The notes beneath the pieces are model-generated. The model was given only the letters and a program-made list of their open reading frames with translations, was not told the origin of the DNA and did not search any database. A DNA stretch of 50,068 bases from an uncultured Candidatus Saccharibacteria bacterium. Lineage in GTDB: Bacteria > Patescibacteriota > Doudnabacteria > UBA920. How positions within the stretch are numbered: position 1 is the stretch's first letter; the number at the start of each line of letters is the position of its first letter. This document shows positions 1 through 50,068 of the stretch, in pieces. The stretch covers positions 1-50,068 of the forward strand of contig CAYSUI010000009.1 in assembly GCA_964434195.1 (NCBI GenBank), written 5' to 3'. The position numbers and the translations under genes were made by a program.

Positions 1-55
1 AGGACAGCTGGTTTTCATCCAGCAAATCGGGGTTCGATTCCCCGTATCGCTACCA
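1..55 (+). tRNA. tRNA-Glu(UUC), 3' portion only (5' part lies upstream of window), CCA encoded
   Basis: Anticodon stem gctgg/ccagc with loop ttTTCat; T arm cgggg-ttcgatt-ccccg; acceptor 3' strand tatcgct, discriminator a, cca ending at 55. Confidence 0.85.
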
Positions 56-90
56 AACAAAAGAACACCTACAAAGGTGTTCTTTTGTTG
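56..90 (+). terminator. Intrinsic terminator after tRNA-Glu; stem sequence is shared with the R-repeat terminators
   Basis: aacaaaagaacacct-acaa-aggtgttcttttgtt, about 15-bp stem flanked by A and T tracts. Confidence 0.8.
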
Positions 91-244
91 ATTACTAAGT
101 CCCCCATACGAAGTTAGCCTTCGTTTAAACTCATCTTTAAATCAATCATAATAGCGTTAGGAATAATTGATTGGAAGCCTTGAGGTTTTCTCCATCGACA
201 ATATAAGTTAGAATATCCATGAATATTAGCTATACACATTTATA

Positions 245-1075
245 ATGATAAAATCTGAATCACTTGAAATACAGTATAGAATTGAGGGGTTAAATCTTGC
301 ACTTAATCATATTGAACACCGTGGTCGGACTGAGCGACGTCCAGTACCGTATTTACACAAGGATGATTTTAACTTTAGCAATTTTCTTCCAGACATTAAT
401 CACACCATAAACAAACAAGAAAAAACAAGTAAATTAAAACTGGGTATTGTCGTAGGAACTGGTTCCATACTTTCCATAGCGCCGCATATAAACGTGGATG
501 CATGGCTAGTTCTTGATAATAATGAGTTCGTAATTGAATGGCTACGCTTAACTAGCAACATAGCTAAAGATGCCTCAAGTATTTCGCAATATAGGAATGA
601 CGTATTTTCAAGTACTCTTGCAGAAGAGGCGCGGAACTCAAGAATTAAACCGGAAGAATCTCTTGAATGGGAAATGAGGGCTTTGGGAGAAAGTCATTTT
701 CTTGCCTCAGATGAAAATTACCGAGCAACCTGTGAGGTAATAAACGGAGTACCTATCCTCTATTCCTTAGGGGACCTGTCCGACTCTCAATACACTCAGG
801 AATTATCTGAGGCAATAGAGCACAACGGGGCGGAAATTCATTACGCTAACCTAACCGATATATACGAGTTTAACGAAAAATCTTTGGGAGCCATTTCTAA
901 ACTACCATTCATTAAGGACGTGGCTATTTCGTGGGCTACCAGAGCCTACTCACTGCAAAATCTGGAAAACCATCCTTACAGTCAATTCACAACAGGAATT
1001 TATAATTACAGTGAACAAGCGGCGCAGGCTAACAATTTATTTCGCCTGCAATGGAACAACAGATTCGGACGTTAA
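245..1075 (+). CDS. Hypothetical protein (276 aa), no recognisable motif
   Basis: Long ORF, TAA stop, followed directly by repeat R1 and its terminator. Confidence 0.6.
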   Translation: MIKSESLEIQYRIEGLNLALNHIEHRGRTERRPVPYLHKDDFNFSNFLPDINHTINKQEKTSKLKLGIVVGTGSILSIAPHINVDAWLVLDNNEFVIEWLRLTSNIAKDASSISQYRNDVFSSTLAEEARNSRIKPEESLEWEMRALGESHFLASDENYRATCEVINGVPILYSLGDLSDSQYTQELSEAIEHNGAEIHYANLTDIYEFNEKSLGAISKLPFIKDVAISWATRAYSLQNLENHPYSQFTTGIYNYSEQAAQANNLFRLQWNNRFGR

Positions 1076-1080
1076 GAAAT

Positions 1081-1178
1081 AATAAATCTCGCTTATCAAA
1101 GCCAAAAAAGTTTTCCACCTGTCTCGACTTAGTCTACCAAACAAAAGACACCAGAATTCTGGTGTCTTTTGTTTGGTA
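1081..1178 (+). repeat. R-family repeat copy R1 (conserved ~45-nt core plus palindromic terminator)
   Basis: ataaatctcgcttatcaaagccaaaaaagttttccacctgtctcgacttagtctacc, then a perfect 46-nt palindrome at 1133-1178 (ctaccaaacaaaagacaccaga/tctggtgtcttttgtttggtag). Confidence 0.85.
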
Positions 1179-1186
1179 GCATTAAT

Positions 1187-1208
1187 TAAAGGGTCATGCC
1201 CCCTTTAC
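1187..1208 (+). repeat. T-family hairpin copy (aaagggtcatgccccctt)
   Basis: Near-identical to hairpins at 38307, 39486, 40616 and 41421. Confidence 0.6.
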
Positions 1209-1314
1209 CTTTCCATTATTTATGACAAAATTTTATAAGCTTAGACCCTGTTCAGACTCAAGCAAAACAAAAAACACCTCTGCAATGAAGGTGTTTGTTG
1301 TTTTATAAACTGTA

Positions 1315-2358
1315 TTAGTACGGTCGAATCTTATCTAGAGTCCTGTAACTTAATACAGCTATTTCTGACTTTGATAAATCAGCGTTGTTTGATTGGACAA
1401 TATTGTCTAAGAAATAGCCCCAGGAGGCAAGAATGTCAGGATTAGGTATGCCGTATAAGCCATTTGGACCGACCAAGTAAACGGTGCCTGATTTGTTTAT
1501 AAGAACACCGGTACGATGAGCTTCTGTGCTAGAAGTTATGTTAGCATCACTACCCATCCAAGAAACATCGGCGTAAAGTACATTAGTAAAGTTAAAACCT
1601 AAGTCCTTAAAAACTTTTTCTGAAGTAAAACCAGCTTTTAATCCGTTTGTTATTAAATAACAAGTTCCTTTATCGCTGCCTCTATCAGAGCAAATTATCT
1701 TACCATCTCTTGGTGGAATGAAAGAACCTTTTGCTAAAGCTTTGTCTGCTTCGCTGGCAGTTATCACATCGCTAAATTTATTGTAACTATAAGATAGAAA
1801 AGCGCCTCCTGAAGTGTAACACCATTGTTGTTCTACAAGGGAGACGAAGCAGACAGAACCATCTGGCAAAAGTATGTTTTTACCATAATGAGCATTGGTA
1901 TTTTGTGGCGGAGGGGTGGTTGTTGATGGGTTGAATATTCCGAATGTACCATCTGAAATATCTCCGTCAGCAGAACCATCTGCTTGTACATATATCCTGT
2001 AATAATCTCCAACAATAACTTTGCCATCTGCAGGAATAATCCAATTGTATTGACCACTATTAGCTATATAATCCGAAGTTATATATTGTTGTCTTTCGGC
2101 TTTATCTATTTCTTCTTGGATATAGTATGTATTAGTGTACGGCTGCTTAGCAGCATACTTCAACAACCTTATAGAGACTTTCCCTGTAAATAACCCTGGA
2201 TTCCATTTGACTTGAACTGTTTCGCCTAGACCAAAAGATTCTTGACCGTTGGGACTTATTACCCGGATATAATCTTCGGCACGCGCAAACTGTGGCAGAA
2301 GAAGTAAGTTAGAAAATAAAATTGAAATGAAAACTGCTAATAATACTTTAGGTTTCAT
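1315..2358 (-). CDS. Secreted protein with N-terminal signal peptide and Ser/Thr-rich linker
   Basis: MKPKVLLAVFISILFSNLLLLPQFARA signal-like N-terminus; TTTPPP linker; 347-aa ORF. Confidence 0.7.
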   Translation of the reverse strand: MKPKVLLAVFISILFSNLLLLPQFARAEDYIRVISPNGQESFGLGETVQVKWNPGLFTGKVSIRLLKYAAKQPYTNTYYIQEEIDKAERQQYITSDYIANSGQYNWIIPADGKVIVGDYYRIYVQADGSADGDISDGTFGIFNPSTTTPPPQNTNAHYGKNILLPDGSVCFVSLVEQQWCYTSGGAFLSYSYNKFSDVITASEADKALAKGSFIPPRDGKIICSDRGSDKGTCYLITNGLKAGFTSEKVFKDLGFNFTNVLYADVSWMGSDANITSSTEAHRTGVLINKSGTVYLVGPNGLYGIPNPDILASWGYFLDNIVQSNNADLSKSEIAVLSYRTLDKIRPY

Positions 2359-2383
2359 ATTTTGTCTGGTTTATTTGATTAAA

Positions 2384-2731
2384 TTATACAGCATATTCTT
2401 TCCCTATAACTTCTCTCACTTGTTCTTTAAATCCTGGTAAATGCTCTTTGCCTGTAATATAAACTTGGTCAATAACAATTTCCGGATAGTCATGAATTAA
2501 GACATCTCTAAAGCCAGCCGCTACTTTCCACGGTACATCTGGATATTGAGATTTTAAGTTTTCCGGTAGCCGTTTAACTGCTTCGCCAATTATTTCAAAA
2601 CGTCTAATTACTGCGTCTTGTAAATTTATATCTTTCCTGAATTCTTCTAAAGTCACTTGAGAGACATTCGTAATTATTCTATCTCAAGAATCAATAATAT
2701 CTTGTAGAACCACAATACTATTTCTCGCCAT
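2384..2731 (-). pseudogene. hepT: HepT-like HEPN (DUF86) toxin gene interrupted by an in-frame TGA at 2684-2686
   Basis: ATG at 2731 lies 2 nt after the mntA stop. It reads MARNSIVVLQDIIDS-TGA-DRIITNVSQVTLEEF... The RX4HXY HEPN motif is present (RDVLIHDY). The ORF track only shows the GTG restart at 2656. Confidence 0.75.
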
Positions 2732-2733
2732 AT

Positions 2734-3018
2734 TTAAATGATCCTTATTTTGTCTTTATCAATATCCTGTTTAAATTCTGACCTGACCGCTTCCATCTGT
2801 ACCAAATCGACTTTTCTGCCATCAAGAGCGTCTTGTAAATCCAGTTTAATTTTTACAAACTCAAAAAGTCCATTGAGATTATGAAATTTAACCAAAATAT
2901 CAACATCACTATCAGCTTGAGCTTGTCCTCTTGCAGTAGAGCCGAATACATAGGCTTCAGAGATATTGTACTGTTTAAGTATAGGCTTAGTTTTTTCTCT
3001 AATTTCTTCTATTGTCAT
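2734..3018 (-). CDS. mntA: MntA-like minimal nucleotidyltransferase antitoxin
   Basis: GSTARGQAQADSDVDILV (GSxxRG...DxD NTase motif); 94 aa; immediately upstream of the DUF86 gene. Confidence 0.85.
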   Translation of the reverse strand: MTIEEIREKTKPILKQYNISEAYVFGSTARGQAQADSDVDILVKFHNLNGLFEFVKIKLDLQDALDGRKVDLVQMEAVRSEFKQDIDKDKIRII

Positions 3019-3157
3019 ATTCGTAAATATTTAAAAATATCAGTAGATTCCTTTTCATTATCCCAGTTTTCCTGCATTCCTGCAATTATTGAAGCTTTAC
3101 AGAAGATTGAACTATCGTTTAGATAAAAGCTAAAGATTCAGTTCGTGTAAAGAATAT

Positions 3158-3252
3158 ATAAATCTCCCTTACTAAAGCCAAGAAAGTTTTCCACCTGTCT
3201 CGACTTGGTCTACCAAACAAAAGAACACCTAGCTAGGTGTTCTTTTGTTTGG
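3158..3252 (+). repeat. R-family repeat copy R2
   Basis: Same core as R1. It ends in a perfect 40-nt palindrome at 3213-3252 whose arms equal the tRNA-Glu terminator at 56-90, apart from the loop. Confidence 0.85.
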
Positions 3253-3351
3253 AATTTGAGATGAGCCTTTGTACTCTATGAGATTGAAAATAAAGTAAAT
3301 GTTAACAAACTGATTAAAATAAAAAAACCTAGTCTCGTTTTGACTAAGTCT

Positions 3352-3747
3352 TCAAGTAATAACCCCCATTGGTTCCCAGTTCATTAGAACATGCTGCATC
3401 CCCGGGAATAGACTACCCTTATCGAATTCAGCTTCTAACGATTTTACGTCAGATAAACCTGATACGGATGAACCACTAACTATAAGGGTTCTGGTATGAG
3501 GTCCTGCCGAATCGGCCTCAGGGTATGAGAACCATAAATAATAAGCTCGTTGGGAATGATCCTGATCCTCAAGTAACTTTATGATGTGTATCCGAAAGTC
3601 CTCCGGATTCCCTAACTCCAAACTTCTAATTGTTTCCGATTCGATGGTTCGCCAAAGATCAGGAAGATCAACCTTGACAATAATGTTTTTAGCACTAAAA
3701 TAACCGCTCATTTCCCTGTACGTGCACGAGACAAAGTACTGTGGCAT
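3352..3747 (-). CDS. Hypothetical protein (131 aa)
   Basis: ORF with AAGGAG about 8 nt upstream of the ATG on the minus strand. Confidence 0.6.
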   Translation of the reverse strand: MPQYFVSCTYREMSGYFSAKNIIVKVDLPDLWRTIESETIRSLELGNPEDFRIHIIKLLEDQDHSQRAYYLWFSYPEADSAGPHTRTLIVSGSSVSGLSDVKSLEAEFDKGSLFPGMQHVLMNWEPMGVIT

Positions 3748-3872
3748 CGATGTATCTCCTTGGTGATTTCTATGAAAGATTTAAAAAGAAATATACACGA
3801 AATCGGATCTTTTAACAAGAGTCAGGAACTAGGAAAGCTTTTATGATAAAAATCAATTTCCGATAAACCGAC

Positions 3873-3967
3873 ATAAATCTCCCTTGCTAAAGCCAAAAAA
3901 GTTTTCCACCTGTTCCGAGATGGTGTACCAACAATAACATCGGCATAATTGCCGGTGTTTTTGTTTT
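3873..3967 (+). repeat. R-family repeat copy R3
   Basis: ataaatctcccttgctaaagccaaaaaagttttccacctgttccgagatggtgtacc plus hairpin catcggc-ataatt-gccggtg and a T run. Confidence 0.8.
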
Positions 3968-4011
3968 AAATAAGGTTTGTAATTAGTTTTCCATAGGATT
4001 ATACTTAGTCT

Positions 4012-4248
4012 ATGAATACTGATTTTAAAGAATTATTTGAATATTTTGACCAGCAGTTTGGTGAGCTGAAGGAGCGCATGGGGAATCTTGAAAGTGGCTT
4101 TAGAACTCTTCAGGTTTCAGTCGATAACTATGCAATGAAAGCCGATAACTATTACAAAGAAATGGCAGTGCTTATGCACAGGGTTGAACGCTTGGAAAAT
4201 ATTGTAAAAGAGTTAGCAGAAAAGAATGGTGTTAAGGTAACTTTTTAA
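4012..4248 (+). CDS. Small coiled-coil protein (78 aa), paralogue of 38032..38271
   Basis: Heptad-like sequence. Shares the N-terminal TDF, central SVD and EM, and C-terminal GV blocks with the 79-aa ORF at 38032. Confidence 0.65.
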   Translation: MNTDFKELFEYFDQQFGELKERMGNLESGFRTLQVSVDNYAMKADNYYKEMAVLMHRVERLENIVKELAEKNGVKVTF

Positions 4249-4262
4249 CTTAAAAACAAACA

Positions 4263-4694
4263 ATGGATACTTCAAATTTATCGGAAGAGCAATTAAAATT
4301 TTTGGATTCAAAATCTATAGGAGCTCTTATTCTAGGACCTAATCGTTTTTTTAGCTTAAATAATTTAAGTAAGGAATTTTATAAATCTTTCATACCTGTT
4401 TATTCTATGTTTCGAATGTGGCCACTAGCAATTTCTAATGGAAAACGGATTGCTTGGGAAAAAGGCAATTTTTCCAGCTTCCAAAATTTTCAGAGAAAAC
4501 AGAAACTTATTGATTATGGAGCGTATTTTTATTTGCTGGGTGGGTTTATCGGATTGATATGGGCTTTTATTTCTCTTGCTAGTAAGGTTGTAGGTTTTGA
4601 AATGGGAATTTTATCTTCATTCCTCCTTGGTTGCGTGGGTATATCTGTAATTATTGCTTTCATTATTCACTTTCAAGCACTAGCAAAGAAGTAG
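4263..4694 (+). CDS. Membrane protein (143 aa)
   Basis: C-terminal hydrophobic helices (YFYLLGGFIGLIWAFISL, ILSSFLLGCVGISVIIAFIIHF); 14 nt after the preceding gene. Confidence 0.6.
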   Translation: MDTSNLSEEQLKFLDSKSIGALILGPNRFFSLNNLSKEFYKSFIPVYSMFRMWPLAISNGKRIAWEKGNFSSFQNFQRKQKLIDYGAYFYLLGGFIGLIWAFISLASKVVGFEMGILSSFLLGCVGISVIIAFIIHFQALAKK

Positions 4695-4704
4695 ACAAAC
4701 TTTT

Positions 4705-4799
4705 ATAAATCTCCTTTATTAAAGCCAAGAAAGTTTTCCACCTGTTCCGAGATGGTCTACCAAAACAAAAGACACCGAGTATTCGGTGTCTTTTGTTTG
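4705..4799 (+). repeat. R-family repeat copy R4
   Basis: ataaatctcctttattaaagccaagaaagttttccacctgttccgagatggtctacc plus an approximately 16-bp hairpin aaacaaaagacaccga/tcggtgtcttttgttt. Confidence 0.85.
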
Positions 4800-4800
4800 C

Positions 4801-5648
4801 TTAGCTTTCTAGCTTGATACTTTTTTCAACCAATTTATATAACTCCTCATAACCATGAAGAAAAAAATCTGCTCCTGGGATACCGGCCTTTAATTTACCC
4901 TTATCAATATTACCTGTACTCCAATCGAAACAATCAATTAATATCTTCTCGTTTTCTTCAAATTTTGCTAAATACTCTGACTTTTGCATTTCATCCAGAC
5001 CAGCAATATCTACTACCCTCGATCCTCCTTCATAAATAAGCGAATCAACATCGTATCCTTTCGGTAATAAACCAACGCCTCCTAATGACATAAAAAACGA
5101 ATGGGGTTGGCTTGCAAAAAATTCGGGATCAAATTTGGCATTCCCGTATCTATCAATAACATAAGCACATAAGGCAACGGCTGTTCTACCATTTGCGTCA
5201 CGAAATATGTGATTAAGTCCACTCAAAAATAAAATCGCAGTACCTATTTTTTTTGAAACTTCTAATTTGTCAGTTTGTTTATCTATATTCTGCCTAAAAA
5301 TCTCAAAACCTTCATCAATTTTTTTAGTAAGTCATAATTTTTTGGTAAAGTTAATGATCGTAACTCGACCCCCTGGGCTTGATATATATTGTTTCTGCCT
5401 ACGATTGGAAAATCGGGCCCCGAATAATATGTATCAACAAATACATCACCTTCTATATGCTTTCCCCTTTGACCACTCTCCCCTATTTTATAATTACCTT
5501 CTTTAATGCTTCTATTAAAAATTTGAGCGATCCTACTTATTGGATATTCTTCTAATCTTTCCTTTTCGGCGGCTTGAAGAACCAAATCCCATTTGAAGGT
5601 TGATAGTGAACTATCGAGGTTTTCTGAGTAATGTTTTCTTTCAGTCAT
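4801..5648 (-). CDS. Fic/DOC family protein split into two frames at an A7 run (frameshift, slippage or pseudogene)
   Basis: The C-terminal frame has the Fic motif HIFRDANGR. The N-terminal ORF 5283..5648 has a GAGGAG SD. The two frames overlap only between 5283 and 5334, which contains cta-aaa-aaa-ttg. Confidence 0.75.
5319..5325 (-). promoter_or_regulatory. A AAA AAA heptamer, a possible -1 slippery site or homopolymer error inside the Fic gene
   Basis: Seven A on the coding strand. A -1 shift here joins ...NYDLLKK to IDEGFEIFRQN...HIFRDANGR. Confidence 0.4.
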
Positions 5649-5749
5649 ATAAATATATAAATCTCCTCTATATTAGCATTTATTTGGAACGGACCGCATC
5701 TAGATGATTTTAAATTTGACTCAGGAAACCCTAGTACTAAACTAATATT

Positions 5750-6283
5750 ATGAATTTGAATTTTATGAACTTTTTGTATATTTCGTTTTTTTTAATATCT
5801 GGTTATTTTTTCTTAATTTTTGTAGTACTAAGAATTTTGGTTCCATTTATGGGATTTTCTAGACTTAAATTACCAAAGGAGATACCGAATGCTATTAGAG
5901 AGAAAATTGAAGAACTAGAGACAAAGAGCGGCAACTCATACGAATATTTAAGAGAAGCTTATACCTATATTACTTCGAACTGGCATGCGGGTAGATTTAC
6001 TACAGTTTTATATGCTCATTTGGCTTTTAGAAAAAATTTAGAAAAAATAAATTCTACCCCCGGTTTTGCGCAGTGTAATACTCAGAACTATTTACTATTT
6101 GTTTTACTTGCGGGGAGTAAATATTTTAAAGAGTCGGACATTCGTGTCAGAACGGTATTTTTTAACATGTTTATACATCAGTATCTCGAGGTTCGGGTTG
6201 AGGACAAAACTCTAAACGTAGACCCAGCGGGGGCTAGTATAAGGGGTATGCCGCTCGGAAAATATATCTCATTCTTTGGTTAA
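5750..6283 (+). CDS. Membrane-anchored protein, possibly a transglutaminase-like cysteine peptidase fold
   Basis: N-terminal TM helix; a Cys...His...Asp-like spacing (GFAQCNTQNY ... IHQYLEV ... NVDP). Weak motif-level call. Confidence 0.4.
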   Translation: MNLNFMNFLYISFFLISGYFFLIFVVLRILVPFMGFSRLKLPKEIPNAIREKIEELETKSGNSYEYLREAYTYITSNWHAGRFTTVLYAHLAFRKNLEKINSTPGFAQCNTQNYLLFVLLAGSKYFKESDIRVRTVFFNMFIHQYLEVRVEDKTLNVDPAGASIRGMPLGKYISFFG

Positions 6284-6354
6284 ATATTAAACACGGGACT
6301 CACCGGTGTCTTTTGTTGTTACATAGGAATATACTTAGGGAAAGGAATATTTTT

Positions 6355-7221
6355 ATGTATGAGTTCTTGGAAAAAAATGAATATGGAAAAGTAGCGAAGG
6401 TAATATTGGAATTTTATGTTCCTTTAGCTTTGTCTCTCCCCTCTCTTAGGGCAAATGCTGCTTTAATGGATTCGAGGATTAAGGGCACAAACCAAACGGG
6501 CGCAGTAGATTATGTTACTAACGCAGATTTATATGTACAGAATGAAATAAAAAAATTTGTAAGGACCAAACATCCAGATTGGCAGTTTTGGGGAGAAGAA
6601 GGAAGAGACAATACCAAGAGACTTGAAGTCGCTAAGAAGTTTTTGTTTATTACTGATCCTATAGAAGGAACAAATAACTTTATAGCGGGCAAGGATGAAG
6701 CTTGGGGTTCAGTAGTTGCGCTTGTAGAAATAGAACATAACGAGCCTATTTTTGGAGTAGTCGCACATCCGGTAAAGAATATTTTTTATGTGGGACTTAA
6801 AGGTGGCGGTGCGTGGGAAATAAAATATGCAGATAATGGAAAGATTCTTTCCCTTTTAGAATTAACCAAAGAGCCTGAATTTCAAACTTTTACTTACAAT
6901 AATAGTCCGCATTTTGAGGTAAGCAAAACCAAGATGGTAGAAAAATTTTTAGAAGTATTAAAAAGTAAAAATGAAAAAGATAATTTTATTGACCCTGAAA
7001 GTGGAGCGCTTGAAGCGGTAAGATATAGAGGAACAATATATTTTAAAACCAGTAATGAAATGGCGGCGGTGTTTGTAATACTCGGAGAAATTGGAGGGAA
7101 AGTTACGGACTTCGATGGCAATAAATGGTCGCTTGGTATAAATACAATGGTTTCGGCTAGGAATAGTAAGGACTATGAATATTTACTTAATCTAGTGAGG
7201 CTGACCAGAGAAAATAAATAA
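6355..7221 (+). CDS. Inositol monophosphatase family protein
   Basis: WGEEG and FITDPIEGTNNF (DPIDGT motif). ATG 6355 is preferred over TTG 6313 (AAAGGA upstream). Confidence 0.8.
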   Translation: MYEFLEKNEYGKVAKVILEFYVPLALSLPSLRANAALMDSRIKGTNQTGAVDYVTNADLYVQNEIKKFVRTKHPDWQFWGEEGRDNTKRLEVAKKFLFITDPIEGTNNFIAGKDEAWGSVVALVEIEHNEPIFGVVAHPVKNIFYVGLKGGGAWEIKYADNGKILSLLELTKEPEFQTFTYNNSPHFEVSKTKMVEKFLEVLKSKNEKDNFIDPESGALEAVRYRGTIYFKTSNEMAAVFVILGEIGGKVTDFDGNKWSLGINTMVSARNSKDYEYLLNLVRLTRENK

Positions 7222-7259
7222 CCCACAGACTACTTTTCAGTTAGTTGTGGGTTGGAAAA

Positions 7260-7775
7260 TTAGGGGGCCATTCGAAGATCGGCGACACTGTTTGGACTTG
7301 CGAGCACGCAATCTTGATTGCCTCTTGTGCCTTTGAGCCATATTCTGGCACCTTCCACGATTTGCAATGGGGAGATACTCTTCCCTACAAACCAGTTAAG
7401 GGGAACGACCAGACTTACGCAACTTTCCTGGAAGCCGAAATCAATCTTGTCAGCGTATCTGGCGACACGATTGATTGTGAGCGCGCGATACATGGGGCCA
7501 AATGGGAATTGTGACTGGAGATGTGCAGCTATCTGCCCGAAAATACCTTTGCCGAAAGTGTTTTTGTATTCCCCTGTTCTTGCGGGCGCGTGAATGGGTT
7601 TGCATGACCAACTTCTCTGGTCGGCGCTGAAAGTTACAAACCCCACTTCCACGGAACCCTCCTTGAGACGGGCGATGAGTGTCCCGGTTATATCCCCACT
7701 CAACTCTCCCAACCTCAAATTTGTGACATCTGCTGAAAATTGTGGAATTTCGAAAGCTCCATCTATTCGTTTCAT
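7260..7775 (-). CDS. Hypothetical protein in a G+C-elevated patch (possible GNAT-like fold, weak)
   Basis: Longest of five overlapping ORFs at 7245-7791; NTFGKGIFGQIAAHL loosely resembles acetyl-CoA binding motif A. Confidence 0.45.
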   Translation of the reverse strand: MKRIDGAFEIPQFSADVTNLRLGELSGDITGTLIARLKEGSVEVGFVTFSADQRSWSCKPIHAPARTGEYKNTFGKGIFGQIAAHLQSQFPFGPMYRALTINRVARYADKIDFGFQESCVSLVVPLNWFVGKSISPLQIVEGARIWLKGTRGNQDCVLASPNSVADLRMAP

Positions 7776-7925
7776 TACTTAAATCCTCCAAAAGATAGTG
7801 GTAAAATAATTATATATTATACTATTAATTCTTGTTTATGTCAAATGACTACCTTGGCTTTTGTTAGGTCTCTATTTTTTGACTGATGGGAGTATACTTA
7901 AAGTGAAAGAAATTAATTTTATTTT

Positions 7926-8090
7926 ATGGAAAAAATTAAGATAGAACAGCATAGCTTATCTGGGGGAATGTGGTTTATGGGATGGTTGTTTACCATCGGT
8001 TTTTTACAGTTACCTTTCTCTAAAGGTGTGCTGGCTATAGTCATTTGGCCTTACTACATTGGTGCCAGCTTACACACGATACTCCCATAG
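7926..8090 (+). CDS. Small membrane protein (54 aa), below the ORF-track cutoff
   Basis: MEKIKIEQHSLSGGMWFMGWLFTIGFLQLPFSKGVLAIVIWPYYIGASLHTILP, two hydrophobic segments; weak SD. Confidence 0.35.
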   Translation: MEKIKIEQHSLSGGMWFMGWLFTIGFLQLPFSKGVLAIVIWPYYIGASLHTILP

Positions 8091-8311
8091 CGAACTAGCT
8101 TCCTGGGTCTAATAGATACATAACAACTAGGTGCGGAAATGTTTGTTAGCGATCTTTTATTTTGAAATTTCCGTTACTAGGGTTTAACTTTTACCAAGGT
8201 TTTCCTATTCTGTTTATTAATAAACAGAAAATTTTAGTTATCTAATTTTCTTCTATAACTTTATAATATTTTTTACGTGACCATACCTTAGGCACTTGCT
8301 ATACTTATATA

Positions 8312-9232
8312 ATGCTAATAAAATATCGACGAATTATAAGGCTTTATATAACAGGATTCATAATGGGAACAGCAGATTTAGTACCTGGCGTTTCTGGAGG
8401 CACTGTTGCCTTTGTATCTGGAATATACGAGGAACTATTACAGGCAATTAAGACTGTGAGCGGTACTACTCTTTCATTACTCTTACACGGCAAACTAATT
8501 CAGGCATACAGAAGCGTCCCTTTTCGATTTCTTTTACCTCTGCTTACAGGATTATTTACTGCAATTTTCTCACTTGCTCAACTTTTCACATACTTACTCA
8601 GTAATTATGAACGACTTGTTTGGGCATTCTTCTTTGGCATGGTGGCAGCTTCTACTTACATAGTAGCTAAGCGTATTGTGAAATGGGACGTGCGAGATGT
8701 AGTAATTTTTCTTTTATCAGCACTATTTGCTTATTGGCTAGTTGGCGACCACTTAGTTAGCACACCTCATACTTTGCCGATGATTTTTGCTAGTGGTGCA
8801 ATTGCGATTTGTGCCATGATCCTGCCTGGTATTTCAGGTTCATTCATACTTGTACTTTTAGGTCAGTATGCTTATCTACTTTCTTCAGTAGTTGATAGAC
8901 GCTTCTCTGTGCTTATAGTGTTTTCCGCCGGTGCAGCAATCGGACTTTCATTATTTTCACGATTGTTATCCTGGTTATTTTCGAAACACCATGATATTAG
9001 CGTGGTACTACTTTCGGGGTTCATGCTTGGCTCACTTAGGAAGGTTTGGCCGTTTACGCATGGCGGACAGACCGATTTCCAACATATTGGCGTTTGGGTG
9101 TTAGCTATTGCAGGTGGAATAGTAGTAATTGCACTGGCTCGACTGGACGCACTCAGAGAACGATCTACCGATATTCAAGATAAAGAATTTCGCGATACCC
9201 ACAAAGAATCACTTAAACCAAAAAACAATTAG
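8312..9232 (+). CDS. DUF368 family membrane protein (family linked to undecaprenyl-phosphate recycling)
   Basis: GTADLVPGVSGGTVAFVSGIYEEL and a second PGISGSFIL repeat; polytopic. Confidence 0.8.
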   Translation: MLIKYRRIIRLYITGFIMGTADLVPGVSGGTVAFVSGIYEELLQAIKTVSGTTLSLLLHGKLIQAYRSVPFRFLLPLLTGLFTAIFSLAQLFTYLLSNYERLVWAFFFGMVAASTYIVAKRIVKWDVRDVVIFLLSALFAYWLVGDHLVSTPHTLPMIFASGAIAICAMILPGISGSFILVLLGQYAYLLSSVVDRRFSVLIVFSAGAAIGLSLFSRLLSWLFSKHHDISVVLLSGFMLGSLRKVWPFTHGGQTDFQHIGVWVLAIAGGIVVIALARLDALRERSTDIQDKEFRDTHKESLKPKNN

Positions 9233-9245
9233 CTAGCATTAATCT

Positions 9246-9281
9246 TCCCCCATGTCAATACGTAGTAGTCTTGACATGGGG
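9246..9281 (+). terminator. Hairpin after the DUF368 gene
   Basis: cccccatgtcaa-12 nt-ttgacatggggg; the downstream T run is weak. Confidence 0.5.
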
Positions 9282-9326
9282 GCTTTAAAATATGAAAATT
9301 TTAGGTAAATAAAATTAAAATTTATT

Positions 9327-9587
9327 TTGTCGAGTCAGGTGTTTTTTTTTGATAAATTTATGTTCAAAGCAATATTTAAATCGCATATTTTCGGTTATGG
9401 TTTTAAGGAAAGAATATCCGTAGTACTTATAACCTTAGGAGTAATAGGAATTGGATTCTTGGTAGGCCGTGTTTTGGATTCCTATTTTAATCAAAAAGCA
9501 ATATTTACCGTAACAGGCGTACTACTTTCATTCCCTTTTACCCAGTATGCAATTTATAAATACCTAAGCAAAATTACGAAGAAATAA
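9327..9587 (+). CDS. AtpZ/AtpI-like small membrane protein preceding the atp operon (true start may be ATG 9360)
   Basis: Two TM helices, VIGIGFLVGRVLDSYF...; stop lies 3 nt before atpB. Confidence 0.55.
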   Translation: MSSQVFFFDKFMFKAIFKSHIFGYGFKERISVVLITLGVIGIGFLVGRVLDSYFNQKAIFTVTGVLLSFPFTQYAIYKYLSKITKK

Positions 9588-9590
9588 TGT

Positions 9591-10421
9591 ATGAATATTT
9601 CTGTTGCACCAGAAGTATTGTTCCGTGTAGGTTCAATACCAATAACTAATACAAAGACTACGGCCGTATTTCTCACCTTCTTGTTTGTCATCTTCGGGTT
9701 ATATGCCCGGAGGACTTTTGGATTGGTACCAACCAGAATACAAACCCTATTAGAGGTGGCGATAAGTTTTGTATCTGAGCAACTGGATGGGGCTTTTAAC
9801 TCGAAAAGCAGAGCACGCCAGGTTTTCCCTCTTATCATGACGCTTTTGCTATTTATTTTCTTTTCTAATCAATTGTTAATAATACCTGTGTTAGGGCAAA
9901 TTGTTTTAGGAGAGACACCTATATTTAGAACACTAACTTCGGATATTTCTGAGGCCATAGCATTGGCTGTTATTGTGCTGGTGTTCACTCACATTATCGC
10001 ATTTAGCATTTCCCCGCTCACTCACATTGGTAATTTCCTTAAATTTGGAGAGCTTTTAAAAATTAGAAAAATTTCAGACGTTGGCAATGCGGTAATGGAA
10101 ATAGCTCTAGGATTTATGGATATTATAGGTGAGGTGGCAAAATTATTTTCGCTTTCTTTCAGACTATTTGGGAATGTATTCGCTGGCGAACTAGTAATAC
10201 TTGTCATAGCCAGTCTGACTTTCGCCACTAAGTTTTTTGTGCCAATTCCGTTCATGGTGCTATCTATTTTTTCCGGATTGGTTCAAGCCTTAGTCTTTAC
10301 AATGCTTTCTATTCAGTTTATGGCTGGGACAATAAATTCTGCGGGAGACGCAGACGAGCAAGATCTGACCCCACTCCCCTCACAAAAACTTGAACCAGTT
10401 AGAGTAAGAATAGATAAGTAA
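9591..10421 (+). CDS. atpB: F0F1 ATP synthase subunit a
   Basis: LSFRLFGNVFAGE motif with the essential Arg; polytopic. Confidence 0.95.
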   Translation: MNISVAPEVLFRVGSIPITNTKTTAVFLTFLFVIFGLYARRTFGLVPTRIQTLLEVAISFVSEQLDGAFNSKSRARQVFPLIMTLLLFIFFSNQLLIIPVLGQIVLGETPIFRTLTSDISEAIALAVIVLVFTHIIAFSISPLTHIGNFLKFGELLKIRKISDVGNAVMEIALGFMDIIGEVAKLFSLSFRLFGNVFAGELVILVIASLTFATKFFVPIPFMVLSIFSGLVQALVFTMLSIQFMAGTINSAGDADEQDLTPLPSQKLEPVRVRIDK

Positions 10422-10479
10422 TTTTAAAAAAGTAAATTAATTAACATGAGCATAATTTGCTCGTAAGAAAGGGATATAA

Positions 10480-10710
10480 ATGACAGAAATTGGAATGAAA
10501 GCATTAGCCGCCGCTATATGTATGGGCCTGGGCTCAATTGGGCCAGCTATCGGCGAAGGTTGGGTAGCTTCTAAAGCTATGGAGGCGATGGGCAGAAACC
10601 CCAAAACAGCAGACATTATTACGCCAAAAATGATTGTCGCAATGGCGATCTGCGAATCGACCGGTATATACTCTCTGGTTATTTCACTAATTATTCTCTT
10701 CGTTATATAA
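10480..10710 (+). CDS. atpE: F0F1 ATP synthase subunit c
   Basis: 76-aa hairpin protein, GLGSIGPAIGEG loop region and carboxylate in helix 2 (AICEST). Confidence 0.95.
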   Translation: MTEIGMKALAAAICMGLGSIGPAIGEGWVASKAMEAMGRNPKTADIITPKMIVAMAICESTGIYSLVISLIILFVI

Positions 10711-10713
10711 CCT

Positions 10714-11217
10714 ATGCAGGGATTATCCAAAATTGGCATAGATTTAGGCAGTCTATTATTCTATATCCTGAATTTTGGGGTAATTGTTTTAGTGTTAGCC
10801 AAATTTGTATACAAACCCGCCCTAAAATTCTTAGACGAACGAAGAGAAGCTATAAAAAATAACCTTGCTGAATCTGAATACTTGCGCGCTGAGTTCACCA
10901 AGCAAATTGAGGAACAGAAGAGTACCCATGAAAACTATACAAACAAACTTAAGTTAGAAATGGATAAGATGCGTACTGAAGCTGAGGCAAAGAATAAGCA
11001 GTTCTTAGTCGAGGCAGAGGCAGAACGAGACAGAATGATAGCTGAGGCAAAAAAACAAAGCGAAGCACTTAAATCGGAGTTGGAAAATAGGGTCGAAAAA
11101 GAATTACTCGAGAGAGTTAACACCATTGTGAATGAGGCAGTAAAAAAGAAACTGAGCGGTGAGGATGCAAGAAGCTATATATTAAAAGCTTGGAAAGAAA
11201 TGAGGGCGAAAAACTAA
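10714..11217 (+). CDS. atpF: F0F1 ATP synthase subunit b
   Basis: N-terminal TM helix then a long charged helix; position in operon. Confidence 0.9.
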   Translation: MQGLSKIGIDLGSLLFYILNFGVIVLVLAKFVYKPALKFLDERREAIKNNLAESEYLRAEFTKQIEEQKSTHENYTNKLKLEMDKMRTEAEAKNKQFLVEAEAERDRMIAEAKKQSEALKSELENRVEKELLERVNTIVNEAVKKKLSGEDARSYILKAWKEMRAKN

Positions 11218-11219
11218 CT

Positions 11220-12731
11220 ATGACTAAACAACCATTTAACAAACTAACGGGGGCGCTTGATAAAGCGGTAGACTCCATTAAGAAAGGTGAAAAACACCTA
11301 GCTTCGGGACGAGTGGTCTGGGCTAAGGATGGAGTTATATATATTGAGAACCTTCCTGGCGTTACTATAGATGAACTTGTAGAAGTGGTAGATGCGGGCT
11401 GCACGGCAATTGTATTACAAATAGTGGGCGAAACAGCCTATGCCGCCTTGCTTGAAAACAACTCTAGAGTTAAGTCGGGTAGCCAGGTAAGTCGATTAGG
11501 ATTCCAGGCGTCATTCGAAGTGAGCGACGATATTTTGGGAAGGGTTATAAACCCGCTTGGAGAAGCAGAAGATGGACTAGCTGCTATAAAAAACGGCAAA
11601 AGATACTTACTCGAACGCCCAGCACCTTCCGTTATGGAACGTGAGCCAGTATCCGTGCCTTTGCAAACTGGAATTTTGGCAATTGACGCACTAATTCCAA
11701 TTGGACGCGGACAACGAGAGCTTATTATTGGCGACCGCCAAACAGGCAAAACTACCATTGCTGTAGATACCATACTCAACCAAAAAGACCAGGACATAAT
11801 ATGTGTCTATGTGAGCATAGGCCAGCGCGATGGTAAAACTGCTCAAGTAATTAGACAGCTGAAAGAAGGCGGGGCGATGAAGTATACAGTAGTGGTAACA
11901 GCGGCAGCTGCAGCTCCCGCAGCCGTACAGTACTTAGCACCATATGCCGGAAGTGCTGTTGCTGAATACTTTATGGACCAGGGTAAGGATGTACTTATTG
12001 TTTACGACGACTTAACCAAACATGCAGTAAGTTACCGCGAACTTTCGTTGCTGCTTAGAAAACCACCAGGACGTGAAGCCTACCCGGGAGATGTATTTTA
12101 TATTCACTCACGACTACTCGAGAGAGCGGCGCGAAGAAGCCAGGAATTTGGGGGCGGGTCAATAACTGCTTTACCAATTATCGAGACCCAAGCGGCTGAT
12201 GTTTCTGCTTATATACCAACTAATGTTATTTCGATAACCGATGGGCAGATTTTCTTAGAACCGAAGCTATTCAATAAAGGTATTCGTCCGGCAGTTAATG
12301 TTGGTATTTCGGTTTCGCGTGTAGGTGGCGCAGCACAAACCAAACTCATGAAGAAAGTAGCTGGCCCAGCCAAACTTACCCTAGCTCAATACGAGGAGTT
12401 AGCTGCGTTTGCGCAGTTTGCAAGCGAACTTGATGAATCTTCCAAACAACAACTTCTGCGTGGTGAGAGGCTTACGGAAACCCTTAAACAGGGTGCGGGC
12501 AAACCCTGGAAGCTATGGCAGCAAATTCTTATTCTCCAGTCCGCTATGGACGGCAGGTTTGATGGATTTGAAACTCAGAAAATTCAGAGCATAATTACCG
12601 ATTTACTTACACAAGCAGAAAGCAAGCTTAAAGAAGTAATACCTTTACTGAACATTGGGAAAGAACTTTCGAAAGAATCGGATAACAAACTCAGGAATTT
12701 TACAGATGGTTTTTTTAAACAAATTAGTTAA
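11220..12731 (+). CDS. atpA: F0F1 ATP synthase subunit alpha
   Basis: Walker A GDRQTGKT; ATG 11220 lies 2 nt after the atpF stop and is preferred over the overlapping 11190 start. Confidence 0.95.
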   Translation: MTKQPFNKLTGALDKAVDSIKKGEKHLASGRVVWAKDGVIYIENLPGVTIDELVEVVDAGCTAIVLQIVGETAYAALLENNSRVKSGSQVSRLGFQASFEVSDDILGRVINPLGEAEDGLAAIKNGKRYLLERPAPSVMEREPVSVPLQTGILAIDALIPIGRGQRELIIGDRQTGKTTIAVDTILNQKDQDIICVYVSIGQRDGKTAQVIRQLKEGGAMKYTVVVTAAAAAPAAVQYLAPYAGSAVAEYFMDQGKDVLIVYDDLTKHAVSYRELSLLLRKPPGREAYPGDVFYIHSRLLERAARRSQEFGGGSITALPIIETQAADVSAYIPTNVISITDGQIFLEPKLFNKGIRPAVNVGISVSRVGGAAQTKLMKKVAGPAKLTLAQYEELAAFAQFASELDESSKQQLLRGERLTETLKQGAGKPWKLWQQILILQSAMDGRFDGFETQKIQSIITDLLTQAESKLKEVIPLLNIGKELSKESDNKLRNFTDGFFKQIS

Positions 12732-12736
12732 CACCT

Positions 12737-15436
<2,700 letters not shown>

Positions 15437-15438
<2 letters not shown>

Positions 15439-15471
15439 AAAGAAGCGCCTGTGTTAAGCAGGCGCTTTTTG
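15437..15471. terminator. Bidirectional terminator between atpC and the convergent antiporter gene
   Basis: aagcgcctg-tgttaag-caggcgctt with flanking A and T runs; the antiporter stop codon lies in the loop. Confidence 0.8.
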
Positions 15472-16773
15472 CATTTCTAAACTTACCTGTCTCTTAAGCA
15501 CTCGACCCAGAAGCAGGGGCGTAATAAGAGTGGAGACTAGAATAGTCCCCATGACCATGGAAAATATTTCCGGGGTCATAACACCCACCTGCTGACCAAT
15601 GGCAGCAAAGATTAGTCCGACTTCGCCGCGGGGAATCATACTAATTCCCACCGCGAGCCGTTCGCCTTTTACTGCTGCTAGCCCAGCAACCACCTTGCCC
15701 GCACATGCGAGGACTGAGCAAATCAGAATCGCGAATAGCGATTCTTTTTTAAACAAAACCCACATGTCGAGTTTCATGCCACTCGTCACAAAGAATACAG
15801 GCGTAGCAATGGCAATGAAGCTCATGAGAATTTCTTCTACATGCTTTTCGACCATTGTTTTTTTGAGTTCCGCTAATTTTCCATCCAACTCAACCCTTTT
15901 TTCTGTTAAGACTTGCTGAAGCTCTTCGGTGAAGCGAGGCACTGCGAAGTCTTTGAAGGCAACTTCGGTGAGGAACAACCCTGCACAATAAGCACCTACG
16001 AACTCAGCAAGCCCCACCTTGGAAGCGAGCGCGGCCAGACTAAAGCCGATACCCAGAGCGAAGGCAATTTTCATATTCTCGCCGCTGGAAATTTTGGCAA
16101 ATAGCCGACCCACGGGTACGTGGAGCCTCATACCAACTACGATCGAGCCGACCACGAACCCGATGGATACCAGCATAATCCACATAGCGCCAGTGACCGT
16201 AAGTGACTCTCCAGAAGTGCCGATTGCCGCTGCCTGTACTACAGCCAAAATGAGCAGTCCCAGAATATCGTCTATTACCGCGGCGCCGGTGACTGTTCTT
16301 CCTAGCCGAGAATTGGCTTTACCAAAACTGGAAAGAATATCAACGGGAATACTGACTGATGTCGCCGTAAGCGCGGCTCCAATAAACACATGAGCAAGCT
16401 TTGAGGCGCCCGGGAATAGCCACGGGCCGATGACGTAGGCACCAAAGACAAAAGGTACCACCACGCCAATAACGGCAATTACGAGACTCCGCACCCCAAC
16501 TTTCAGCATTTCATGCGGATTGGTTTCGAGACCAATTTTGAACATCAGCAGGTTAATGCCGATGTTGGCGATAACACTTACCGCATGTTCATCTAGTACC
16601 ATGGATGAACCAGAAAAGAATCCAGCCACAAGAGTACCAAAGAGAATTTGGCCGAACACGGGAGCTAGACCGATACGCTTACACAACTCCCCCGCTGCGA
16701 TTGCTGCCACAATAATCCCGACGGCCAGTAAAGATATTCCGTACACGCCGCTTGCCGACAACAATATAACCAT
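15454..16773 (-). CDS. Cation:proton antiporter (CPA2 / Na+/H+ exchanger family)
   Basis: 439-aa polytopic protein with typical Kef/NapA-like helices; G+C visibly above the flanks (many antisense ORFs in the track). Confidence 0.8.
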   Translation of the reverse strand: MVILLSASGVYGISLLAVGIIVAAIAAGELCKRIGLAPVFGQILFGTLVAGFFSGSSMVLDEHAVSVIANIGINLLMFKIGLETNPHEMLKVGVRSLVIAVIGVVVPFVFGAYVIGPWLFPGASKLAHVFIGAALTATSVSIPVDILSSFGKANSRLGRTVTGAAVIDDILGLLILAVVQAAAIGTSGESLTVTGAMWIMLVSIGFVVGSIVVGMRLHVPVGRLFAKISSGENMKIAFALGIGFSLAALASKVGLAEFVGAYCAGLFLTEVAFKDFAVPRFTEELQQVLTEKRVELDGKLAELKKTMVEKHVEEILMSFIAIATPVFFVTSGMKLDMWVLFKKESLFAILICSVLACAGKVVAGLAAVKGERLAVGISMIPRGEVGLIFAAIGQQVGVMTPEIFSMVMGTILVSTLITPLLLGRVLKRQVSLEMQKAPA

Positions 16774-16926
16774 AATATTCCTCCTGAATGGAAATTTGTG
16801 TTAAAAAAATCAGCGATTTGCTGAATTTTTACCAATAACTATTACATATAATGGTGTTTTTGGCAACTGCACGAAACAGTTATTTCATACCATTACTACT
16901 CAGGATTTTAATTGCGGATTATCTGT

Positions 16927-17493
16927 TCAGATTATTTGCTTTAGCAAATCTGAGATGCCGATTTTTTCTTTAGCGGAAAAAGGAATAACTGGGAATGGAT
17001 GAACAACCGTTTCTATTTCGTCTAAGTGTTTTTTTAGGTGTCCTTTTTTTATTTTATCAATCTTATTAGCGACAATAATTATATTCTTTTGAGTTTCATC
17101 CAGGATGCCGAGAATTTGGTCATCTGAATCTGTTACGCCTATTTCTGCGTCGACTATTAAAATGATAGCTTTTTGTTCAACACCGGAGTCGAGCAAATAC
17201 CATTCTATAAGTGCCTTAAGCGCCTCGCGCTCATCCTTTGAACCCTTGGCAAAACCGTAGCCTGGCAGGTCTACCAAATAGAAACTCTTATTTACTAAGA
17301 AAAAATTTATTTGCCTGGTGTGTCCTGGTGTTGGACTGGATCTGGCGAGCTCCTTCTTTCCGGTGAGTGTATTTATCAGGCTAGATTTTCCTACATTTGA
17401 ACGACCCATAAAGGCTACTTGAGGTAACCCATCGGTTAATATAGGATCTTCCCCCACCACACCTTTTACAAACTCTGCTGATTTTATATTCAT
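16927..17493 (-). CDS. engB: Ribosome biogenesis GTPase YsxC/EngB
   Basis: G1 GRSNVGKSS, G3 DLPGYG, G4 NKIDK. Confidence 0.9.
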   Translation of the reverse strand: MNIKSAEFVKGVVGEDPILTDGLPQVAFMGRSNVGKSSLINTLTGKKELARSSPTPGHTRQINFFLVNKSFYLVDLPGYGFAKGSKDEREALKALIEWYLLDSGVEQKAIILIVDAEIGVTDSDDQILGILDETQKNIIIVANKIDKIKKGHLKKHLDEIETVVHPFPVIPFSAKEKIGISDLLKQII

Positions 17494-17563
17494 GGGGGTA
17501 TATTAGCAGAAATGCTAAAATCCTGTTTTGCTATAAATAAAAAAAGACGAGAATAGATCTCGT

Positions 17564-18166
17564 TTAATTGTATAGTTTTCTTGTACTCAAAAACCTAATG
17601 AGTGCTAAAATATTCTGAAAAACGAACTTAACTCGCGTAAGGAATGGTGTCCACCAGATGAATGCTGGTTGATCATTACTCTGCAAGGCGAGATTGGTCT
17701 CGTCTAATGTTAAGAACCTGGGTTCAAAACCAGAGCGAATTGGTAAGAAAGCCTGACCGCCAACATCGAATAAGGTTGGGTCAATACGATGGTATTCACC
17801 TATACTTCTAGCGATTACCATGTAGTCTCGACTCTCGTCCAGATACTCTTCCGGGGTAATAACCGTCCCATCGTCTAACCTGACAATCTCCTGCTGTGAA
17901 AATGCATAAAGACACAGACTAAACTTCTCGGGGTAACGCTGCAAGAGGAAATTGCAATGCACAATATTCCCTACAGCGAAAACCTTCTTGATGGTCTTAC
18001 CTAGGTCTGGTGGAAATCTAGATTCGGTCAAACTTTTTTCTCTGAGATATAGCACAAGCTTGTGTCCCCCATTTGAAAGAAGACTAAAGCTTAGTATCCC
18101 ATCTCCAGAATCTTCTACTTCGACGACTACATATTCGTCAAAATCCATTTTAACCTCCAGTAACAT
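17564..18166 (-). CDS. Hypothetical protein (start may be the internal MDFDEY)
   Basis: 200-aa ORF, no recognised motif. Confidence 0.5.
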   Translation of the reverse strand: MLLEVKMDFDEYVVVEVEDSGDGILSFSLLSNGGHKLVLYLREKSLTESRFPPDLGKTIKKVFAVGNIVHCNFLLQRYPEKFSLCLYAFSQQEIVRLDDGTVITPEEYLDESRDYMVIARSIGEYHRIDPTLFDVGGQAFLPIRSGFEPRFLTLDETNLALQSNDQPAFIWWTPFLTRVKFVFQNILALIRFLSTRKLYN

Positions 18167-18329
18167 TTAACTTAAAAGTAGGACAAAATCGAACAATAAC
18201 ACAAACCTGGAGGATTATCAAGTTAAAAAAATCGCCTTACTTTAGAAGAATAGAGCTAATAAATATAGCGATTTTGGTTAGAAAGTCAGCCTAATTGTGA
18301 ATAAAAAAAACCACAGATTTCTGTGATGT

Positions 18330-18803
18330 TTAGGCTGGAACAGTTGTTTCCGAACCGCAAAGTTCCCAGGTGCTGGCGATATGTTTTTCTGTGAGCTCTT
18401 TTTCGATTTTGGCGATTAACGCTTCGTCTAGCACGACGTAATCGTCGAGTTTCCCACCGTTGAAACCCAGCATACCTGCTAAGAACTTATCTTCGTCTTT
18501 TGTAGATGTTAGTAGTGTTTCTACGGTTGCGCGCGCGAGCCGTAAGATTTCGACGGCGCGTTTTACCGCGTCTTCGGCTGACACAATGCCAGAGGCAGCG
18601 GACTGCTGGAAATCTACCGAGATTAGAGGTTTAAAATTGTGACCCTCTCCCCTTGTAATGAGAATACTGAAAGCTTCGGGGCCGAACTTTTTTTCTTTAC
18701 CCTCCCAAGAACTTCCAATAAAAATTTGAAGATCGTCGTAGTTATTAAGAATCTCCAAAGCGGTTTGAAGACTCATGGCCAATACTGGTGCGGATTCACC
18801 CAT
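18330..18803 (-). CDS. Hypothetical protein (157 aa)
   Basis: ORF with GAGAGGAAG upstream; no recognised motif. Confidence 0.5.
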   Translation of the reverse strand: MGESAPVLAMSLQTALEILNNYDDLQIFIGSSWEGKEKKFGPEAFSILITRGEGHNFKPLISVDFQQSAASGIVSAEDAVKRAVEILRLARATVETLLTSTKDEDKFLAGMLGFNGGKLDDYVVLDEALIAKIEKELTEKHIASTWELCGSETTVPA

Positions 18804-18896
18804 AACTTCCTCTCTTGAAATTAATTAAGCAGTAAGGGTGGATTATACATGAAGGCTTAGTAATTTTCAACCGGCGTTGTGGGGAATTGTATTTTG

Positions 18897-19091
18897 TTAT
18901 ATTAAACCTAAAAATTTAAAACTAACTAACATTGTGGAGAATACAAGCACGGCTGCGATGAGTATCCATTTTAAATAATAGTTGTAGTAAATTTTAGACC
19001 TAGACTTTATTAACTCCGGGTCTGGATTTGTGAGTTTGCTGTACATCTCGTCCATCTTTTTGTCTATATATTCTTTTTCTTCTTGGTCCAT
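18897..19091 (-). CDS. Small membrane protein (64 aa)
   Basis: C-terminal TM helix WILIAAVLVFSTMLVSFKFLGLI. Confidence 0.45.
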   Translation of the reverse strand: MDQEEKEYIDKKMDEMYSKLTNPDPELIKSRSKIYYNYYLKWILIAAVLVFSTMLVSFKFLGLI

Positions 19092-19184
19092 AAGTAATTT
19101 GATAAGTAATTAATCTCAACTACATTATTCTAGCATTTACAGTTTTAGTTTTCATAAGAATGGATCTCCCTTTTGTTAGTTTAA

Positions 19185-19424
19185 CTACTTAGAGAGAGTT
19201 TCTAATATAGTCATGGCAGGGTCCAGGTTTTTGGAATGGGTTTTTGGGAAAAGATCTGTGCATTTTTCTTCGACCCATTTTATAGAGTCTTTGAAGAGTT
19301 CTTTACCGGACTTGGTCATGGTGGTGTAGCTTATGCGAGCATCTCTTTCGTGAGACTCGCGATTTATTACGCCTATTTTTCTAAAGGTATACCAAATAAT
19401 TACTTCCCTACTTCGAGTTTGTCC
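19185..19424 (-). pseudogene. Remnant of a MarR-family regulator (C-terminal half only, no start codon)
   Basis: The minus frame reads ...FRKIGVINRESHERDARISYTTMTKSGKELFKDSIKWVEE..., matching the MarR wing and dimerisation helix. TAA lies immediately upstream, and there is no ATG/GTG/TTG before TTMTK. Confidence 0.5.
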
Positions 19425-19491
19425 TTAAATGCTTTTATATCTTATTTTTAGGGTATAGAATATATGTGGTAGAGAATTAAAAAATAAAAAT

Positions 19492-20052
19492 ATGCCAAAC
19501 AAAGAAGAGGTTACTTTAATTCCGGAACCTAAGTTATCTAAAATATTATTTGCCGATACCAGACTTTCGTGGCTTTGGCTTATAGTCAGGGTCTATGTGG
19601 GGTGGAGCTGGCTTGAAGCCGGTTGGAGTAAGTTTAATAACCCGGCATGGATTGGTGAAAAAGCAGGATCAGCAATTCATGGCTTCTTCCTAGGTGCTAT
19701 AGCCAAGTCAAGTGGCGAACACCCTGCTGTACAAGGGTGGTATGCGTCTTTTCTTGGTTTCGCGGACACATACAACATCTTTTTTTCTTATCTCATAACT
19801 TATGGCGAAATTTTAGTAGGTGTTGCACTTATTCTTGGTATATTTACCGGAATTGCTGCGTTCTTTGGAGCTACCATGAATTGGAACTTCTTACTGGCTG
19901 GCACAACTAGCATTAACCCTATACTTCTTTTTCTAGAATTATTCTTAATACTTGCTTGGAGAACCTCGGGATGGTGGGGTCTCGATAGATATGCTCTTCC
20001 GCTATTAGGAGTCCCATGGCAAAAAGGTAAACTATTTACCAAGGAGTCTTAA
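19492..20052 (+). CDS. DoxX/DoxD-like membrane protein
   Basis: Four TM helices, RVYVGWSWLEAGWSKF and YGEILVGVALILGIFTGIAAF pattern. Confidence 0.6.
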   Translation: MPNKEEVTLIPEPKLSKILFADTRLSWLWLIVRVYVGWSWLEAGWSKFNNPAWIGEKAGSAIHGFFLGAIAKSSGEHPAVQGWYASFLGFADTYNIFFSYLITYGEILVGVALILGIFTGIAAFFGATMNWNFLLAGTTSINPILLFLELFLILAWRTSGWWGLDRYALPLLGVPWQKGKLFTKES

Positions 20053-20057
20053 AAACT

Positions 20058-20086
20058 AACCGCCGAACTTTCGGCGGTTTCTTTGT
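20058..20086 (+). terminator. Intrinsic terminator
   Basis: aaccgccga-actt-tcggcggtt then tctttg. Confidence 0.75.
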
Positions 20087-20129
20087 AGTTATTGGTATAA
20101 TAGAGTTATCAATAGATACAAATAGATAA

Positions 20130-22109
20130 ATGAATATATTCAAACTTGTAGAGACGCCTAATAAATTAACTTACCATTTTTTCAGAGATAGATTTTGGAT
20201 TTGCTTTGCCTTAACTTTACCAATACTTTTTTATTCAACAATCTTTGAAAGATGGTCAGGTTTTGCTCTGTTAGACTTTCCTGGAAGCAAACTTATCCCG
20301 CTTATACTGGGCTCTATAGTCTTTTTTTATGGTGGATTAACCTTTATACTCGGTGCAGTACATGAAATAAAAGAAAAAAAACCAGGGCTCATGTTGCTTA
20401 CTGCTATAGCTATTTGTTCTGCCTATGCTTTTAGTTTACTTTCTCAGGTTTTACCAATAGGAGAAGAGTTTTTCTGGGAGACCTCCCTATTAATTAGCTT
20501 CATGTTACTTGGCAGATGGCTCGAATTGAGATCACTCTCGAGCTCGGAAGTTACTTTAGAGGACTTAAACAAACTTTTACCGGAATTAGCCCAGCTTAAA
20601 AACGGACGATTAGTATTTTTAAAGGAATTAGCAGCTGGAGATGTAGTAGTTGTAAAACCTGGTGAAATTATTCCTGTGGATGGGGTTATAGAAAATGGAG
20701 AATCAGAAATAAATGAATCATTACTATCTACAGGTGAGGTAAAGCACTCTCTCAAGTCTGTGGGTTCGAAGGTTCTAGGAGGAATGAAAAATATTTCTGG
20801 AAATATAGAAGTAAGAGCAACTCGACTTGGAGCTTCTAGCTATCTAGAGGGCGTTATTAGAACGCTTGTTCAAGCGCGTGAAAATAAAACAAAGATACAA
20901 ATTCTTGCTGACAGAGCAGCCCTTTGGTTAACTGTAACTGCTATTGTATCTGCTGTAATAACTGCTATTAGTTGGGTTTTCATTGGCGGAAGCTTAGGAA
21001 CGGTTCTGGATCATGTTGTATCTGTTCTAGTAGTTGCCTGCCCTAACGCTCTTATCCTTGCGGTACCACTCACTGTTGCTGTGACTACTAAGGTAGGAGC
21101 AGAACACCACATATTAATAAGAACACGCGAGGCTCTTGAAGAGCTTAGAAAAGTAACGACCGTTGTTTTCGATAAAACAGGCACACTCTTAACAAATAAC
21201 TATATACTTGCTGACTGTGTAAGCACCGAGGGTCTGACTGAACAAGAAGTCGTAGGTTTGGCGGCAGCGGTTGAATCTAGGTCTGAGCATGCATTGGGCA
21301 AAGCAATTGTTAATAAGGCGAACGAATGGGGTTTAAACCTACCAGTTATAACCAATTTTAAGATTATTCCGGGAGTATGCGTAGAGGCTGAATATGAAGG
21401 TAAAAAAATTCGCGTTGGAGGGAAAAAATTATTGGAACAACAAAAACCAACTATGGATGAGGCTTTGAGTAAGTTTGATTTACAGTTCAGCCAGATTGGA
21501 GTTTCGGTAATGTATGTTGTGAGGGAAAATACTGTAATAGGTCTTATTTCTTTGGAAGATTCTGTTAAACCGGAAACTATTTCGGCTATTACTGAACTTA
21601 AAAAAATGGGTATTTTAGTTGTTATGCTTACAGGTGATAATAACAGCTCAGCTGAAAGAGTAGCGAGGACACTCGGGGTAAGTGAATTTTACGGTGAGCT
21701 ACTTCCAGAGATGAAAGAAGCAAAAATAAGTGAACTTAAAGCAAAGGGTGGTAAAGTTGCATTTGTCGGTGATGGAATAAACGATATTGCAGTTCTTGCT
21801 AAGAGCGATCTAGGAATAATTATAGGATCAGAAAGCGAAGCAAATATAGAATCTGCCGGGGTAATTCTTACCAATGACAACCCTATGGGCATACCTCAAG
21901 CTATAAAACTTTCGAGGCTAAATTTTAGAATGATACTCCAAAACTTGTGGTGGGCAATAGGGTACAATATTTTAGCAATTATATTTGCAGCGGGAGTTTT
22001 GAGCTCTTTCTCTATAGAAATTCCTTCTGCACTTGGTCCCCTATTTATGTCTCTTAGCGCGATTATCGTTGCGGTTAATGCTCAGACAATTAGGACTCGA
22101 AGGTTATAA
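20130..22109 (+). CDS. P-type (P1B-like) cation-transporting ATPase with divergent signature motifs and no N-terminal metal-binding domain
   Basis: DKTGTL, TGDN, GDGINDIAVL are present. TM6 reads CPN rather than CPC. SEHAL replaces SEHPL. TGEV replaces TGES. Confidence 0.8.
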   Translation: MNIFKLVETPNKLTYHFFRDRFWICFALTLPILFYSTIFERWSGFALLDFPGSKLIPLILGSIVFFYGGLTFILGAVHEIKEKKPGLMLLTAIAICSAYAFSLLSQVLPIGEEFFWETSLLISFMLLGRWLELRSLSSSEVTLEDLNKLLPELAQLKNGRLVFLKELAAGDVVVVKPGEIIPVDGVIENGESEINESLLSTGEVKHSLKSVGSKVLGGMKNISGNIEVRATRLGASSYLEGVIRTLVQARENKTKIQILADRAALWLTVTAIVSAVITAISWVFIGGSLGTVLDHVVSVLVVACPNALILAVPLTVAVTTKVGAEHHILIRTREALEELRKVTTVVFDKTGTLLTNNYILADCVSTEGLTEQEVVGLAAAVESRSEHALGKAIVNKANEWGLNLPVITNFKIIPGVCVEAEYEGKKIRVGGKKLLEQQKPTMDEALSKFDLQFSQIGVSVMYVVRENTVIGLISLEDSVKPETISAITELKKMGILVVMLTGDNNSSAERVARTLGVSEFYGELLPEMKEAKISELKAKGGKVAFVGDGINDIAVLAKSDLGIIIGSESEANIESAGVILTNDNPMGIPQAIKLSRLNFRMILQNLWWAIGYNILAIIFAAGVLSSFSIEIPSALGPLFMSLSAIIVAVNAQTIRTRRL

Positions 22110-22139
22110 AAAAATCCTCTACTAAAGAGAGGTTTAATT

Positions 22140-22334
22140 TTACTCAATATCGCCTATCCCCAAGAGGTAGGCAGTGGTAGCTTCTTTACTAGGAACGACA
22201 TTATTGAAGAAGCGGTCTTTTTTTTCATTGTACCTTTTTGCACATTCTTCAGAACACGCAAAGTCACCGTCCTGATTCAGTAGCACACCCCCAAACTCAG
22301 GGACTTCTTTTCCGCAGTTATTTGCACATTTCAT
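22140..22334 (-). CDS. Small Cys4 protein (putative zinc ribbon)
   Basis: CANNC ... CSEEC pairs; 64 aa; convergent with the ATPase gene. Confidence 0.5.
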   Translation of the reverse strand: MKCANNCGKEVPEFGGVLLNQDGDFACSEECAKRYNEKKDRFFNNVVPSKEATTAYLLGIGDIE

Positions 22335-22613
22335 ATAGACCTCCAGATATTCAAGAAACCAACAAGAAATAGTAAATACTTTAACATTTATTTAAGAAAA
22401 AGTCAACGAAATTAACTACTTTCGGTTTTTGTGTTTGGATAATTTTATTAGAGACATTGCTGAAAATTTTCTCAAGCTACGCAGACTACCCCCTGAAAGG
22501 TGCATTCGTTTTCGATTTTTTTGTTCGCGTTTTTCAGCACGTATTGGAGTTTTAATTTTTCTCATAATTATATTTTAACAAAGAATTAATAGGGTGAGTG
22601 TTATAATAATGCT

Positions 22614-22997
22614 ATGAAAAAATATGAGACTATACCAAATTCATTGAGATTGGCTTTTACGATTCATTTTATAGTTGATATCGTTTTTGCTATACCGTTA
22701 TTATTATTCCCCCACTGGTTCTTAGCATACCTAGGTTTTCCAGATGGTAACTTTGTTTTTGTTAGGCTATTGGGCGCAACACTAGCTGCAATAGGAATTA
22801 CTTCACACCTTATGAAAAATGGAGGGCTAGAGGTTTACAGAGCCATGCTATCCTTGAAAATGATCTTTTCATTGTCAGTAGTATTGGGACTTTTACTCTC
22901 TTTAGATGAAGCTCCTAGGATAGCCTCTTACTTTCTAGTTGGTTTTATGGGGTATTTTACTTTATGGAGTTACTTTAGAGCCAGACTAAGAACGTAA
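22614..22997 (+). CDS. Membrane protein (127 aa, 4 TM)
   Basis: Hydrophobic helices throughout; terminator follows. Confidence 0.55.
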   Translation: MKKYETIPNSLRLAFTIHFIVDIVFAIPLLLFPHWFLAYLGFPDGNFVFVRLLGATLAAIGITSHLMKNGGLEVYRAMLSLKMIFSLSVVLGLLLSLDEAPRIASYFLVGFMGYFTLWSYFRARLRT

Positions 22998-23023
22998 TTA
23001 TAATTTTTATTTTATTTACGTTA

Positions 23024-23051
23024 AAAAATACCCGCTATCTAGCGGGTTTTA
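23024..23051. terminator. Bidirectional terminator between convergent genes
   Basis: aaaaaat-acccgc-tatcta-gcgggt-tttt. Confidence 0.7.
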
Positions 23052-23809
23052 CTGTTTATTACAGCACTCACAATCTCAATGGCCTGTACCCAGAACGTGC
23101 ACGAACTACTATATGCTTTTGTTCCGTCTGCCTTAGTAGCCCCTGTACAGGTTATTCCGTAAATTTTACCATCCTCAGTGGAAATTATAGAACCAGAGTC
23201 TCCCGGTACACCATCTAGACTGAGTTCAATCTGATTGACGAAAGTTCTATCCATGTATTCGACCTTAACTTCCTTAAATTTTGGTCTATAAATAAAACCT
23301 CCCTTAATTTTGTACTTCCCATACTCCCTCATAAGCATTGCTATGGGCAAATGATTGGCCAAATCTGGCTTTGGTGCGAATTTGTACCTGAGTGCTTCTG
23401 CTTTACCCGGTATGTCGGCTCTAACTAAGGCCGTGTCATTTTTTTTGTTATGACCACATATTTTTAATACCGGATAAACTCCGCCACTTTCGGTTACCAC
23501 CAATAGATTTTCAATCTTATCTTCCACACAGTGATAACTAGTTAGGAAGTAACCGTTTTGGGTTAAGAGCAATCCATTAGACCTATGCCTACCGTATGCA
23601 TCTGTTAACTCCAAGACTCCTGACTTTAGGTTTGCTTTTGCCTGCTCTACTGAGAGCATTTCTCCCCAATAAAAGTTCTGAAGGAAATCACTTAGCGCCT
23701 GCTTATCCCTTTTAATTTGAAGATTTGACGTTACATCTTCTTCAAAAAGTTCGAAAGAGTCGAGATATTCCTTAACTTTTCCTAATATTTCTTCGAAAAA
23801 CTCAGTCAT
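23039..23809 (-). CDS. Trypsin-like serine peptidase domain protein, no signal peptide
   Basis: Catalytic triad contexts TSYHCV, NDTALV, GDSGS. Confidence 0.7.
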   Translation of the reverse strand: MTEFFEEILGKVKEYLDSFELFEEDVTSNLQIKRDKQALSDFLQNFYWGEMLSVEQAKANLKSGVLELTDAYGRHRSNGLLLTQNGYFLTSYHCVEDKIENLLVVTESGGVYPVLKICGHNKKNDTALVRADIPGKAEALRYKFAPKPDLANHLPIAMLMREYGKYKIKGGFIYRPKFKEVKVEYMDRTFVNQIELSLDGVPGDSGSIISTEDGKIYGITCTGATKADGTKAYSSSCTFWVQAIEIVSAVINSKTR

Positions 23810-23880
23810 ATTACCCTCCTATACGAGGGAATATTAGCATTTTTTATAAATTTTAAAAGACCTCAATAAGGCCTTTCAAT

Positions 23881-24174
23881 TTATACAAGGATAAGCATTG
23901 TAACAGCAATTAACTTACCGGCAACGAGATTTTCTTTTTTTCTCACTTGGGATTTTATTGGAAGTAAATAGGTCTCTGACTTTTTGTCTGGAAAGATAGA
24001 AGTAGCCCAAGTTGTTTCTCCTATTTTTACATCTACCTTAAGAGAGCCAAATCCTCGCTTGTGTCCGGCAAAAAGTTTTCTAATTTCTTTGGATTCTTTT
24101 TTTGGAACATTTATAAAATGCCATGCTGATTGTCCCGGATATATCCAAATTTTTGACTTGAATTTGTATACCAT
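23881..24174 (-). CDS. DUF1905 family protein
   Basis: WHFINVPKKESKEIR...GSLKVDVKIGETTWATSIFP pattern. Confidence 0.6.
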   Translation of the reverse strand: MVYKFKSKIWIYPGQSAWHFINVPKKESKEIRKLFAGHKRGFGSLKVDVKIGETTWATSIFPDKKSETYLLPIKSQVRKKENLVAGKLIAVTMLILV

Positions 24175-24354
24175 AAAATTATTTTAGTTCCATTTCTTAC
24201 ACTTGCTTGCAAAAGACTACATAATTAAAAAATACGCCTTGTGCGTATTATTGTCTATAAGGGAGCTTGTCTTTAAATCCAGTGACTTTGCATTGATGAA
24301 TGGGCAGAGAGCCACCATCCTGCCTTATACAAACTTTATTTTTCAAGCACTAAT

Positions 24355-25263
24355 TTATAAGCTTAATGATTGCTTTATCCTACTTTTACACCCCTGTTTA
24401 CATAAAAAGTTTTTCCCTAAATTTACCTCACAAGACTCACAGGCTATGAGCTGTCTATGGCAATCATTATTTGCGCAGTTGGTGAATCGTTCAGATTTTT
24501 CACCACACACTACGCACTTGCCTACTACTTCATGCTTTGGGTCGTCGGTGTAGAAACCCATATACATTCTACTGTCGAAAACATAGAGCTTGCCTAGGAA
24601 ATCTTCGTTTGGATATTTTTCCATATAACTAACAATACCACCGTCTAACTGGTATACATCTTTAAAACCGTTATCTAGCAGGTAGCCAGATGCTTTTTCA
24701 CACCTTACACCACCGGTACATACTGTAAGAACAGTTTTATCTTTTAGATGAGATAGGCTTTCTAAAAATTTTGGTAAATCTCTAAAATTATCCATTGGAG
24801 GCAAGATGGAATTTTTAAAATATCCCACTAGGTGTTCGTATGCATTGCGCATATCTACAATGTAGAATTCCTTACCAGAATGGATCCACTCATGAAGCTC
24901 TTCGGCTTTGAGTCTTTTGCCAGTGAGTATGTTGGGATTCACGTCGCAACTGCCGAGCTTAAGTTCGACAATTTCGTTCTTGACCTTTACTGAAAGTTTT
25001 GGGAATGCATTTCCTGTGCCTTCGCTCCTTTTAATATGTGTATTACTAAAACGACTGTCTGAGAGAAACTCTCTCAGATACTCATCTATAGACTCTTTTT
25101 CCCCTTCTATAGTCGCATTAATACCTTCGCTGGCTATAATGGTTCTACCCTTAAGACCCAGTTTCTCTTGCAATATTCGCTGTTCTCTAGCGAGCCCTTG
25201 AGGATTATCTATGTGGACGTATTTGTAAAAAAGTATAATTTCGAATTGATTCATAACTACCAT
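24355..25263 (-). CDS. trhO: Rhodanese-domain tRNA uridine(34) hydroxylase (UPF0176/YceA family)
   Basis: ILFYKYVHIDNP N-terminus, rhodanese active-site CTGGVRCEKA, C-terminal Cys cluster. Confidence 0.85.
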   Translation of the reverse strand: MVVMNQFEIILFYKYVHIDNPQGLAREQRILQEKLGLKGRTIIASEGINATIEGEKESIDEYLREFLSDSRFSNTHIKRSEGTGNAFPKLSVKVKNEIVELKLGSCDVNPNILTGKRLKAEELHEWIHSGKEFYIVDMRNAYEHLVGYFKNSILPPMDNFRDLPKFLESLSHLKDKTVLTVCTGGVRCEKASGYLLDNGFKDVYQLDGGIVSYMEKYPNEDFLGKLYVFDSRMYMGFYTDDPKHEVVGKCVVCGEKSERFTNCANNDCHRQLIACESCEVNLGKNFLCKQGCKSRIKQSLSL

Positions 25264-25381
25264 ATTTTATACTCAATAAAAAAATCGCGCCACCCCATCA
25301 TAACCATCTTTAGAGGTAGGTAAACTTGTAAATATTACGTAAAAGAGGTAATTTCAGAGTAGCCATAGAGAAGGAGAGATT

Positions 25382-25951
25382 ATGATATTTACACAAATTA
25401 TTTTCATCGTTTTGTTTATTCTTGCAGTAGTCAACAGGATTCTTGCTCTTCAGGAAAGTCGGATAAGTAGATCAGTGAGCACAGAGACTCGCTTTGTGTT
25501 CATAATGGGCTTGGCTGGCTTGAGCGTGGTAAATTCGTTTTTATTTGCACTGAACCCAGAATGGTATTCCAATTTTCAAGGTGAAACTATAAACGAAGTA
25601 AACTTTATAGGAAATTTGTTTATTGTTTTAGCGATTTTACTTTGGATAGCCAGCAAAAGACAACTGGGCCTTAACTGGTCTCCTAGAATTGCTATACGCG
25701 ATAAACATACCATTACGAAAACCGGTCCATATAGATTTGTCCGACATCCAATTTACAGCTCATACATTTTATTGAGCCTAGGTGTAATACTTGCGACTAC
25801 AAACCCAATGGTATTCCTCCCCTACTGCTTAACTACTTTAATTGTATTAAGTAGAGTTCCCCAAGAGGAGAAAGCACTTAGAAATTTCTTTGGACCTAAG
25901 TACGAAGAGTACTCCCTGCATACAGGGAAACTTTTTCCGAAACTTTTTTAA
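25382..25951 (+). CDS. Isoprenylcysteine carboxyl methyltransferase (ICMT) family membrane protein
   Basis: GPYRFVRHPIYSSYILL motif; polytopic. Confidence 0.75.
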   Translation: MIFTQIIFIVLFILAVVNRILALQESRISRSVSTETRFVFIMGLAGLSVVNSFLFALNPEWYSNFQGETINEVNFIGNLFIVLAILLWIASKRQLGLNWSPRIAIRDKHTITKTGPYRFVRHPIYSSYILLSLGVILATTNPMVFLPYCLTTLIVLSRVPQEEKALRNFFGPKYEEYSLHTGKLFPKLF

Positions 25952-25973
25952 CTCTCTTGAAGAGAGTTTTTTT
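25950..25973 (+). terminator. Intrinsic terminator
   Basis: aactctct-tga-agagagtt followed by ttttt. Confidence 0.7.
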
Positions 25974-26019
25974 ATTTACTTTGCCCGTATATAATGTAAT
26001 TGAAATTAATTGAATATAT

Positions 26020-26451
26020 ATGCCAGTAATAAACTATTGGGCAGTTTTAGTGAGCGGAATTTCCGCTATGATAGTTGGATCCATTTGGTATGGACCTTTG
26101 TTTGGTAAATTGTGGATGGAGGGTATGGGCTTTGACCCTAATAATCAAGATTTCAAAGCCAAAATGAAAAAGTCCGCAGGTCCTGCTTACGGACAAATGT
26201 TCGTTTTAGCACTCCTAGAGGCTTTTGTATTGGCACATATAATTTGGGCCTTTAGAACGGCACTCCCTCCTATGAGCGATTTAGCTAGTGGATTACAGGG
26301 CGGCTTATGGTGTTGGTTGGGTTTTATATTACCTATTAAGTATGGGGATAAACTCTGGGGTGGAAAGAAGTTTAAATATGTTGCGATAGACCTAGCATAC
26401 TATTTAGTAGTAGCTCTAATAATGGGTAGTGTAATTTCTTTTTGGAAATAA
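26020..26451 (+). CDS. DUF1761 family membrane protein
   Basis: INYWAVLVSGISAMIVGSIWYGPLFGKLW N-terminus typical of the family. Confidence 0.6.
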   Translation: MPVINYWAVLVSGISAMIVGSIWYGPLFGKLWMEGMGFDPNNQDFKAKMKKSAGPAYGQMFVLALLEAFVLAHIIWAFRTALPPMSDLASGLQGGLWCWLGFILPIKYGDKLWGGKKFKYVAIDLAYYLVVALIMGSVISFWK

Positions 26452-26458
26452 ACTAAAT

Positions 26459-26491
26459 AAAAAACCCTCGTTATGCACGAGGGTTTTTTAT
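26459..26491. terminator. Bidirectional terminator
   Basis: aaaaccctcg-ttatgca-cgagggtttt; the dedA stop lies in the loop. Confidence 0.8.
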
Positions 26492-27112
26492 TTTAGACAC
26501 AATTGAATTGATCAAATTTTTACGAAAGCTCGGGTCTTTAGCAAAATGATACAAACCTGGAGAGATAGAAAGCAAAACTATTAACGCAATTATCAGCAGC
26601 AAATACTTGTCTATATTCGGGATGGTTTGTCCTAGAAAGTAACCGAGGAGAGTTAATCCAACTGCCCAGAGAAGCGCACCGATTAGGTTATAAGATATAA
26701 AGTGTTTATAGCTCATTTGACCAACACCTGCCATAACCGGAGCAAAAGTTCTTATGACTGGCACAAAACGAGCGATGATAATGGTTTTTCCTCCATGCTT
26801 CTCGTAGAAAGCCTGCGTCTTATGAATATGGTCTTTATTGAAGAATAATGAGTCTGACTTAGTGAATATCTTTGGACCTAGTTTCTTGCCTATGGAATAA
26901 CCCACACTATCTCCTATCGCTGCAGCGAGGAATAATACTAAACACAGCAACCAAATATCTATATAACCTTGCGATGAGAGTATTCCGGCGGTGAATAAGA
27001 GACTGTCACCCGGTAGGAAGAAACCTATTAACAAACCTGATTCGGCAAAAACAATACCAGCTAAACCAATTAATCCTGCAGTTTTTATAAAAGCTTCCAA
27101 ATCTATAATCAT
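26471..27112 (-). CDS. DedA family (VTT domain) membrane protein
   Basis: FAESGLLIGFFLPGDSLLFTAG motif. ATG 27112 is preferred, because the longer ORF to 27268 overlaps the cdd start. Confidence 0.8.
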   Translation of the reverse strand: MIIDLEAFIKTAGLIGLAGIVFAESGLLIGFFLPGDSLLFTAGILSSQGYIDIWLLCLVLFLAAAIGDSVGYSIGKKLGPKIFTKSDSLFFNKDHIHKTQAFYEKHGGKTIIIARFVPVIRTFAPVMAGVGQMSYKHFISYNLIGALLWAVGLTLLGYFLGQTIPNIDKYLLLIIALIVLLSISPGLYHFAKDPSFRKNLINSIVSKIKNPRA

Positions 27113-27206
27113 ATTGGTTATTTTATCACAAGTTATGTATTTGATAGAGCTGAGGAATATAGCTAGGATTACATAGAAACCAACAAAGGTTTCGATGGAG
27201 GAATAT

Positions 27207-27746
27207 ATGAAAAGTGTTCTCGAAAAAGTTATTCGGGTAGAAATTTGTAGATATGCAGAATTACCCAAAGAAACATGCGAGCTTATAGAAGCGGCTTTCT
27301 ATGCAAGACAAAATGCTCAGGCACCCTATTCTGGTTACCAAGTGGGAGCAGCGGTGAGAAGTGCTGGAAGTAATAGAGTTTATGTGGGTTGTAATGTTGA
27401 GAGATGCTCTTATACCCAAACATCCCATGCTGAACAGACAGCAATTGATTCAATGGTAGTTGCTGAAGGTGCGGGCTGTAAGATAGAGGCTTTAGCCATT
27501 GTCTCAGCACCGAAAGACAAACCAATGACTATCCCCCCGGCAAGGTCGGCCGATAAATTTGGGGTGGATGACTTAATAGCTCCATGCGGACACTGCAGGC
27601 AAATTATTTGGGAAAACTGTCTTGGAGACAGGGAGGTTCCTGTGTATGAGATAGCTCCTAATGGTGAAATTTATAAAGTAACTATTGGGGACCTCTTTCC
27701 ACTTGCTTTCGGACCGACTGAGCTTGGGGTAGACATTAGGAGATAA
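27207..27746 (+). CDS. cdd: Cytidine/deoxycytidylate deaminase
   Basis: HAEQTAI and PCGHCRQ zinc ligand motifs; GGAGG 5 nt upstream of ATG 27207. Confidence 0.8.
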   Translation: MKSVLEKVIRVEICRYAELPKETCELIEAAFYARQNAQAPYSGYQVGAAVRSAGSNRVYVGCNVERCSYTQTSHAEQTAIDSMVVAEGAGCKIEALAIVSAPKDKPMTIPPARSADKFGVDDLIAPCGHCRQIIWENCLGDREVPVYEIAPNGEIYKVTIGDLFPLAFGPTELGVDIRR

Positions 27747-27749
27747 TAT

Positions 27750-27773
27750 ACACCTTAATTCAGGTGTTTTTTT
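27750..27773 (+). terminator. Intrinsic terminator
   Basis: acacct-taattc-aggtgt-ttttttt. Confidence 0.75.
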
Positions 27774-27842
27774 ATCGTTGACAAAATATTTAAATTATGT
27801 TATACTTAAATTTATTTCTACACTTTTTCTTTGGAGGGTTTT

Positions 27843-28322
27843 ATGACTGAATATAAATTGCAGAACGCGCTGAGAGAAATTCACCGCGTTTTGATTGCGA
27901 GTGGATATGCTGTAACAATGAGAGAAGGGGCGCCTGGTAGATACTGGGTAACAACTGGCGATCTAAAAAGATCACTAATGTTGACTGACGAGGAAATCCA
28001 GTTAAATGGTCAAGGACGATGTTTCGGAGGAGTTGGCTACGACCAATTATCCGAGGCTATTGAGTTTTTGAGTAATAATGAGAGTGTTCCCCCAACATAC
28101 CTAAACCTTTGTTTGGAAGTTTTGGAAGGTGTGGGGCGATTCATTTATCACACCATTTACTGGAGCGCAACAGATCAGACGCTCACGCTCAATATACACG
28201 AGATTTCCCGAAGCATTGTAATAGGACGACAGTCCGGGTTAATTGCCCTTACTGAGTGGACCAAGTTCACAAACCATAATGCTACAAAGGAACAGGCAAT
28301 TGCCTGGATCAGTGGAAATTAA
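27843..28322 (+). CDS. Hypothetical protein (159 aa from ATG 27843)
   Basis: GGAGGG SD 5 nt upstream; no recognised motif. Confidence 0.55.
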   Translation: MTEYKLQNALREIHRVLIASGYAVTMREGAPGRYWVTTGDLKRSLMLTDEEIQLNGQGRCFGGVGYDQLSEAIEFLSNNESVPPTYLNLCLEVLEGVGRFIYHTIYWSATDQTLTLNIHEISRSIVIGRQSGLIALTEWTKFTNHNATKEQAIAWISGN

Positions 28323-28336
28323 TCGCGAAATTTAAC

Positions 28337-28367
28337 GCCCAAGAGGAAAATTCTCTTGGGCTGTTTT
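28337..28367. terminator. Bidirectional terminator
   Basis: gcccaagag-gaaaatt-ctcttgggc then tgtttta. Confidence 0.75.
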
Positions 28368-28378
28368 ATTTATATTTA

Positions 28379-29146
28379 TTATTGACCGCAACCGTTTTGG
28401 GCTAGTTTTGGTTTCCGGTGGTTTTCCATTTCTGGAAAGCGACTAAGGAAGTGGTCGTCTGGGGTAAGTTCTTTAATACCTTCGGCCAAAAATGTACTGT
28501 TACCAGGTGTACCCCTGACGATTATGAAATCCCCTAATTCAAGATCTTCCTTATTTGGGAAAAAGGTGGAATTTGAAATTAGAATATCGCAATGTTTTTT
28601 AAAAATAGTTATGAGGCCGATTTTATCGGGCTCAATGGAATATACTTCACCCATAATACCGTTGTGAAGTGGTTCGCGTCTGATGTCTTTATATATAAAT
28701 CGAAAGGGGCCAGGTCCTCCCCCACTGAAACGTTTAAATGCCCACGAGTGAAGTGGAGTAAGCGCAACCAGACTGCCTCCCAAGATTACGATACCGACAA
28801 TAGAAAGCATGGTATAGATAAGTGGTTTTCTATAGGAGAAAGCGTAGTGTTTTACCAACCAGTAAAGTACTAGAGAAAAAATAAGCACGTAAAGGATGAT
28901 AATAAATGGGAGTGAAAGCAGAAGATCTCTTATACCCAAAATACCTAACTCTGGCAAAACTAATGCCCCTTGAAGTTTTAATTTGAAAATAATAAAGCTG
29001 AAGATGAAGACGGCCGAGAGAGCACAAATACCCAAACCAATAGACCAAAGCAACATGCGCGCGACAAAAAAACTTTTGGGTCGCATTTGCAGCTTACCCG
29101 TTTCTATTTCATCCATTATTTTTTTTGAGATGTCTTCTTGGTTCAT
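28379..29146 (-). CDS. Membrane protein, putative anti-sigma factor partner of the upstream ECF sigma
   Basis: Start overlaps the sigma-gene stop by 4 nt; short cytoplasmic N-terminus then 4 TM helices and a C-terminal domain. Confidence 0.5.
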   Translation of the reverse strand: MNQEDISKKIMDEIETGKLQMRPKSFFVARMLLWSIGLGICALSAVFIFSFIIFKLKLQGALVLPELGILGIRDLLLSLPFIIILYVLIFSLVLYWLVKHYAFSYRKPLIYTMLSIVGIVILGGSLVALTPLHSWAFKRFSGGGPGPFRFIYKDIRREPLHNGIMGEVYSIEPDKIGLITIFKKHCDILISNSTFFPNKEDLELGDFIIVRGTPGNSTFLAEGIKELTPDDHFLSRFPEMENHRKPKLAQNGCGQ

Positions 29147-29703
29147 TGTGAGTGCTTTACTAAAAGCGATTTAAGTTTTTCTTTGCCTCTAAGTATTCTA
29201 ATACCGACGGTATTAATAGGAATGTGTAGCACATCTGCTATTTCTTGATAACTTAAGTTATCTAAAAAGTATAGAGCTAGGGGCTCTCGATATTTATCGT
29301 CTATTTTAGAAAGTGCTACTTCTACGTCTTTGGTAAGCTCTATTCGGTCTACTTCTTTCTCTATATTAGTTTTGTCTGGATAATAAGGCAGAAAAACTTC
29401 TAGGTCGAAATAATCTACAAATGAGTTACTTTTTCTTTTACCGTGGTTAACAAAAGAATTATGGGCTATGCGGTATATCCAGGGACTAAATTTTCTTTCG
29501 GTGTCAAAACTCTGAATGTTTTGATAAGCTTTTATGAAAACTTCCTGGACGATATCTTCCAAGTCTGTATGGTCAAAAAGCAGACTTCTACCGTATCGCA
29601 GAAGCCTATCCTGATAACGCTCTACCAAATGCGAGTATTGCTCTTTTTGCCCTGACTGTACCCGCTTCGCTATTTGTTCGTCTGACTCGGTTGACGGTTC
29701 CAT
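29143..29703 (-). CDS. ECF-type RNA polymerase sigma-70 family factor
   Basis: Region 2 DIVQEVFIKAYQNIQSF..FSPWIYRIAHN and region 4 LSYQEIADVLHIPINTVGIRILRGKEKL. Confidence 0.85.
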   Translation of the reverse strand: MEPSTESDEQIAKRVQSGQKEQYSHLVERYQDRLLRYGRSLLFDHTDLEDIVQEVFIKAYQNIQSFDTERKFSPWIYRIAHNSFVNHGKRKSNSFVDYFDLEVFLPYYPDKTNIEKEVDRIELTKDVEVALSKIDDKYREPLALYFLDNLSYQEIADVLHIPINTVGIRILRGKEKLKSLLVKHSQ

Positions 29704-29876
29704 CTAACTATATTTTCCTTTGATTTATAACTATATTACAGAATATTTACTAAAATATTTCATACCATTTAAGACTACCCTAGCATACCTTATTTGAAAA
29801 TAGGATGTAAGTTTTTATACCCTTTCTCATTTGAATTAATTAAATCCTTATTTAAGGGTTAATAAAAAAATCGCTA

Positions 29877-30395
29877 TTATTTTTTAGCGATAACGAATAC
29901 TTCCCTAAGTGCCCAGAAACCTAATTTTTCGTTTCCGCTTTGGGATTCTTTTACGACCGTACGGGTACTGCCAAGTTTTTTGAATTCTTGTTCGAGTAAT
30001 TCTGCTTTCCTGGTTTGCTTCATTTCTTTAATAACGGAATCTCTTGCAGCGCTTTTACTTATCCCGTTTAGATAGGTCCCCCGTCTGTCGAAGTAGTAGT
30101 CGGCGTCTTTTTCTTCACATTGAACCAGTTCTGCGTCCCATTTAAAGACATGCACGACGGTTGAATTGTCTCTCATGAAAAAGTGCGAGATATCCACTGA
30201 GACATTTTTTACCCTGGCGGGATACATTGCTTTGAGTTTTTTACCAACATCTTCTTGAAATTGATTAGCAGTGTTGTGAATATTTTCAGGGTTAACCCCA
30301 GAAACAATAAAACCCACATGCTCCGATTTTCCCTTGCTTCCCACCTGAAGACTAATGAAAACTAGGGCACAAGATACCATAAAACATTTCTTCAT
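29877..30395 (-). CDS. Secreted protein, distant paralogue of 30505..31026
   Basis: Signal-like N-terminus. Blocks collinear with the neighbour: NPE, V-x-SVD, W-x-A-x-L-x-x-C, D-x-x-Y-x-F, SGN-x-x-L-x-x-W. Confidence 0.6.
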   Translation of the reverse strand: MKKCFMVSCALVFISLQVGSKGKSEHVGFIVSGVNPENIHNTANQFQEDVGKKLKAMYPARVKNVSVDISHFFMRDNSTVVHVFKWDAELVQCEEKDADYYFDRRGTYLNGISKSAARDSVIKEMKQTRKAELLEQEFKKLGSTRTVVKESQSGNEKLGFWALREVFVIAKK

Positions 30396-30504
30396 CTCTA
30401 CCTCCTTTGAAAACTACGAGACTACCAATGATAACAGAAAGTGCGGTTTAATCAAGCTCAGAAAAGGGAAATAAAAAATAACAAGTCGTATGACTTGTTT
30501 TTAT

Positions 30505-31026
30505 TTATCTTTGTTCGGCGAAGAACTTGGCTTTGTAGCACCAATGCTCAAGTTCGTTGTTACCTGAGCTTTTGTGTTCTTCCCAAGTTCTCGGTTTCCT
30601 GAAACCACGCTTAATAGTTTCGGAATTACGCATACCAGCGTTCACCTGATCTTCGGCAGACCTGCTAGTTGCTCCCCTATCGTAGCGACTGAACTGGGCG
30701 AACCTATAGTGTGCTTGATCCCGATTACAAGACTCGAGGCGAGCGTTCCAAATGACCTTATGCTCTGCGTAACCACGCTTTGACTTGTTTACATCGAGGT
30801 CTACACTTAGGTCGACTACACGCATTGGAATTGGACTGTTTACGAGGGCATTGCTTACCATAGCAGCAAACAGACTAGCGTTTTCCTCGACTTGTTCGGG
30901 GTTACCCGCGTAAGTTTCCCAGTGAATTTTCTGCTCTACTTTTCCTTGTGCCAAGACAAGGTTGGTGGACAGAAAACTGAGAGCGATTATACTCATAACC
31001 GCGACTAAAATGGATCTTGTTTTCAA
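30505..31026 (-). CDS. Secreted protein, distant paralogue of 29877..30395
   Basis: Signal peptide ending LVLAQG; same collinear blocks as the neighbour. Confidence 0.6.
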   Translation of the reverse strand: MKTRSILVAVMSIIALSFLSTNLVLAQGKVEQKIHWETYAGNPEQVEENASLFAAMVSNALVNSPIPMRVVDLSVDLDVNKSKRGYAEHKVIWNARLESCNRDQAHYRFAQFSRYDRGATSRSAEDQVNAGMRNSETIKRGFRKPRTWEEHKSSGNNELEHWCYKAKFFAEQR

Positions 31027-31130
31027 TTTTATTCTCCTTAGAGCTGTATTTTGAGCGAAAGGGCAGTTTAGCTTAAAAGACGAAATTTGAAAAGGATTAA
31101 TAAAAAAAACCCACTATTGATTGTAGGTGG

Positions 31131-31808
31131 TTATTTTCTTGGATTTAGATCAAAAATACTCAGATGGGATAAGCCAATTACAGGTTGGTTAGGGAATAAA
31201 TACTCTCTCATAATAGCCTTACCCTTTTCGGTATAAGTAAAACCGTCACCCGAATACAGCTCTTTAAGATGAAACGAGAAGTAAAGGAACGCGCGAAAAA
31301 GATTTATGCTCAATACGGATTTCTTAAATCTTTCGTATGTAATAAATCGTTCATCTTGTACACCCGCGTGCTCTACTTCCATAAGACTATAGCCAAGACT
31401 TTTTTCTACTTCCTGTATTTTTAATTCTTTGAGGGCTGGTAGAAAGTGCGAAGTAAAATGCCTGGTAGCAGGATAGAGTTTATGAGAGTAACTAAGTACA
31501 TTTTCCCAAGTAGCAAGTGGCGGTTGTTCGCTTAAACTAAAAACAAAAAGCTTATAGACGAATCCTGCTTTTAATTTACTGTCTAAGTATTCCTCTTTAT
31601 GTCCTATATAGAGCAATTTTTCGTAGTCCGAAAGTTTAGTTAGCGTATCTATACCATCGGAACCCATAACCATAACAACTTCCCTACCTAGGTCAGATGA
31701 GAGCATTTTGAAATCATCTGGATTCTTTCCTTTGACTAACCGAGCGTATAGTTTTTGTTTATCTGATTTTTCTAATACTTCACCCAAGTCTATATTATCT
31801 ATCCTCAT
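31131..31808 (-). CDS. Hypothetical protein, divergent from the radical-SAM gene
   Basis: AAAGGAGG 5 nt upstream of ATG 31808 (the ORF-track TTG 31835 contains this SD). Confidence 0.6.
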   Translation of the reverse strand: MRIDNIDLGEVLEKSDKQKLYARLVKGKNPDDFKMLSSDLGREVVMVMGSDGIDTLTKLSDYEKLLYIGHKEEYLDSKLKAGFVYKLFVFSLSEQPPLATWENVLSYSHKLYPATRHFTSHFLPALKELKIQEVEKSLGYSLMEVEHAGVQDERFITYERFKKSVLSINLFRAFLYFSFHLKELYSGDGFTYTEKGKAIMREYLFPNQPVIGLSHLSIFDLNPRK

Positions 31809-32064
31809 ACGTTCCTCCTTTTTGACAGAATACAATAGCTAATTTGGAAAACAAAATCAAGGTTTGCTGGAAATGAATTTGACTCTAATAATTAGCCTTA
31901 AGCTAATAATGCAATATCTTGGATTTGAATATTTATTTTTTTACATTGTTAAGATATAGCTTTAACTTTTTTAAATATATAGTCTATACTTAACTGTTCA
32001 ATATGATTATTGGACATTTGTGAGTCTGTAGTAACCAAAAATATGTCTTACACAAGGAGGTGTT

Positions 32065-33807
32065 ATGACTAAGAAAATTCGCACTAGATTTCCCTTGCTG
32101 AAAGGAGAAAAAGGGAAAAATATCCCCAAGGAGAGAATGCAAATTAGAAATCAGTTACTCGAGGAGTTGCGTAAAATTTCTAACAAAGCACTCTTGGATC
32201 TTCAATACTTTCAACCAGAAGTCGGTTGCCTGAATCAATGTCGTTTCTGCAGCCAGGAAGCTGGGACAACAAAGTGGATGCTAAGTAAAGAATCTTTAGA
32301 GGATTTAATTGCGGCTATAAGTCTGCGTCTTAAAGAATCTTCTATTGAACTAGCTTATGGAAGAATCAACCATAGACAGGGTGTGATCTTCCCATACTTT
32401 GATAATGATGTAATGTCATACCCTTATTTGTATGATTACATTCGTTTGATAAAAGAAAACTTAAAGTGCAAAGTCCGCATAGCCACAGTTGGATATTCGC
32501 GCCACAATCATGAACTAACTCAAATGCATGAAAAAATTGCGAATGAGTTTCCAGATGTTTTTGCGGGTATTCGATTTTCTTTCACACCCTACACTTCAGG
32601 TTGGGTTAGTCTGAACGGACTTCAAACATCGAGAGATGAATTTGAACAGGATTTTGCGAATGCGCTTAGTACCTATTTTCCTCTTATGGAGAGAATTGGA
32701 CTTGGCAAGTCTACTGCATGTGTTGAACTAAGGTTTCACCCTAATGTACAGAGATGTGGGGTAGTAGACACCTTTCTTTACAATCATCATGTTATTAAGG
32801 CTGGACCTCACTTGCTTATTCGACAGGAATCCGGGAGCACATCTCTTGAGGTAACTGAGATTGAGTCTATTCATGGAAGAGATGGTATATATAATAAACA
32901 GTCTGTTCCATATTTTTGGCTAACTGACGACATGATGGTTGCCGATACACCCTGGGAAGATACTGTTACCAAAATCCTCACGGGGGATAATGCACTGAAG
33001 CATAAATATAAAGTGGTACCTGTCCACCTTTTTTCTAATGCTGACGGACCTTACTATGCGGCATCTGCCGATTTCCTACCGACCGGTGAATACAAGGCGT
33101 TCCACATTTACCCCAAAACAAGTTCTCGTTCAGTAAGCGGATACAACGATGCAGAGAGATTTCTCTTGAATGCTATACTCAGACATAAACGTGAAAGAGG
33201 TATAGCGCGTAGAGAGACATTCCCAGATGCTACTTGGGCAGATGTTGAAAGTATTGTAGACAAGCTACGGTTCTTGCTTGAAGAAAAAGAGCAATACGAT
33301 GTGAGAGCCGCGCTGCACATTTCGCAACATATTCTGCCAATTGTGGAGAGTTACATACGGTGCTTAAAGGCTTCTGGACTACCACCCGATCTATTCTTTG
33401 ACCCGCGTTTTACGATAGATACCGGTCAAATAGTTAACCAGGGTAGGGCTAAGGAAATCTTTAAAGGCCTTGTTACTAAGGATGAAGAACCTTTGACTCC
33501 AAGGGAAGCAACGGCGTACGGCAATACAAGCGTATCTACTTTAAGAGGTAAGGTATGGCGACTTGCGCCGGTTCCGTATTCGGTGAATAGGGTACTTTCT
33601 GCTTCTAAGGCTGGTGGTAAAAATTTTTCGTCTCAAATTTCAGGACAGATGTCTTTGCAACAACTTAGCGAAAAGACACTGCGACCTTATGATGCAAAAA
33701 CGAATGAACCCTTGCCTCATTTTGTAATTAGCGGATTGGATATAATTTCGGTTTCGCAAAAAACAAATGAGTTAAGTTATCTAAAACCTGGTATGAAAAA
33801 GGAGTGA
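32065..33807 (+). CDS. Radical SAM domain protein (580 aa) with a long uncharacterised C-terminal region
   Basis: CLNQCRFC = CX3CX2C near the N-terminus; AAGGAGG SD; TGA stop overlaps the start region of the next gene. Confidence 0.75.
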   Translation: MTKKIRTRFPLLKGEKGKNIPKERMQIRNQLLEELRKISNKALLDLQYFQPEVGCLNQCRFCSQEAGTTKWMLSKESLEDLIAAISLRLKESSIELAYGRINHRQGVIFPYFDNDVMSYPYLYDYIRLIKENLKCKVRIATVGYSRHNHELTQMHEKIANEFPDVFAGIRFSFTPYTSGWVSLNGLQTSRDEFEQDFANALSTYFPLMERIGLGKSTACVELRFHPNVQRCGVVDTFLYNHHVIKAGPHLLIRQESGSTSLEVTEIESIHGRDGIYNKQSVPYFWLTDDMMVADTPWEDTVTKILTGDNALKHKYKVVPVHLFSNADGPYYAASADFLPTGEYKAFHIYPKTSSRSVSGYNDAERFLLNAILRHKRERGIARRETFPDATWADVESIVDKLRFLLEEKEQYDVRAALHISQHILPIVESYIRCLKASGLPPDLFFDPRFTIDTGQIVNQGRAKEIFKGLVTKDEEPLTPREATAYGNTSVSTLRGKVWRLAPVPYSVNRVLSASKAGGKNFSSQISGQMSLQQLSEKTLRPYDAKTNEPLPHFVISGLDIISVSQKTNELSYLKPGMKKE

Positions 33808-33809
33808 AG

Positions 33810-34928
33810 ATGCTTTTACTGAAGGACTTTGAAAAATACATGAAAAGGAAGGGGTATGCCTGGTTACCAGACCAGGGTTTAGTTTCTACGTCCAGTAGAC
33901 AGTTGTTTAATATAGCTGGAGCAGCACCGCTACTAGCTACTGGGTATCCGCGTGATACTGAAAGTAAACTCGCGGCTTCATCACAAAGTTGTCTGCGAAT
34001 GAGTAGCTTTGATACTGTTGGTACGGAAAACAATAAGCATATTTTTTTCTATATGCTTGGACACTTCTCTTTTTTCCAAAGAGATGAGGTCCAAACCAAA
34101 TACCAAAGTTGCTATGAGGCTATAGAATTTCTGTGTCATGTACTTGGACTCTCAGAATCTAGGTTAAGGGTTTCTACACACCCAGATGATGAAGTTACCC
34201 TTAAGACGTGGGGATTACTAGGCTTGCAAGAGAAACAACTAGAGAGTAAGACTAGTAAACATACTGCGGAATTTATAACGGATAAGAGTGGCTACAGAAC
34301 AAAGGTAGGTTACCAACTTTCATCTGGAAGGGTACTTTACTTTTGGGATTTGGTGTTCGTTCAATTCGACTCACCTAATTTTCTTAAACTCATGCCACAA
34401 ATACTAATGGAGTCTGGTATGTCACTTGACCGCTTGTATACTGTACGAGAGGACAAGGAGCACGATTACGAGACTTCGTATTGGCTCCCCTATCTGCACA
34501 ACTTATCCGAAAGGATGCAAATTCCTGTAGACAAAACAGTTTACAGGATAGCGGACATTACCCAAGCCGCAATTACCCTACTTTCCTGCGGACTTAAACC
34601 CGGACCCAAAAAACAGGAATATGTTCTTAGGAAACTCCTGAGAGAGATTTTTACCCTTACCTATATCCTAAATATCTCACCCGAACACCCACTTGCTTGT
34701 GGCCTGCAACGATCTAGCTTTCTTGCTGGTCGCAAACCTGAGTCGCAGGTAATAACAGACAAATTCAATTTGGAACTAGATGCGTGGAAAAAGGTAATTG
34801 AAAAAGGTAAAACTAAACTGCGAGAACTTATGATTAACCGTACTGCCCTGACTAAGGAGAACAGACGGTTACTAAATGAAGCTTTCGGTTTAAACGACTT
34901 AATAATAGAACACACACTGGCCAACTAA
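33810..34928 (+). CDS. Alanyl-tRNA synthetase catalytic/tRNA-recognition domain paralogue lacking editing and C-Ala domains
   Basis: Ordered matches to AlaRS blocks: LFNIAGAAP, SQSCLR, HIFFYMLGHFSF, WDLVFVQFD, ESGMSLDRL, RIADITQA...QEYVLRKLLREI, LLNEAFGLNDLI. GGAG 5 nt upstream of ATG 33810. Confidence 0.75.
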   Translation: MLLLKDFEKYMKRKGYAWLPDQGLVSTSSRQLFNIAGAAPLLATGYPRDTESKLAASSQSCLRMSSFDTVGTENNKHIFFYMLGHFSFFQRDEVQTKYQSCYEAIEFLCHVLGLSESRLRVSTHPDDEVTLKTWGLLGLQEKQLESKTSKHTAEFITDKSGYRTKVGYQLSSGRVLYFWDLVFVQFDSPNFLKLMPQILMESGMSLDRLYTVREDKEHDYETSYWLPYLHNLSERMQIPVDKTVYRIADITQAAITLLSCGLKPGPKKQEYVLRKLLREIFTLTYILNISPEHPLACGLQRSSFLAGRKPESQVITDKFNLELDAWKKVIEKGKTKLRELMINRTALTKENRRLLNEAFGLNDLIIEHTLAN

Positions 34929-34994
34929 TGGCTAGTTTTTTATTGGAATAGGGTCATATCCAAGTTGTTATCTATAAACTTCGCCCACTCTTTG

Positions 34995-35558
34995 TTACTT
35001 ACTGGTATTTCCTTCTTCTGCATCGAATGTAACCTGAAAAATAGTATCCGCAGGGAAACGCCCCTCTAAAACGTGCTTACCGGATTTGGGATTTCCATCG
35101 TCTAGCTCTGAAGTAATAACTATGGTTCTGTAATCTGACTTATCTCCATCTACTATAAAATCTAGTCTGGCTTCTTTGGTGGTAGGGTCGTATACTAATT
35201 TTCCTGTTGAAAAATAATCTTTTGTTAAAGGATTTTTTACCAGCCAACCTTCATAAAAATCTGTACCTGGGAGTGCTGGTAAGTTTTTAGCGATTACGCG
35301 ATGATATGTCTTTCCTTCGAAAACACCTAACCAAGCTGATCCATTAGCTCCGGATTTCGAGACATCTTTTATATTTACAGAGGCGGATTTAGTTATAACT
35401 GCGTCAAAATCTTTTTTTATTATTGGTGTTTCTTCAATTTTTTGGGTAGTCGTTATGGACTCCTCTGGTAACTTTGTATTCTCTCTCATTGAAGCATAGA
35501 CTACCCCGATACATACTAGAATTAACACTATTGCGATAGCCCATATCTTTTTGTTCAT
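34995..35558 (-). CDS. Membrane-anchored extracytoplasmic protein (anti-sigma-K RskA C-terminal-like domain, weak)
   Basis: N-terminal TM anchor; LPALPGTDFYEGWLV pattern. Confidence 0.4.
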   Translation of the reverse strand: MNKKIWAIAIVLILVCIGVVYASMRENTKLPEESITTTQKIEETPIIKKDFDAVITKSASVNIKDVSKSGANGSAWLGVFEGKTYHRVIAKNLPALPGTDFYEGWLVKNPLTKDYFSTGKLVYDPTTKEARLDFIVDGDKSDYRTIVITSELDDGNPKSGKHVLEGRFPADTIFQVTFDAEEGNTSK

Positions 35559-35688
35559 TGATGATGATTTATTATTGAATCTTATTGGTGTGAATTCCCG
35601 AAGCTAATAAAACTTTCCTATATAGTTACTCTAGTAAAAAATTTCTCTTCCTTTTTTCATTATAGTATATTTTTGGAGTCGCTAAGCT

Positions 35689-35876
35689 AAAAGGTATCAT
35701 ATCCTTTGTTTTTACCATTCCCCTGCTTTTTCAGAATCCCGACCAGATAATGTGATTAAATTATGCAGATTAGGACGTGAAATTTAGTACCTACCTGCTA
35801 GGGATCAAGTTCTACAGCAGGAGTGAGTGGTGGGATGGTATTAGCGAATTAAATTGTCATGCTCCTCTTGCCTTTG
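35689..35876 (+). repeat. S-family repeat copy S1 (most diverged full copy)
   Basis: aaaaggtatcatatcctttgtttttaccattcccctgc ... ttatgcagattaggacgt ... cagcaggagtgagtggtgggatggtattagcgaa ... gctcctcttgcc. Confidence 0.7.
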
Positions 35877-35936
35877 TTTCTATATACTATCCTGACACAT
35901 CGTTAGGATTCTCTTTTTTTCAGGCTCGGTATTTCC

Positions 35937-36557
35937 TTATTTTTTCCTTATCTCTCTTCGATCCACCAACTTTTCTTTTAAAAATTGTATGTAATAAGCT
36001 CTTCTGTCAGGATCTCTCAAGGTTGCAATTAAGGTTAAGACCAAACCAATGGGATCTCTCATGCCGGGATAAAAATTTGCTCGCACCTCTGAAATAAAAC
36101 TTCCTGGTATGAATTTTGGATCGGTTAAGTGATATAGCTCATGACTCTCTACAAACTTTTTTACTCTGTCTGGAAGATCCGCTCTTACATAAGCAATTCC
36201 TGTTCCTTCATAAGCTTCTCCAAAATGTAAACCGATAAAATCCTTGGTTACGTATCTTACCAAATATTCCTGTCCATCAATTTCTACTTTTTTTTCGGAA
36301 ATAATACCTAGCTCCTTAAATTCTTCCGACACTTCTGCATTCCTATCATTATTTACAACTATCTCATCAATCTCTCCTCTTACCTCACTCAGATCTCTCT
36401 CTGAAGCTTGCTGATAATCTCTCCCCTTATCTACTCTTAGTTCTACTTTTGGCTTTTCAGGAGTATTCTCTGGAAACTTAAAATCCGCGTTATTTATTTC
36501 TGTATTATTTTCTAACTCATTAGACATGTAATCATTATAATTGAAATACTTTCCCAT
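35937..36557 (-). CDS. Hypothetical protein with an HExxH zinc-metallopeptidase-like motif
   Basis: VESHELYHLTD; acidic low-complexity N-terminal half. Confidence 0.5.
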   Translation of the reverse strand: MGKYFNYNDYMSNELENNTEINNADFKFPENTPEKPKVELRVDKGRDYQQASERDLSEVRGEIDEIVVNNDRNAEVSEEFKELGIISEKKVEIDGQEYLVRYVTKDFIGLHFGEAYEGTGIAYVRADLPDRVKKFVESHELYHLTDPKFIPGSFISEVRANFYPGMRDPIGLVLTLIATLRDPDRRAYYIQFLKEKLVDRREIRKK

Positions 36558-36669
36558 AGAAAAGCTAGATCTTAGAGACGGTACCCTTTTGATAGTAGGA
36601 CATTGCCGAAGATCACCTTTATAAGGTGGCCTTTGCTTCTGCCATGATTGTGTACAAAAAAACAGCTCA

Positions 36670-36873
36670 CTAGGGGCTGCATTTGGTGATTGGCATTGCG
36701 AATTCCTCAGTTACATGCACAAGCAGCGCTACTGTTACTGGGAATGACATTAGCGCAAAGAGCAGAAATACCCCTGCGTTCTCAAACAGCATTGCCAGGA
36801 GTGTACAGAGATACAGCGCTTGCGCGATACAGAGATCCGACTTAATTTGCGGACCAAAAGGGCTTTGGTACAT
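36670..36873 (-). CDS. Small hydrophobic protein (67 aa, 2 TM)
   Basis: AAGGAGG 9 nt upstream of the ATG on the minus strand. Preferred over the overlapping plus-strand ORF 36683..36949. Confidence 0.5.
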   Translation of the reverse strand: MYQSPFGPQIKSDLCIAQALYLCTLLAMLFENAGVFLLFALMSFPVTVALLVHVTEEFAMPITKCSP

Positions 36874-36986
36874 AGCAAAACATCCTCCTTTCGCGAGGAT
36901 TATTACATACTACTTCAACTTGGGCAACGGCCATTTCAGCAACCTTTGAAGTCGGTTATACTGGTAGTAACTTAATACTTACTTCT

Positions 36987-37544
36987 ATGGATTTATTTAA
37001 AACTTTAAAAGATGCGCCTGGCTTGGTACTATCTCCTTTCATTAAACAAGAGATGCAAAACAGGAAGCACATGTACCGAACGCTTAAGGCACGTGCTAAT
37101 CAGAAACGTACTGCGTATGAAAAAATCGCAGACTATATAAGCACTGTGGTCGGGAGTTTTACTTTTCTAGTACTTAATGCAATCTGGTTCTGTGTTTGGA
37201 TACTTATTAATACCGATAACTTTTTTGGAATATTTACAGTTTTCGATCCCTTTCCGTTTGGTTTTCTAACCATGATTGTTTCTTTGGAAGCCATAGTACT
37301 TTCGATTATTGTTTTAATTTCTCAGAATAGAAATAGCCGAGTGGATGATCTACGCGAAGAAGTACATCTGCAAGTTAACGTAATGGCGGAGCAGGAAATA
37401 ACTAAAATTATTAAGATGCTTGCAAAACTTTCCGAGAAAAATGGCATTGATATTTCTCAAGATAGAGAACTGCAAATGATGCTAAAACCATTGCAGGCTC
37501 AAAATCTAGAGAAAAATTTAGAGGAAGAGATAAGCAAGGGTTAA
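36987..37544 (+). CDS. DUF1003 family membrane protein
   Basis: FDPFPFGFLTMIVSLEAIVLSIIVLISQNR core typical of DUF1003. Confidence 0.75.
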   Translation: MDLFKTLKDAPGLVLSPFIKQEMQNRKHMYRTLKARANQKRTAYEKIADYISTVVGSFTFLVLNAIWFCVWILINTDNFFGIFTVFDPFPFGFLTMIVSLEAIVLSIIVLISQNRNSRVDDLREEVHLQVNVMAEQEITKIIKMLAKLSEKNGIDISQDRELQMMLKPLQAQNLEKNLEEEISKG

Positions 37545-37573
37545 TTTTTCAACTCAGCAATAAAGGAGTGCCT

Positions 37574-37762
37574 ATGCAGCAAAGAATCGATGGGGATTTT
37601 CGAGTGATTTTTAAAGGTATACCCTATTTCCCACTATTTTTTATTTCAAAGACAATTCTGAAACCCGGAGATGGTAAGAGGTGTGCATGCGTATACGCAC
37701 TGCACATTACCCCTTTCTTTACAATCGGATTCAACTGGAGAACAAAACAAGATATCGCATGA
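37574..37762 (+). CDS. Possible small protein (62 aa)
   Basis: AAAGGAG 5 nt upstream of ATG 37574; the stop lies in the loop of the terminator at 37749-37776. Confidence 0.35.
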   Translation: MQQRIDGDFRVIFKGIPYFPLFFISKTILKPGDGKRCACVYALHITPFFTIGFNWRTKQDIA

Positions 37763-37776
37763 GCGATATCTTTTTT
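37749..37776 (+). terminator. Intrinsic terminator
   Basis: gatatcgc-atga-gcgatatc-tttttt. Confidence 0.8.
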
Positions 37777-37826
37777 ATATTTATTAACCACTCTCTTTAT
37801 TTTCTCAGTGGTTGCCAGGTGGTTGC

Positions 37827-37944
37827 GTCCCTCCACCAGCTGGTGGAGGGACGTATAGCTTTAACAAAAACAAAAGAGGGACTTGTTAGCAGCAGGTGTG
37901 AGCGGTGGGATGGTATTAGAAATTCTACGAAGTTCCCCTGTTGA
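37827..37944 (+). repeat. S-family repeat copy S2, starting with a perfect 26-nt palindrome
   Basis: gtccctccaccag/ctggtggagggac then gtatagctttaacaaaaacaaaagagggacttgttagcagcaggtgtgagcggtgggatggtattagaaattctacgaagttcccctgttga. Confidence 0.85.
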
Positions 37945-38031
37945 AAGTACTAACCATTTTTGACTTTAGTTTTTCCCATTGACAGGTATTTATCCTATAC
38001 CCTATGATTAAATGACCTTAATTATATATTT

Positions 38032-38271
38032 ATGAGCGATACTGACTTTGCTCCATTACTTACATATTTAGACGAGAAGTTCCAAGAGCAGGACAAACGG
38101 TTTGATAAAATGGAAACTGATATTGGAGAACTTCGGACATCGGTTGATAAACTTGCTCACCACGTACTATCTTTCCAGCAAGAAATGACTATTATGACTA
38201 TGAAGGTTGGGAGAATGGAAAGTTGGATACAGCAAGTAGCTGCTAAGGTTGGTGTTGAATATAAAGCTTAG
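38032..38271 (+). CDS. Small coiled-coil protein (79 aa), paralogue of 4012..4248
   Basis: Collinear similarity to the 78-aa ORF at 4012; terminator follows. Confidence 0.65.
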   Translation: MSDTDFAPLLTYLDEKFQEQDKRFDKMETDIGELRTSVDKLAHHVLSFQQEMTIMTMKVGRMESWIQQVAAKVGVEYKA

Positions 38272-38297
38272 AAAGACACTTGAGCGGTGTCTTTTTT
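38272..38297 (+). terminator. Intrinsic terminator
   Basis: aagacac-ttgagcg-gtgtctt-tttt. Confidence 0.75.
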
Positions 38298-38306
38298 GTG
38301 ACGGTT

Positions 38307-38366
38307 AAAGGGTCATGTCCCCTTTGTTTTTCCTTTGTTTTTCCCTTTGTTTTTTTTGTTTTTTAC
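38307..38366 (+). repeat. T-family hairpin followed by a short tandem repeat of cctttgttttt
   Basis: aaagggtcatgtcccctttgttttt-cctttgttttt-ccctttgtttttttt-gtttttt. Confidence 0.7.
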
Positions 38367-38468
38367 GCGAAAGAGTATTTAAGCACTTTTGGGGTTTATG
38401 GTCAATACGAGGATTGCAGAAAATTAGCGAAGTTGTCGTAATTACGACGAGTTTACTAATTTGTTTTA

Positions 38469-38684
38469 CTATTCCAGAATAATACTGAGGGCAAAAATAC
38501 AGATACTCATACTCATTGCCCCTAAAATAGACCTTAACATGACTTTGTTTTTATTTAGCAGACCACCTTCATCTTGTAATTTATAGAACTCTGTAGGATA
38601 TTTTGTTCTAACTATCTGAATTTCCCGAGAAGTCCAGATAATTAATGTCAGCAAAATTCCAACAACTACGGTATGTAGCCACAA
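38469..38684 (-). CDS. Small membrane protein; the reading frame stays open and hydrophobic upstream of the TTG start
   Basis: In-frame upstream extension ...VTSALVFYVLSGGYGIYLIFGNPGS precedes LWLHTVVVGILL, but has no ATG/GTG/TTG after the TAA at about 38792. Confidence 0.45.
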   Translation of the reverse strand: MWLHTVVVGILLTLIIWTSREIQIVRTKYPTEFYKLQDEGGLLNKNKVMLRSILGAMSMSICIFALSIILE

Positions 38685-38875
38685 GGACCCAGGGTTACCA
38701 AATATTAAATATATTCCATACCCCCCGCTTAGAACATAGAAGACGAGGGCAGAGGTTACTTTTTTCGAGATACTTTTATTTATTTACTCTTGCGTCTCCT
38801 GGGTAGATATTGTTTCCATACTTTAATATTAGCCATCTTAGCTCCCCTTGCGAGAGTTGCTTTTGTTGGCATTAC

Positions 38876-39280
38876 CTATAATTGCTGTTTGAATAAGGTT
38901 TTTTTGGTCGCAAAATATATTGCGGTCGAAGCAACGACTGCAAAGATTGTACCTTTTATAATATACCAATCACTTTGCCTCTCTTCGATCTGATTCCATG
39001 CACTTGTTATGGCAAAGACCAAAGTCAAGACAATGAGAACTTTTTTAAATGTATTAATATTTACAACTAACTTCTCCCCTATTACTGCAAATCCAATAAG
39101 AAATAGACCTATAAATATTTCCGTTAACGTATAAAGAACGAAGGCGATTGACAGTACTCCCCCTATAGCGACTCCTGGGTTGTCTCGGAAAATAATATAA
39201 GCCAATCTAATAGTGTCGTAACTATCATATAGGAGGTAAGATGCGATTACAATGCAAAAAATTTTTAGTAGGTATTTCAT
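38876..39280 (-). CDS. Membrane protein (134 aa, 4 TM)
   Basis: Hydrophobic helices; ATG start. Confidence 0.55.
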   Translation of the reverse strand: MKYLLKIFCIVIASYLLYDSYDTIRLAYIIFRDNPGVAIGGVLSIAFVLYTLTEIFIGLFLIGFAVIGEKLVVNINTFKKVLIVLTLVFAITSAWNQIEERQSDWYIIKGTIFAVVASTAIYFATKKTLFKQQL

Positions 39281-39361
39281 CTTCTATCTTTATTTAATTA
39301 CTACCATTATACACCCAAGCTAATATGGCGATTTTTGGTAATGCTAAACGCGCGCTAATTT

Positions 39362-39512
39362 TTATGCAGGGATGGGACGTATAGCTTTAGTGCTCACCGA
39401 AGAGGGACTTGTTAGCAGCAGGCGTGAGTGGTGGGATGGTATTAGAAATCCCACAAAGCTCCTCTTGCGAGGGTGACCTTAGTTTAAAGGATCATGTCCC
39501 TTTTGTTTTTTG
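39362..39512 (+). repeat. S-family repeat copy S3 (contains a 34-codon ATG ORF at 39372..39476) ending in a T hairpin
   Basis: ttatgcagggatgggacgtatagctttagtgctcaccgaagagggacttgttagcagcaggcgtgagtggtgggatggtattagaaatcccacaaagctcctcttgcgagggtgacc...aaaggatcatgtcccttttgtttttt. Confidence 0.85.
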
Positions 39513-39534
39513 ACTTTGGAATATTTTCGATTTC

Positions 39535-40437
39535 TTGCGATACTATGAGAGATTTAATTTTAAGAAATTTATGAGCGGAAATTCTGAATTTAATACCTTC
39601 ATGGGAGAAGTGCAACCAAAACCAAAATTAGGTGCAATCGAGTTACTAGAAGAATTAGATAAAAAAGAGAGCGAGGAAGCGCTTTCCATAGAGTACTCAC
39701 TTATCGAAAGCGTTAGAGAATTAAATGAAACTTATAGCACTTATGCAGATCAACTCAATTCGATAAGAAGAGAATTGGGGCTTGAAAATATAGATTTTAA
39801 ACCTGAGGACTATCGTTTAATAAAACCTACGGTTTACGACACCAGTCCATTCTTAACTAAATATGGTAAAGCAGGTGCATTTCATGATCCTATAACCGGA
39901 GTGATTTTTTTACGCTTTGACCTAGAAGCATATGGGTCGGCCGATGGAAACAAGGCCTATTACCATTATGTGGTGGGTCACGAAACCACGCATAAAAGTA
40001 TGGCGGGGTATGGGATTGGAAGATATTCAGAAGATTTAAATGAAGGAATGACGGAAGTAATAAATAGACAGATCTTTCATGACACCATAATACCCAGACT
40101 GAGACTGGGAAAACAAAGTCATGAGAATGACGAGTATATTAGAAGGTACGAACCAACTGTTGATGGAATTAAAATTCGAGAAGATGATATTTTATATTCG
40201 GATGAAGATGTAGATACTCTTGTGTATACAAGGGTAAGGGAGACCCGACTTATCGAAATGATTAAAGCTTTGTCCCCTGAGTGTTATGAACAACTTTTAT
40301 CTGCATGCTTTCGGGGAGAAGATGAAGAAGCTCGCGAGATAATATCTAAATATATGGGAGAAGATTGGGCAAAAAAATTTGGCAACCGTAGATTTAGCGT
40401 GCTCGATTTATATAGAGAATTAGAAAAGATAAGCTGA
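39535..40437 (+). CDS. Hypothetical protein with an HExxH metallopeptidase-like motif (start may be ATG 39571)
   Basis: YVVGHETTHKS with downstream NEGMTE; TGA stop. Confidence 0.55.
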   Translation: MRYYERFNFKKFMSGNSEFNTFMGEVQPKPKLGAIELLEELDKKESEEALSIEYSLIESVRELNETYSTYADQLNSIRRELGLENIDFKPEDYRLIKPTVYDTSPFLTKYGKAGAFHDPITGVIFLRFDLEAYGSADGNKAYYHYVVGHETTHKSMAGYGIGRYSEDLNEGMTEVINRQIFHDTIIPRLRLGKQSHENDEYIRRYEPTVDGIKIREDDILYSDEDVDTLVYTRVRETRLIEMIKALSPECYEQLLSACFRGEDEEAREIISKYMGEDWAKKFGNRRFSVLDLYRELEKIS

Positions 40438-40449
40438 TCCGAGAAAGGC

Positions 40450-40641
40450 AAAAGGGAGATTATACTTTGTTTTACCATTCCCCTGCGAAGCTGATCTTCG
40501 GTTATAGTTTTAGCAAAAACAAAAGAGGGACTTGTTAGCAGTAGGCGTGAGTGGTGGGATGGTATTAGAAATTCCACAAAGCTCCCCTTGCGAAGATGAC
40601 CTGGGTTTAAAAAACAAAGGGTCATGTCCCCTTTGTTTTTC
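40450..40641 (+). repeat. S-family repeat copy S4 ending in a T hairpin
   Basis: aaaagggagattatactttgttttaccattcccctgcgaag...aaaagagggacttgttagcagtaggcgtgagtggtgggatggtattagaaattccacaaagctccccttgcgaagatgacc...caaagggtcatgtcccctttgttttt. Confidence 0.85.
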
Positions 40642-40710
40642 TTACAGAATTCGAAATGTGAAGATGCAGAATAATGTCTTTTTTCTCTTGATTTTTTTAC
40701 AATATAAATT

Positions 40711-41223
40711 TCAGTGCGTTAGAAATGGAGATACAATTTCATGGACTCGTTCCATGGTAATACCATGATGTTGTTCTCGGGCTAATGGATGATCTGTGTG
40801 TTCGAGTTCAATTTTAGGTCGCGAACCACGCTCTTGCTGATGAACGTGGGTTTTTAAATCTAATGTTTCTGGGTAACCGTCGATGCTATTGGATAGCCAA
40901 CCGAAATAGGGTGGTTCTTCTGCTCTATGATCTGATTCCCACGTATCCACATAACGATTGAAGTTTTTTTCGTTTAAAGAAACCCAGACACCGTAACTGA
41001 ACTTTTCTTCTGAATTAATTATGGGAATCTCTAAAACACCACGTATAAAGAAGTGTCCGTTCCTTAAAATATATACGTCGGATGTTAACGTCTTTTCTGA
41101 TTCTATATCTTCTGGATCGTAATATAGAGGTTTATCGTAACCAATTGCTAATGGAAATTCATCGTGATATTTATCACAAGTACTGCAAGTAAAACCCATG
41201 AAATTTGATATTAATAGCACCAC
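40711..41223 (-). CDS. DUF2199 family protein (likely start ATG 41199, MGFTCSTC)
   Basis: CSTC...FSYGVWVSL...YFGWLSN...HPLAREQHHGIT pattern. Confidence 0.6.
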   Translation of the reverse strand: MVLLISNFMGFTCSTCDKYHDEFPLAIGYDKPLYYDPEDIESEKTLTSDVYILRNGHFFIRGVLEIPIINSEEKFSYGVWVSLNEKNFNRYVDTWESDHRAEEPPYFGWLSNSIDGYPETLDLKTHVHQQERGSRPKIELEHTDHPLAREQHHGITMERVHEIVSPFLTH

Positions 41224-41232
41224 TATCTTATC

Positions 41233-41449
41233 AAAAAGGATGAGCGGTGGCTAATTCATTTTCGATTATTTGGGAATGAAATAAAAAAAGGTTCCTGACC
41301 CCTTTTGTATTCTTTATAGACAAAGAAAGTCCCCTACCCTTACAATGGGCTCCGGTTCAGGAACCAGGAAGACCAGGTGGTTTGCTTGAGAGAGAAGTGA
41401 TTGCGTTTAAAAAGATATAAAAACAAAGGGTCATGTCCCCTTTGTTTTT
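41233..41449 (+). repeat. Degenerate S-family copy S5 ending in a T hairpin
   Basis: aaaaaggatgagcggtggctaattc resembles the S core gtgagcggtgggatggtattag; ends caaagggtcatgtcccctttgtttttt followed by ccatgcag. Confidence 0.4.
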
Positions 41450-41463
41450 TCCATGCAGTTTCT

Positions 41464-42015
41464 TCAAGGAGAAATGCCTGTATTACCTTCAATCAGATTT
41501 ATTATGTAGTCAAGCTCAGGGATTCGCAACCGCTGCTCTTCTAATAATTCTTTGGTAAAAAGTTTCTCGTATTCTCTTGCTTCTGATCTTTTCTCTTTTT
41601 TTATATGGATTGATTCAAACTCTGACTTGCACCACTTAGATTTTTTTTCTGTGAATGATTTTCCACCATTCAGGATGGACAGCAATAACGCTTCTAAACA
41701 TGGAGTATTTTCAATAATAATAATACCTCTTTTACGGGCCTCATCTCTGGCTTCCTGCATCTCCTTCTCTGATTTATCGTTATCAACGAAAACCACTTTA
41801 CTATCGAATGCTCCAGGTCTTTTTTGAGCATCCAATACCACGTTTCTAGGAGTACCACCCTTACCTTTACCGATAGTCACGACTACATCACTATTAAAAG
41901 CGTAGAGACCTTTCAATCTTTTTAAAAACATCTCCTCACCAAGCCCCTCGCCAAATACGAGCAATGTTTTCTTTGCAGATCGTGGTTTTTGTTTATATGG
42001 ATCGTTTTGCGACAT
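41464..42015 (-). CDS. RloB-like (TOPRIM/OLD-nuclease-related) protein, partner of the upstream ATPase
   Basis: LLVFGEGLGEEMFLK N-terminus and VVFVDNDKSE...GIIIIENTPCLEALLLSIL, matching the RloB pattern (EGxxE ... D-x-D ... SNPCFElWlL). ATG lies 2 nt after the ATPase stop. Confidence 0.65.
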   Translation of the reverse strand: MSQNDPYKQKPRSAKKTLLVFGEGLGEEMFLKRLKGLYAFNSDVVVTIGKGKGGTPRNVVLDAQKRPGAFDSKVVFVDNDKSEKEMQEARDEARKRGIIIIENTPCLEALLLSILNGGKSFTEKKSKWCKSEFESIHIKKEKRSEAREYEKLFTKELLEEQRLRIPELDYIINLIEGNTGISP

Positions 42016-42017
42016 AT

Positions 42018-43226
42018 TTATAATTTTGGCACCGCACCGTAAGCACCAGCAATATATTTTGTATAATAATTATCATCTGCCCTGACCCCACTCATCTCAT
42101 CTAGTCGCCAAGCTTCACTGACCCCCTTTTCATTCTTTTCTATTAGAATGATCTGGTATTTATCCAATTTACTTAAAACCCTGTGGCTGTGAGTACTAAA
42201 TAAAATTTGAGCATTTTTCGGATTTGTATTTGGCTCCAAAAACAATTCAAATAGACTCATTACCATATCAGGGTGCAAGTTTACATCAAATTCATCTATA
42301 ACTGCGGTACCACCATTCAGCAAAACCTGGAGAATAGTCTTCAGTAACACAAATAACTGTTTAGTGCCTGAGGATTCGTACTGAATAGGTAGGTACCCTT
42401 TATGGCCGTCGAAAGAATGGACTACTTGTACATTTATAGAAAGATCATTTGCTTTCTTCTCTTTAAGGATATTAAACGCTTCCAGGCCAAGATCAAAACG
42501 AGACAATAACTTCTCGGCCTCCTTCTTTATTTGTTCATTGTCGCTGTAAAAGTCTAAAGCTTCGATCAATTGCTGTCCTGCATTGGGCAACAAATGATCC
42601 CCTGCCCATCCCGCCTCTACAACATTTGTCTCCAGGTGATTCCAAAAATTTGCTATTTCCTTACTTTCTCCATGATTTAGTCGTATCGCGATACTCACTA
42701 TACTTGCATTTGTACGAAGTAAACCTTCAAAACCTTTTGGTAAATCAAAGTTTTTTTCATCTAAGATGTACACTTTATTTTCTTCATCCCAAGTCCGTAC
42801 GAATAGTTTTTTACTTGAATAGTTTTCTTTAATCTTGCTTTTTAAGATCAATTCTTCTGATACAATCTTGGAAGCATTTAAAATAAAATTATACGTGTAT
42901 ATCTTCTCTTGGATTTCAAATGTGACACCAAGCTCAGAATTACTATCTTTATATCCATCAAACATACAAGGACGTAAAGGCAACCTAGCTGCAGGATCAC
43001 TATTAAATGAATCAATTATCAACCATTTTAATAGGGGCAAGACTTTTAAAAGATTAGTCTTCCCCGACGCGTTGGATCCTATTACTGTCTCAATCTTTGA
43101 TAGTCGTGCACCCGACAATGATGAAAAATAACCGTGATTATCCGGTGCGTTGTCATTTACCACGAAACTCACGTTCGCGTCTTCCCCAAAGGAGTAGAAA
43201 TTTTTACAATTGAAAGAATGGATCAT
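42018..43226 (-). CDS. AAA_21/ABC-type ATPase of the OLD/AbiLi/AriA class
   Basis: Walker A GSNASGKT, signature-like ESSGTKQLF, Walker B VIDEFDVNLHP, H-loop FSTHS, C-terminal AYGAVP. Confidence 0.8.
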   Translation of the reverse strand: MIHSFNCKNFYSFGEDANVSFVVNDNAPDNHGYFSSLSGARLSKIETVIGSNASGKTNLLKVLPLLKWLIIDSFNSDPAARLPLRPCMFDGYKDSNSELGVTFEIQEKIYTYNFILNASKIVSEELILKSKIKENYSSKKLFVRTWDEENKVYILDEKNFDLPKGFEGLLRTNASIVSIAIRLNHGESKEIANFWNHLETNVVEAGWAGDHLLPNAGQQLIEALDFYSDNEQIKKEAEKLLSRFDLGLEAFNILKEKKANDLSINVQVVHSFDGHKGYLPIQYESSGTKQLFVLLKTILQVLLNGGTAVIDEFDVNLHPDMVMSLFELFLEPNTNPKNAQILFSTHSHRVLSKLDKYQIILIEKNEKGVSEAWRLDEMSGVRADDNYYTKYIAGAYGAVPKL

Positions 43227-43576
43227 ATTTGATAATTAATCTTTGTCTAATAATATTATAATATGACTATTATTAAATTTCAATGATTTAAACAAAATTA
43301 TGTTAAAATTGGCTAAATATTGCTTATTTTTACCCAATTTTAAGCAGTTTTTAAATGTGTTAAAAATGGTTTCTAAGCAAATAAAAAGCCTCAATTTGTG
43401 CCATTAGAAAACAAGTCACCCCCTGCCAAATAGGGGGAGTGATTTATTTTAACTGTTTCTATTCTGATGTAACAGCATTTCTACTGCAAGATTTAAATAA
43501 CCAGCTTGGGTGATTTGGTCGCTGCTTACAAAGTAGATTTCGTAGACGTTTTTGACTCCATTTTCAAACCACATAT

Positions 43577-43612
43577 AGAAAAAACAGGAGCCGGCTTTGC
43601 CGGTCCTGTTTT
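43577..43612 (-). terminator. Terminator of the RND efflux operon
   Basis: aacaggagccgg-ctttg-ccggtcctgtt, with T runs on both strands. Confidence 0.6.
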
Positions 43613-43669
43613 TAACTTACCTGAAAGGGATTGGTGGTCATGGCGGAAGGGAAGCCCTACCGCCATATA

Positions 43670-46600
43670 TTAAAACCTATCATCCTCCCTAATAAACGTA
43701 AGGAAGAGAATTGGAATAACAAACAGTGTCAGGAATGAGGAGAGGAAGAGGCCGAAGATAACGGCACTGCCTAGACCTCGCCAGAATGCGTCGCTGATTG
43801 TTATAGGGACAATACCGAGAATGGTGCTTACGGAAGTTATGAAGATAGCTTCAAATCTTGCTTTACCTGCATCTATAACTGCTTCGTAAAATGGAATACC
43901 ACTGCTGATGTTTAGGTTAATTTTATCTACTAAGATAATTGCGTTTTTAACCACAATTCCGAAGAGGGCTAAGATACCTATGAGCCCCGGGAATCCGAGA
44001 GGCATATTGAATATAGCTAGACCTAAGAAGACACCAATAAGTGCGAGTGGAATAGTCATGAGCACAATGAGTGACTTACGGAAACTATTAAACTGAACGA
44101 TCATCGTTGCCACAATGAGCACCATAGCTACCACCATAGCCTGAATAATTGAGATAACCGATTTCTGATTTTCTTCGTTCTGGCCACCGAATTTTATTTC
44201 GTAACCTGCTGGCAGATTGTAATCCTTGGTTTTCTCTCTAAAAGCGGCAAGAATGCTGGTAGAGTTTGCTTCTCCGCTCGCATCTGCTTTTAAAGTAACG
44301 GTTCGTTTTTGATCGATACGACTTATAGAATCTACCGAAGGGCGTAATTCAATAGTTGCAACATCTTTTAGATAGACCGGTTGCTTTCTAAGATTGAGTA
44401 TCTGTAGGTTTTGAATACTCTCTAGGGTTGGAATTTGGTTGGAACCAAAGTTGGCGTTAATTTTTATCTCCTCCCCTTCTTCTAGAATGGTAGACACTTC
44501 TGTCCCAGAGATTGCCATACGCAATACACTTCCAACATAGGCTGCGTTTAAATTATTTTGTTCAAGCTTTACAGGATCCAGAACAAATGTAAATTCTGGA
44601 GCGGAATCTTTGAGTGAAATATCTATGTTTACGGCACCAGGAATTTCTTTTAGTTTGCTTTCGTAATCGCGCACTATACGATCTAAGGTCTTTAGGTCCT
44701 CACCAGAAATTTGTGCCTCGAAAGCAGCTCCGGTAGGAGGACCACCTGCTTGGGCAGAAACTGAAATTACCGCTCCGCTAATTTCCGATAATTTATTTCT
44801 GAATACACTTTCTAACTCATACGATTCAGCACTTCTCTTATCTCTATCTACTAAGGTAACGTTTACCGAAGCTGTATTACTTGAAGCACGACCTCCTTGA
44901 TTGGCCGCACTTGGTGACCCTGTTGAACTGGTAAAGTTTGCAATTTCCTTGAAATTGACAAGCTTTGTTTCTACTTCTTTAACTACTTTGTCGGTTTCTT
45001 CTAGGGTTGTACCAACTGGTGTTCTAATATCTATGAATACATAGTCAGAATCTTGCTTGGGGAAGAATTCGCTTCTAACTATTCCTGTAACTGGCATTAG
45101 CACAGCAATAACGAAAGCGGCAGAAACGATACCAAGCGTAATTCTTCGATTTCTTCGATTGACTGTAACTTTCCTTAGTGCTCTCTCGTAAGGGATTAGG
45201 AATCGGTCAAAATGAATGACTCCATGCATTAACCGTGTAAAGAAACTCTCGTTAGAACGAGAATTACCTTGAGCAACTAACTTAGCCTTAATTAACGCTT
45301 CATCTTTCCATTCTGCTTTTACCAGTCGAGCGTTTTCGATTAGCTTTTCCCTACCGCCGGATTCATACCATCCTAGCATTCTAATTAGAATAGCCACTAA
45401 GACAGCACCGAGAATGAAACTAATAAACCCACCACTCATGAATAAATAACCTGCGACACCTAGCAAGAGCAGCTCTACTATAAAGAAGAATTTCTTAGTG
45501 AGTCTGATTCTCTCCAAAACTGCTGCCAAAGGGTGGTTTATCATGAGAGCGACAAACAAACTAGAAATTAACGTGATGGTTATAGTAATTGGAATAGATT
45601 TTAGATACTCGCCAATAATACCTGTAGAGAACAACAACGGTAAGAATGCCCAGACTGTTGTGAGAGTTGTTGTTGTTAATACTACTTTGAAATCGTTTAG
45701 AACCAATAGCACTGCTTCTTCTGGAGTGAACTTACCGCTCTTTAAATACTGCTTGGTTGCGGACACAACCACAATAGCATCGTCCACCAACAGACCGAGA
45801 GCAAGTATTAAAGAGAATGTCGTAAGAAAGTTGAGCGAGACACCAATTAGATTCAGAACAGTAAACGTAGAGAAGAATACCAACGGAATAGCCAGACCGG
45901 CGACAAAAGCTTCTTTAAGACCTACGATTAAAAACAATAAAGCAAAGACTAGAAGAATGGTTGTAATAAAGTCGTGACCGAGCTGATTAAAATCATCCCT
46001 GACTATTTTTGCGAAATCGTTAGTTATATCGTAATGGATACCTGCGGGCATTGTTTTTACCAATCTATCCGCGGTGGCTTTTGCTTGGTCGGCTGTATCT
46101 AGAATGGAACTACCAGTACGTTTGATTATCGAGAGGGTTACTGCATTTTGTGGTTTTGAACCCTTAATGGATAACCTAGAGAAGGATGTTTTTTTAATTG
46201 CCCTTTCTGTTACCTGAGCGATATCTTTAACATAGACAACTGAGCCAGTATCGTTATGACTTACTGGAATATTACCTATAGCTTCTTTTGTGTATACCCT
46301 TGAATCTGTTCTCACAGAGTACACAAATTTTTCACCGTCAAAGTTACCTGCTGGAAATGCTAAATTGGTAGCTCTAATTGCATTATTAGCCTGGTCTGAG
46401 GATACGTTGTAGTAAACAAGCTTGCTTGGATCGTAGGATACTTCGAACTCTTTTTCATCGCCACCAGACAATCTTACTTCACGGACTCCAGGTATTTTTT
46501 CTAACTCATCTTTTACGTCTTCACCTGCTTGGCGCATGGTAAAGCCGTCGTATGGCCCTGTTAGAACCATGGTCCAAATTGGTTGGTCGTCTAGAGAGAT

Positions 46601-47062
46601 TTCTTGTACAACTGGTTCTTTAGCATCTTCAGGAAGGTCTGGTTTTACGCTATCGACCTTGTCTTTTAATCTTCTTACTGCGTCTTCAATGTTTTCATCC
46701 GAATTAAATTCTACAGTTAATACAGATACAGAGTTTGAGGAATTAGAAGAAACTTTATCCAGCCCTTTTAAGCCTGCAATTTTAGCTTCGAGTTTTTTTG
46801 TTACTAACTCTTCGATATCTGAGGGACTTGCTCCAGGGTATGCGACACTAACAATTGCGATAGGAATTTTTACCTCGGGATTAGATTCTCTTGGGAGTTT
46901 AATAAAGGAGTAAATACCCGCTGTACTTACAAGTACAATGAGTAATAGGACGACTCGAAAATTTACCACGAAAAAATTGAGCCAACTTTTTTTAAGTTCT
47001 GGTTTAAATTCGAGCTGATCGAGATAACGCTCGTCTGATGTTTTTGGTTGTTGTTCGTTCAT
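43670..47062 (-). CDS. RND family efflux transporter permease (AcrB/AcrD/AcrF-like)
   Basis: 1130 aa, two 6-TM bundles with large loops, N-terminal FVVNFRVVLLLIVL...; typical AcrB_AcrD_AcrF architecture. Confidence 0.9.
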   Translation of the reverse strand: MNEQQPKTSDERYLDQLEFKPELKKSWLNFFVVNFRVVLLLIVLVSTAGIYSFIKLPRESNPEVKIPIAIVSVAYPGASPSDIEELVTKKLEAKIAGLKGLDKVSSNSSNSVSVLTVEFNSDENIEDAVRRLKDKVDSVKPDLPEDAKEPVVQEISLDDQPIWTMVLTGPYDGFTMRQAGEDVKDELEKIPGVREVRLSGGDEKEFEVSYDPSKLVYYNVSSDQANNAIRATNLAFPAGNFDGEKFVYSVRTDSRVYTKEAIGNIPVSHNDTGSVVYVKDIAQVTERAIKKTSFSRLSIKGSKPQNAVTLSIIKRTGSSILDTADQAKATADRLVKTMPAGIHYDITNDFAKIVRDDFNQLGHDFITTILLVFALLFLIVGLKEAFVAGLAIPLVFFSTFTVLNLIGVSLNFLTTFSLILALGLLVDDAIVVVSATKQYLKSGKFTPEEAVLLVLNDFKVVLTTTTLTTVWAFLPLLFSTGIIGEYLKSIPITITITLISSLFVALMINHPLAAVLERIRLTKKFFFIVELLLLGVAGYLFMSGGFISFILGAVLVAILIRMLGWYESGGREKLIENARLVKAEWKDEALIKAKLVAQGNSRSNESFFTRLMHGVIHFDRFLIPYERALRKVTVNRRNRRITLGIVSAAFVIAVLMPVTGIVRSEFFPKQDSDYVFIDIRTPVGTTLEETDKVVKEVETKLVNFKEIANFTSSTGSPSAANQGGRASSNTASVNVTLVDRDKRSAESYELESVFRNKLSEISGAVISVSAQAGGPPTGAAFEAQISGEDLKTLDRIVRDYESKLKEIPGAVNIDISLKDSAPEFTFVLDPVKLEQNNLNAAYVGSVLRMAISGTEVSTILEEGEEIKINANFGSNQIPTLESIQNLQILNLRKQPVYLKDVATIELRPSVDSISRIDQKRTVTLKADASGEANSTSILAAFREKTKDYNLPAGYEIKFGGQNEENQKSVISIIQAMVVAMVLIVATMIVQFNSFRKSLIVLMTIPLALIGVFLGLAIFNMPLGFPGLIGILALFGIVVKNAIILVDKINLNISSGIPFYEAVIDAGKARFEAIFITSVSTILGIVPITISDAFWRGLGSAVIFGLFLSSFLTLFVIPILFLTFIREDDRF

Positions 47063-47136
47063 AGATATTCAAGTTGCAGGTTACAAGTGGTAAGTAACAA
47101 GTTGTGATTCACTTGGTACTTTATACTTGATACTTG

Positions 47137-48711
47137 TTACTGGACGCTAACCTTCTGCCCGGCTTTGAGCTCATACACTGTGGAGACTATTGTCATGTTA
47201 GAGTTAAGTCCGCTTTTCACCTCTACGGTTTCCCCGGTAACAGCACCGATTTCTACTTTCTTTTCTTCTAAAATATTTTCACTGTTCACTACAAAAACAT
47301 ATGCACCATTCTGGGTTATTTGAACCGATTGCACTGGGAGTTTAAAACCACCAACTGTTTCCCCCGAAGGAGCAGTAGCGATTTTGATATTTGCATTCTG
47401 ACCGACTGTGAGACCAGACTTTTCTGGGTCTATAACGACAATTTGTACTTCTGCTGTTTTAGTTACAGGGTTTACGCTTGGTGACCAACGAGAAACTTTG
47501 CCTTTAACGTTTTCGTTTATGGTTACTTCTGCGTCTTGGGTTATGTACTCTATATCTGCCTCACTAATGAATGCTTTTATTTGCATACCACCTTTGCTTA
47601 CTACTGAAGCAACTGCTTGGCCTGGAGTAAGAAGCTCACCGTACTTTACCGTTACATTTGCGATAGTGCCTGCTATAGGAGTACGAACTATGGTTTTGTC
47701 GTATTGAGAAGCAGCTGCTGCTACCGACGCTCTTGCTTGGTCTACACTTGCTTGCTGAGCTCTAATTTGTTCGTTAGATGCCCCAGCTAGTCTAAGCTCT
47801 AAGTCTCTCTTCGCTGAATCGAGCTGGCTTTGAGCAGCATTCACAGCAGAGACCCTACCCTGAACTGCACTATCGTAAGCGTTTTTTACTTGCGTATAAG
47901 AAGCGGATTGTTTGTTTGGTACATCTATTGTCCAGGTGTCGTCGCCGTATACGTTGGTTGAATTAAACTGCAAACTAAGCCCTAGCTTACCTAGTGGCTC
48001 TGGAGCATTTGTTCTTACCATACCATCGGCATTCTCTATACCAGATGCAAAGAAGCGAGGACCAGTTCCAGAGTTGTAAACACGAATAAGGTACGTACCT
48101 TCTTTTTCACCACTGTAAGTACCTGTAATGGTAATTGCTGATTTACTTACGTTGCCTGAACTCGGAATTGCTTGTAGTCCTGTGTTAAAAAGAGCAGACT
48201 GTGCATTTTTTACTGCTACGTCCTGTTGCTTTTTAGTATCTTCTAATGTTTGCTGTGCAGATTTTACTCTAGTTTCAGCCACAGCTATTTCTTCGGTACG
48301 TGCACCGCGCTTAAGTTCGTCGAGCCTTGCTTCCTGGCTTTTAAGAATGGCTTGGGCACTTGCTAGACTAGCTGCTTGGTCCCTGTTTTCAATTGTTAAA
48401 ATTATGGAATTTTCACGAACAGCATCCCCTACTTTTGCGTAGACTCTCGAAACTGGACCGTTTGCCTGGCTTCTAAGATCTGCTTGCTCTAAAGATTCTA
48501 CAGTTCCGGAGGCGGATACGAATCCTAAGTTTGCTTGGTAGTCTTTTAGGGAGATTGTACTGACACGAGTTAGGGTCTGAGCCTGGTTTTCTTCTTTCTT
48601 TCCTCCGATGCGACTAAATACAGCGGTTGCGAGAACTACTATGACTACTAAAGCAGTCATTAGATACCTGTGGTGTTTGAAATATTTACTTAGACTAGTT
48701 ATAAAGTTCAT
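47137..48711 (-). CDS. Efflux RND periplasmic adaptor (HlyD/MFP family), unusually long
   Basis: N-terminal TM anchor, lipoyl/beta-barrel segments and coiled-coil arms, with an extra approximately 100-aa segment between the arms. Confidence 0.8.
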   Translation of the reverse strand: MNFITSLSKYFKHHRYLMTALVVIVVLATAVFSRIGGKKEENQAQTLTRVSTISLKDYQANLGFVSASGTVESLEQADLRSQANGPVSRVYAKVGDAVRENSIILTIENRDQAASLASAQAILKSQEARLDELKRGARTEEIAVAETRVKSAQQTLEDTKKQQDVAVKNAQSALFNTGLQAIPSSGNVSKSAITITGTYSGEKEGTYLIRVYNSGTGPRFFASGIENADGMVRTNAPEPLGKLGLSLQFNSTNVYGDDTWTIDVPNKQSASYTQVKNAYDSAVQGRVSAVNAAQSQLDSAKRDLELRLAGASNEQIRAQQASVDQARASVAAAASQYDKTIVRTPIAGTIANVTVKYGELLTPGQAVASVVSKGGMQIKAFISEADIEYITQDAEVTINENVKGKVSRWSPSVNPVTKTAEVQIVVIDPEKSGLTVGQNANIKIATAPSGETVGGFKLPVQSVQITQNGAYVFVVNSENILEEKKVEIGAVTGETVEVKSGLNSNMTIVSTVYELKAGQKVSVQ

Positions 48712-48726
48712 AAAGTTTGTAAAGGA

Positions 48727-49299
48727 TTAATTGTTGATAAAAAGTTGACTTAGATATTGGACGTACTTTTTTGGACTTACCTTGGGTTTTATGCACTGCG
48801 CATGAATAACGTAAGAGTGGATTGAATTAGCCAAAACTTCTTCAGCAAGTTCGGGATCTTTTACTTTACTTGCTTTTAAGAATTCTCTTAGGTGTCTATG
48901 CATGCTTTCTATATGGACGAACATACCGGAATACATGCCGCTGCTTTTGTTTTTTACTGTATCTAGCTTGGTCATGGTATGACCTGCTTTTAGGAAAGTA
49001 TTTATTACGAGTAGCAGAATAGCCTCTAGATACTGCCCTTTGCTGGGGAACTTTTTACTCCCTTTTTCTATTAATTTATTTAGGTCTTGAGAAGCTTCTT
49101 TCCAGATGACTTCTAACACTTCTGCGAAAAGTTGTTCCTTGCTCTGGAAAAAATAGTAGAGTGAGGCTTTCTCTATACCTGACATTCTAGCTATTTCCGA
49201 CATAGACGTTGCCTCGAACCCCTTTTTGGCAAAGAGCTTCCTGGAATGCGCCAGAGCCCTTTCCTTTGTTTTACTAGTTATTTTAGGTTTTTTAGACAT
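48727..49299 (-). CDS. TetR/AcrR family transcriptional regulator
   Basis: HTH: ALAHSRKLFAKKGFEATSMSEIARMSGIEKASLYYFFQSKEQLF. Confidence 0.9.
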   Translation of the reverse strand: MSKKPKITSKTKERALAHSRKLFAKKGFEATSMSEIARMSGIEKASLYYFFQSKEQLFAEVLEVIWKEASQDLNKLIEKGSKKFPSKGQYLEAILLLVINTFLKAGHTMTKLDTVKNKSSGMYSGMFVHIESMHRHLREFLKASKVKDPELAEEVLANSIHSYVIHAQCIKPKVSPKKYVQYLSQLFINN

Positions 49300-49316
49300 G
49301 ATGTGATTATTTATAT

Positions 49317-49334
49317 ACCTACCGACCGGTAGGT
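49317..49334. promoter_or_regulatory. Inverted repeat, candidate TetR operator
   Basis: acctaccg-ac-cggtaggt, 18 nt upstream of the tetR start codon. Confidence 0.45.
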
Positions 49335-49502
49335 GGACTAAGGGCTAATGTAGCAAAATTTAGTAAAAATGTCAATAAACTCATAGACACTTTTTATAAG
49401 AATCATTTATTTAATTTATGTAAAGTAAACTTGACATTTGAAATATCCAGAGTATACTATAAATAGAATTAATCCTGCGTTGCAGGGGAAAAAACAAATA
49501 CT

Positions 49503-49907
49503 ATGGATGATGCGAATAAAATGGTTGTAGATGAGAATGAACTGAAACAAAAATTAAGTAATGAGGAGTACAACATACTTAGAAAAAAAGGAACCGAAGC
49601 ACCGTTTTCTAGTCCTCTAGTTGATAGTCACGATAAAGGAATGTTTGCCTGCAAGGTGTGTGGGCAAGAACTATTTTCTTCGGACACTAAATTTGATTCT
49701 GGAACTGGATGGCCAAGTTTTGACCAAGCTATCCCAGGTACAGTAAGTTACCATGAAGATAATACCTATGACATGAGCAGAACAGAAGTTACCTGCTCTA
49801 AGTGTGGATCTCACCTTGGACATGTATTCGACGATGGCCCTGCAACTACTGGCAAACGTTACTGTATAAATGGTGCGTGTTTGTTGCTGAAGAAAGATGG
49901 TGAATAA
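49503..49907 (+). CDS. msrB: Peptide-methionine (R)-S-oxide reductase
   Basis: Two CxxC pairs (CKVC, CSKC), GTGWPSF, RYCINGACL catalytic Cys. Confidence 0.9.
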   Translation: MDDANKMVVDENELKQKLSNEEYNILRKKGTEAPFSSPLVDSHDKGMFACKVCGQELFSSDTKFDSGTGWPSFDQAIPGTVSYHEDNTYDMSRTEVTCSKCGSHLGHVFDDGPATTGKRYCINGACLLLKKDGE

Positions 49908-49977
49908 AATGAAAACCATCAGTTCATCACCCATGATATTTATAGTTAATACCAAATAGAGATACGCGAGTAAAATT

Positions 49978-50011
49978 AAAGAACCATCAGTATACACTGG
50001 TGGTTCTTTAA
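49978..50011 (+). terminator. Probable terminator after msrB
   Basis: aaagaaccatcag-tataca-ctggtggttcttt. Confidence 0.55.
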
Positions 50012-50068
50012 TTTACAAAAATATTGACAAAAAATTGAAATTATATTATAATATTTTCTATTTTCGTA

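Follow-up and report, generated by a model that had tools for sequence, protein, structure and literature searches.

Integrative elements and their integrase-less derivatives accrete in tandem at one att site, for example the ICE/CIME of Streptococcus thermophilus, and genomic islands at a tRNA gene whose 3' end is repeated are present in, for example, Prochlorococcus. The DNA analysed here (the window, 50,068 nucleotides from an uncultured Candidatus Saccharibacteria bacterium) begins inside a tRNA-Glu gene that is followed by repeats, here called R, between small gene modules. The R arrays were similar to att-site accretion in the entry at a tRNA 3' end, the same-direction repeats around accessory blocks, the blocks without their own integrase and the strain-dependent content. 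They differed in that the modules were very small (0-2 kb), the repeated part of the tRNA amounted to just 6-9 nt, the conserved repeat was a non-tRNA 52-nt core common to distant genomes, and an integrase-bearing parent element was not found anywhere. Overall, we give an even chance to the reading that the region is an accretion array, in which accessory modules were serially inserted at the tRNA-Glu 3' tail in a Saccharibacteria lineage.

Similarities were also present with chromosomal integrons and CALINs, clusters of attC sites without an integrase (small cassettes parted by a repeated site, apparent entry at one fixed end, toxin-antitoxin cargo), and with the pdif modules of Acinetobacter plasmids and other Xer-exploiting elements (IMEX), which share recombinase-less modules, short conserved boundary sites and an enzyme that is presumably elsewhere. 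R differs from the latter in consisting of direct repeats and not of inverted XerC/XerD pairs; the R locus was not at a GC-skew switch and inspection by eye revealed no dif-like sequence. The features at the tRNA-Glu end of the window were as follows.

1-55, + strand: tRNA-Glu(UUC), 3' two-thirds, truncated by the window start; positions 20-71 of the Rfam tRNA model matched at 1-52; 3' end ...GTATCGCTACCA
56-89, no strand: terminator hairpin behind tRNA-Glu, type Ha; 15-bp stem, loop ACAA, A-tract and T-tract
245-1075, + strand: module 1, gene for a 276-aa orphan protein (ORF); identical protein on Logan contigs of several runs
1081-1139, + strand: R1 core; box ATAAATCTC..., linker, box AAAGTTTTCCACCTGTCTCGA and tail CTACCA; pattern, repeat-finder and profile matches
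1134-1179, no strand: hairpin type Hb behind R1, a perfect 46-nt palindrome; 21 pairs, fold z-score -8.4, spanning the tail and an inverted tail copy
1315-2358, - strand: module 2 gene 1 (ORF), 347-aa protein with a hydrophobic N-terminus (putative signal peptide, by eye)
2384-2731, - strand: module 2 gene 2, HepT toxin gene broken by a TGA in frame at 2684-2686; matches to NCBIfam HepT and to positions 15-120 of the Pfam HepT-like profile (E=1.4e-21)
2734-3018, - strand: module 2 gene 3, MntA nucleotidyltransferase antitoxin; Pfam Polbeta and NTP_transf_2, NCBIfam MntA
3157-3215, + strand: R2 core; top-scoring profile match, E=5.8e-20
3213-3252, no strand: hairpin type Ha' behind R2, a perfect 40-nt palindrome; 18 pairs, near-copy of the window tRNA-Glu terminator
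3352-3747, - strand: module 3, gene for a 131-aa orphan protein (ORF) with its own predicted terminator at 3353-3323
3872-3930, + strand: R3 core, tail GTACCA; pattern, repeat-finder and profile matches
3931-3966, no strand: hairpin type Hc behind R3, imperfect; 10 and 5 pairs in the stem
4012-4694, + strand: module 4 (ORFs), 78-aa gene at 4012-4248 (putative coiled-coil) and 143-aa gene at 4263-4694 (putative membrane protein)
4704-4762, + strand: R4 core; pattern, repeat-finder and profile matches
4763-4798, no strand: hairpin type Hb' behind R4; 16 pairs

The anticodon loop TTTTCAT, read from the sequence, is UUC (Glu). ARAGORN did not call the partial tRNA-Glu at the window edge because the gene is truncated there. 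A search with the core pattern TAAAGCCAARAAAGTTTTCCACCTGT, allowing up to three mismatches, produced four matches in the window (at 1097, 3173, 3888 and 4720, all on the + strand) against 0.00 expected in shuffled sequence. The repeat finder returned a single 4-copy family (D1), 78 nt long and 73-88% identical to R1, and the core profile recovered the four R sites with E values of about 1e-18 to 1e-20. The four direct R repeats after tRNA-Glu reported in the preliminary description were confirmed, each with a hairpin and all within the first 4.8 kb; pattern and profile searches showed that the R core was absent from the remaining 45 kb. The core is 59 nt long and consists of the 52-nt non-tRNA part and a shared tRNA-like tail, and the tRNA sequence duplicated in R is only this tail (CTACCA, often followed by AA). 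A 3-nt indel separated the tails of R1 and R2, and these two copies resembled R copies from other genomes more closely (95-97%) than those of their own array (92% or less). The core showed 0 consensus pairs, and R was rejected as a known or structured RNA.

The perfect palindromes described behind R1 and R2 were reproduced by folding. Positions 50-89 and 3210-3249 (family D6) were alike at 37/40 bases with the differences confined to the loop, as had been described for the 3' part of R2; the window tRNA-Glu itself contributes 6 nt (CTACCA) to this repeat, and all else in the shared 40 nt is flanking sequence. The claim that every R ends in a copy of the tRNA terminator stood for R2 only, since R1 and R4 share another hairpin type and R3 has yet another. 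Nor did the long palindromes prove to be out of the ordinary for terminators, as they are in form predicted two-way terminators (A-tract, stem, T-tract), and related A-tract/CACC-stem hairpins sit behind ordinary genes in L022, a genome without R.

Across genomes and metagenomes, the R family numbered 23 distinct copies, spread over 16 Saccharibacteria/Patescibacteria loci in arrays of one to four. The link with tRNA-Glu was frequent: tRNA-Glu(UUC or CUC) preceded the array on the same strand in five loci, with the array beginning 0.8-1.4 kb downstream and containing four copies in the window, one in L002, two in L004, three in L015 and two in L016. A copy without a tRNA within 7 kb was found in L023 and a diverged copy without a tRNA within 10 kb in L024. 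The hairpin was not always directly behind the R tail (exceptions in L004, L009 and L016), and true tRNA-Glu fragments of 14-24 nt occurred separately in L001 and L015. No phage or plasmid was found to carry R.

Hairpins were exchanged between R and tRNA-Glu. The window R3 joined to hairpin Hc and the 78-aa gene corresponded to tRNA-Glu(CUC) joined to Hc and the same gene in L002, with homology beginning at TACCA; the 78-aa protein was 90% identical to that of the gene adjoining tRNA-Glu in L002/L018-21. The stem of the hairpin behind R4, the outermost copy, was that found directly behind tRNA-Glu(UUC) in L022, and the R2 hairpin was of the same type as that of the window tRNA-Glu. Thus, three of the four behind-R hairpin types were also found behind some tRNA-Glu, which fits the prediction of serial insertion. 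At L016, the single locus on which co-variation of the tail with the tRNA is based, the tRNA ends GGGATCACCA (ATCACCA) and the adjoining R ends TGCATCACCA and not CTACCA.

Strain differences were also observed. In an 11.2-kb contig (runs X1 and X2) of a co-occurring strain, tRNA-Hc was joined straight to R without the two genes of L002, and this indel lay between the hairpin and the R start, flanked by TAAAT, and not at the tail; it is a second kind of junction. The second gene of module 4 differed between the window and L002 without any R between, so gene turnover is not always bounded by R. Module gain or loss between relatives, as anticipated in the preliminary description, was therefore found. 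Its interpretation was supported in part: scars of tandem insertion, or else an array of cassettes, fit the five tRNA-Glu loci, the varying modules and the hairpin types common to R and tRNA-Glu; classic tRNA 3'-end scars do not, because only 6-9 nt of the tRNA are repeated and the conserved unit is the 52-nt non-tRNA part.

In the accretion model, each module would have the form of terminator hairpin, genes and R core, and would join the chromosome in or beside the 6-9 nt tail common to R and the tRNA. Insertion would put the newcomer's hairpin behind tRNA-Glu, which would stay terminated, and would shift the former tRNA terminator outward to behind the newcomer's R, keeping tRNA-Glu intact and ready for the next module. 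R would then be the conserved right-hand module end, acting as an attR or attC-like boundary. We infer a site-specific recombinase, encoded elsewhere, as the maker of the joins, a free or circular intermediate of the modules, and the order of module insertion; no free or circular form of the modules was seen. In favour of repeated insertion are the exchanged hairpins, the L016 tail, the genes missing from the co-occurring strain, the confinement of R to the tRNA-Glu side of the window, the spread of the family, the affinity of R1 and R2 to copies outside their array, and the cargo. Against it are the very short tail, the R copies without a tRNA nearby, the second junction type, the turnover not bounded by R, and the negative searches for a recombinase, for a free form and for phages or plasmids with R.

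The modules carry genes of the kind usual for mobile accessory DNA. The MntA/HepT pair noted earlier in module 2 was confirmed by Pfam and NCBIfam in agreement, and two such pairs were present in L016; the HepT ORF as listed, from GTG, covers 2384-2656 on the minus strand. A methyltransferase in L014 and a BrnT/BrnA-like pair in L013 were recognised by eye from translations, together with orphans. The module proteins other than MntA and HepT had no Pfam or NCBIfam family, including the 276-aa orphan, and the 347-aa protein had only a weak sub-threshold Pfam match. As previously stated, no integrase was present in the window, where no recombinase was found among the ORFs (by eye, and with Pfam on 20 ORFs). 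The suggested integrase 5' of tRNA-Glu was not found in the relatives with a readable upstream region: no recombinase was detected within the 4-10 kb that precede tRNA-Glu in L018-21 and L022 (Pfam gene tables) or in L015 and L016 (by eye).

On the minus strand, the R cores contain a reading frame with the motif GRPSRDRWKTFLALVREIY-x-x-L.

1082-1138, - strand: frame in R1, GRLSRDRWKTFLALISEIY
3158-3214, - strand: frame in R2, GRPSRDRWKTFLALVREIY; in-frame TTG two codons upstream
3873-3929, - strand: frame in R3, GTPSRNRWKTFLALAREIY; ATG, GTG and TTG all absent in frame up to the upstream stop
4705-4761, - strand: frame in R4, GRPSRNRWKTFLALIKEIY; upstream in-frame start codon absent

The frame was open in 23/23 copies, and the other frames had stops in 7-18 of 19. 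Its variation was mostly synonymous or conservative, with a pN/pS of 0.42, while the other minus frames had 0.98 and 1.49; column shuffling gave a mean of 0.89 and a value as low as observed in one of 300 shuffles. The linker reads CTC GCA TTG GTT AGA in L014 and TTG GCT TTA GTA AGG in the window, both encoding LALVR, a Ser codon switches between AGT and TCT, and residue type was conserved 3-6 positions past the DNA-level conserved block. The earlier view of the core as non-coding held insofar as every frame lacks a start codon common to all copies; given the conserved minus frame, a purely non-coding core appears doubtful. The protein-like frame is not predicted by the accretion model and is left unexplained by it. 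It recalls integration of the SSV type, where attP is located within the integrase gene of the element and a gene fragment is left at one end: in R, too, a putative coding fragment without a start adjoins a core derived from a tRNA where the integrated DNA ends. However, R differs in that no full-length relative of the motif peptide was found among 1.84 billion representative proteins and no ORF ran into the tRNA antisense strand.

The frame raises the alternative that R is primarily a small gene, encoding a minus-strand micro-protein of about 30-45 residues, possibly with a plus-strand antisense RNA that stops at the hairpin, a layout known from type I toxin-antitoxin repeats; its copies would travel with or stabilise the accessory genes beside them. 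The intergenic direct repeats LDR (Ldr/Rdl) and QUAD (Ibs/Sib) of E. coli are such type I toxin-antitoxin loci; like R, they measure about 100 nt and recur several times, partly in tandem, with a strong terminator ending one strand and a short conserved frame on the other. The constraint on the frame, the 3-nt size of the R1/R2 tail indel, and the in-frame TTG with GGTG 4-5 nt upstream in R1 and R2 speak for this alternative. We nevertheless consider it unlikely, as no start codon or ribosome-binding site was conserved, in 6/17 copies ATG, GTG and TTG were all absent in frame up to the upstream stop, and the peptide is charged and not membrane-like or hydrophobic. The frame also starts just past the hairpin and T-run, which are expected to halt minus-strand transcription, and no promoter-like site was present to its right in the window. 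Moreover, unlike LDR and QUAD, R ends in a tRNA tail and borders variable genes, and the tail, the L016 co-variation and the hairpin swapping would stay unaccounted for.

A recombination hot spot without a dedicated enzyme is likewise improbable. Saccharibacteria are naturally competent and take up DNA, and the tRNA, R cores and hairpins could act as portable homology, with homologous or microhomology recombination and unequal crossing-over swapping, adding and removing modules. The lack of a recombinase near any array, a tRNA flank and R2 flank similar enough for unequal exchange, the gene turnover within a module without R and the mere 5-nt repeat TAAAT bordering the indel agree with such a hot spot. 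However, the R3-Hc joint of the window and the tRNA-Hc joint of L002 share only TACCAA, too short for ordinary homologous recombination, and neither the conservation of a 59-nt element across distant lineages nor the same orientation of all copies within an array would be given a reason. An integron-type array, with R and its hairpin as an attC-like site, an IntI-type integrase and the tRNA end as attI, is very improbable and largely refuted. Its modules of 0.6-2 kb in a one-directional repeat array and toxin-antitoxin cargo would be as in chromosomal integrons, but no locus had an integrase (IntI) beside the array, the conserved core is unpaired, and the hairpins, one terminator per module, are perfect palindromes with T-tracts, unlike attC sites, whose folds are imperfect and have extrahelical bases. 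Genes also lie in both orientations, and the breakpoint is beside the hairpin, 5' of it, and not within its 3' side. Hardly any credence is left for a generic terminator module behind many unrelated genes and unrelated to mobility, which the preliminary description had named as its refutation, as the R core is found nowhere else in the window, R2 and R3 are not located behind + strand genes and the locus varies between strains. This last reading is refuted for the R core and holds for the hairpins only, which are terminator-like both ways and have relatives after the ordinary genes of L022.

The opening 52 nt of the window (positions 1-52) matched positions 20-71 of the Rfam tRNA model, and its anticodon loop (TTTTCAT, read from the sequence) assigned it to Glu(UUC). 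ARAGORN missed this tRNA because its 5' part is cut off, the contig ending within the tRNA. The four direct repeats (R1 to R4) that the preliminary description had placed downstream of it were recovered with the core pattern TAAAGCCAARAAAGTTTTCCACCTGT, which matched at 1097, 3173, 3888 and 4720, all on the + strand (four matches vs 0.00 expected in shuffles of the window).

1081-1139, + strand, core of R1
3157-3215, + strand, core of R2
3872-3930, + strand, core of R3
4704-4762, + strand, core of R4

The repeat finder produced a single four-copy family of 78 nt in the window with 73-88% identity. The family profile matched the same four places and nothing in the remaining 45 kb, and a looser pattern for the 3' part of R found these places and no others in the window. 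The likeness of the tRNA end and flank (positions 50-89) to R2 (3210-3249) was also upheld with 37 of 40 bases alike. The hairpins behind the repeats folded as described earlier, with 21 pairs for R1, 18 for R2, 16 for R4 and 10 plus 5 for R3, and z-scores for all four were from -2.8 to -8.4. The gene contents of the modules between the repeats agreed as well, with MntA and HepT confirmed and the other module genes being orphans. An assembly artefact was rejected for the array, as independent contigs from eight sequencing runs tiled the region and broke only at palindrome centres. Circular modules, considered for the 1.1-kb Logan contigs, were discarded, since the ends of these contigs are palindrome centres at which the assembly broke.

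Scanning for the exact pattern located R in four Saccharibacteria/Patescibacteria genome assemblies and in nine contigs from metagenomes, and further copies from profile and protein-level searches brought the total to 23 distinct copies at 16 loci. R-bearing Saccharibacteria of wastewater and freshwater are represented in sequencing runs X1-X8. The conserved unit was about 59 nt long and had five parts.

Parts of the conserved R unit
Part 1, box ATAAATCTC(C/T)CTTA
Part 2, about 12 nt, variable-looking at the DNA level
Part 3, AAAGTTTTCCACCT, invariant
Part 4, G-TCGA-TGG stretch, semi-variable
Part 5, tail, CTACCA in most copies

Arrays had 1-4 copies, always in one direction, with the first copy 0.8-1.4 kb downstream of tRNA-Glu on the same strand. 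Linkage to a tRNA-Glu (UUC or CUC) was seen in the window and in the related loci L002, L004, L015 and L016. The exceptions were L001, with the full tRNA present but in inverted orientation, L023, with no tRNA found within 7 kb of R, and L024, with none found within 10 kb of a diverged copy. For the other contigs the upstream DNA was too short for tRNA linkage to be read. Searches of IMG/VR, a phage collection and a plasmid collection gave no match to R.

The only known RNA family that Rfam returned for the window and for five loci, whether with gathering or with E-value thresholds, was tRNA. RNAalifold on 22 cores gave 0 consensus pairs, and single-sequence folds of R showed the terminator alone. 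A helix GCCAA/TTGGT was rejected because linker changes were uncompensated. Two promoter candidates were also rejected: TTGGCT-N17-TATATT on the minus strand of R2 sits in the non-conserved linker, and ATAAAT makes a poor -10 box with the conserved -35 box absent. Three collinear blocks of R match parts of tRNA-Glu(UUC), GTTTTC.. its anticodon loop, TCGA its T-loop and CTACCA its tail, which was too weak for a derivation of R from tRNA. The R hairpins have a stem with G+C followed by a T-run and an A-tract on the other side, as expected for intrinsic two-way terminators, and the terminator scan listed those of R3 and R4; they are ordinary two-way terminators. The R core does not have these features, and on the Rfam, profile and RNAalifold results it is neither a known or structured RNA nor a generic terminator module. 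R shares AAAAAGTTTTCCA, inverted, with the left-end hairpin elements of some modules, but the motif belongs to a hairpin family that is common in these genomes.

The core had been treated as non-coding in the preliminary description, and this is doubtful. The minus strand of R reads G-R-P-S-R-D-R-W-K-T-F-L-A-L-V-R-E-I-Y, a peptide that includes ...RWKTFLALVREIY..., and the frame was open in 23/23 copies, while each of the five other frames had stops in 7-18 of 19. The stretch that varies at the DNA level was synonymous, CTC GCA TTG GTT AGA in L014 and TTG GCT TTA GTA AGG in the window both giving LALVR. Codon switches were seen for Ser (AGT/TCT) and Arg (CGA/CGG), and the replacements were V/I, R/K, E/D and F/Y. 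Entropy was higher at third codon positions (10.5) than at first (7.6) and second (7.2). The pN/pS of this frame was 0.42 (0.98 and 1.49 for the two remaining frames of the minus strand), and shuffling the columns of the copies gave 0.89 +/- 0.27, with a value as low as 0.42 in 1 of 300 shuffles. In addition, a hydrophobic residue was kept three positions past the DNA-conserved block, and the tails of R1 and R2 were a 3-nt indel apart. Judged by this substitution pattern, the coding signal of R is probably real.

Against translation, the frame has no conserved start codon (6/17 copies have none at all before the upstream stop), it starts right behind a hairpin and T-run expected to halt minus-strand transcription, and only 4-22 codons stay open past EIY. 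No promoter-like site was found right of the frame in the window, and no RNA runs with the R region were found. No parent protein emerged when 5.8 billion proteins were searched with a profile and 1.84 billion representatives were scanned in full with HMMER; the matches were only short ORFs (44-151 aa) with N-terminal parts that were translated hairpin or read-through. No ORFs running into antisense tRNA were found either, and the split-gene (SSV-type) model was rejected for lack of both a parent protein and such an ORF. The peptide had no Pfam match, and a Myb-like match in PDB (QCRDRWKNYLA, E=1.1) was at chance level. A resemblance of the peptide to the GRPR arm of serine recombinases or to the IS5 N-terminal domain was rejected, as the searches gave it no support. 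Twelve bases of R, AGGTGGAAAACT, were invariant even at third positions and also form an arm in a family of GTTTTCC...GGAAAAC hairpins that stand at left module ends in relatives, which together indicate a DNA-level constraint on top of the coding-like one.

The strain comparison proposed in the preliminary description showed differences in gene presence at this locus, and arrays ranged from 1 to 4 modules across genomes. In L002, tRNA-Glu(CUC) is followed directly by an imperfect hairpin (Hc) and the 78-aa gene of module 4; R3 of the window is followed by this hairpin and gene too, and the homology of the two loci starts at TACCA. Contigs of 11.2 kb from sequencing runs X1 and X2 had the tRNA and Hc joined straight to R with the two L002 genes absent (the empty strain). 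The hairpin behind the outermost copy, R4, had the same stem as the one that immediately follows tRNA-Glu(UUC) in L022, whose genome lacks R. The hairpin behind R2 was of the type of the window tRNA's own terminator, and a decayed hairpin of R1's type lay beyond the single R of L002. At one locus, L016, the tRNA ended in GGGATCACCA and the adjacent R in TGCATCACCA instead of CTACCA. R1 and R2 were 95-97% identical to copies in other genomes, nearer than to their array mates. These hairpin, tail, strain-variation and identity data fit serial insertion of [hairpin - genes - R] units at the tRNA tail, by which each former tRNA terminator would end up behind the next R.

Tail insertion would not be the only process at work. 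The indel that separates L002 from the empty strain falls after the hairpin and just where R begins, away from the tail and flanked by TAAAT (5 nt), and module 4 has a different second gene in the window than in L002, without an R in between; therefore at least two junction kinds are active. Homology or microhomology may contribute to module turnover. The empty-strain junction appears to read ...GTTTTTGTTT|TAAATCTC, which would end the R frame (ATT TAA) immediately ahead of the tRNA's terminator. A MITE or insertion sequence has terminal inverted repeats and a target-site duplication; observed here were the inverted AAAAAGTTTTCCA motif described above and the 5-nt TAAAT, which flanks this one indel only.

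In its workings the R system resembles both tandem accretion at a tRNA att site and the cassette array of an integron. In an integron, an IntI-type tyrosine recombinase adjoins the array, and a CALIN is a cassette array without an IntI-type gene. In line with the absence of an integrase noted earlier, no recombinase was found among the window ORFs (by eye, and with Pfam on 20 ORFs), nor in the 4-10 kb upstream of tRNA-Glu in four relatives (by Pfam gene tables for the L018-L022 flanks, by eye in L015 and L016). The only recombinase seen near any R was a large serine recombinase (Resolvase + Recombinase + Zn_ribbon_recom) in L025 (18741-20180), 8.5 kb from a diverged R on a 186-kb contig, and its connection to R is a candidate at most. 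An attC site folds as an imperfect palindrome (R''-L''...L'-R') that leaves some bases unpaired, with crossover in R' (GTT), whereas the R core has no consensus pairs, its hairpins are perfect A-tract/T-tract palindromes and the breakpoint is 5' of the hairpin. Integron cassettes are short, mostly promoterless and in one orientation; the R array mixes plus-strand modules (1 and 4) with minus-strand ones (2 and 3), and promoter-like sites and separate terminators occur within modules. With no IntI, no attC fold and mixed gene orientation, the R array fails as an integron.

Classic tRNA islands, inserted by tyrosine or serine integrases, are occupied or empty by strain, as is the R locus. Their integrase gene is at the tRNA-proximal or distal end, and none was found in the window or upstream of tRNA-Glu in the four relatives. 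At their far boundary the 3' segment of the tRNA is repeated directly, usually over at least 15 nt; R repeats only 6-9 nt of the tRNA, and separate tRNA fragments downstream of R had 24 nt in L001 and about 14 nt in L015. With the integrase missing and a shared core of 6-9 nt, the locus resembles such an island in part. Xer/dif modules use a site at or mimicking dif, and chromosomal dif lies at the GC-skew switch; in L018 the skew was negative on both sides of tRNA-Glu with no switch at the locus, so this route is unlikely. Type I toxin-antitoxin repeats have an antisense RNA and, on the other strand, a short ORF, usually for a hydrophobic peptide, with a start codon and ribosome-binding site of its own. 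The R frame is conserved, but the start is absent in 6/17 copies and the peptide is charged.

With tiny genomes of about 1 Mb, Saccharibacteria and their relatives live on other bacteria and have just begun to be genetically tractable, and to our knowledge their gain and loss of accessory genes is largely unknown. It is conceivable, if rather unlikely, that R is a Patescibacteria-specific cassette boundary, a site of about 59 nt that combines the tRNA-tail crossover with a segment of 19-22 codons under protein-level selection with its own start absent. If true, it would imply that a micro-protein is produced in some unusual way or that a gene becomes complete only while transiently recombined or free, and, with the enzyme encoded elsewhere, it would amount to integron-like gene capture in ultra-small bacteria with a tRNA gene as dock. 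A conserved boundary element beside tRNA-Glu would be a handle on the flexible gene pool in metagenomes, and the R/tRNA-Glu boundary would be a candidate landing site for genetic tools. The R system would also serve to study cassette capture where no integrase gene is adjacent, and the start-less protein-like frame, if real, bears on the upkeep of micro-ORFs or split genes.

Other structured elements were seen at these loci. A hairpin family AAAGTTTTCCA-(loop, often TTGCTTGAGCAA)-TGGAAAACTTTTTTG, with an arm common to the invariant part of R, lay between the first terminator and the first-gene promoter of many modules. Downstream of some R copies there was a further element of about 130-190 nt ending in a tRNA-like 3' tail.

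L015, 9230-9272 and 7770-7812, AAAGTTTTCCA hairpins
L001, 3430-3472, AAAGTTTTCCA hairpin
L017, 8137-8180 and about 6277, AAAGTTTTCCA hairpins
L023, about 11100, AAAGTTTTCCA hairpin
L026, about 8930-8990, AAAGTTTTCCA hairpin
L001, about 1530-1505, tRNA-tailed element
L015, about 6095-6075, tRNA-tailed element
L012, 1580-1745 and 3030-3103, tRNA-tailed elements

The tails in L001 (ggtcgattccccgtagcgctacca) and L015 (ccgtaacgctacca) were true tRNA-Glu 3' fragments with their own hairpin, and these elements resemble the classic att scars that another integrating element, with a larger core, would leave at this tRNA. Just upstream of tRNA-Glu, a G+C-rich stretch of about 120 nt (L002 6440-6560 in minus-strand view, L022 9850-9985) resembles a structured RNA, with no Rfam match at the gathering threshold in L002.

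The window also has a second intergenic repeat family, Q, of about 110 nt with three full copies and one partial, all on the same strand.

35815-35844, + strand, Q1
37854-37962, + strand, Q2
39380-39488, + strand, Q3
40503-40611, + strand, Q4
38301, 39480, 40610, 41281, 41419 and 1187-1207, Q-type hairpins

A GGGTCATG(T/C)CCC hairpin stood behind three of the four copies (Q2-Q4), and one of that family directly behind R1. The + frame of Q was open (...EGLVSSRxE(W/R)WDGIRNxTK...), with TGA before the hairpin in Q2-Q4. A fold of 29 pairs was predicted on three copies, and no Rfam match was found. Behind Q2 was a 79-aa paralogue (38032-38271) of the 78-aa gene of module 4. Q may form another array broadly similar to that of R.

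Among the other window genes, the HepT gene (2384-2731, minus strand) had an in-frame TGA at 2684-2686, codon 16 after the ATG (2731-2729), leaving a truncated ORF from GTG 2656, while MntA was intact; the toxin is probably inactivated. Directly behind R4's hairpin (4801-5648, minus strand), two adjacent ORFs, of 121 aa and 141 aa, may together represent a split Fic/Doc-type gene. The Fic motif HIFRDANGR opens the second ORF, which had a weak Pfam match (E=0.002), and the first had none. At 41464-43226 on the minus strand, the gene of a 402-aa AAA_21/AAA_15 ATPase is paired with that of a 183-aa RloB-like protein, a candidate defence or abortive-infection module. Finally, at 32065-34928 (+ strand), a 374-aa protein right behind a 580-aa orphan matched the alanyl-tRNA synthetase catalytic core (tRNA-synt_2c, E=5.5e-32).

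Follow-up and report, generated by a model that had tools for sequence, protein, structure and literature searches.

What does a short protein resembling alanyl-tRNA synthetase (AlaRS) do in a bacterium that also encodes a genuine AlaRS? The question is raised by a gene in a 50,068-nt stretch of contig CAYSUI010000009.1 (the window), which comes from a small Saccharibacteria genome. An initial annotation of this DNA had proposed, from a hand alignment, that the protein has an altered substrate or acceptor specificity, or is a non-catalytic scaffold, rather than a redundant AlaRS. In the reading that we prefer, and to which we give about an even chance, the protein would be a remodelled stand-alone AlaRS core working outside translation, as an ATP-dependent carboxylate-activating (adenylate-forming) ligase in a two-enzyme pathway with the radical-SAM protein encoded upstream.

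The relationship to AlaRS was established from profiles, structure prediction and phylogeny. The protein matched PF01411 (tRNA-synt_2c) with an E-value of 5.5e-32 and 111 bits (cut-off 30.3) from profile position 5 to position 397 of 552, where the match stops short of a full-length tRNA-recognition domain. Alignment to E. coli AlaRS stops near residue 410, and both the editing domain (no PF07973 tRNA_SAD match in the 374-aa protein) and the C-terminal (C-Ala) domain are absent. An AF2 model (pLDDT 93) matched AlaRS structures in Foldseek with E-values down to 5e-27 and gave query-normalised TM-scores of 0.77-0.86 with bacterial and human AlaRS catalytic fragments. The predicted structure shows a class-IIc fold.

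This homology to the AlaRS catalytic core, and the label 'alanyl-tRNA synthetase' that JGI gives to relatives of the protein, would suit a second functional or inhibitor-resistant AlaRS, kept as a back-up or self-resistance copy. We regard such a role as extremely improbable. Against the TIGR00344 alaS equivalog the protein scored 107.9 bits, below the cut-off of 457.05, and it lacks the editing and C-terminal domains; the genuine AlaRS, on another contig of the same genome, scored 537.5 bits, above the cut-off. In a tree, a branch of length 1.05 (SH-aLRT 100) parted 26 short-form sequences from 41 AlaRS-type sequences, the latter including the genome's own AlaRS. Both the family of the protein (tier 1) and its sister group, a second short AlaRS-like family (tier 2), lie on one side of this fully supported split. 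Furthermore, the residues that read the G3:U70 pair are lost (see below), and among 60 relatives the gene was present only in the same genus. Judged by their sequences, the ~370-aa proteins are a rare clade well apart from housekeeping AlaRS, and the label 'alanyl-tRNA synthetase' is wrong for them. The view of the initial annotation that this is not a redundant AlaRS is thus borne out, and the short form does make a distinct clade.

Table 1. Features of the two-gene operon and of the AlaRS-like protein (positions in the window; residue numbers counted from the GTG start)
Feature	Position	Strand	Remarks
Promoter-like site 5' of the two-gene operon	31962..31990	+	Consensus scan, 9/12 matches; consensus match only, region not enriched over shuffles
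Radical-SAM-like protein, operon gene 1	32065..33807	+	580 aa; CX3CX2C at C55/C59/C62
Shine-Dalgarno AAGGAG	33798..33803	+	Within 3' end of radical-SAM gene, 6 nt upstream of ATG 33810
AlaRS catalytic-core paralogue	33810..34928	+	372 aa (ATG 33810); 374 aa (GTG 33804)
Motif-2 segment SSQSCLRM..VGTENNKHIFFYMLGHFSF	33978..34079	+	R65 kept, N77 for E. coli R85, F82 kept (alignments)
Remodelled active-site strands	34254..34361	+	KHTAEF..SGYRTKVG for NFWQMGDTGPCGPCTEI (K167 for E183); YFWDLVF for EIWNIVF (alignments)
Motif-3 segment QILMESGMSLDRLY	34398..34439	+	E203 for D235; G205 and R210 kept (alignments)
Helical domain (AlaRS tRNA-recognition domain)	34590..34907	+	KPGPKKQEYVLRKLLRE helix: P268 for N303; LLNEAFGL: N358/E359 for Y399/D400, G362 kept
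Terminator-like hairpin and T-run, operon end	34916..34946	+	Region: 8 terminator-like sites vs 2.9 expected from shuffles

The AlaRS-like reading frame was confirmed as real, and the layout of the two genes is compact (Table 1). The radical-SAM stop codon TGA occupies 33805-33807, which leaves 2 nt before ATG 33810 and overlaps the alternative GTG 33804; residue numbers counted from the ATG are lower by 2. Independent metagenome contigs span the junction between the genes. One metatranscriptome run yielded a single 191-nt contig at 34488-34677, which is insufficient for claiming transcription. The AlaRS-like gene is under purifying selection, with a dN/dS of 0.16 against the orthologue in a sister species of the same genus; the value for the radical-SAM gene is 0.054. 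Neither the two proteins nor their neighbours had a defence-system match in PADLOC, and PHROGs gave only weak matches, with function-less annotation, for the same proteins. A predicted complex of the pair, run without controls, scored 0.00 and counts neither way.

In order to define the active site, the protein was aligned with A. aeolicus AlaRS by HMMER and with E. coli AlaRS by MAFFT, and residues of 7 family members were compared with those of 38 sampled AlaRS-type sequences. Both alignments pair VGYTARHHTFFEMLGNFSF with VGTENNKHIFFYMLGHFSF, which reproduces the register of the earlier hand alignment of motif 2. From that register the initial annotation had concluded that the ATP-binding Arg is replaced by Asn. 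The Arg/Asn pairing is right, but the Arg concerned is E. coli R85, a position that varies in genuine AlaRS (R in 21 of the 38, otherwise Y, S, T, G or W). The true motif-2 Arg, R69 in the 'SQRCVR' of E. coli, is kept as R65 in 'SQSCLRM' (codons 33996-33998 for R65, 34032-34034 for N77 and 34047-34049 for F82). R69, which is Arg68 of Methylomonas AlaRS, binds the ATP alpha-phosphate (PMC12143591). The class-II ATP site is represented by R65 (R69), F82 (the adenine-stacking F90) and R210 (the motif-3 R242). Further AlaRS contacts are retained in V184 (E. coli V214, alanine methyl), G205 (G237) and an acidic residue at 235; the roles of the retained ATP- and alanine-contact residues are documented in PMC12143591. 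All 7 family members have R65, F82, V184, G205 and R210, and D/E203 is conserved among them. By alignment, the protein keeps the contacts to the ATP alpha-phosphate (R65), adenine (F82, R210), the alanine methyl (V184) and the alpha-amino group (Asp in the family, here E203). The last substitution, read by the initial annotation as DTGMGLER to ESGMSLDR, was correctly aligned; it is, however, restricted to this protein and an orthologue that is 90% identical to it, and the 5 other members retain Asp.

Other parts of the site have changed throughout the family at positions invariant in AlaRS. Among the 38 AlaRS-type sequences W170, E209, N212 and D235 were found in all 38 and E183 in 37. In the family E183 has become K (GYRTK), E209 is Y, K, R or S, N212 is D, and W170 is lost together with the GPCGPC loop; K167, D182 and the loss of the Trp are common to all 7 members. 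GPCGPC(T/S)EI and ~30 flanking residues around W170 are replaced by the shorter KHTAEF..SGYRTKVG in both alignments, as expected from the earlier statement that the loop has no counterpart. At the W170 site the census alignment has T or D, and an eight-sequence alignment has G163. In YFWDLVF, Y179 stands for E209 and D182 for N212, and V184 is kept. At the pocket positions E183, E209, N212 and D235 the protein has K167, Y179, D182 and E203, a set different from the invariant AlaRS one. The initial annotation had missed the changes at E183, E209, N212 and W170, as well as the lack of conservation at N303 and D400 described below. Presumably W170, E183, E209 and N212 serve in pocket lining and in metal or phosphate handling; literature searches gave no citable account of their roles.

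The loss of these four residues and of the GPCGPC loop, and the tight coupling to the radical-SAM gene, would fit a pseudo-synthetase that has given up adenylation and assists the radical-SAM enzyme as a scaffold or as a substrate-binding or regulatory subunit, as HisZ does for HisG. The initial annotation had offered a scaffold as one explanation, and we disfavour it because its premise, the loss of the ATP-binding Arg, was mis-assigned. R65, F82, R210, V184, G205 and D/E203 are conserved in the family, and the gene evolves at the low dN/dS given above. Moreover, the substitutions K167 and D182 are themselves invariant and therefore suggest a site that was re-tuned rather than one that decayed. 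The usual partner of the radical-SAM family is an ATP-grasp ligase, which is an active enzyme type. We consider a non-catalytic subunit quite unlikely.

The tRNA-recognition region had been described as apparently retained. This is true for the fold only, as judged by the TM-scores, because the equivalents of N303 and D400 are unconserved in the family. In E. coli AlaRS N303 and D400 read G3:U70, and the D400A and D400N enzymes are almost inactive (PMC6055181). Both readers are lost here, with P268 at N303 and E359 at D400, and the family has P, S or A at the first site and E, N, D or S at the second. These replacements support the altered acceptor specificity that the initial annotation had suggested. 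On the other hand, the whole helical domain is retained through the 'YGFP' turn, the family shows no variation in the YVLRKLLRE helix, at R280 (E. coli R314) or at G362 (E. coli G403), and the AF2 model superposes on AlaRS catalytic fragments with the helical domain included. A near-canonical 430-aa AlaRS N-domain is likewise encoded in tier-2 gene clusters, a hint that chemistry in the wider clade may depend on tRNA. An RNA-directed adaptor or transferase could account for these features: the helical domain would dock the acceptor stem of a tRNA or tRNA-like RNA, and the protein would either aminoacylate a non-Ala tRNA or present RNA or aminoacyl-tRNA to the radical-SAM enzyme. We judge this unlikely, since N303, Y399 and D400 are all replaced by residues that the family does not conserve, and there is no tRNA gene within the window. 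The protein is also shorter, by its end at about E. coli residue 410, than the E. coli catalytic fragments of 441 and 461 residues. Those longer fragments are the ones needed for tRNA charging.

We also examined the radical-SAM partner. Its match to PF04055 is weak; 27 homologues all share C55, C59 and C62, and the AF2 model has a pLDDT of 91.7. Foldseek gave no match to this model at E <= 0.001 and only weak generic radical-SAM cores (EpeE, GDGT-MAS, OxsB). Because only generic cores were returned, we do not name a specific radical-SAM subfamily; no aminomutase family in Pfam or NCBIfam matched the protein. Its homologues fall into >130 clusters, mostly Actinomycetota 'hypothetical proteins', and are common in Streptomyces, Nonomuraea and Kitasatospora. 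Viral contigs contained a single radical-SAM relative, on one derived from Bailinhaonella, and no AlaRS-like relative; the plasmid search gave only a C-terminal fragment of the family, adjoining a NUDIX gene, on two Streptomyces plasmids.

The tight linkage of the AlaRS-like and radical-SAM genes is found again in other lineages. The sister species in the genus carries the orthologous pair as well. AlaRS-like members and their closest radical-SAM homologues also lie on contigs of equal size (P0003/P0012, 5346; P0005/P0014, 14434; P0007/P0016, 16470), so that the linkage is seen directly in 2 genomes and rests on equal contig sizes in 3 more. The AlaRS-linked radical-SAM proteins are one clade (SH-aLRT 100). 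In a further genome (G062) a 420-aa remote relative of the AlaRS core (hhalign 98.4%, E 1e-14) is encoded directly upstream of a radical-SAM-NUDIX fusion. For most of the radical-SAM family the neighbour is an ATP-grasp ligase together with a NUDIX hydrolase, or the protein is itself fused to NUDIX or NADAR. The gene order ATP-grasp-like, radical-SAM, NUDIX was seen in genome G303 and on a Bailinhaonella contig. In Streptomyces, Nonomuraea and Kitasatospora, 7 consecutive locus-tag pairs and ~29 equal-sized contigs tie the ATP-grasp family to the radical-SAM family. In the 120 ATP-grasp homologue clusters that were listed, no AlaRS-linked contig size occurs. In the three-gene operon the ATP-grasp gene sits upstream of the radical-SAM gene. 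The AlaRS-like gene in the window sits downstream, in the NUDIX position, and therefore the argument that it fills the ligase slot concerns function, not position. No NUDIX gene was found on the contig.

The conserved ATP and amino-acid contact residues are what points to ATP-dependent activation of an acid and its transfer to a non-tRNA acceptor. In the ligase reading that we prefer, the AlaRS-like protein would have displaced the ATP-grasp enzyme, to which it is not homologous, from the ligase slot. The AlaRS-like protein may activate a small alanine-like acid and, rather than charging tRNA-Ala via G3:U70, transfer the acid to a molecule that the radical-SAM enzyme uses or makes. The swaps E183K and E209 to K, R, Y or S, with N212D, would re-tune phosphate or metal handling or the pocket. 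The loss of two Glu residues that are invariant or nearly so in AlaRS (38/38 and 37/38) and of W170 (38/38) could instead abolish adenylation. A broader proposal is more tentative, and we doubt it more than we believe it. Here a novel radical-SAM enzyme of ~550-610 aa would work with interchangeable ATP-dependent ligases, usually of the ATP-grasp type, accompanied by nucleotide-processing NUDIX or NADAR modules, and, in at least two lineages, a remodelled AlaRS core in which the two invariant Glu, presumed metal ligands, have become Lys/Arg-type residues. A small amino acid would be placed on a nucleotide-like or other non-tRNA acceptor. If this is true, the AlaRS-derived module represents a synthetase paralogue of a new functional class.

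Some synthetase cores stand alone and have left translation, such as EpmA, HisZ, AsnA and the amino acid:carrier-protein ligases, and each of them revealed new biochemistry. We found no report in the literature of a non-translational role for the AlaRS aminoacylation core, and none of the AlaRS-like/radical-SAM pairing or of NADAR/radical-SAM/ATP-grasp/NUDIX systems. In the rare clade defined by the protein, the AlaRS active site has been re-designed in a coherent and conserved way, and the genetic partner of the protein connects it to the large family of 'hypothetical' radical-SAM proteins. We believe that the apparent exchange of an ATP-grasp for an AlaRS-like partner offers a concrete, testable handle on the role of the whole system.

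The protein can be compared with several known systems. Bacterial AlaRS catalytic fragments (E. coli 441N, 3hxu; A. aeolicus 1riq; Methylomonas 9jc7) have the same fold, with query-normalised TM-scores of 0.81-0.85, and share the motif-2 Arg, the adenine-stacking Phe, the motif-3 Arg, V214, G237 and the acidic residue at 235. In contrast, the AlaRS-like protein is 19-22% identical to them, has ~30 residues around W170/GPCGPC deleted or replaced, carries E183K, E209Y and N212D, lacks N303, D400 and the editing and C-Ala domains, and belongs to a separate clade. AlaX/AlaXp is also a stand-alone piece of AlaRS, and one is present in the same genome (contig C48). However, AlaX is the editing domain (profile positions 455-687), whereas the AlaRS-like protein is the aminoacylation domain (positions 5-397).

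The tier-2 family is the sister group in the tree. Its members are also ~370 aa long, carry the motifs LLFNISGGV, SGRHH, G.R(T/S)EI, ELWN and DSG.SLDR, have likewise lost W170 and GPCGPC, and are also encoded beside a radical-SAM gene. They differ in keeping R85, E183, E209, N212 and mostly N303. The radical-SAM neighbours of the two tiers showed no specific relationship to each other (hhalign probability 18%). The tier-2 cluster consists of genes for an aldo-keto reductase, the radical-SAM protein, the AlaRS-like protein, a 251-aa protein and a peptidase S51, in addition to the N-domain protein mentioned above. In Actinomycetota and some Patescibacteria, an ATP-grasp-like protein is encoded next to a member of the same radical-SAM family, in the ATP-grasp, radical-SAM, NUDIX operon. 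This partner, too, is a ligase of the ATP-dependent carboxylate-activating type. It has an unrelated fold and forms an acyl-phosphate rather than an acyl-adenylate, and it is accompanied by a NUDIX gene that is missing in the operon here.

EpmA (PoxA/GenX) is a paralogue of the LysRS catalytic core that ligates beta-lysine, made by the radical-SAM aminomutase EpmB (YjeK), onto EF-P. No EF-P gene was seen beside the AlaRS-like gene among the ORFs scanned at 24-42 kb, and the AlaRS-like protein is of the AlaRS lineage, not that of LysRS. The two systems are alike in having a truncated class-II core beside a radical-SAM gene and a housekeeping synthetase kept in the genome, and EpmA is a ligase outside tRNA charging. 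The features of the EpmA type, namely a core only, the housekeeping enzyme elsewhere, a distinct clade and a conserved linkage to a pathway partner, were all found here. EpmA/EpmB is probably the best functional analogy for the AlaRS-like/radical-SAM pair.

The AlaRS-like ORF aligned with PF01411, the class-II AlaRS core, over profile positions 5-397 of 552 (E 5.5e-32, Pfam), and its 107.9 bits against the NCBI alaS equivalog did not reach the cut-off of 457. Because an AAGGAG (33798-33803) lies 6 nt before it, ATG 33810 is the likely start; residues are nevertheless counted from GTG 33804. An AF2 model built with 22 relatives as input (pLDDT 93) gave TM-scores of 0.77-0.86 against bacterial and human AlaRS catalytic fragments, with Foldseek E-values down to 5e-27. 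A 191-nt wastewater metatranscriptome contig identical to window positions 34488-34677, within the gene, is a weak hint of transcription, DNA carry-over being possible.

Locations of the genes and loci discussed (C16 and C48, other contigs of the same genome; L, comparison loci)
Feature	Location	Strand	Remarks
AlaRS-like ORF	GTG 33804 (374 aa) or ATG 33810 (372 aa) to 34928	+	real ORF, PF01411 match
Radical-SAM partner gene	32065-33807	+	ends 2 nt before ATG 33810; 580-aa product
ECF-type sigma factor	29143-29703	-	flanks operon region
234-aa ORF	31131-31835	-	divergently transcribed, beside operon
Membrane protein with anti-sigma-K RskA C-terminal domain	34995-35558	-	separate; flanks operon region
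Genuine AlaRS	C16:19935-21797		short, ~630 aa
AlaX-like editing-domain protein	C48:732-1403		separate gene
ATP-grasp-like, ~560-aa radical-SAM, NUDIX operon	L071:6405-10256; L035:5214-9115		three genes
420-aa protein, genome G062	L036:4948-6210		directly upstream of radical-SAM-NUDIX fusion; hhalign
Tier-2 cluster	L039-L066, e.g. L043:4571-10500		>20 metagenome loci

An exhaustive profile search over 1.84 billion representatives separated three score tiers: tier 1, the family to which the protein belongs, with five members of 261-375 aa at 347-598 bits; tier 2, a related short family of ~370 aa, with seventeen members of 306-391 aa at 186-254 bits; and, below ~171 bits, ordinary AlaRS, mostly full-length with some short forms intermixed. 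The initial annotation had raised the question of a distinct clade for the short form. An IQ-TREE phylogeny of 67 sequences recovered tier 1 as a clade (SH-aLRT 100), and a branch 1.05 long, with full support, split tiers 1 and 2 from all 41 AlaRS-type sequences, including the AlaRS of the same genome, which grouped among short Patescibacteria-type AlaRS. This genome (1.41 Mb, 94% complete) encodes a genuine AlaRS (537 bits) as well as an AlaX-like protein. The genuine enzyme matches the alaS profile to position 692 of 847, so that the C-terminal part is missing, and at the EIWN and DTGMGLER sites it reads EIGNNVF and DFGGGLER, respectively. It is hardly credible that the paralogue is a second or inhibitor-resistant AlaRS. 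Among 60 relatives the paralogue occurred in the same genus only, and it is under purifying selection (dN/dS 0.16 against the same-genus orthologue). We infer that it is a synthetase paralogue working outside translation, a kind already known. Neither this subfamily nor the radical-SAM partner has a model in Pfam, NCBIfam or PADLOC.

Alignments with A. aeolicus AlaRS (HMMER) and with E. coli AlaRS from MG1655 (MAFFT) both reproduced the register of the initial hand alignment, pairing TARHHTFFEMLGNFSF with ENNKHIFFYMLGHFSF; ESGMSLDR pairs with DTGMGLER. The GPCGPC(S/T)EI loop is indeed without counterpart, the NFWQMGDTGPCGPCTEI region being swapped for a shorter KHTAEF..SGYRTKVG. The reported change of the ATP-binding Arg to Asn was mistaken, since the Arg in question, counted on the sequence, is E. 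coli R85, while the motif-2 Arg is R69 in SQRCVR; the R85 column varies even among real AlaRS. The Asp-to-Glu change was seen here (E203) but is peculiar to the genus. In the AlaRS-ATP-Ala structure from Methylomonas (PMC12143591), motif-2 Arg68 (E. coli R69) binds the ATP alpha-phosphate, adenine is stacked between Phe89 and motif-3 Arg232, Val204 touches the alanine methyl group and Asp235 binds the alpha-amino group. Counterparts of all these contacts are present (R65, F82, R210, V184 and E203). In the aligned columns, the family-wide diagnostic changes of tier 1 are the absence of W170 and of the GPCGPC loop, two Glu turned basic or neutral, and N212D. Such losses would suit a catalytically dead scaffold; beside the conserved ATP and amino-acid contacts, we consider that quite unlikely.

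Residues at key columns in 7 tier-1, 21 tier-2 and 38 AlaRS-type sequences (E. coli positions in literature numbering; in brackets with the initiator Met counted, where different)
Position	Tier 1	Tier 2	AlaRS-type
R69 (R70)	R	R	R
R85 (R86)	N/K/S/A	R16, K4	R21, Y9, S3, T2, G1, W1
F90 (F91)	F	F20, L1	F38
W170 (W171)	T/D	mixed	W38
E183 (E184)	K7	E21	E37
E209 (E210)	Y/K/R/S	E21	E38
N212 (N213)	D7	N21	N38
D235 (D236)	D5, E2	D20	D38
G237 (G238), R242 (R243)	kept	kept	kept
N303	P/S/A	N16	N32
D400	E3, N2, D1, S1	mixed	D30

N303 and D400 read G3:U70, and the E. coli AlaRS mutants D400A and D400N have almost no activity (PMC6055181). Since neither residue is conserved, the helical domain, described initially as a retained tRNA-recognition region, preserves the fold without the tRNA-Ala reading function. 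An RNA-directed adaptor or transferase, for which the fold would be available, is an unlikely though conceivable alternative.

The paralogue and the radical-SAM gene form a tight operon, with a promoter-like site 5' of the pair (a consensus match only) and a terminator-like hairpin 3' of it; contigs from independent metagenomes, of wastewater and of freshwater, span the junction without differences. The partner matches Radical_SAM weakly (Pfam), its CX3CX2C (C55/C59/C62) is invariant among homologues, and the N-terminal part alone of its AF2 model (pLDDT 91.7) weakly resembles radical-SAM cores (Foldseek). Homologues fall into >130 clusters, most of which carry the label 'hypothetical protein' and come from Streptomyces, Kitasatospora, Nonomuraea and Nocardia; fusions to a NUDIX or NADAR domain occur in some. 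In Patescibacteria homologues are rare (3 of 401 genomes). No link was found between the operon and the sigma-factor and RskA genes. For the 234-aa ORF, Pfam, NCBIfam, PADLOC and PHROGs gave no match with E below 0.01, and no counterpart lies close to the radical-SAM gene in genome G303, genome G062 or locus L071.

Elsewhere the radical-SAM gene has an alternative partner. The order ATP-grasp-like (512-522 aa), radical-SAM, NUDIX was found in G303 and a Bailinhaonella-derived contig. This operon is widespread across Actinomycetota, among them Streptomyces, Nonomuraea and Kitasatospora; its three genes are all annotated hypothetical, and in variants the radical-SAM protein is fused to NUDIX or to NADAR (PF08719). 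Searches with the ATP-grasp protein returned the same actinomycete genomes as radical-SAM searches; seven consecutive locus-tag pairs (e.g. ACWGOK_27790/27795 and OG204_18685/18690) tie the two together, and ~29 contig sizes are common to both lists. The nearest radical-SAM relatives and tier-1 proteins likewise recur on contigs of equal size (5346, 14434 and 16470), a linkage by size match; these sizes were absent among the 120 ATP-grasp clusters listed. When 67 radical-SAM proteins were placed in a tree, the partner types sorted by clade (support: AlaRS-linked 100, ATP-grasp-linked 93, NUDIX-fused 100, NADAR-fused 99). The 420-aa G062 protein has no match in Pfam or NCBIfam but is remotely related to the AlaRS core: hhalign with the tier-1 plus tier-2 profile gave 98.4% and E 1e-14, and PF01411 occurs in 22% of members of its top protein-language-model cluster. 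An AlaRS-derived partner was therefore recruited in at least two radical-SAM clades. A Fic-domain gene lies next at this locus, on the opposite strand.

Tier-2 proteins sit in a conserved cluster of their own, which seems undescribed. It comprises an aldo-keto reductase, a ~407-aa radical-SAM protein (Rv2578c-like, weak), the AlaRS-like protein (~372 aa), a 251-aa protein without family, a peptidase S51 and a near-canonical AlaRS N-domain (419-430 aa, PF01411 327-333 bits) without editing domain, replaced at L061 by a full-length AlaRS.

We propose that the AlaRS-like protein would be the adenylate-forming ligase of its pathway, in a role analogous to that of the ATP-grasp enzyme. It may activate a small alanine-like acid, which would be passed to the substrate or product of the radical-SAM enzyme rather than to tRNA-Ala. 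In class-II synthetases Mg-ATP is handled by acidic residues located on the strands that precede motif 3, and in HisRS an Arg replaces the catalytic metal. In tier 1 K167 is invariant and residue 179 is basic in four of the seven members; speculatively, these could have a comparable role. Our literature search found no description of the AlaRS-like/radical-SAM pairing or of the radical-SAM/ATP-grasp/NUDIX system. The closest functional analogy, and an analogy only, is EpmA/EpmB, in which a LysRS-core paralogue and a radical-SAM enzyme modify EF-P.

Follow-up and report, generated by a model that had tools for sequence, protein, structure and literature searches.

The window, a stretch of 50,068 nucleotides of Candidatus Saccharibacteria DNA, carries a variable island (positions 34944 to 43576) that lies between an AlaX-like gene, ending at 34928, and the terminator of an RND pump gene. 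The genes of the island are found on both strands, with their own promoter-like and terminator signals. Module 1 (35937-37544) encodes a 206-aa HExxH protein and a 67-aa membrane protein on the minus strand and a DUF1003 protein on the plus strand. It is followed by the plus-strand gene for a 79-aa coiled-coil protein, cc79 (38032-38271), by a minus-strand segment with small membrane-protein ORFs of 71 and 134 aa (38323-39352), and by the gene for an orphan protein, HExxH-300 (39535-40437, plus strand), which gene callers start at the ATG at 39571, giving 288 aa. The minus strand then encodes a DUF2199 protein (40711-41223; its start is probably the ATG at 41199) and an anti-phage pair (41464-43226) composed of the RloB-like AbiLii (41464-42015) and the AAA_21 ATPase AbiLi (42018-43226). 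Pfam upheld the DUF1003, DUF2199 and AAA ATPase plus RloB-like calls of the original prediction; the two proteins that it had labelled HExxH are unrelated to each other. As it had also stated, no recombinase is visible: Pfam detects neither a recombinase nor a transposase domain in any window ORF of at least 110 aa and no integrase among the island genes, and neither Phage_integrase nor IntI was found in the 50-kb window.

Distributed over this island is a non-coding repeat family, S, with four copies (S1 to S4), all on the plus strand and within 4.8 kb. An exact 22-nt core, GTGAGYGGTGGGATGGTATTAG, is common to the four at 35823, 37898, 39424 and 40547, for which the chance expectation is zero. 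An S copy measures about 120-200 nt and consists of a 48-nt core, AAGAGGGACTTGTTAGCAGYAGGNGTGAGYGGTGGGATGGTATTAG, between arms of a few interchangeable types (X or N on the 5' side; A, A2, B or G on the 3' side), and terminator hairpins of the CCTTTGTTTT type stand on both sides of most copies. S2, S3 and S4, spaced together with S1 by 2075, 1526 and 1123 nt, have about 109 nt in common without gaps at 72-86% identity. Over the 48-nt core they agree at 44-45 positions, and S1 agrees with them at only 32-33 because its 5' arm is of a different type; a common core in S2 to S4 and a diverged S1 had been described correctly.

S1 (35686-35909; nhmmer E=4e-22) consists of a hairpin with ACCATTCCCCTGC, an X-type 5' arm, the core at 35797-35844 and a G-type 3' arm (GCGAATTAAA...), after which it has its own terminator-like hairpin (35889-35909). 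S2 (37827-37957; E=4e-31) opens with a 26-nt perfect palindrome (37827-37852) and continues with an N-type 5' arm, the core (37872-37919) and an A2-type 3' arm from which the terminator hairpin is deleted; a promoter-like TTGACA-18-TATGAT follows at 37979-38008. In S3 (39353-39512; E=1e-33), an N-type 5' arm, the core (39398-39445) and an A-type 3' arm lead into a terminator hairpin (39486-39510), and the HExxH-300 ORF starts 25 nt beyond its end. S4 (40442-40642; E=6e-32) combines a hairpin and ACCATTCCCCTGC with an N-type 5' arm that has an internal deletion, the core (40521-40568), an A-type 3' arm and a bidirectional terminator hairpin (40610-40640). The common start of S1 and S4, ctttgtttt(t)accattcccctgc, is indeed present in both.

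A fifth direct copy had been proposed at 41233-41449 (plus strand), in the intergenic region between the DUF2199 and AbiLii genes. We rejected it as a member of the family, since a profile built from the eight known copies finds nothing there. The region contains two hairpins, a weak one at 41281-41311 and an exact copy of the S4 hairpin at 41419-41449, and this 31-nt terminator hairpin is all that it has in common with S; its 74% match to GATGAGCGGTGG is at chance level. The hairpin AAAGGGTCATGTCCCCTTTG itself, reported for the ends of S3, S4 and this region, is exact at 40616 and 41425 and has two mismatches at 39486; another exact copy lies at 38307, within the terminator hairpin region of the cc79 module (38301-38364, plus strand), where three tandem copies of the hairpin 3' arm (CCTTTGTTTTT) follow. 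The DUF2199 gene and the ATPase pair are separated by hairpins only and not by S, and the pair is not an S-delimited fifth module, because S is missing where the island ends on the right (43577).

Our comparison is based on three haplotypes, all of one locus, and covers about 27 kb of the closest relative, the Candidatus Saccharibacteria MAG L009. Both flanks, the AlaX-like gene and the RND pump gene, are kept in L009; homology ends at 34943 (L009 10013) and returns at 43577 (L009 16599), and the content in between differs. Module content is thus not invariant across relatives. Module 1, the DUF2199 gene and the AbiL pair are absent from L009, and 67 bp stand in the place of the membrane-protein segment at 38323-39352. 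What L009 retains is cc79, with a premature TAG, together with the 3' arm of S2, and HExxH-300 with S copies on both sides as in the window. For the extra island genes of L009, six in number, Aminotran_3 is the only domain among the precomputed Pfam entries, which include no integrase. L009, L019 and L021-L024 have three S copies (Sa, Sb and Sc in L009), all in the syntenic position, and the remainder of their sequence examined has none; L020, of an unrelated lineage with a cc79 homologue, has no S copy. Within all sequence examined, S is a repeat restricted to one locus in one Saccharibacteria lineage, and it matches no phage or plasmid. Neither of the two findings that the original prediction had named as refuting it, invariant module content and S copies scattered without a link to variable genes, is seen in this sequence.

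The copies of the relatives are chimeric. The island of L009 reads X-core-A2, cc79, N-core-B, HExxH-300, N-core-G: its leftmost copy, Sa, joins an X arm with 85% identity to that of S1 to an A2 arm with 82% identity to that of S2, and Sc joins an N arm to a G arm resembling that of S1. Such chimeras are what reciprocal recombination between S sites produces. Since S1 is X-core-G and S2 is N-core-A2 in the window, Sa is, judged from these arm types, the expected product of an S1 x S2 recombination removing or adding module 1, whose presence or absence would then come down to one reciprocal exchange between two S sites. In L010 and L025, which are 99.4% identical to L009, Sc has an A-type 3' half starting at GAGGGACT|. 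The Sa crossover maps to the interval from the last X-arm-specific base, some 8-10 nt before GTGAG, to the fifth base of that motif, and the one distinguishing Sc from Sc10 at least 24 nt upstream of GTGAG, so that the two events are at least about 16 nt apart. Several module or indel borders fall at hairpins and not at S cores: homology between the window and L009 breaks at 38322, inside the hairpin region of the cc79 module, and the indel at 38323-39352 is bordered by a hairpin at its left and by the outer edge of S3 at its right.

The HExxH-300 module was exchanged recently between lineages, as its low divergence shows. Window and L009 are identical at 87 of 92 four-fold sites of this gene (94.6%). 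Six other genes were compared: five, from the flanks, reach 43-78% (binomial p = 2e-5 when HExxH-300 is tested against 78%), and the sixth, cc79, which is itself an island gene, 81% (21 of 26 sites). The recently exchanged tract, about 39498-40453, ends in hairpins and not in S cores, and S may thus not be the only or the main crossover substrate. The core is better conserved than expected: orthologous copies agree at 87 of 96 positions against a neutral expectation of 67-78% (p = 1e-3 to 8e-8), with 30-40% divergence in their arms. This conservation could reflect recombination, gene conversion, or a function of S as RNA or DNA.

We propose, with about an even chance of being right, that the locus is a flexible island in which the S repeats provide portable homology for the exchange of modules of one to three genes. 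Recombination in or beside the direct S copies, acting as patches of such homology, would delete, insert or swap modules, both within one genome and with DNA of related lineages. The enzyme would most likely be the general homologous-recombination machinery, using identical stretches of 20-45 nt; the varying crossover points and the lack of a recombinase nearby point to homologous rather than site-specific recombination at S. Strains would thereby come to differ in their orphan, membrane-protein and anti-phage (AbiL) genes. Several points count against portable homology. Identical stretches between copies measure 22-45 nt and are marginal for RecA-type recombination; homologous recombination alone does not account for unrelated genes arriving between S copies; and the X-core-A2 ... 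N-core-G pattern is exactly what Campbell-type site-specific integration at the core gives.

Flexible genomic islands, or minimal mobile elements, undergo homologous exchange between conserved flanks, for instance in naturally transformable Neisseria. The S island resembles them in its conserved flanks, in its alternative sets of small genes without mobility genes, in a module less diverged than the background, for minimal mobile elements can likewise exceed the genome background in between-lineage similarity, and in its varying crossovers. It differs in that the homology patches are internal, repeated and non-coding, divide the island into separately exchangeable modules, and themselves turn chimeric.

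Three site-specific systems also invite comparison. Integron cassette arrays and CALINs hold small, mostly uncharacterised genes between hairpin-forming repeats of about 60-150 nt in one orientation, CALINs by definition with no integrase (Cury et al., 2016; PMC4889954), and the S array is alike in these respects, with repeats that may fold into hairpins. However, S lacks the R''/R' boxes (RYYYAAC/GTTRRRY) of attC: on both strands the sole GTT/AAC candidate is GTTAGCA, whose third R is a C, on the 5' side, with no 3' partner. The plus-strand hairpin of S, with 87.5% of cells paired, shows no covariation and is weak in three of eight copies. Integron cassettes are mostly co-oriented and promoterless, whereas the island genes point in both directions and have promoter-like and terminator sites of their own, and the integron crossover is at the R' end, whereas the S junctions vary in position within the central or left part of the repeat. 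Absent boxes, mixed gene orientation, the missing integrase and junctions inside or left of the core led us to reject an identity of S with attC or CALINs. Tycheposons, tandem integrative elements that leave partial tRNA att repeats in islands (10.1101/2020.12.28.424599), have in common with the S island scattered direct att-like repeats, intervening cargo or defence modules, and arms arranged in a way compatible with successive integrations at one site. Unlike theirs, the S repeats are not partial tRNA or tmRNA genes, no full-length target gene stands at either end, and no integrase or remnant of one was found in either genome piece; ARAGORN finds no tRNA or tmRNA genes, and the sole Rfam match is a truncated tRNA at 1-52, well away from the island. 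We thus rejected an array of tRNA- or tmRNA-targeting elements. In Acinetobacter plasmids, XerC/D moves modules between dif (pdif) sites, 28-bp dyads (11-6-11) of alternating orientation (PMC6449649; PMC13141974). These modules, too, comprise one to three genes, including toxin or defence-type genes in either orientation, between short conserved sites, and the recombinase that moves them is encoded elsewhere, as it might be for S. But the 48-nt S core lacks dyad symmetry and every S copy has the same orientation, on which grounds Xer-dependent dif modules were rejected.

The original prediction had likened the layout to an array of cassettes or to serial insertion at a single site. The differing content between S copies, the conserved flanks, the chimeric copies and the HExxH-300 exchange agree with it, and the missing attC boxes and integrase, the mixed orientation, the separated crossovers and the borders off the S cores do not. 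In its explicit form, this reading makes S the attachment site at which gene cassettes would be moved site-specifically. Each circular module would carry one complete S (N arm-core-3' arm), and a recombinase encoded elsewhere would integrate and excise modules at the core, preferring the leftmost X-type site, much as in integron attI x attC recombination or in tandem integrative elements. The arm patterns fit perfectly, since inserting a module-1 circle (G arm...N arm) at the leftmost site of the L009 array gives the arrangement of the window; a conserved core with variable arms is att-like, every copy is direct, the modules are small and without mobility genes, and most copies retain the core within an imperfect hairpin. 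We nevertheless consider this unlikely, given two independent junctions at different positions, no recombinase within 50 kb, a core without dyad symmetry or R''/R' boxes, a right island end without S and other indels that end at hairpins. That S is the recombination site of a previously undescribed gene-cassette system of Saccharibacteria (CPR) is distinctly unlikely. Small promoter-bearing modules with one ~150-nt S each would be captured at a fixed chromosomal site (X-core-G), and a recombinase from elsewhere in the genome would shuffle them; the system would be a functional analogue of integrons and dif modules with an unrelated site.

It is also quite unlikely that S functions chiefly as RNA, either as a family of small RNA genes or as a cis-acting leader, with recombination as a by-product. 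A core hairpin would then be followed by an intrinsic terminator, and an alternative long-range AAAAACAAAAGAGGGAC/GTCCCCTTTGTTTTT pairing could act as an anti-terminator. S1, S3, S4 and Sb do end in terminator hairpins about 20 nt or less from the core hairpin, S3 and Sb lie directly upstream of HExxH-300 and S2 and Sa upstream of cc79, and the competing long-range helix is part of the MFE folds of S3 and S4. The high proportion of paired cells, stem variation in which G-C pairs become G-U on the plus strand, three different 3' arm types that all still pair with the conserved 5' arm, and core conservation above the neutral rate point the same way. Yet Rfam 15 gives no match in 35500-41600 even at E<=10, covariation does not exceed that of shuffles and the consensus fold reaches only -4 kcal/mol. 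Folding z-scores of the core hairpin are about -3.1 and -3.2 in S2 and S3 only (-1.6 to +0.35 in the other six copies), the hairpins are weakened in Sa, Sc and Sc10, no same-strand gene lies downstream of S1, S4 or Sc, and no convincing sigma-70 promoter precedes S.

A non-autonomous MITE- or REP-like element, repeatedly inserted in intergenic terminators, is very unlikely. A length of about 130 nt would be fitting, the repeat is associated with hairpins, and TIR-like complementarity between 5' AAAAACAAAAGAGGGAC and the terminator 3' arm occurs in S3, S4 and Sb. This pairing, confined to these three copies, coincides with the terminator, with no duplication evident at the ends; the right 'TIR' is missing in S1, S2 and Sc, and homology runs past the putative left one. 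No transposase was found, and in every genome piece examined all copies are direct and within one 5-kb locus. The many copies of such an element, scattered over the genome, are not observed: beyond the island, S is missing from the rest of the 50-kb window, from some 27 kb of the relative and from L020, and S-derived ORFs number two among about 15 billion predicted proteins, both from known copies. Most improbable, and largely refuted, is the reading in which elements targeting one protein-coding or RNA gene integrated serially and left S behind as displaced duplicates of its 3' end: one plus-strand frame is open in all eight copies (...KTKEGLVSSRREWWDGIRNSTKLPLRR*) with a terminator hairpin following in S3 and S4, and gene callers placed ORFs on two copies, but substitutions show no codon-position bias, a peptide profile retrieves S-derived ORFs only (5.8e9 clusters, 1.84e9 representatives), no tRNA, tmRNA or Rfam match exists, and the parent gene was searched for and not found, neither genome having an intact in-frame gene ahead of its first copy.

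Saccharibacteria genomes are tiny and highly syntenic, and to our knowledge the routes by which these bacteria obtain accessory and anti-phage genes are poorly understood. The locus offers a concrete gene-acquisition route, a single island subdivided by a private non-coding repeat, in which modules come and go between species-level relatives and also between strains as close as 99.4% identity, which differ in an S arm. Should S recombine homologously, the locus would be a compact case of modular exchange on a repeat scaffold in a reduced genome; should it do so site-specifically, a new cassette system in CPR bacteria. The practical value is modest: S serves as a marker of a hypervariable locus and breaks short-read assemblies.

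The island that lies between the AlaX-like gene and the RND pump gene (34944-43576) is punctuated by a direct repeat, S, for which five copies had originally been predicted; our analysis supports four of them (S1 to S4). An exact 22-mer, GTGAGYGGTGGGATGGTATTAG, is present four times in the window (35823, 37898, 39424 and 40547), always on the + strand, while the chance expectation is zero. S2-S4 can be aligned without gaps over ~109 nt and agree at 44-45 of the 48 positions of the core, so the common core claimed for these copies stands. S1 is indeed the more diverged version: it has the right part of the core in common with the other copies, but its 5' arm and its 3' arm are both of another kind. 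A profile built from all known S copies produced no further match in the 50-kb window, and none in the interval 41233-41449 that had been proposed as a fifth copy; this "S5" has in common with S only a 31-nt hairpin, AAAAACAAAGGGTCATGTCCCCTTTGTTTTT.

The full S unit, seen in S3, S4 and in copy Sb of the closest relative, consists of four parts: a 5' arm (...TTATGYAGGGATGGGACGTATAGCTTTAG CAAAAACAAA), the core (AAGAGGGACTTGTTAGCAGYAGGNGTGAGYGGTGGGATGGTATTAG), a 3' arm (AAATTCCACAAAGCTCCCCTTGCGA) and an intrinsic-terminator hairpin. As predicted, S1 and S4 have like starts: ahead of both, and of the relative's copy Sc, stands a hairpin that leads into ACCATTCCCCTGC or into a variant of this sequence. 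S2 has lost the terminator; its 3' side carries a promoter-like TTGACA-18-TATGAT followed by the gene for a 79-aa coiled-coil protein (cc79; 38032-38271), and on its 5' side a perfect 26-nt palindrome, GTCCCTCCACCAGCTGGTGGAGGGAC (37827-37852), replaces the usual 5' arm segment. This palindrome dominates the folding z-score of -5.6.

The 31-nt hairpin AAAAACAAAGGGTCATGTCCCCTTTGTTTTT is itself repeated, with exact copies at 40610 and 41419, a nearly exact one at 38301 and a degenerate one at 39480. The end hairpin ascribed to S3, S4 and S5 is thus exact at S4 and "S5" and degenerate at S3. For the motif CYTTTGTTTT, the hairpin's 3' arm plus tail, the window has 14 sites where about one would be expected; as 11 of these sites fall inside the island, the hairpins are a second island-associated repeat. 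Three tandem copies of CCTTTGTTTTT (terminator hairpin 3' arm and tail) are found at 38320-38364, exactly where homology to the closest relative breaks; they may be the scar of repeated events or of slippage at the hairpin.

With the AlaX-like gene on the island's left side as query, we retrieved a single GTDB representative, the "uncultured Candidatus Saccharibacteria" MAG L009; identical sequence is found in L019 and L021-L024, contigs from JGI and Logan. Collinearity of the window with L009 extends to 34943 and is restored from 43577 onwards. In the window, the island sits in ordinary chromosomal DNA (ATP synthase, ECF sigma factor, RND pump). Between these points, L009 carries six unrelated genes, Sa, a putative cc79 pseudogene interrupted in frame by a TAG, Sb, the gene for the orphan protein HExxH-300, Sc and, 49 bp further on, the pump gene. 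L009 lacks the RskA_C gene, S1 together with module 1 (HExxH-206, DUF1003 and a protein of 67 aa), a 1030-bp segment that encodes small membrane proteins, and 3 kb that contain DUF2199 and the AbiLi/AbiLii defence genes. The modules thus vary between the two genomes; invariant content would have spoken against the original prediction. Apart from cc79 and HExxH-300, no homology was detected among the island proteins of window and L009, nor between the two HExxH proteins.

At 41464-43226 on the minus strand, the AAA_21 ATPase and its RloB-like partner are assigned by PADLOC to AbiLi (2.5e-69) and AbiLii (1e-9); they are predicted to form an anti-phage abortive-infection pair, which the L009 lineage does not have. 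The TAG in cc79 (L009 15094-15096; GAA in the window) is present in all L009-type strains (also L010 and L021-L025) and leaves a product of 50 aa; the promoter region is nevertheless 95% conserved. The L009-type cc79 is a pseudogene or a truncated gene.

Typing of the 5' arms (X or N) and 3' arms (A, A2, B or G) yields the window arrangement X-core-G / module 1 / N-core-A2 / cc79 / N-core-A / HExxH-300 / N-core-A / DUF2199, AbiL, and for L009 X-core-A2 / cc79 with TAG / N-core-B / HExxH-300 / N-core-G / pump. Sa consequently corresponds to the left half of S1 joined to the right half of S2, and the module 1 difference amounts to a single reciprocal exchange involving two S sites. In L010 and L025, which are 99.4% identical to L009, Sc has an A-type right half (Sc10), with seven differences from the L009 copy in 40 nt, beginning directly after GAGGGACT; this pattern points to a recombination tract, not to point mutation. 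In Sa, the junction can be placed no further left than the last base specific to the X arm, ~8-10 nt upstream of GTGAG, and no further right than the fifth base of this GTGAG; the junction that separates Sc from Sc10 is at least 24 nt upstream of GTGAG. The two crossovers thus occupy different positions in S.

Identity at four-fold sites between window and L009 was compared for seven genes: RND pump (43%), MFP (63%), the 580-aa gene (67%), SelR (72%), AlaX-like (78%), cc79 (81%) and HExxH-300 (94.6%; 87/92; p = 2e-5 against 78%). The HExxH-300 module was hence exchanged between the two lineages in the recent past. The three codon positions of this gene, an orphan that forms a single cluster among 5.8e9, are about equally diverged (96.0/97.3/95.3% identity; window 39535-40437 versus L009 15481-16383), which suggests weak constraint, with relaxed or diversifying selection since the exchange. 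The high-identity tract extends from the 3' arm of the S3 terminator to the hairpin opening S4 (~39498 to ~40453), and not from core to core. Orthologous S cores are identical at 87 of 96 positions, above the neutral expectation and close to the coding average, whereas their arms reach just 59-67%. The RND pump gene (43670-47062, minus strand, versus L019 10217-13609) has 74% nucleotide identity, and its four-fold value falls below the 63-78% of its neighbours (MFP, SelR and left-flank genes). An older exchange of alleles, or a higher rate at the right border of the island, may be the cause.

With moderate confidence, we consider it most likely that the S units are portable and undergo homologous recombination with one another, probably following uptake of DNA from relatives, because the crossovers vary, the other borders coincide with hairpins and a nearby recombinase is lacking. 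As originally noted, none is visible in the window: ORFs of 110 aa or more contain no recombinase or transposase domain. A trans-acting site-specific system that recombines at S would account for the arm pattern equally well; we nevertheless regard it as unlikely. Ranking below it is a primary RNA function of S, with which the terminators and the conserved core are compatible, but which finds neither covariation nor a promoter in its favor and seems improbable to us. On the + strand, the right half of the core pairs with the 3' arm in an imperfect hairpin; across eight copies 87.5% of cells are paired, and changes on this strand turn G-C into G-U pairs. Stems are weakened in three of the eight copies, their alignment has a weak consensus, no compensatory changes and no covariation beyond shuffles, and the evidence for the S hairpin is weak. 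Identity with a known RNA was dismissed, as neither Rfam (gathering threshold; E<=10 over 35500-41600) nor ARAGORN returned a match at S. The core was likewise rejected as a promoter, since acceptable sigma-70 or ECF-type spacing was found neither by eye nor by scan; S has nothing in common with the sequences upstream of the ECF sigma operon nearby. One + frame is open in all S copies. Among 5.8e9 protein clusters and 1.84e9 representatives, its peptide profile retrieved, besides spurious repeat proteins, only two singletons, both of them spurious ORFs that had been called on S copies (S2 and Sc), and S substitutions display no codon periodicity; a coding relic was therefore discarded, as was the parent gene for which the original prediction had suggested a search.

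That S belongs to a novel cassette system is likewise improbable. The cassette-array-like picture holds in outline, as repeat-separated modules shaped by recombination, but the systems it resembles fail their defining tests: S lacks the attC boxes of integrons or CALINs, gene orientation is mixed and no crossover is fixed; the dyad symmetry of dif modules is missing and all copies are direct; against a tRNA-att array speaks that a tRNA, tmRNA or target gene is lacking; and the plain MITE/REP-like element initially considered shows no dispersion in the sequence examined, with only four profile matches in the 50-kb window. S is an undescribed repeat of one lineage that organises a flexible island in a CPR bacterium, and this island can be seen as a variant on known repeat- or att-punctuated islands.

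An exact 20-mer and a degenerate 28-mer of S gave zero matches in genome_contigs, metagenome_contigs and viral_contigs, counts that are weak evidence and no proof of absence: the collections are incomplete for this lineage, as the metagenome_contigs scan did not return L019 (JGI 3300005002), whose Sc copy matches the degenerate pattern. Blastn of S against phages and plasmids found no match, and a literature search on Saccharibacteria and repeats or attC turned up nothing relevant. Exact-protein look-ups for further strains recovered none besides that of the window, the L009 type and the DRR23545x variant. Logan runs SRR13287418-26 and SRR10132684-6 contain the window organism, in contigs that stop at the 31-nt hairpin repeat; the short-read (k=31) Logan contigs L001-L008, L010 and L025 stop exactly at this repeat or within S. 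In public assemblies, the island is fragmented and easily overlooked.

A 78-aa paralogue of cc79 (33% identity) is encoded at 4012-4248 on the + strand, within a second stretch of ORFs devoid of Pfam matches (245-7775). This stretch follows a cut tRNA at 1-52, contains no S copy but one island-like hairpin at 1188, and may be another variable region.

Follow-up and report, generated by a model that had tools for sequence, protein, structure and literature searches.

S repeats at a variable accessory-gene locus of a Saccharibacteria genome as probable relics of a DUF3761 gene tail

The S/T array and its gene neighbourhood

Flanked by an AlaX-like gene on one side and an AcrB-type pump gene on the other, a strain-variable stretch of accessory genes in the window (the whole stretch of 50,068 nucleotides analysed here) contains copies of a repeat, S, interleaved with short hairpins, T. 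Two species differ in a 6-kb part of it, which holds several genus-specific genes along with an AbiL-type defence pair. The S repeat is recognized by its 30-nt core, CAGCAGGCGTGAGTGGTGGGATGGTATTAG, which is matched four times in the window at ≤2 mismatches, compared with no match in 100 shuffles, and three times in one genome of the same genus (G001), and which was found nowhere else. The seven copies thus available for comparison, S1 to S4 from the window and Sa, Sb and Sc from G001, come from two related genomes. All of them lie on one strand of one locus within 5 kb and are not dispersed. Several genes of the array region are encoded on the opposite strand.

The first copy, S1 (35764–35844, plus strand, 81 nt; core 35815–35844), is more diverged than the others and lies outside the coordinates considered in the earlier note on this DNA. 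It is the most decayed copy, carries what is termed here an A-type 5' arm, is followed directly after the core by a Y flank, CGAATTAAA..., and reads CRLGREI-stop-YLPARDQVLQQE-stop-VVGWY-stop in the frame of the DUF3761 family discussed below. Upstream of it, a T'-type hairpin (35684–35712) is followed by ACCATTCCCCTGC, and downstream of it lies a terminator-like hairpin with a T run (35889–35909, plus strand) that does not belong to the T family. The block between S1 and S2 (35845–37838) contains a minus-strand ORF of 206 aa and a plus-strand DUF1003 gene. S2 (37839–37919, plus strand; core 37890–37919) has a B-type arm and, on its 3' side, an X flank with the 3' arm of a hairpin, extending to about 37944, which is followed by a promoter-like site (TTGACA-18-TATGAT) and a 79-aa gene. 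After this gene comes the first T hairpin (38301–38331), a REP-like palindrome with the shape of a terminator.

S3 (39365–39445, plus strand) is the best-preserved copy; its 27 codons read CRDGTYSFSAHRRGTC-stop-QQA-stop-VVGWY-stop, with TAG at 39413–39415, TGA at 39425–39427 and a terminal TAG at 39443–39445. Its X flank (39446–39472, plus strand), probably a former 3' UTR, contains the hairpin 3' arms ATCCCAC, GCTC and CTTGC, and a T hairpin (39480–39510) follows directly. S4 (40488–40568, plus strand; core 40539–40568), whose 5' end is shorter than in its G001 counterpart Sc, has an X flank with hairpin 3' arms to about 40595; it is preceded by the same module of T'-type hairpin (40445–40473) and ACCATTCCCCTGC as S1, and directly followed by a T hairpin (40610–40640) that is identical in 31/31 positions to the copy at 41419–41449. 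The latter is situated between a DUF2199 gene and the AbiLii and AbiLi genes, all three on the minus strand of the block that follows S4 (40641–43576).

The T hairpins are REP-like. They number five per genome at ≤3 mismatches, those of the genome under study all being within the window, and in G001 (contig C14) two perfect inverted copies, at 15179–15198 (minus) and 15913–15932 (plus), flank a 229-aa Y1_Tnp gene (51.4 bits). According to passages of PMC3337134, REPINs consist of two inverted REPs and a spacer and are mobilized by RAYTs. The likeness to REP/REPIN systems with their RAYT (Y1) transposases, as far as these are characterized in passages of PMC3337134 and PMC5581495, lies in the position of short palindromes at gene ends and in the pair of perfect inverted T copies around the single Y1_Tnp gene of G001. 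It holds for T and not for S, however; the copies are just five per genome, and neither many dispersed extragenic T copies nor a matching transposase was found in the genome under study, whose assembly lacks a T-flanked counterpart and holds only a Y1 paralogue with 27% identity and other flanking hairpins.

It could be supposed that S serves as spacer between T' and T hairpins in a REPIN-like unit copied by the T-associated, RAYT-like Y1 transposase. At S4 the arrangement has this form, T' (40445–40473) and T (40611–40642) being inverted, 78% complementary, 137 nt apart and enclosing the repeat, in line with the REPIN layout in the passages of PMC3337134; the module of T' and ACCATTCCCCTGC recurs before S1, with a counterpart before Sc, and the flanked G001 gene would supply the enzyme. 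Both hairpins are present at S4 only, however, since S2 and Sa have no T after them and S3 and Sb none before them. Together with the confinement of S to one locus, the low number of T copies and the lack of a T-flanked transposase gene in this assembly, this makes such an origin very improbable.

Ancestry in the DUF3761 family and the peptide reading

The sequence of S is best understood by comparison with the Pfam family DUF3761 (PF12587). When the model was read through stop codons, S3 matched it at 36.2 bits (cut-off 29, E 9.7e-9), over HMM positions 57–82 of 82, as did Sc, from G001, with 36.9 bits; both matches are limited to the last 26–30 of the 82 model positions. S4 (16.5 bits; match 40503–40565, with one TGA and two TAG inside) and S2 (15.4 bits; match 37845–37916, with one TGA and one TAG inside) remain below the cut-off. 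A covariance model built from the seven S copies alone, to which S1 scores 60.6 bits, found an intact ORF of 160 aa from another genus by its 3' end, and this ORF belongs to DUF3761 according to Pfam (E 1.9e-24). Intact DUF3761 genes of 145–212 aa occur in seven other genomes of the family, with the C-terminus ...CRDG(T/S)YSFS..R.GTCS.HGGV..WY-stop, and an eighth genome of the family has a shorter intact gene. S3 is collinear with the intact genes without a gap over 81 nt, through TGG, TAT and the stop codon, and tblastn searches with the seven intact relatives gave 62–67% identity to S3 (E 1e-6 to 2e-4).

The coding past of S3 is visible codon by codon. Over codons 1–16, comparison with the seven intact genes in the DUF3761 frame gave 52 synonymous and 19 non-synonymous differing codons, and the two remaining frames gave 7:63 and 2:68; these comparisons are mutually non-independent, and the intact genes among themselves give 152:55. 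In codons 17–26 just 2–3 of the 10 residues are kept. TGA stands at codon 21 in all seven copies and TAG at codon 17 in five of the seven, so an uninterrupted DUF3761 frame is found in none of the relics, each Pfam match containing one TGA and one or two TAG, and none of the copies has an uncorrupted DUF3761 tail. The N-terminal anchor and linker of the intact relatives are likewise absent, with a stop three codons upstream of the S3 match. In the genome under study, Pfam search and tblastn revealed no intact DUF3761 gene and no DUF3761 match beyond the S relics; with the seven intact proteins as tblastn queries, only the C-terminal 21–27 residues were matched. Because of the Pfam match of S3, its collinearity with intact genes and the lack of an intact gene in its own genome, S can be assigned with confidence, by sequence comparison, as a relic of a DUF3761 gene tail together with its 3' UTR. 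S3 and Sc match the end of the Pfam model and line up with intact genes from their own bacterial family, but they differ from DUF3761 proteins in being fragments. Their frame is broken by TGA and TAG and the N-terminal part is missing, which makes them relics and not genes.

One feature of the 5' arms stands apart. Between S3 and Sc these arms differ by five synonymous and four non-synonymous codons in the DUF3761 frame, compared with 1:7 and 0:7 in the other frames, which hints that they may have diverged while still coding; a single dead ancestor leaves that unexplained, and in this respect the arms run counter to the explanation preferred below.

The earlier note had seen peptide-like conservation in the S core beside a hairpin-like one, and did not decide between the two readings. 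In the frame it used, S2 reads RIALTKTKEGLVSSRCERWDGIRNSTKFPC, S3 MGRIALVLTEEGLVSSRREWWDGIRNPTKLLLRG and S4 VIVLAKTKEGLVSSRREWWDGIRNSTKLPLRR, each closed by TGA; translation reproduced these peptides and their ends, and also confirmed that S3 has its own ATG (39372) and that S2 and S4 are devoid of a start codon in that frame. The frame is displaced by +1 relative to the ancestral DUF3761 frame, which in S3 lies one base upstream. The proposed conservation, on the other hand, was not confirmed: the B-type copies, five in number, vary at 15 codons of this frame, and the variation is purely synonymous at 2 of these, with 2 to 5 such codons in the other five frames, although seven copies from two related genomes give negative coding and covariation tests little power. 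A search of 1.84 billion representative proteins with the peptide EGLVSSRREWWDGIRN yielded a sole real match, the window's own S2 ORF, the other three matches being long repeat proteins scored over 7–8 stretches; apart from this ORF, no homologue and no longer protein sharing the peptide came to light.

That S encodes a small protein in this frame, such as the 34-aa S3 ORF (39372–39476), is hardly credible. An ATG in S3 and a frame open through the core in all seven copies speak for it, but four of the six frames are free of stops in the core in all seven copies anyway, a stop follows directly after the core in Sb, start codons are wanting in S2 and S4, the other frames do no worse in synonymous changes, homologues are limited to the S2 ORF, and another frame, that of DUF3761, accounts for the sequence. 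The EGLVSSRREWWDGIRN peptide was accordingly rejected as an off-frame artefact, with neither a synonymous excess nor homologues; the +1-frame peptide of the relic is under no selection.

The hairpin and the candidate RNA

The second suggestion concerned a hairpin, gtgggat and atcccac (or its variants attccac and attctac) around a loop, and here the element itself is present and predicted to fold. The final codons of the relic supply its 5' arms, and its 3' arms are situated in the X flank, the putative former 3' UTR. The predicted fold of S3 reaches −22.5 kcal/mol (z −2.67 relative to shuffles), with z −3.51 for S2 and −2.06 for S4; S1, Sb and Sc, in which the apical stem is lost, fold like shuffles (z −0.92, −1.14 and +0.53), and the basal stems are kept in six of the seven copies. 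As had been pointed out, the 3'-arm variants tcccac, ttccac and ttctac can still pair by means of G-U on the plus strand. All observed changes are transitions, which are frequent even where there is no constraint.

The RNA-like conservation inferred from these variants received no support from covariation, within the low power of seven copies: none of the 16 pairs is changed on both sides, the proportion of paired hairpin cells (85.5%) was reached by 444 of 500 shuffles, and RNAalifold over the seven copies did not recover the hairpin (−1.53 kcal/mol, with a covariation term of −0.24 kcal/mol). Rfam gave no match over S at gathering scores, nor at E up to 10. The hairpin is, as far as the folding models go, to be viewed as complementarity of the mutated last codons with the former 3' UTR, real in S2, S3 and S4 and with no covariation to indicate that it is maintained.

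A functional RNA, either as a family of RNAs, small or derived from 3' UTRs, that terminate at the T hairpin, or as an attenuator before a 300-aa gene, in which the 5' part of S would compete with the T terminator, could be read from the same models. In the predicted folds of S3 and S4, AAGAGGGAC, from the 5' part of S, is base-paired to the GUCCC(C)UUU stretch in the 3' arm of the T hairpin, a terminator-shaped hairpin stands right after S3, S4 and Sb and another after S1, and the common strand of all copies, the surviving basal stems, the retained G-U pairing and the folding of S2, S3 and S4 beyond shuffles point the same way. S4 and Sc, however, have no downstream gene on the same strand, S2 and Sa are not followed by a terminator, and three copies without the apical stem fold no better than shuffles. 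With the transition-only changes, the missing Rfam family, the absence of a consensus hairpin and of double-sided changes, and a shuffle control that was not exceeded, such an RNA appears quite improbable.

Exchange at the repeat copies and its meaning

Comparison with G001 reveals how the locus varies. All four arm combinations occur across the two genomes, namely A-core-Y (S1), A-core-X (Sa), B-core-X (S2, S3, S4 and Sb) and B-core-Y (Sc), and of the six points at which synteny between the window and G001 breaks off, five fall within an S or T element or ≤12 nt from one, among them 38322/38323 within the T hairpin at 38301–38331. S1 and S2 bracket about 2 kb that is missing in G001, where the hybrid copy Sa takes its place; no G001 match was found for the S1–S2 interval, nor for 38332–39352, and the 40641–43576 block is absent from the syntenic place in G001, with only short pieces matching elsewhere in that genome. 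Contigs from two other metagenome populations cover 33500–37860 and almost nothing of 37904–43400, a hint, from contigs only, that the latter region varies among environmental populations. Arms are reassorted, the repeats stand at the boundaries of insertions and deletions, and the copies carry no coding or covariation signal among themselves. Because of the four arm combinations and of the breakpoints at S and T elements, the S copies are recombination junctions of a variable cassette region.

Summed over the 21 pairs of copies, identity amounts to 87% for the core, compared with 63% for the 5' arm and 51% for the 3' flank, and the block of identity ends sharply on the right, directly after TATTAG. 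A near-identical core between diverged arms is the mark expected of a site-specific crossover, and about 30 identical bases support plain homologous exchange only inefficiently; both observations run counter to the explanation preferred here. The core can also be read as an inverted repeat, GTGGGATGG and AAATCCCAC, around the 6-nt TATTAG. Tyrosine-recombinase core sites typically have such an arrangement.

Along these lines, the S core may be taken for a dedicated site-specific recombination site, att or attC-like, derived from the DUF3761 tail, with cassettes moved by a recombinase encoded elsewhere; the locus would then resemble tandem integrative elements or an integron-like array without integrase. 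The order in G001 (A-core-X, gene, B-core-X, gene, B-core-Y) is the one that insertions made one after another at the same end of an A-core-Y site would produce, and it fits with the hybrid copy opposite the missing 2 kb, with the contrast in identity between core and arms and its sharp right edge, with the inverted repeat, and with the arms of S3 and Sc that look diverged while coding. Pfam, however, detected neither a tyrosine nor a serine recombinase among 40 ORFs of the window and seven of the G001 locus; in the genome under study PF00589 occurs solely in two genes, each encoding about 330 aa, on contigs C26 and C6, and PF00239 has a single match, on contig C17. The Y-type copies are without the right half of the inverted repeat, and some breakpoints fall elsewhere in S (within the S1/Sa 5' arm, and at the truncated 5' end of S4), a pattern that looks untidy and not like that of precise recombination. 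Since, moreover, no uncorrupted tail or intact target gene exists and the core was not found in phage, plasmid or viral contigs, a dedicated site is considered unlikely. The related proposal that in this Saccharibacteria genus the corrupted tail, through its 30-nt core with the inverted repeat GTGGGATGG-TATTAG-AAATCCCAC, became a recombination site at which small accessory and defence cassettes enter, leave and are reshuffled by means of an enzyme from elsewhere, for instance a Xer-type recombinase or the hairpin-binding Y1 transposase, is rather doubtful.

Two known systems invite comparison. CALINs are clusters of attC sites without an integrase, and attC sites are conserved mainly in structure. 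Integron cassette arrays and CALINs share with this locus short, recombination-prone repeats in one orientation that separate small unrelated genes, and the first, inner and last S sites have the arms that successive insertions at one end would leave; here, however, there is no IntI, the S copies resemble one another in sequence, several genes are encoded on the other strand, and no obvious R''/R' boxes are seen in S by eye against the attC consensus. The att repeats of integrative elements in the 3' ends of genes or tRNAs likewise are direct repeats of a gene tail bracketing DNA that is missing in a relative with one hybrid copy, but the blocks considered here comprise just 1–3 kb with one to three genes, carry no integrase inside or beside them and have no intact target gene at either end, and all copies share one corrupted tail.

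The suggestion that S copies are remnants left where elements integrated into the 3' end of a gene can be judged in this light. The part on repeated 3'-end fragments stands, full-length genes with the DUF3761 C-terminus being known, in a frame other than the one proposed; as att scars, the copies are borne out only by half, by S1 and S2 bracketing about 2 kb with a hybrid in G001, but not by any integrase in or near the array or by an intact target gene.

The explanation preferred here, with a probability of roughly 0.6, is that S is what remains, in non-coding form, of a DUF3761 gene's last 27 codons, stop codon and former 3' UTR, multiplied locally and with reassorted arms. The source would be a gene for a small membrane-anchored or secreted protein, represented in relatives by proteins of 145–212 aa with the end ...CRDGxYSFSxxRxGTCSxHGGVxxWY-stop; coding sense would have been lost in codons 17–25 and the N-terminal part would have disappeared before the decayed relic was multiplied at the locus. 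In their present state the copies are direct repeats of about 80–110 nt with a near-identical 30-nt core, interleaved with REP-like T hairpins, and recombination in the core would have reassorted the arms and added or removed gene blocks between copies. The exchange itself was presumably ordinary homologous recombination, Campbell-type or unequal, with no dedicated recombinase, and the relic probably has no present function of its own.

The choice between peptide and RNA is thereby settled: the conservation is that of dead coding sequence viewed in the wrong frame, with no new peptide and no proven RNA. For scans of sequence this is a caution, as coding relics may resemble a peptide when read off-frame, and a hairpin at the junction of a gene tail with its 3' UTR. 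The genomes of Saccharibacteria are small, and to our knowledge little is known about the exchange of accessory genes among them; at this locus, the differences between two species and among environmental populations fall exactly at gene-tail relics and REP-like hairpins. Were the corrupted tail to serve as a recombination site, the reduced genome of an episymbiont would here possess an integron-like platform for cassettes that has no integrase nearby, and if the exchange is enzyme-driven, the locus would represent a simple cassette system in a lineage of the candidate phyla radiation.

The S repeat and its two proposed readings

The S repeat, composed of a 5' arm, a 30-nt core and a 3' flank, occurs four times on the plus strand of the window (the whole 50,068-bp contig C9), with core matches at 35815-35844 (S1), 37890-37919 (S2), 39416-39445 (S3) and 40539-40568 (S4). 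The core is common to these copies with at most two mismatches, and shuffled sequences are expected to give 0 matches; no further copy was found in the 49 contigs of the same genome (1.41 Mb). More copies, sought in relatives as the earlier note had proposed, were obtained from G001 only, a sister genome of the same genus whose syntenic locus holds three (Sa, Sb, Sc), giving n=7 from two related genomes. In a blastn search against 40 relatives, S was found in G001 alone, besides two 19-25 nt matches taken as chance, and G001 was the sole genome matched by a degenerate core pattern among 185,579 species genomes. Two different S patterns gave 0 matches in JGI metagenome contigs, the core gave 0 in viral contigs, and no match was found in phage and plasmid collections. 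A covariance model of the seven copies returned only two weak extra matches in 95 family genomes, in G050 (see below) and in G103, the latter situated within a 504-aa ORF, lacking the central 36 positions and regarded as chance; the class-level genome set consisted of the same 137 genomes as the order-level set and added nothing.

What the earlier note described is all present: the S peptides with their TGA ends, the S3 start codon ATG, and the hairpin at the junction of core and 3' flank. The conservation it ascribed to both peptide and RNA did not hold. In the frame of the note's peptides, 15 codons vary among the five copies with a type B 5' arm, 2 of them by synonymous changes only, compared with 2-5 in the other frames. 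As four of the six frames of the core are free of stops in all seven copies, an open frame is uninformative. No longer protein carrying the peptide was found. Among 1.84 billion representative proteins the sole real match was P0003, the window's own ORF over S2. P0001, P0002 and P0004, long repeat proteins scored across 7-8 stretches, were taken as chance.

On the RNA side, 85.5% of the hairpin cells are paired, but in none of the 16 pairs have both partners changed, and the percentage seen is attained by 444 of 500 shuffles, a comparison whose power is limited by seven copies from two related genomes. RNAalifold gave -1.53 kcal/mol for all seven copies and did not recover the hairpin. Taken singly, it folds well in S2 (z -3.51), S3 (z -2.67) and S4 (z -2.06) and poorly in S1 (z -0.92), Sa (z -0.83), Sb (z -1.14) and Sc (z +0.53), with the basal stems retained in six of the seven. 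Neither by eye nor by a promoter scan was a sigma-70-type promoter found within the core. Among the sequencing runs listed as containing this stretch, none is recorded as RNA.

A relic of a DUF3761 gene tail

The match in G050, a genome from a different genus of the same family, is the 3' terminus of an ORF of 160 aa that ends in CRDGSYSFSQNRRGTCSHHGGVSVWY*; Pfam assigns this ORF to DUF3761 (E 1.9e-24), and its tail is intact. Read one base upstream of the frame used in the earlier note, S3 gives CRDGTYSFSAHRRGTC*QQA*VVGWY*, and Sc in the DUF3761 frame gives CRDGSYSFSKNKRGTC*KQS*VVEWC*. When the stops are read through, the Pfam DUF3761 model gives scores of 36.2 bits for S3 and 36.9 bits for Sc, above its cut-off of 29, and of 16.5 and 15.4 bits for S4 and S2, below it. 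S3 is collinear with intact DUF3761 genes over 81 nt, gapless and down to the stop codon. Over codons 1-16, comparison of S3 with seven intact genes, comparisons that are not independent of one another, yielded 52 synonymous to 19 non-synonymous differing codons in the DUF3761 frame, 7:63 and 2:68 in the other two frames, and 152:55 among the intact genes themselves. In codons 17-26 just 2-3 of the 10 residues are kept. A TGA stands in frame at codon 21 in all seven copies and a TAG at codon 17 in the five B-type copies, and the N-terminal part of DUF3761 is absent from S. The Pfam match, the collinearity, the codon pattern, the in-frame stops and the missing N-terminus together argue that S, judged by its sequence, is the relic of a DUF3761 gene tail, and that what follows TATTAG was once the 3' UTR of that gene. 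The earlier peptides were read in the +1 frame with respect to the true one, a shift with which the results of the peptide search fit. The earlier finding is real, but its peptide-like and RNA-like conservation are both accounted for by dead coding sequence.

The possibility that TAG or TGA is recoded, another explanation of the in-frame stops, was weighed and rejected, since the window's long conserved genes are intact when translated with table 11 and no reading frame lies upstream of S. The window's own genome contains no intact DUF3761 gene. Intact single-copy genes occur in 8 of 93 other family genomes searched, and their neighbourhoods (1.5-kb flanks) have no protein in common with the window array. 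In the literature, such a domain is noted in a prophage lysis region (PMC11131426).

The 5' arms of S3 (39365-39412) and Sc (8065-8112 in L010, an extracted G001 locus) differ mostly at third positions, the ratio of synonymous to non-synonymous codons being 5:4 in the DUF3761 frame and 1:7 and 0:7 in the others. Descent from one dead ancestor does not account for this divergence; the two arms look as if they diverged while still coding, a pattern favouring a more complex history. A perfect 26-nt palindrome, GTCCCTCCACCAGCTGGTGGAGGGAC, at 37822-37847 abuts the 5' end of S2 and reads ..PPAGGG.. in the DUF3761 frame, which may be a remnant, with a deletion, of the ..PAGASA.. stretch of the intact genes.

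The accessory array and its T hairpins

The S copies lie within a run of small accessory genes extending from an AlaX-like gene (33804-34928) to an AcrB-type pump gene (43670-47062). The S1-S2 interval holds a 206-aa ORF and a DUF1003 gene. Between S2 and S3 come a 79-aa gene for a coiled-coil protein and two ORFs on the minus strand; S3 and S4 enclose a gene of 288-300 aa whose product has an HExxH-like motif, and S4 is followed by a DUF2199 gene and an AbiLi/AbiLii pair. The S3-S4 gene (39571-40437; 288 aa from its ATG, the motif being GHETTH in translation) has no match in Pfam, NCBIfam or PADLOC and is found, among 95 genomes of the family, only in the two of this genus. The flanks, the 79-aa gene and the stretch from S3 through the adjoining gene to S4 (≈ 90% identity) remain syntenic with G001; synteny is broken at six places, five of them inside or no more than 12 nt from an S or T element; the S1-S2 block and 38332-39352 have no match anywhere in G001. 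The G001 counterpart (L010 9403-9642, minus) of the 79-aa gene (38032-38271) carries an in-frame TAG at codon 51, where the window has GAA, and the 28 residues past it are nearly unchanged. The AbiL-type defence pair (41464-43226, minus; PADLOC AbiLi E 2.5e-69, AbiLii E 9.9e-10; Pfam AAA_21 and RloB) belongs to a block absent from the syntenic position in G001. Immediately ahead of the AcrB terminator, 104 nt of intergenic DNA (43447-43550) show 81% identity to G001:C14:12579-12682, which is not on the contig of the syntenic locus. The window starts (1-52) with the 3' part of a tRNA.

T is a terminator-shaped palindrome, AAAGGGTCATGTCCCCTTTG, present at ≤3 mismatches in five copies in each genome, those of the window's genome all lying within the window. 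Most S copies are adjoined by T or the related T' hairpin, and one synteny breakpoint falls within a T. On contig C14 of G001 (15179-15932; L040 9179-9941, L040 being another extracted locus), two perfect inverted T copies enclose a 229-aa ORF, IS200-like and RAYT-like, in which a Y1_Tnp domain is recognised at 51.4 bits. Inverted hairpins around a single Y1 gene are the arrangement described for REP elements and RAYT transposases (PMC3337134, PMC5581495). The window's own assembly differs in having just a Y1 gene that is 27% identical and is flanked by other hairpins. The T-flanked gene of G001 places the T-hairpin terminators of the window in a low-copy REP-like family of a Saccharibacteria genus. 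Another T-family hairpin, with two mismatches (1188-1207), follows the ORF spanning 245-1075, a long way from the S array. Two T hairpins alike in orientation and identical at 31/31 positions stand on either side of the DUF2199 gene (40711-41223, minus) within 40610-41449, and a weaker T-like hairpin lies at 41281-41311. A supposed fifth, internally deleted S copy at ≈ 41340-41418 was not borne out by alignment, in which only the T hairpin and ≈ 25 nt ahead of it matched.

Exchange at the S cores

Two types of 5' arm (A in S1 and Sa, B in all others) and two of 3' flank (X, AAAT.C.AC..., and Y, CGAATTAAA...) occur in all four combinations: A-Y in S1, A-X in Sa, B-X in S2, S3, S4 and Sb, and B-Y in Sc. 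Pairwise identity is 87% in the core and 63% and 51% in the arms. The four combinations, together with a core more alike than the arms, indicate on the aligned copies that exchange within the core has happened repeatedly. Alignment gave no support for the distal Y flank recurring at ≈ 43450-43470. In two other environmental populations, contigs cover 33500-37860 near-identically and almost nothing of 37904-43400, and one contig of sequencing run X9 joins an S4-like copy and its T (40514-40636) straight to the start of an S2-like copy (37849); with fragmented contigs matched at 85% likeness, both observations are a hint only. Contigs of runs X9 and X13 have 10 letters, CAAAGGGTCA, resembling the 5' arm of T, inserted behind 37788.

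Most likely the S copies would be passive, the relic having first been duplicated and its copies then acting as short homologies at which circles, sister chromosomes or incoming DNA could recombine, so that the blocks between copies would be added, removed or moved. The main rival is a dedicated recombinase acting on the core, which contains an inverted repeat around TATTAG; site-specific insertion would be expected to leave such a sharp block of identity and such arm combinations. Such an enzyme is, however, encoded neither within the window nor in the G001 locus, the only recombinase genes of the window's genome sit on other contigs, no S copy retains the native DUF3761 tail, and further breakpoints fall at other places in S. 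As the relic of a gene tail that serves as a junction for recombination, S is an object of an ordinary kind; it is the organism and the arrangement that are unusual.
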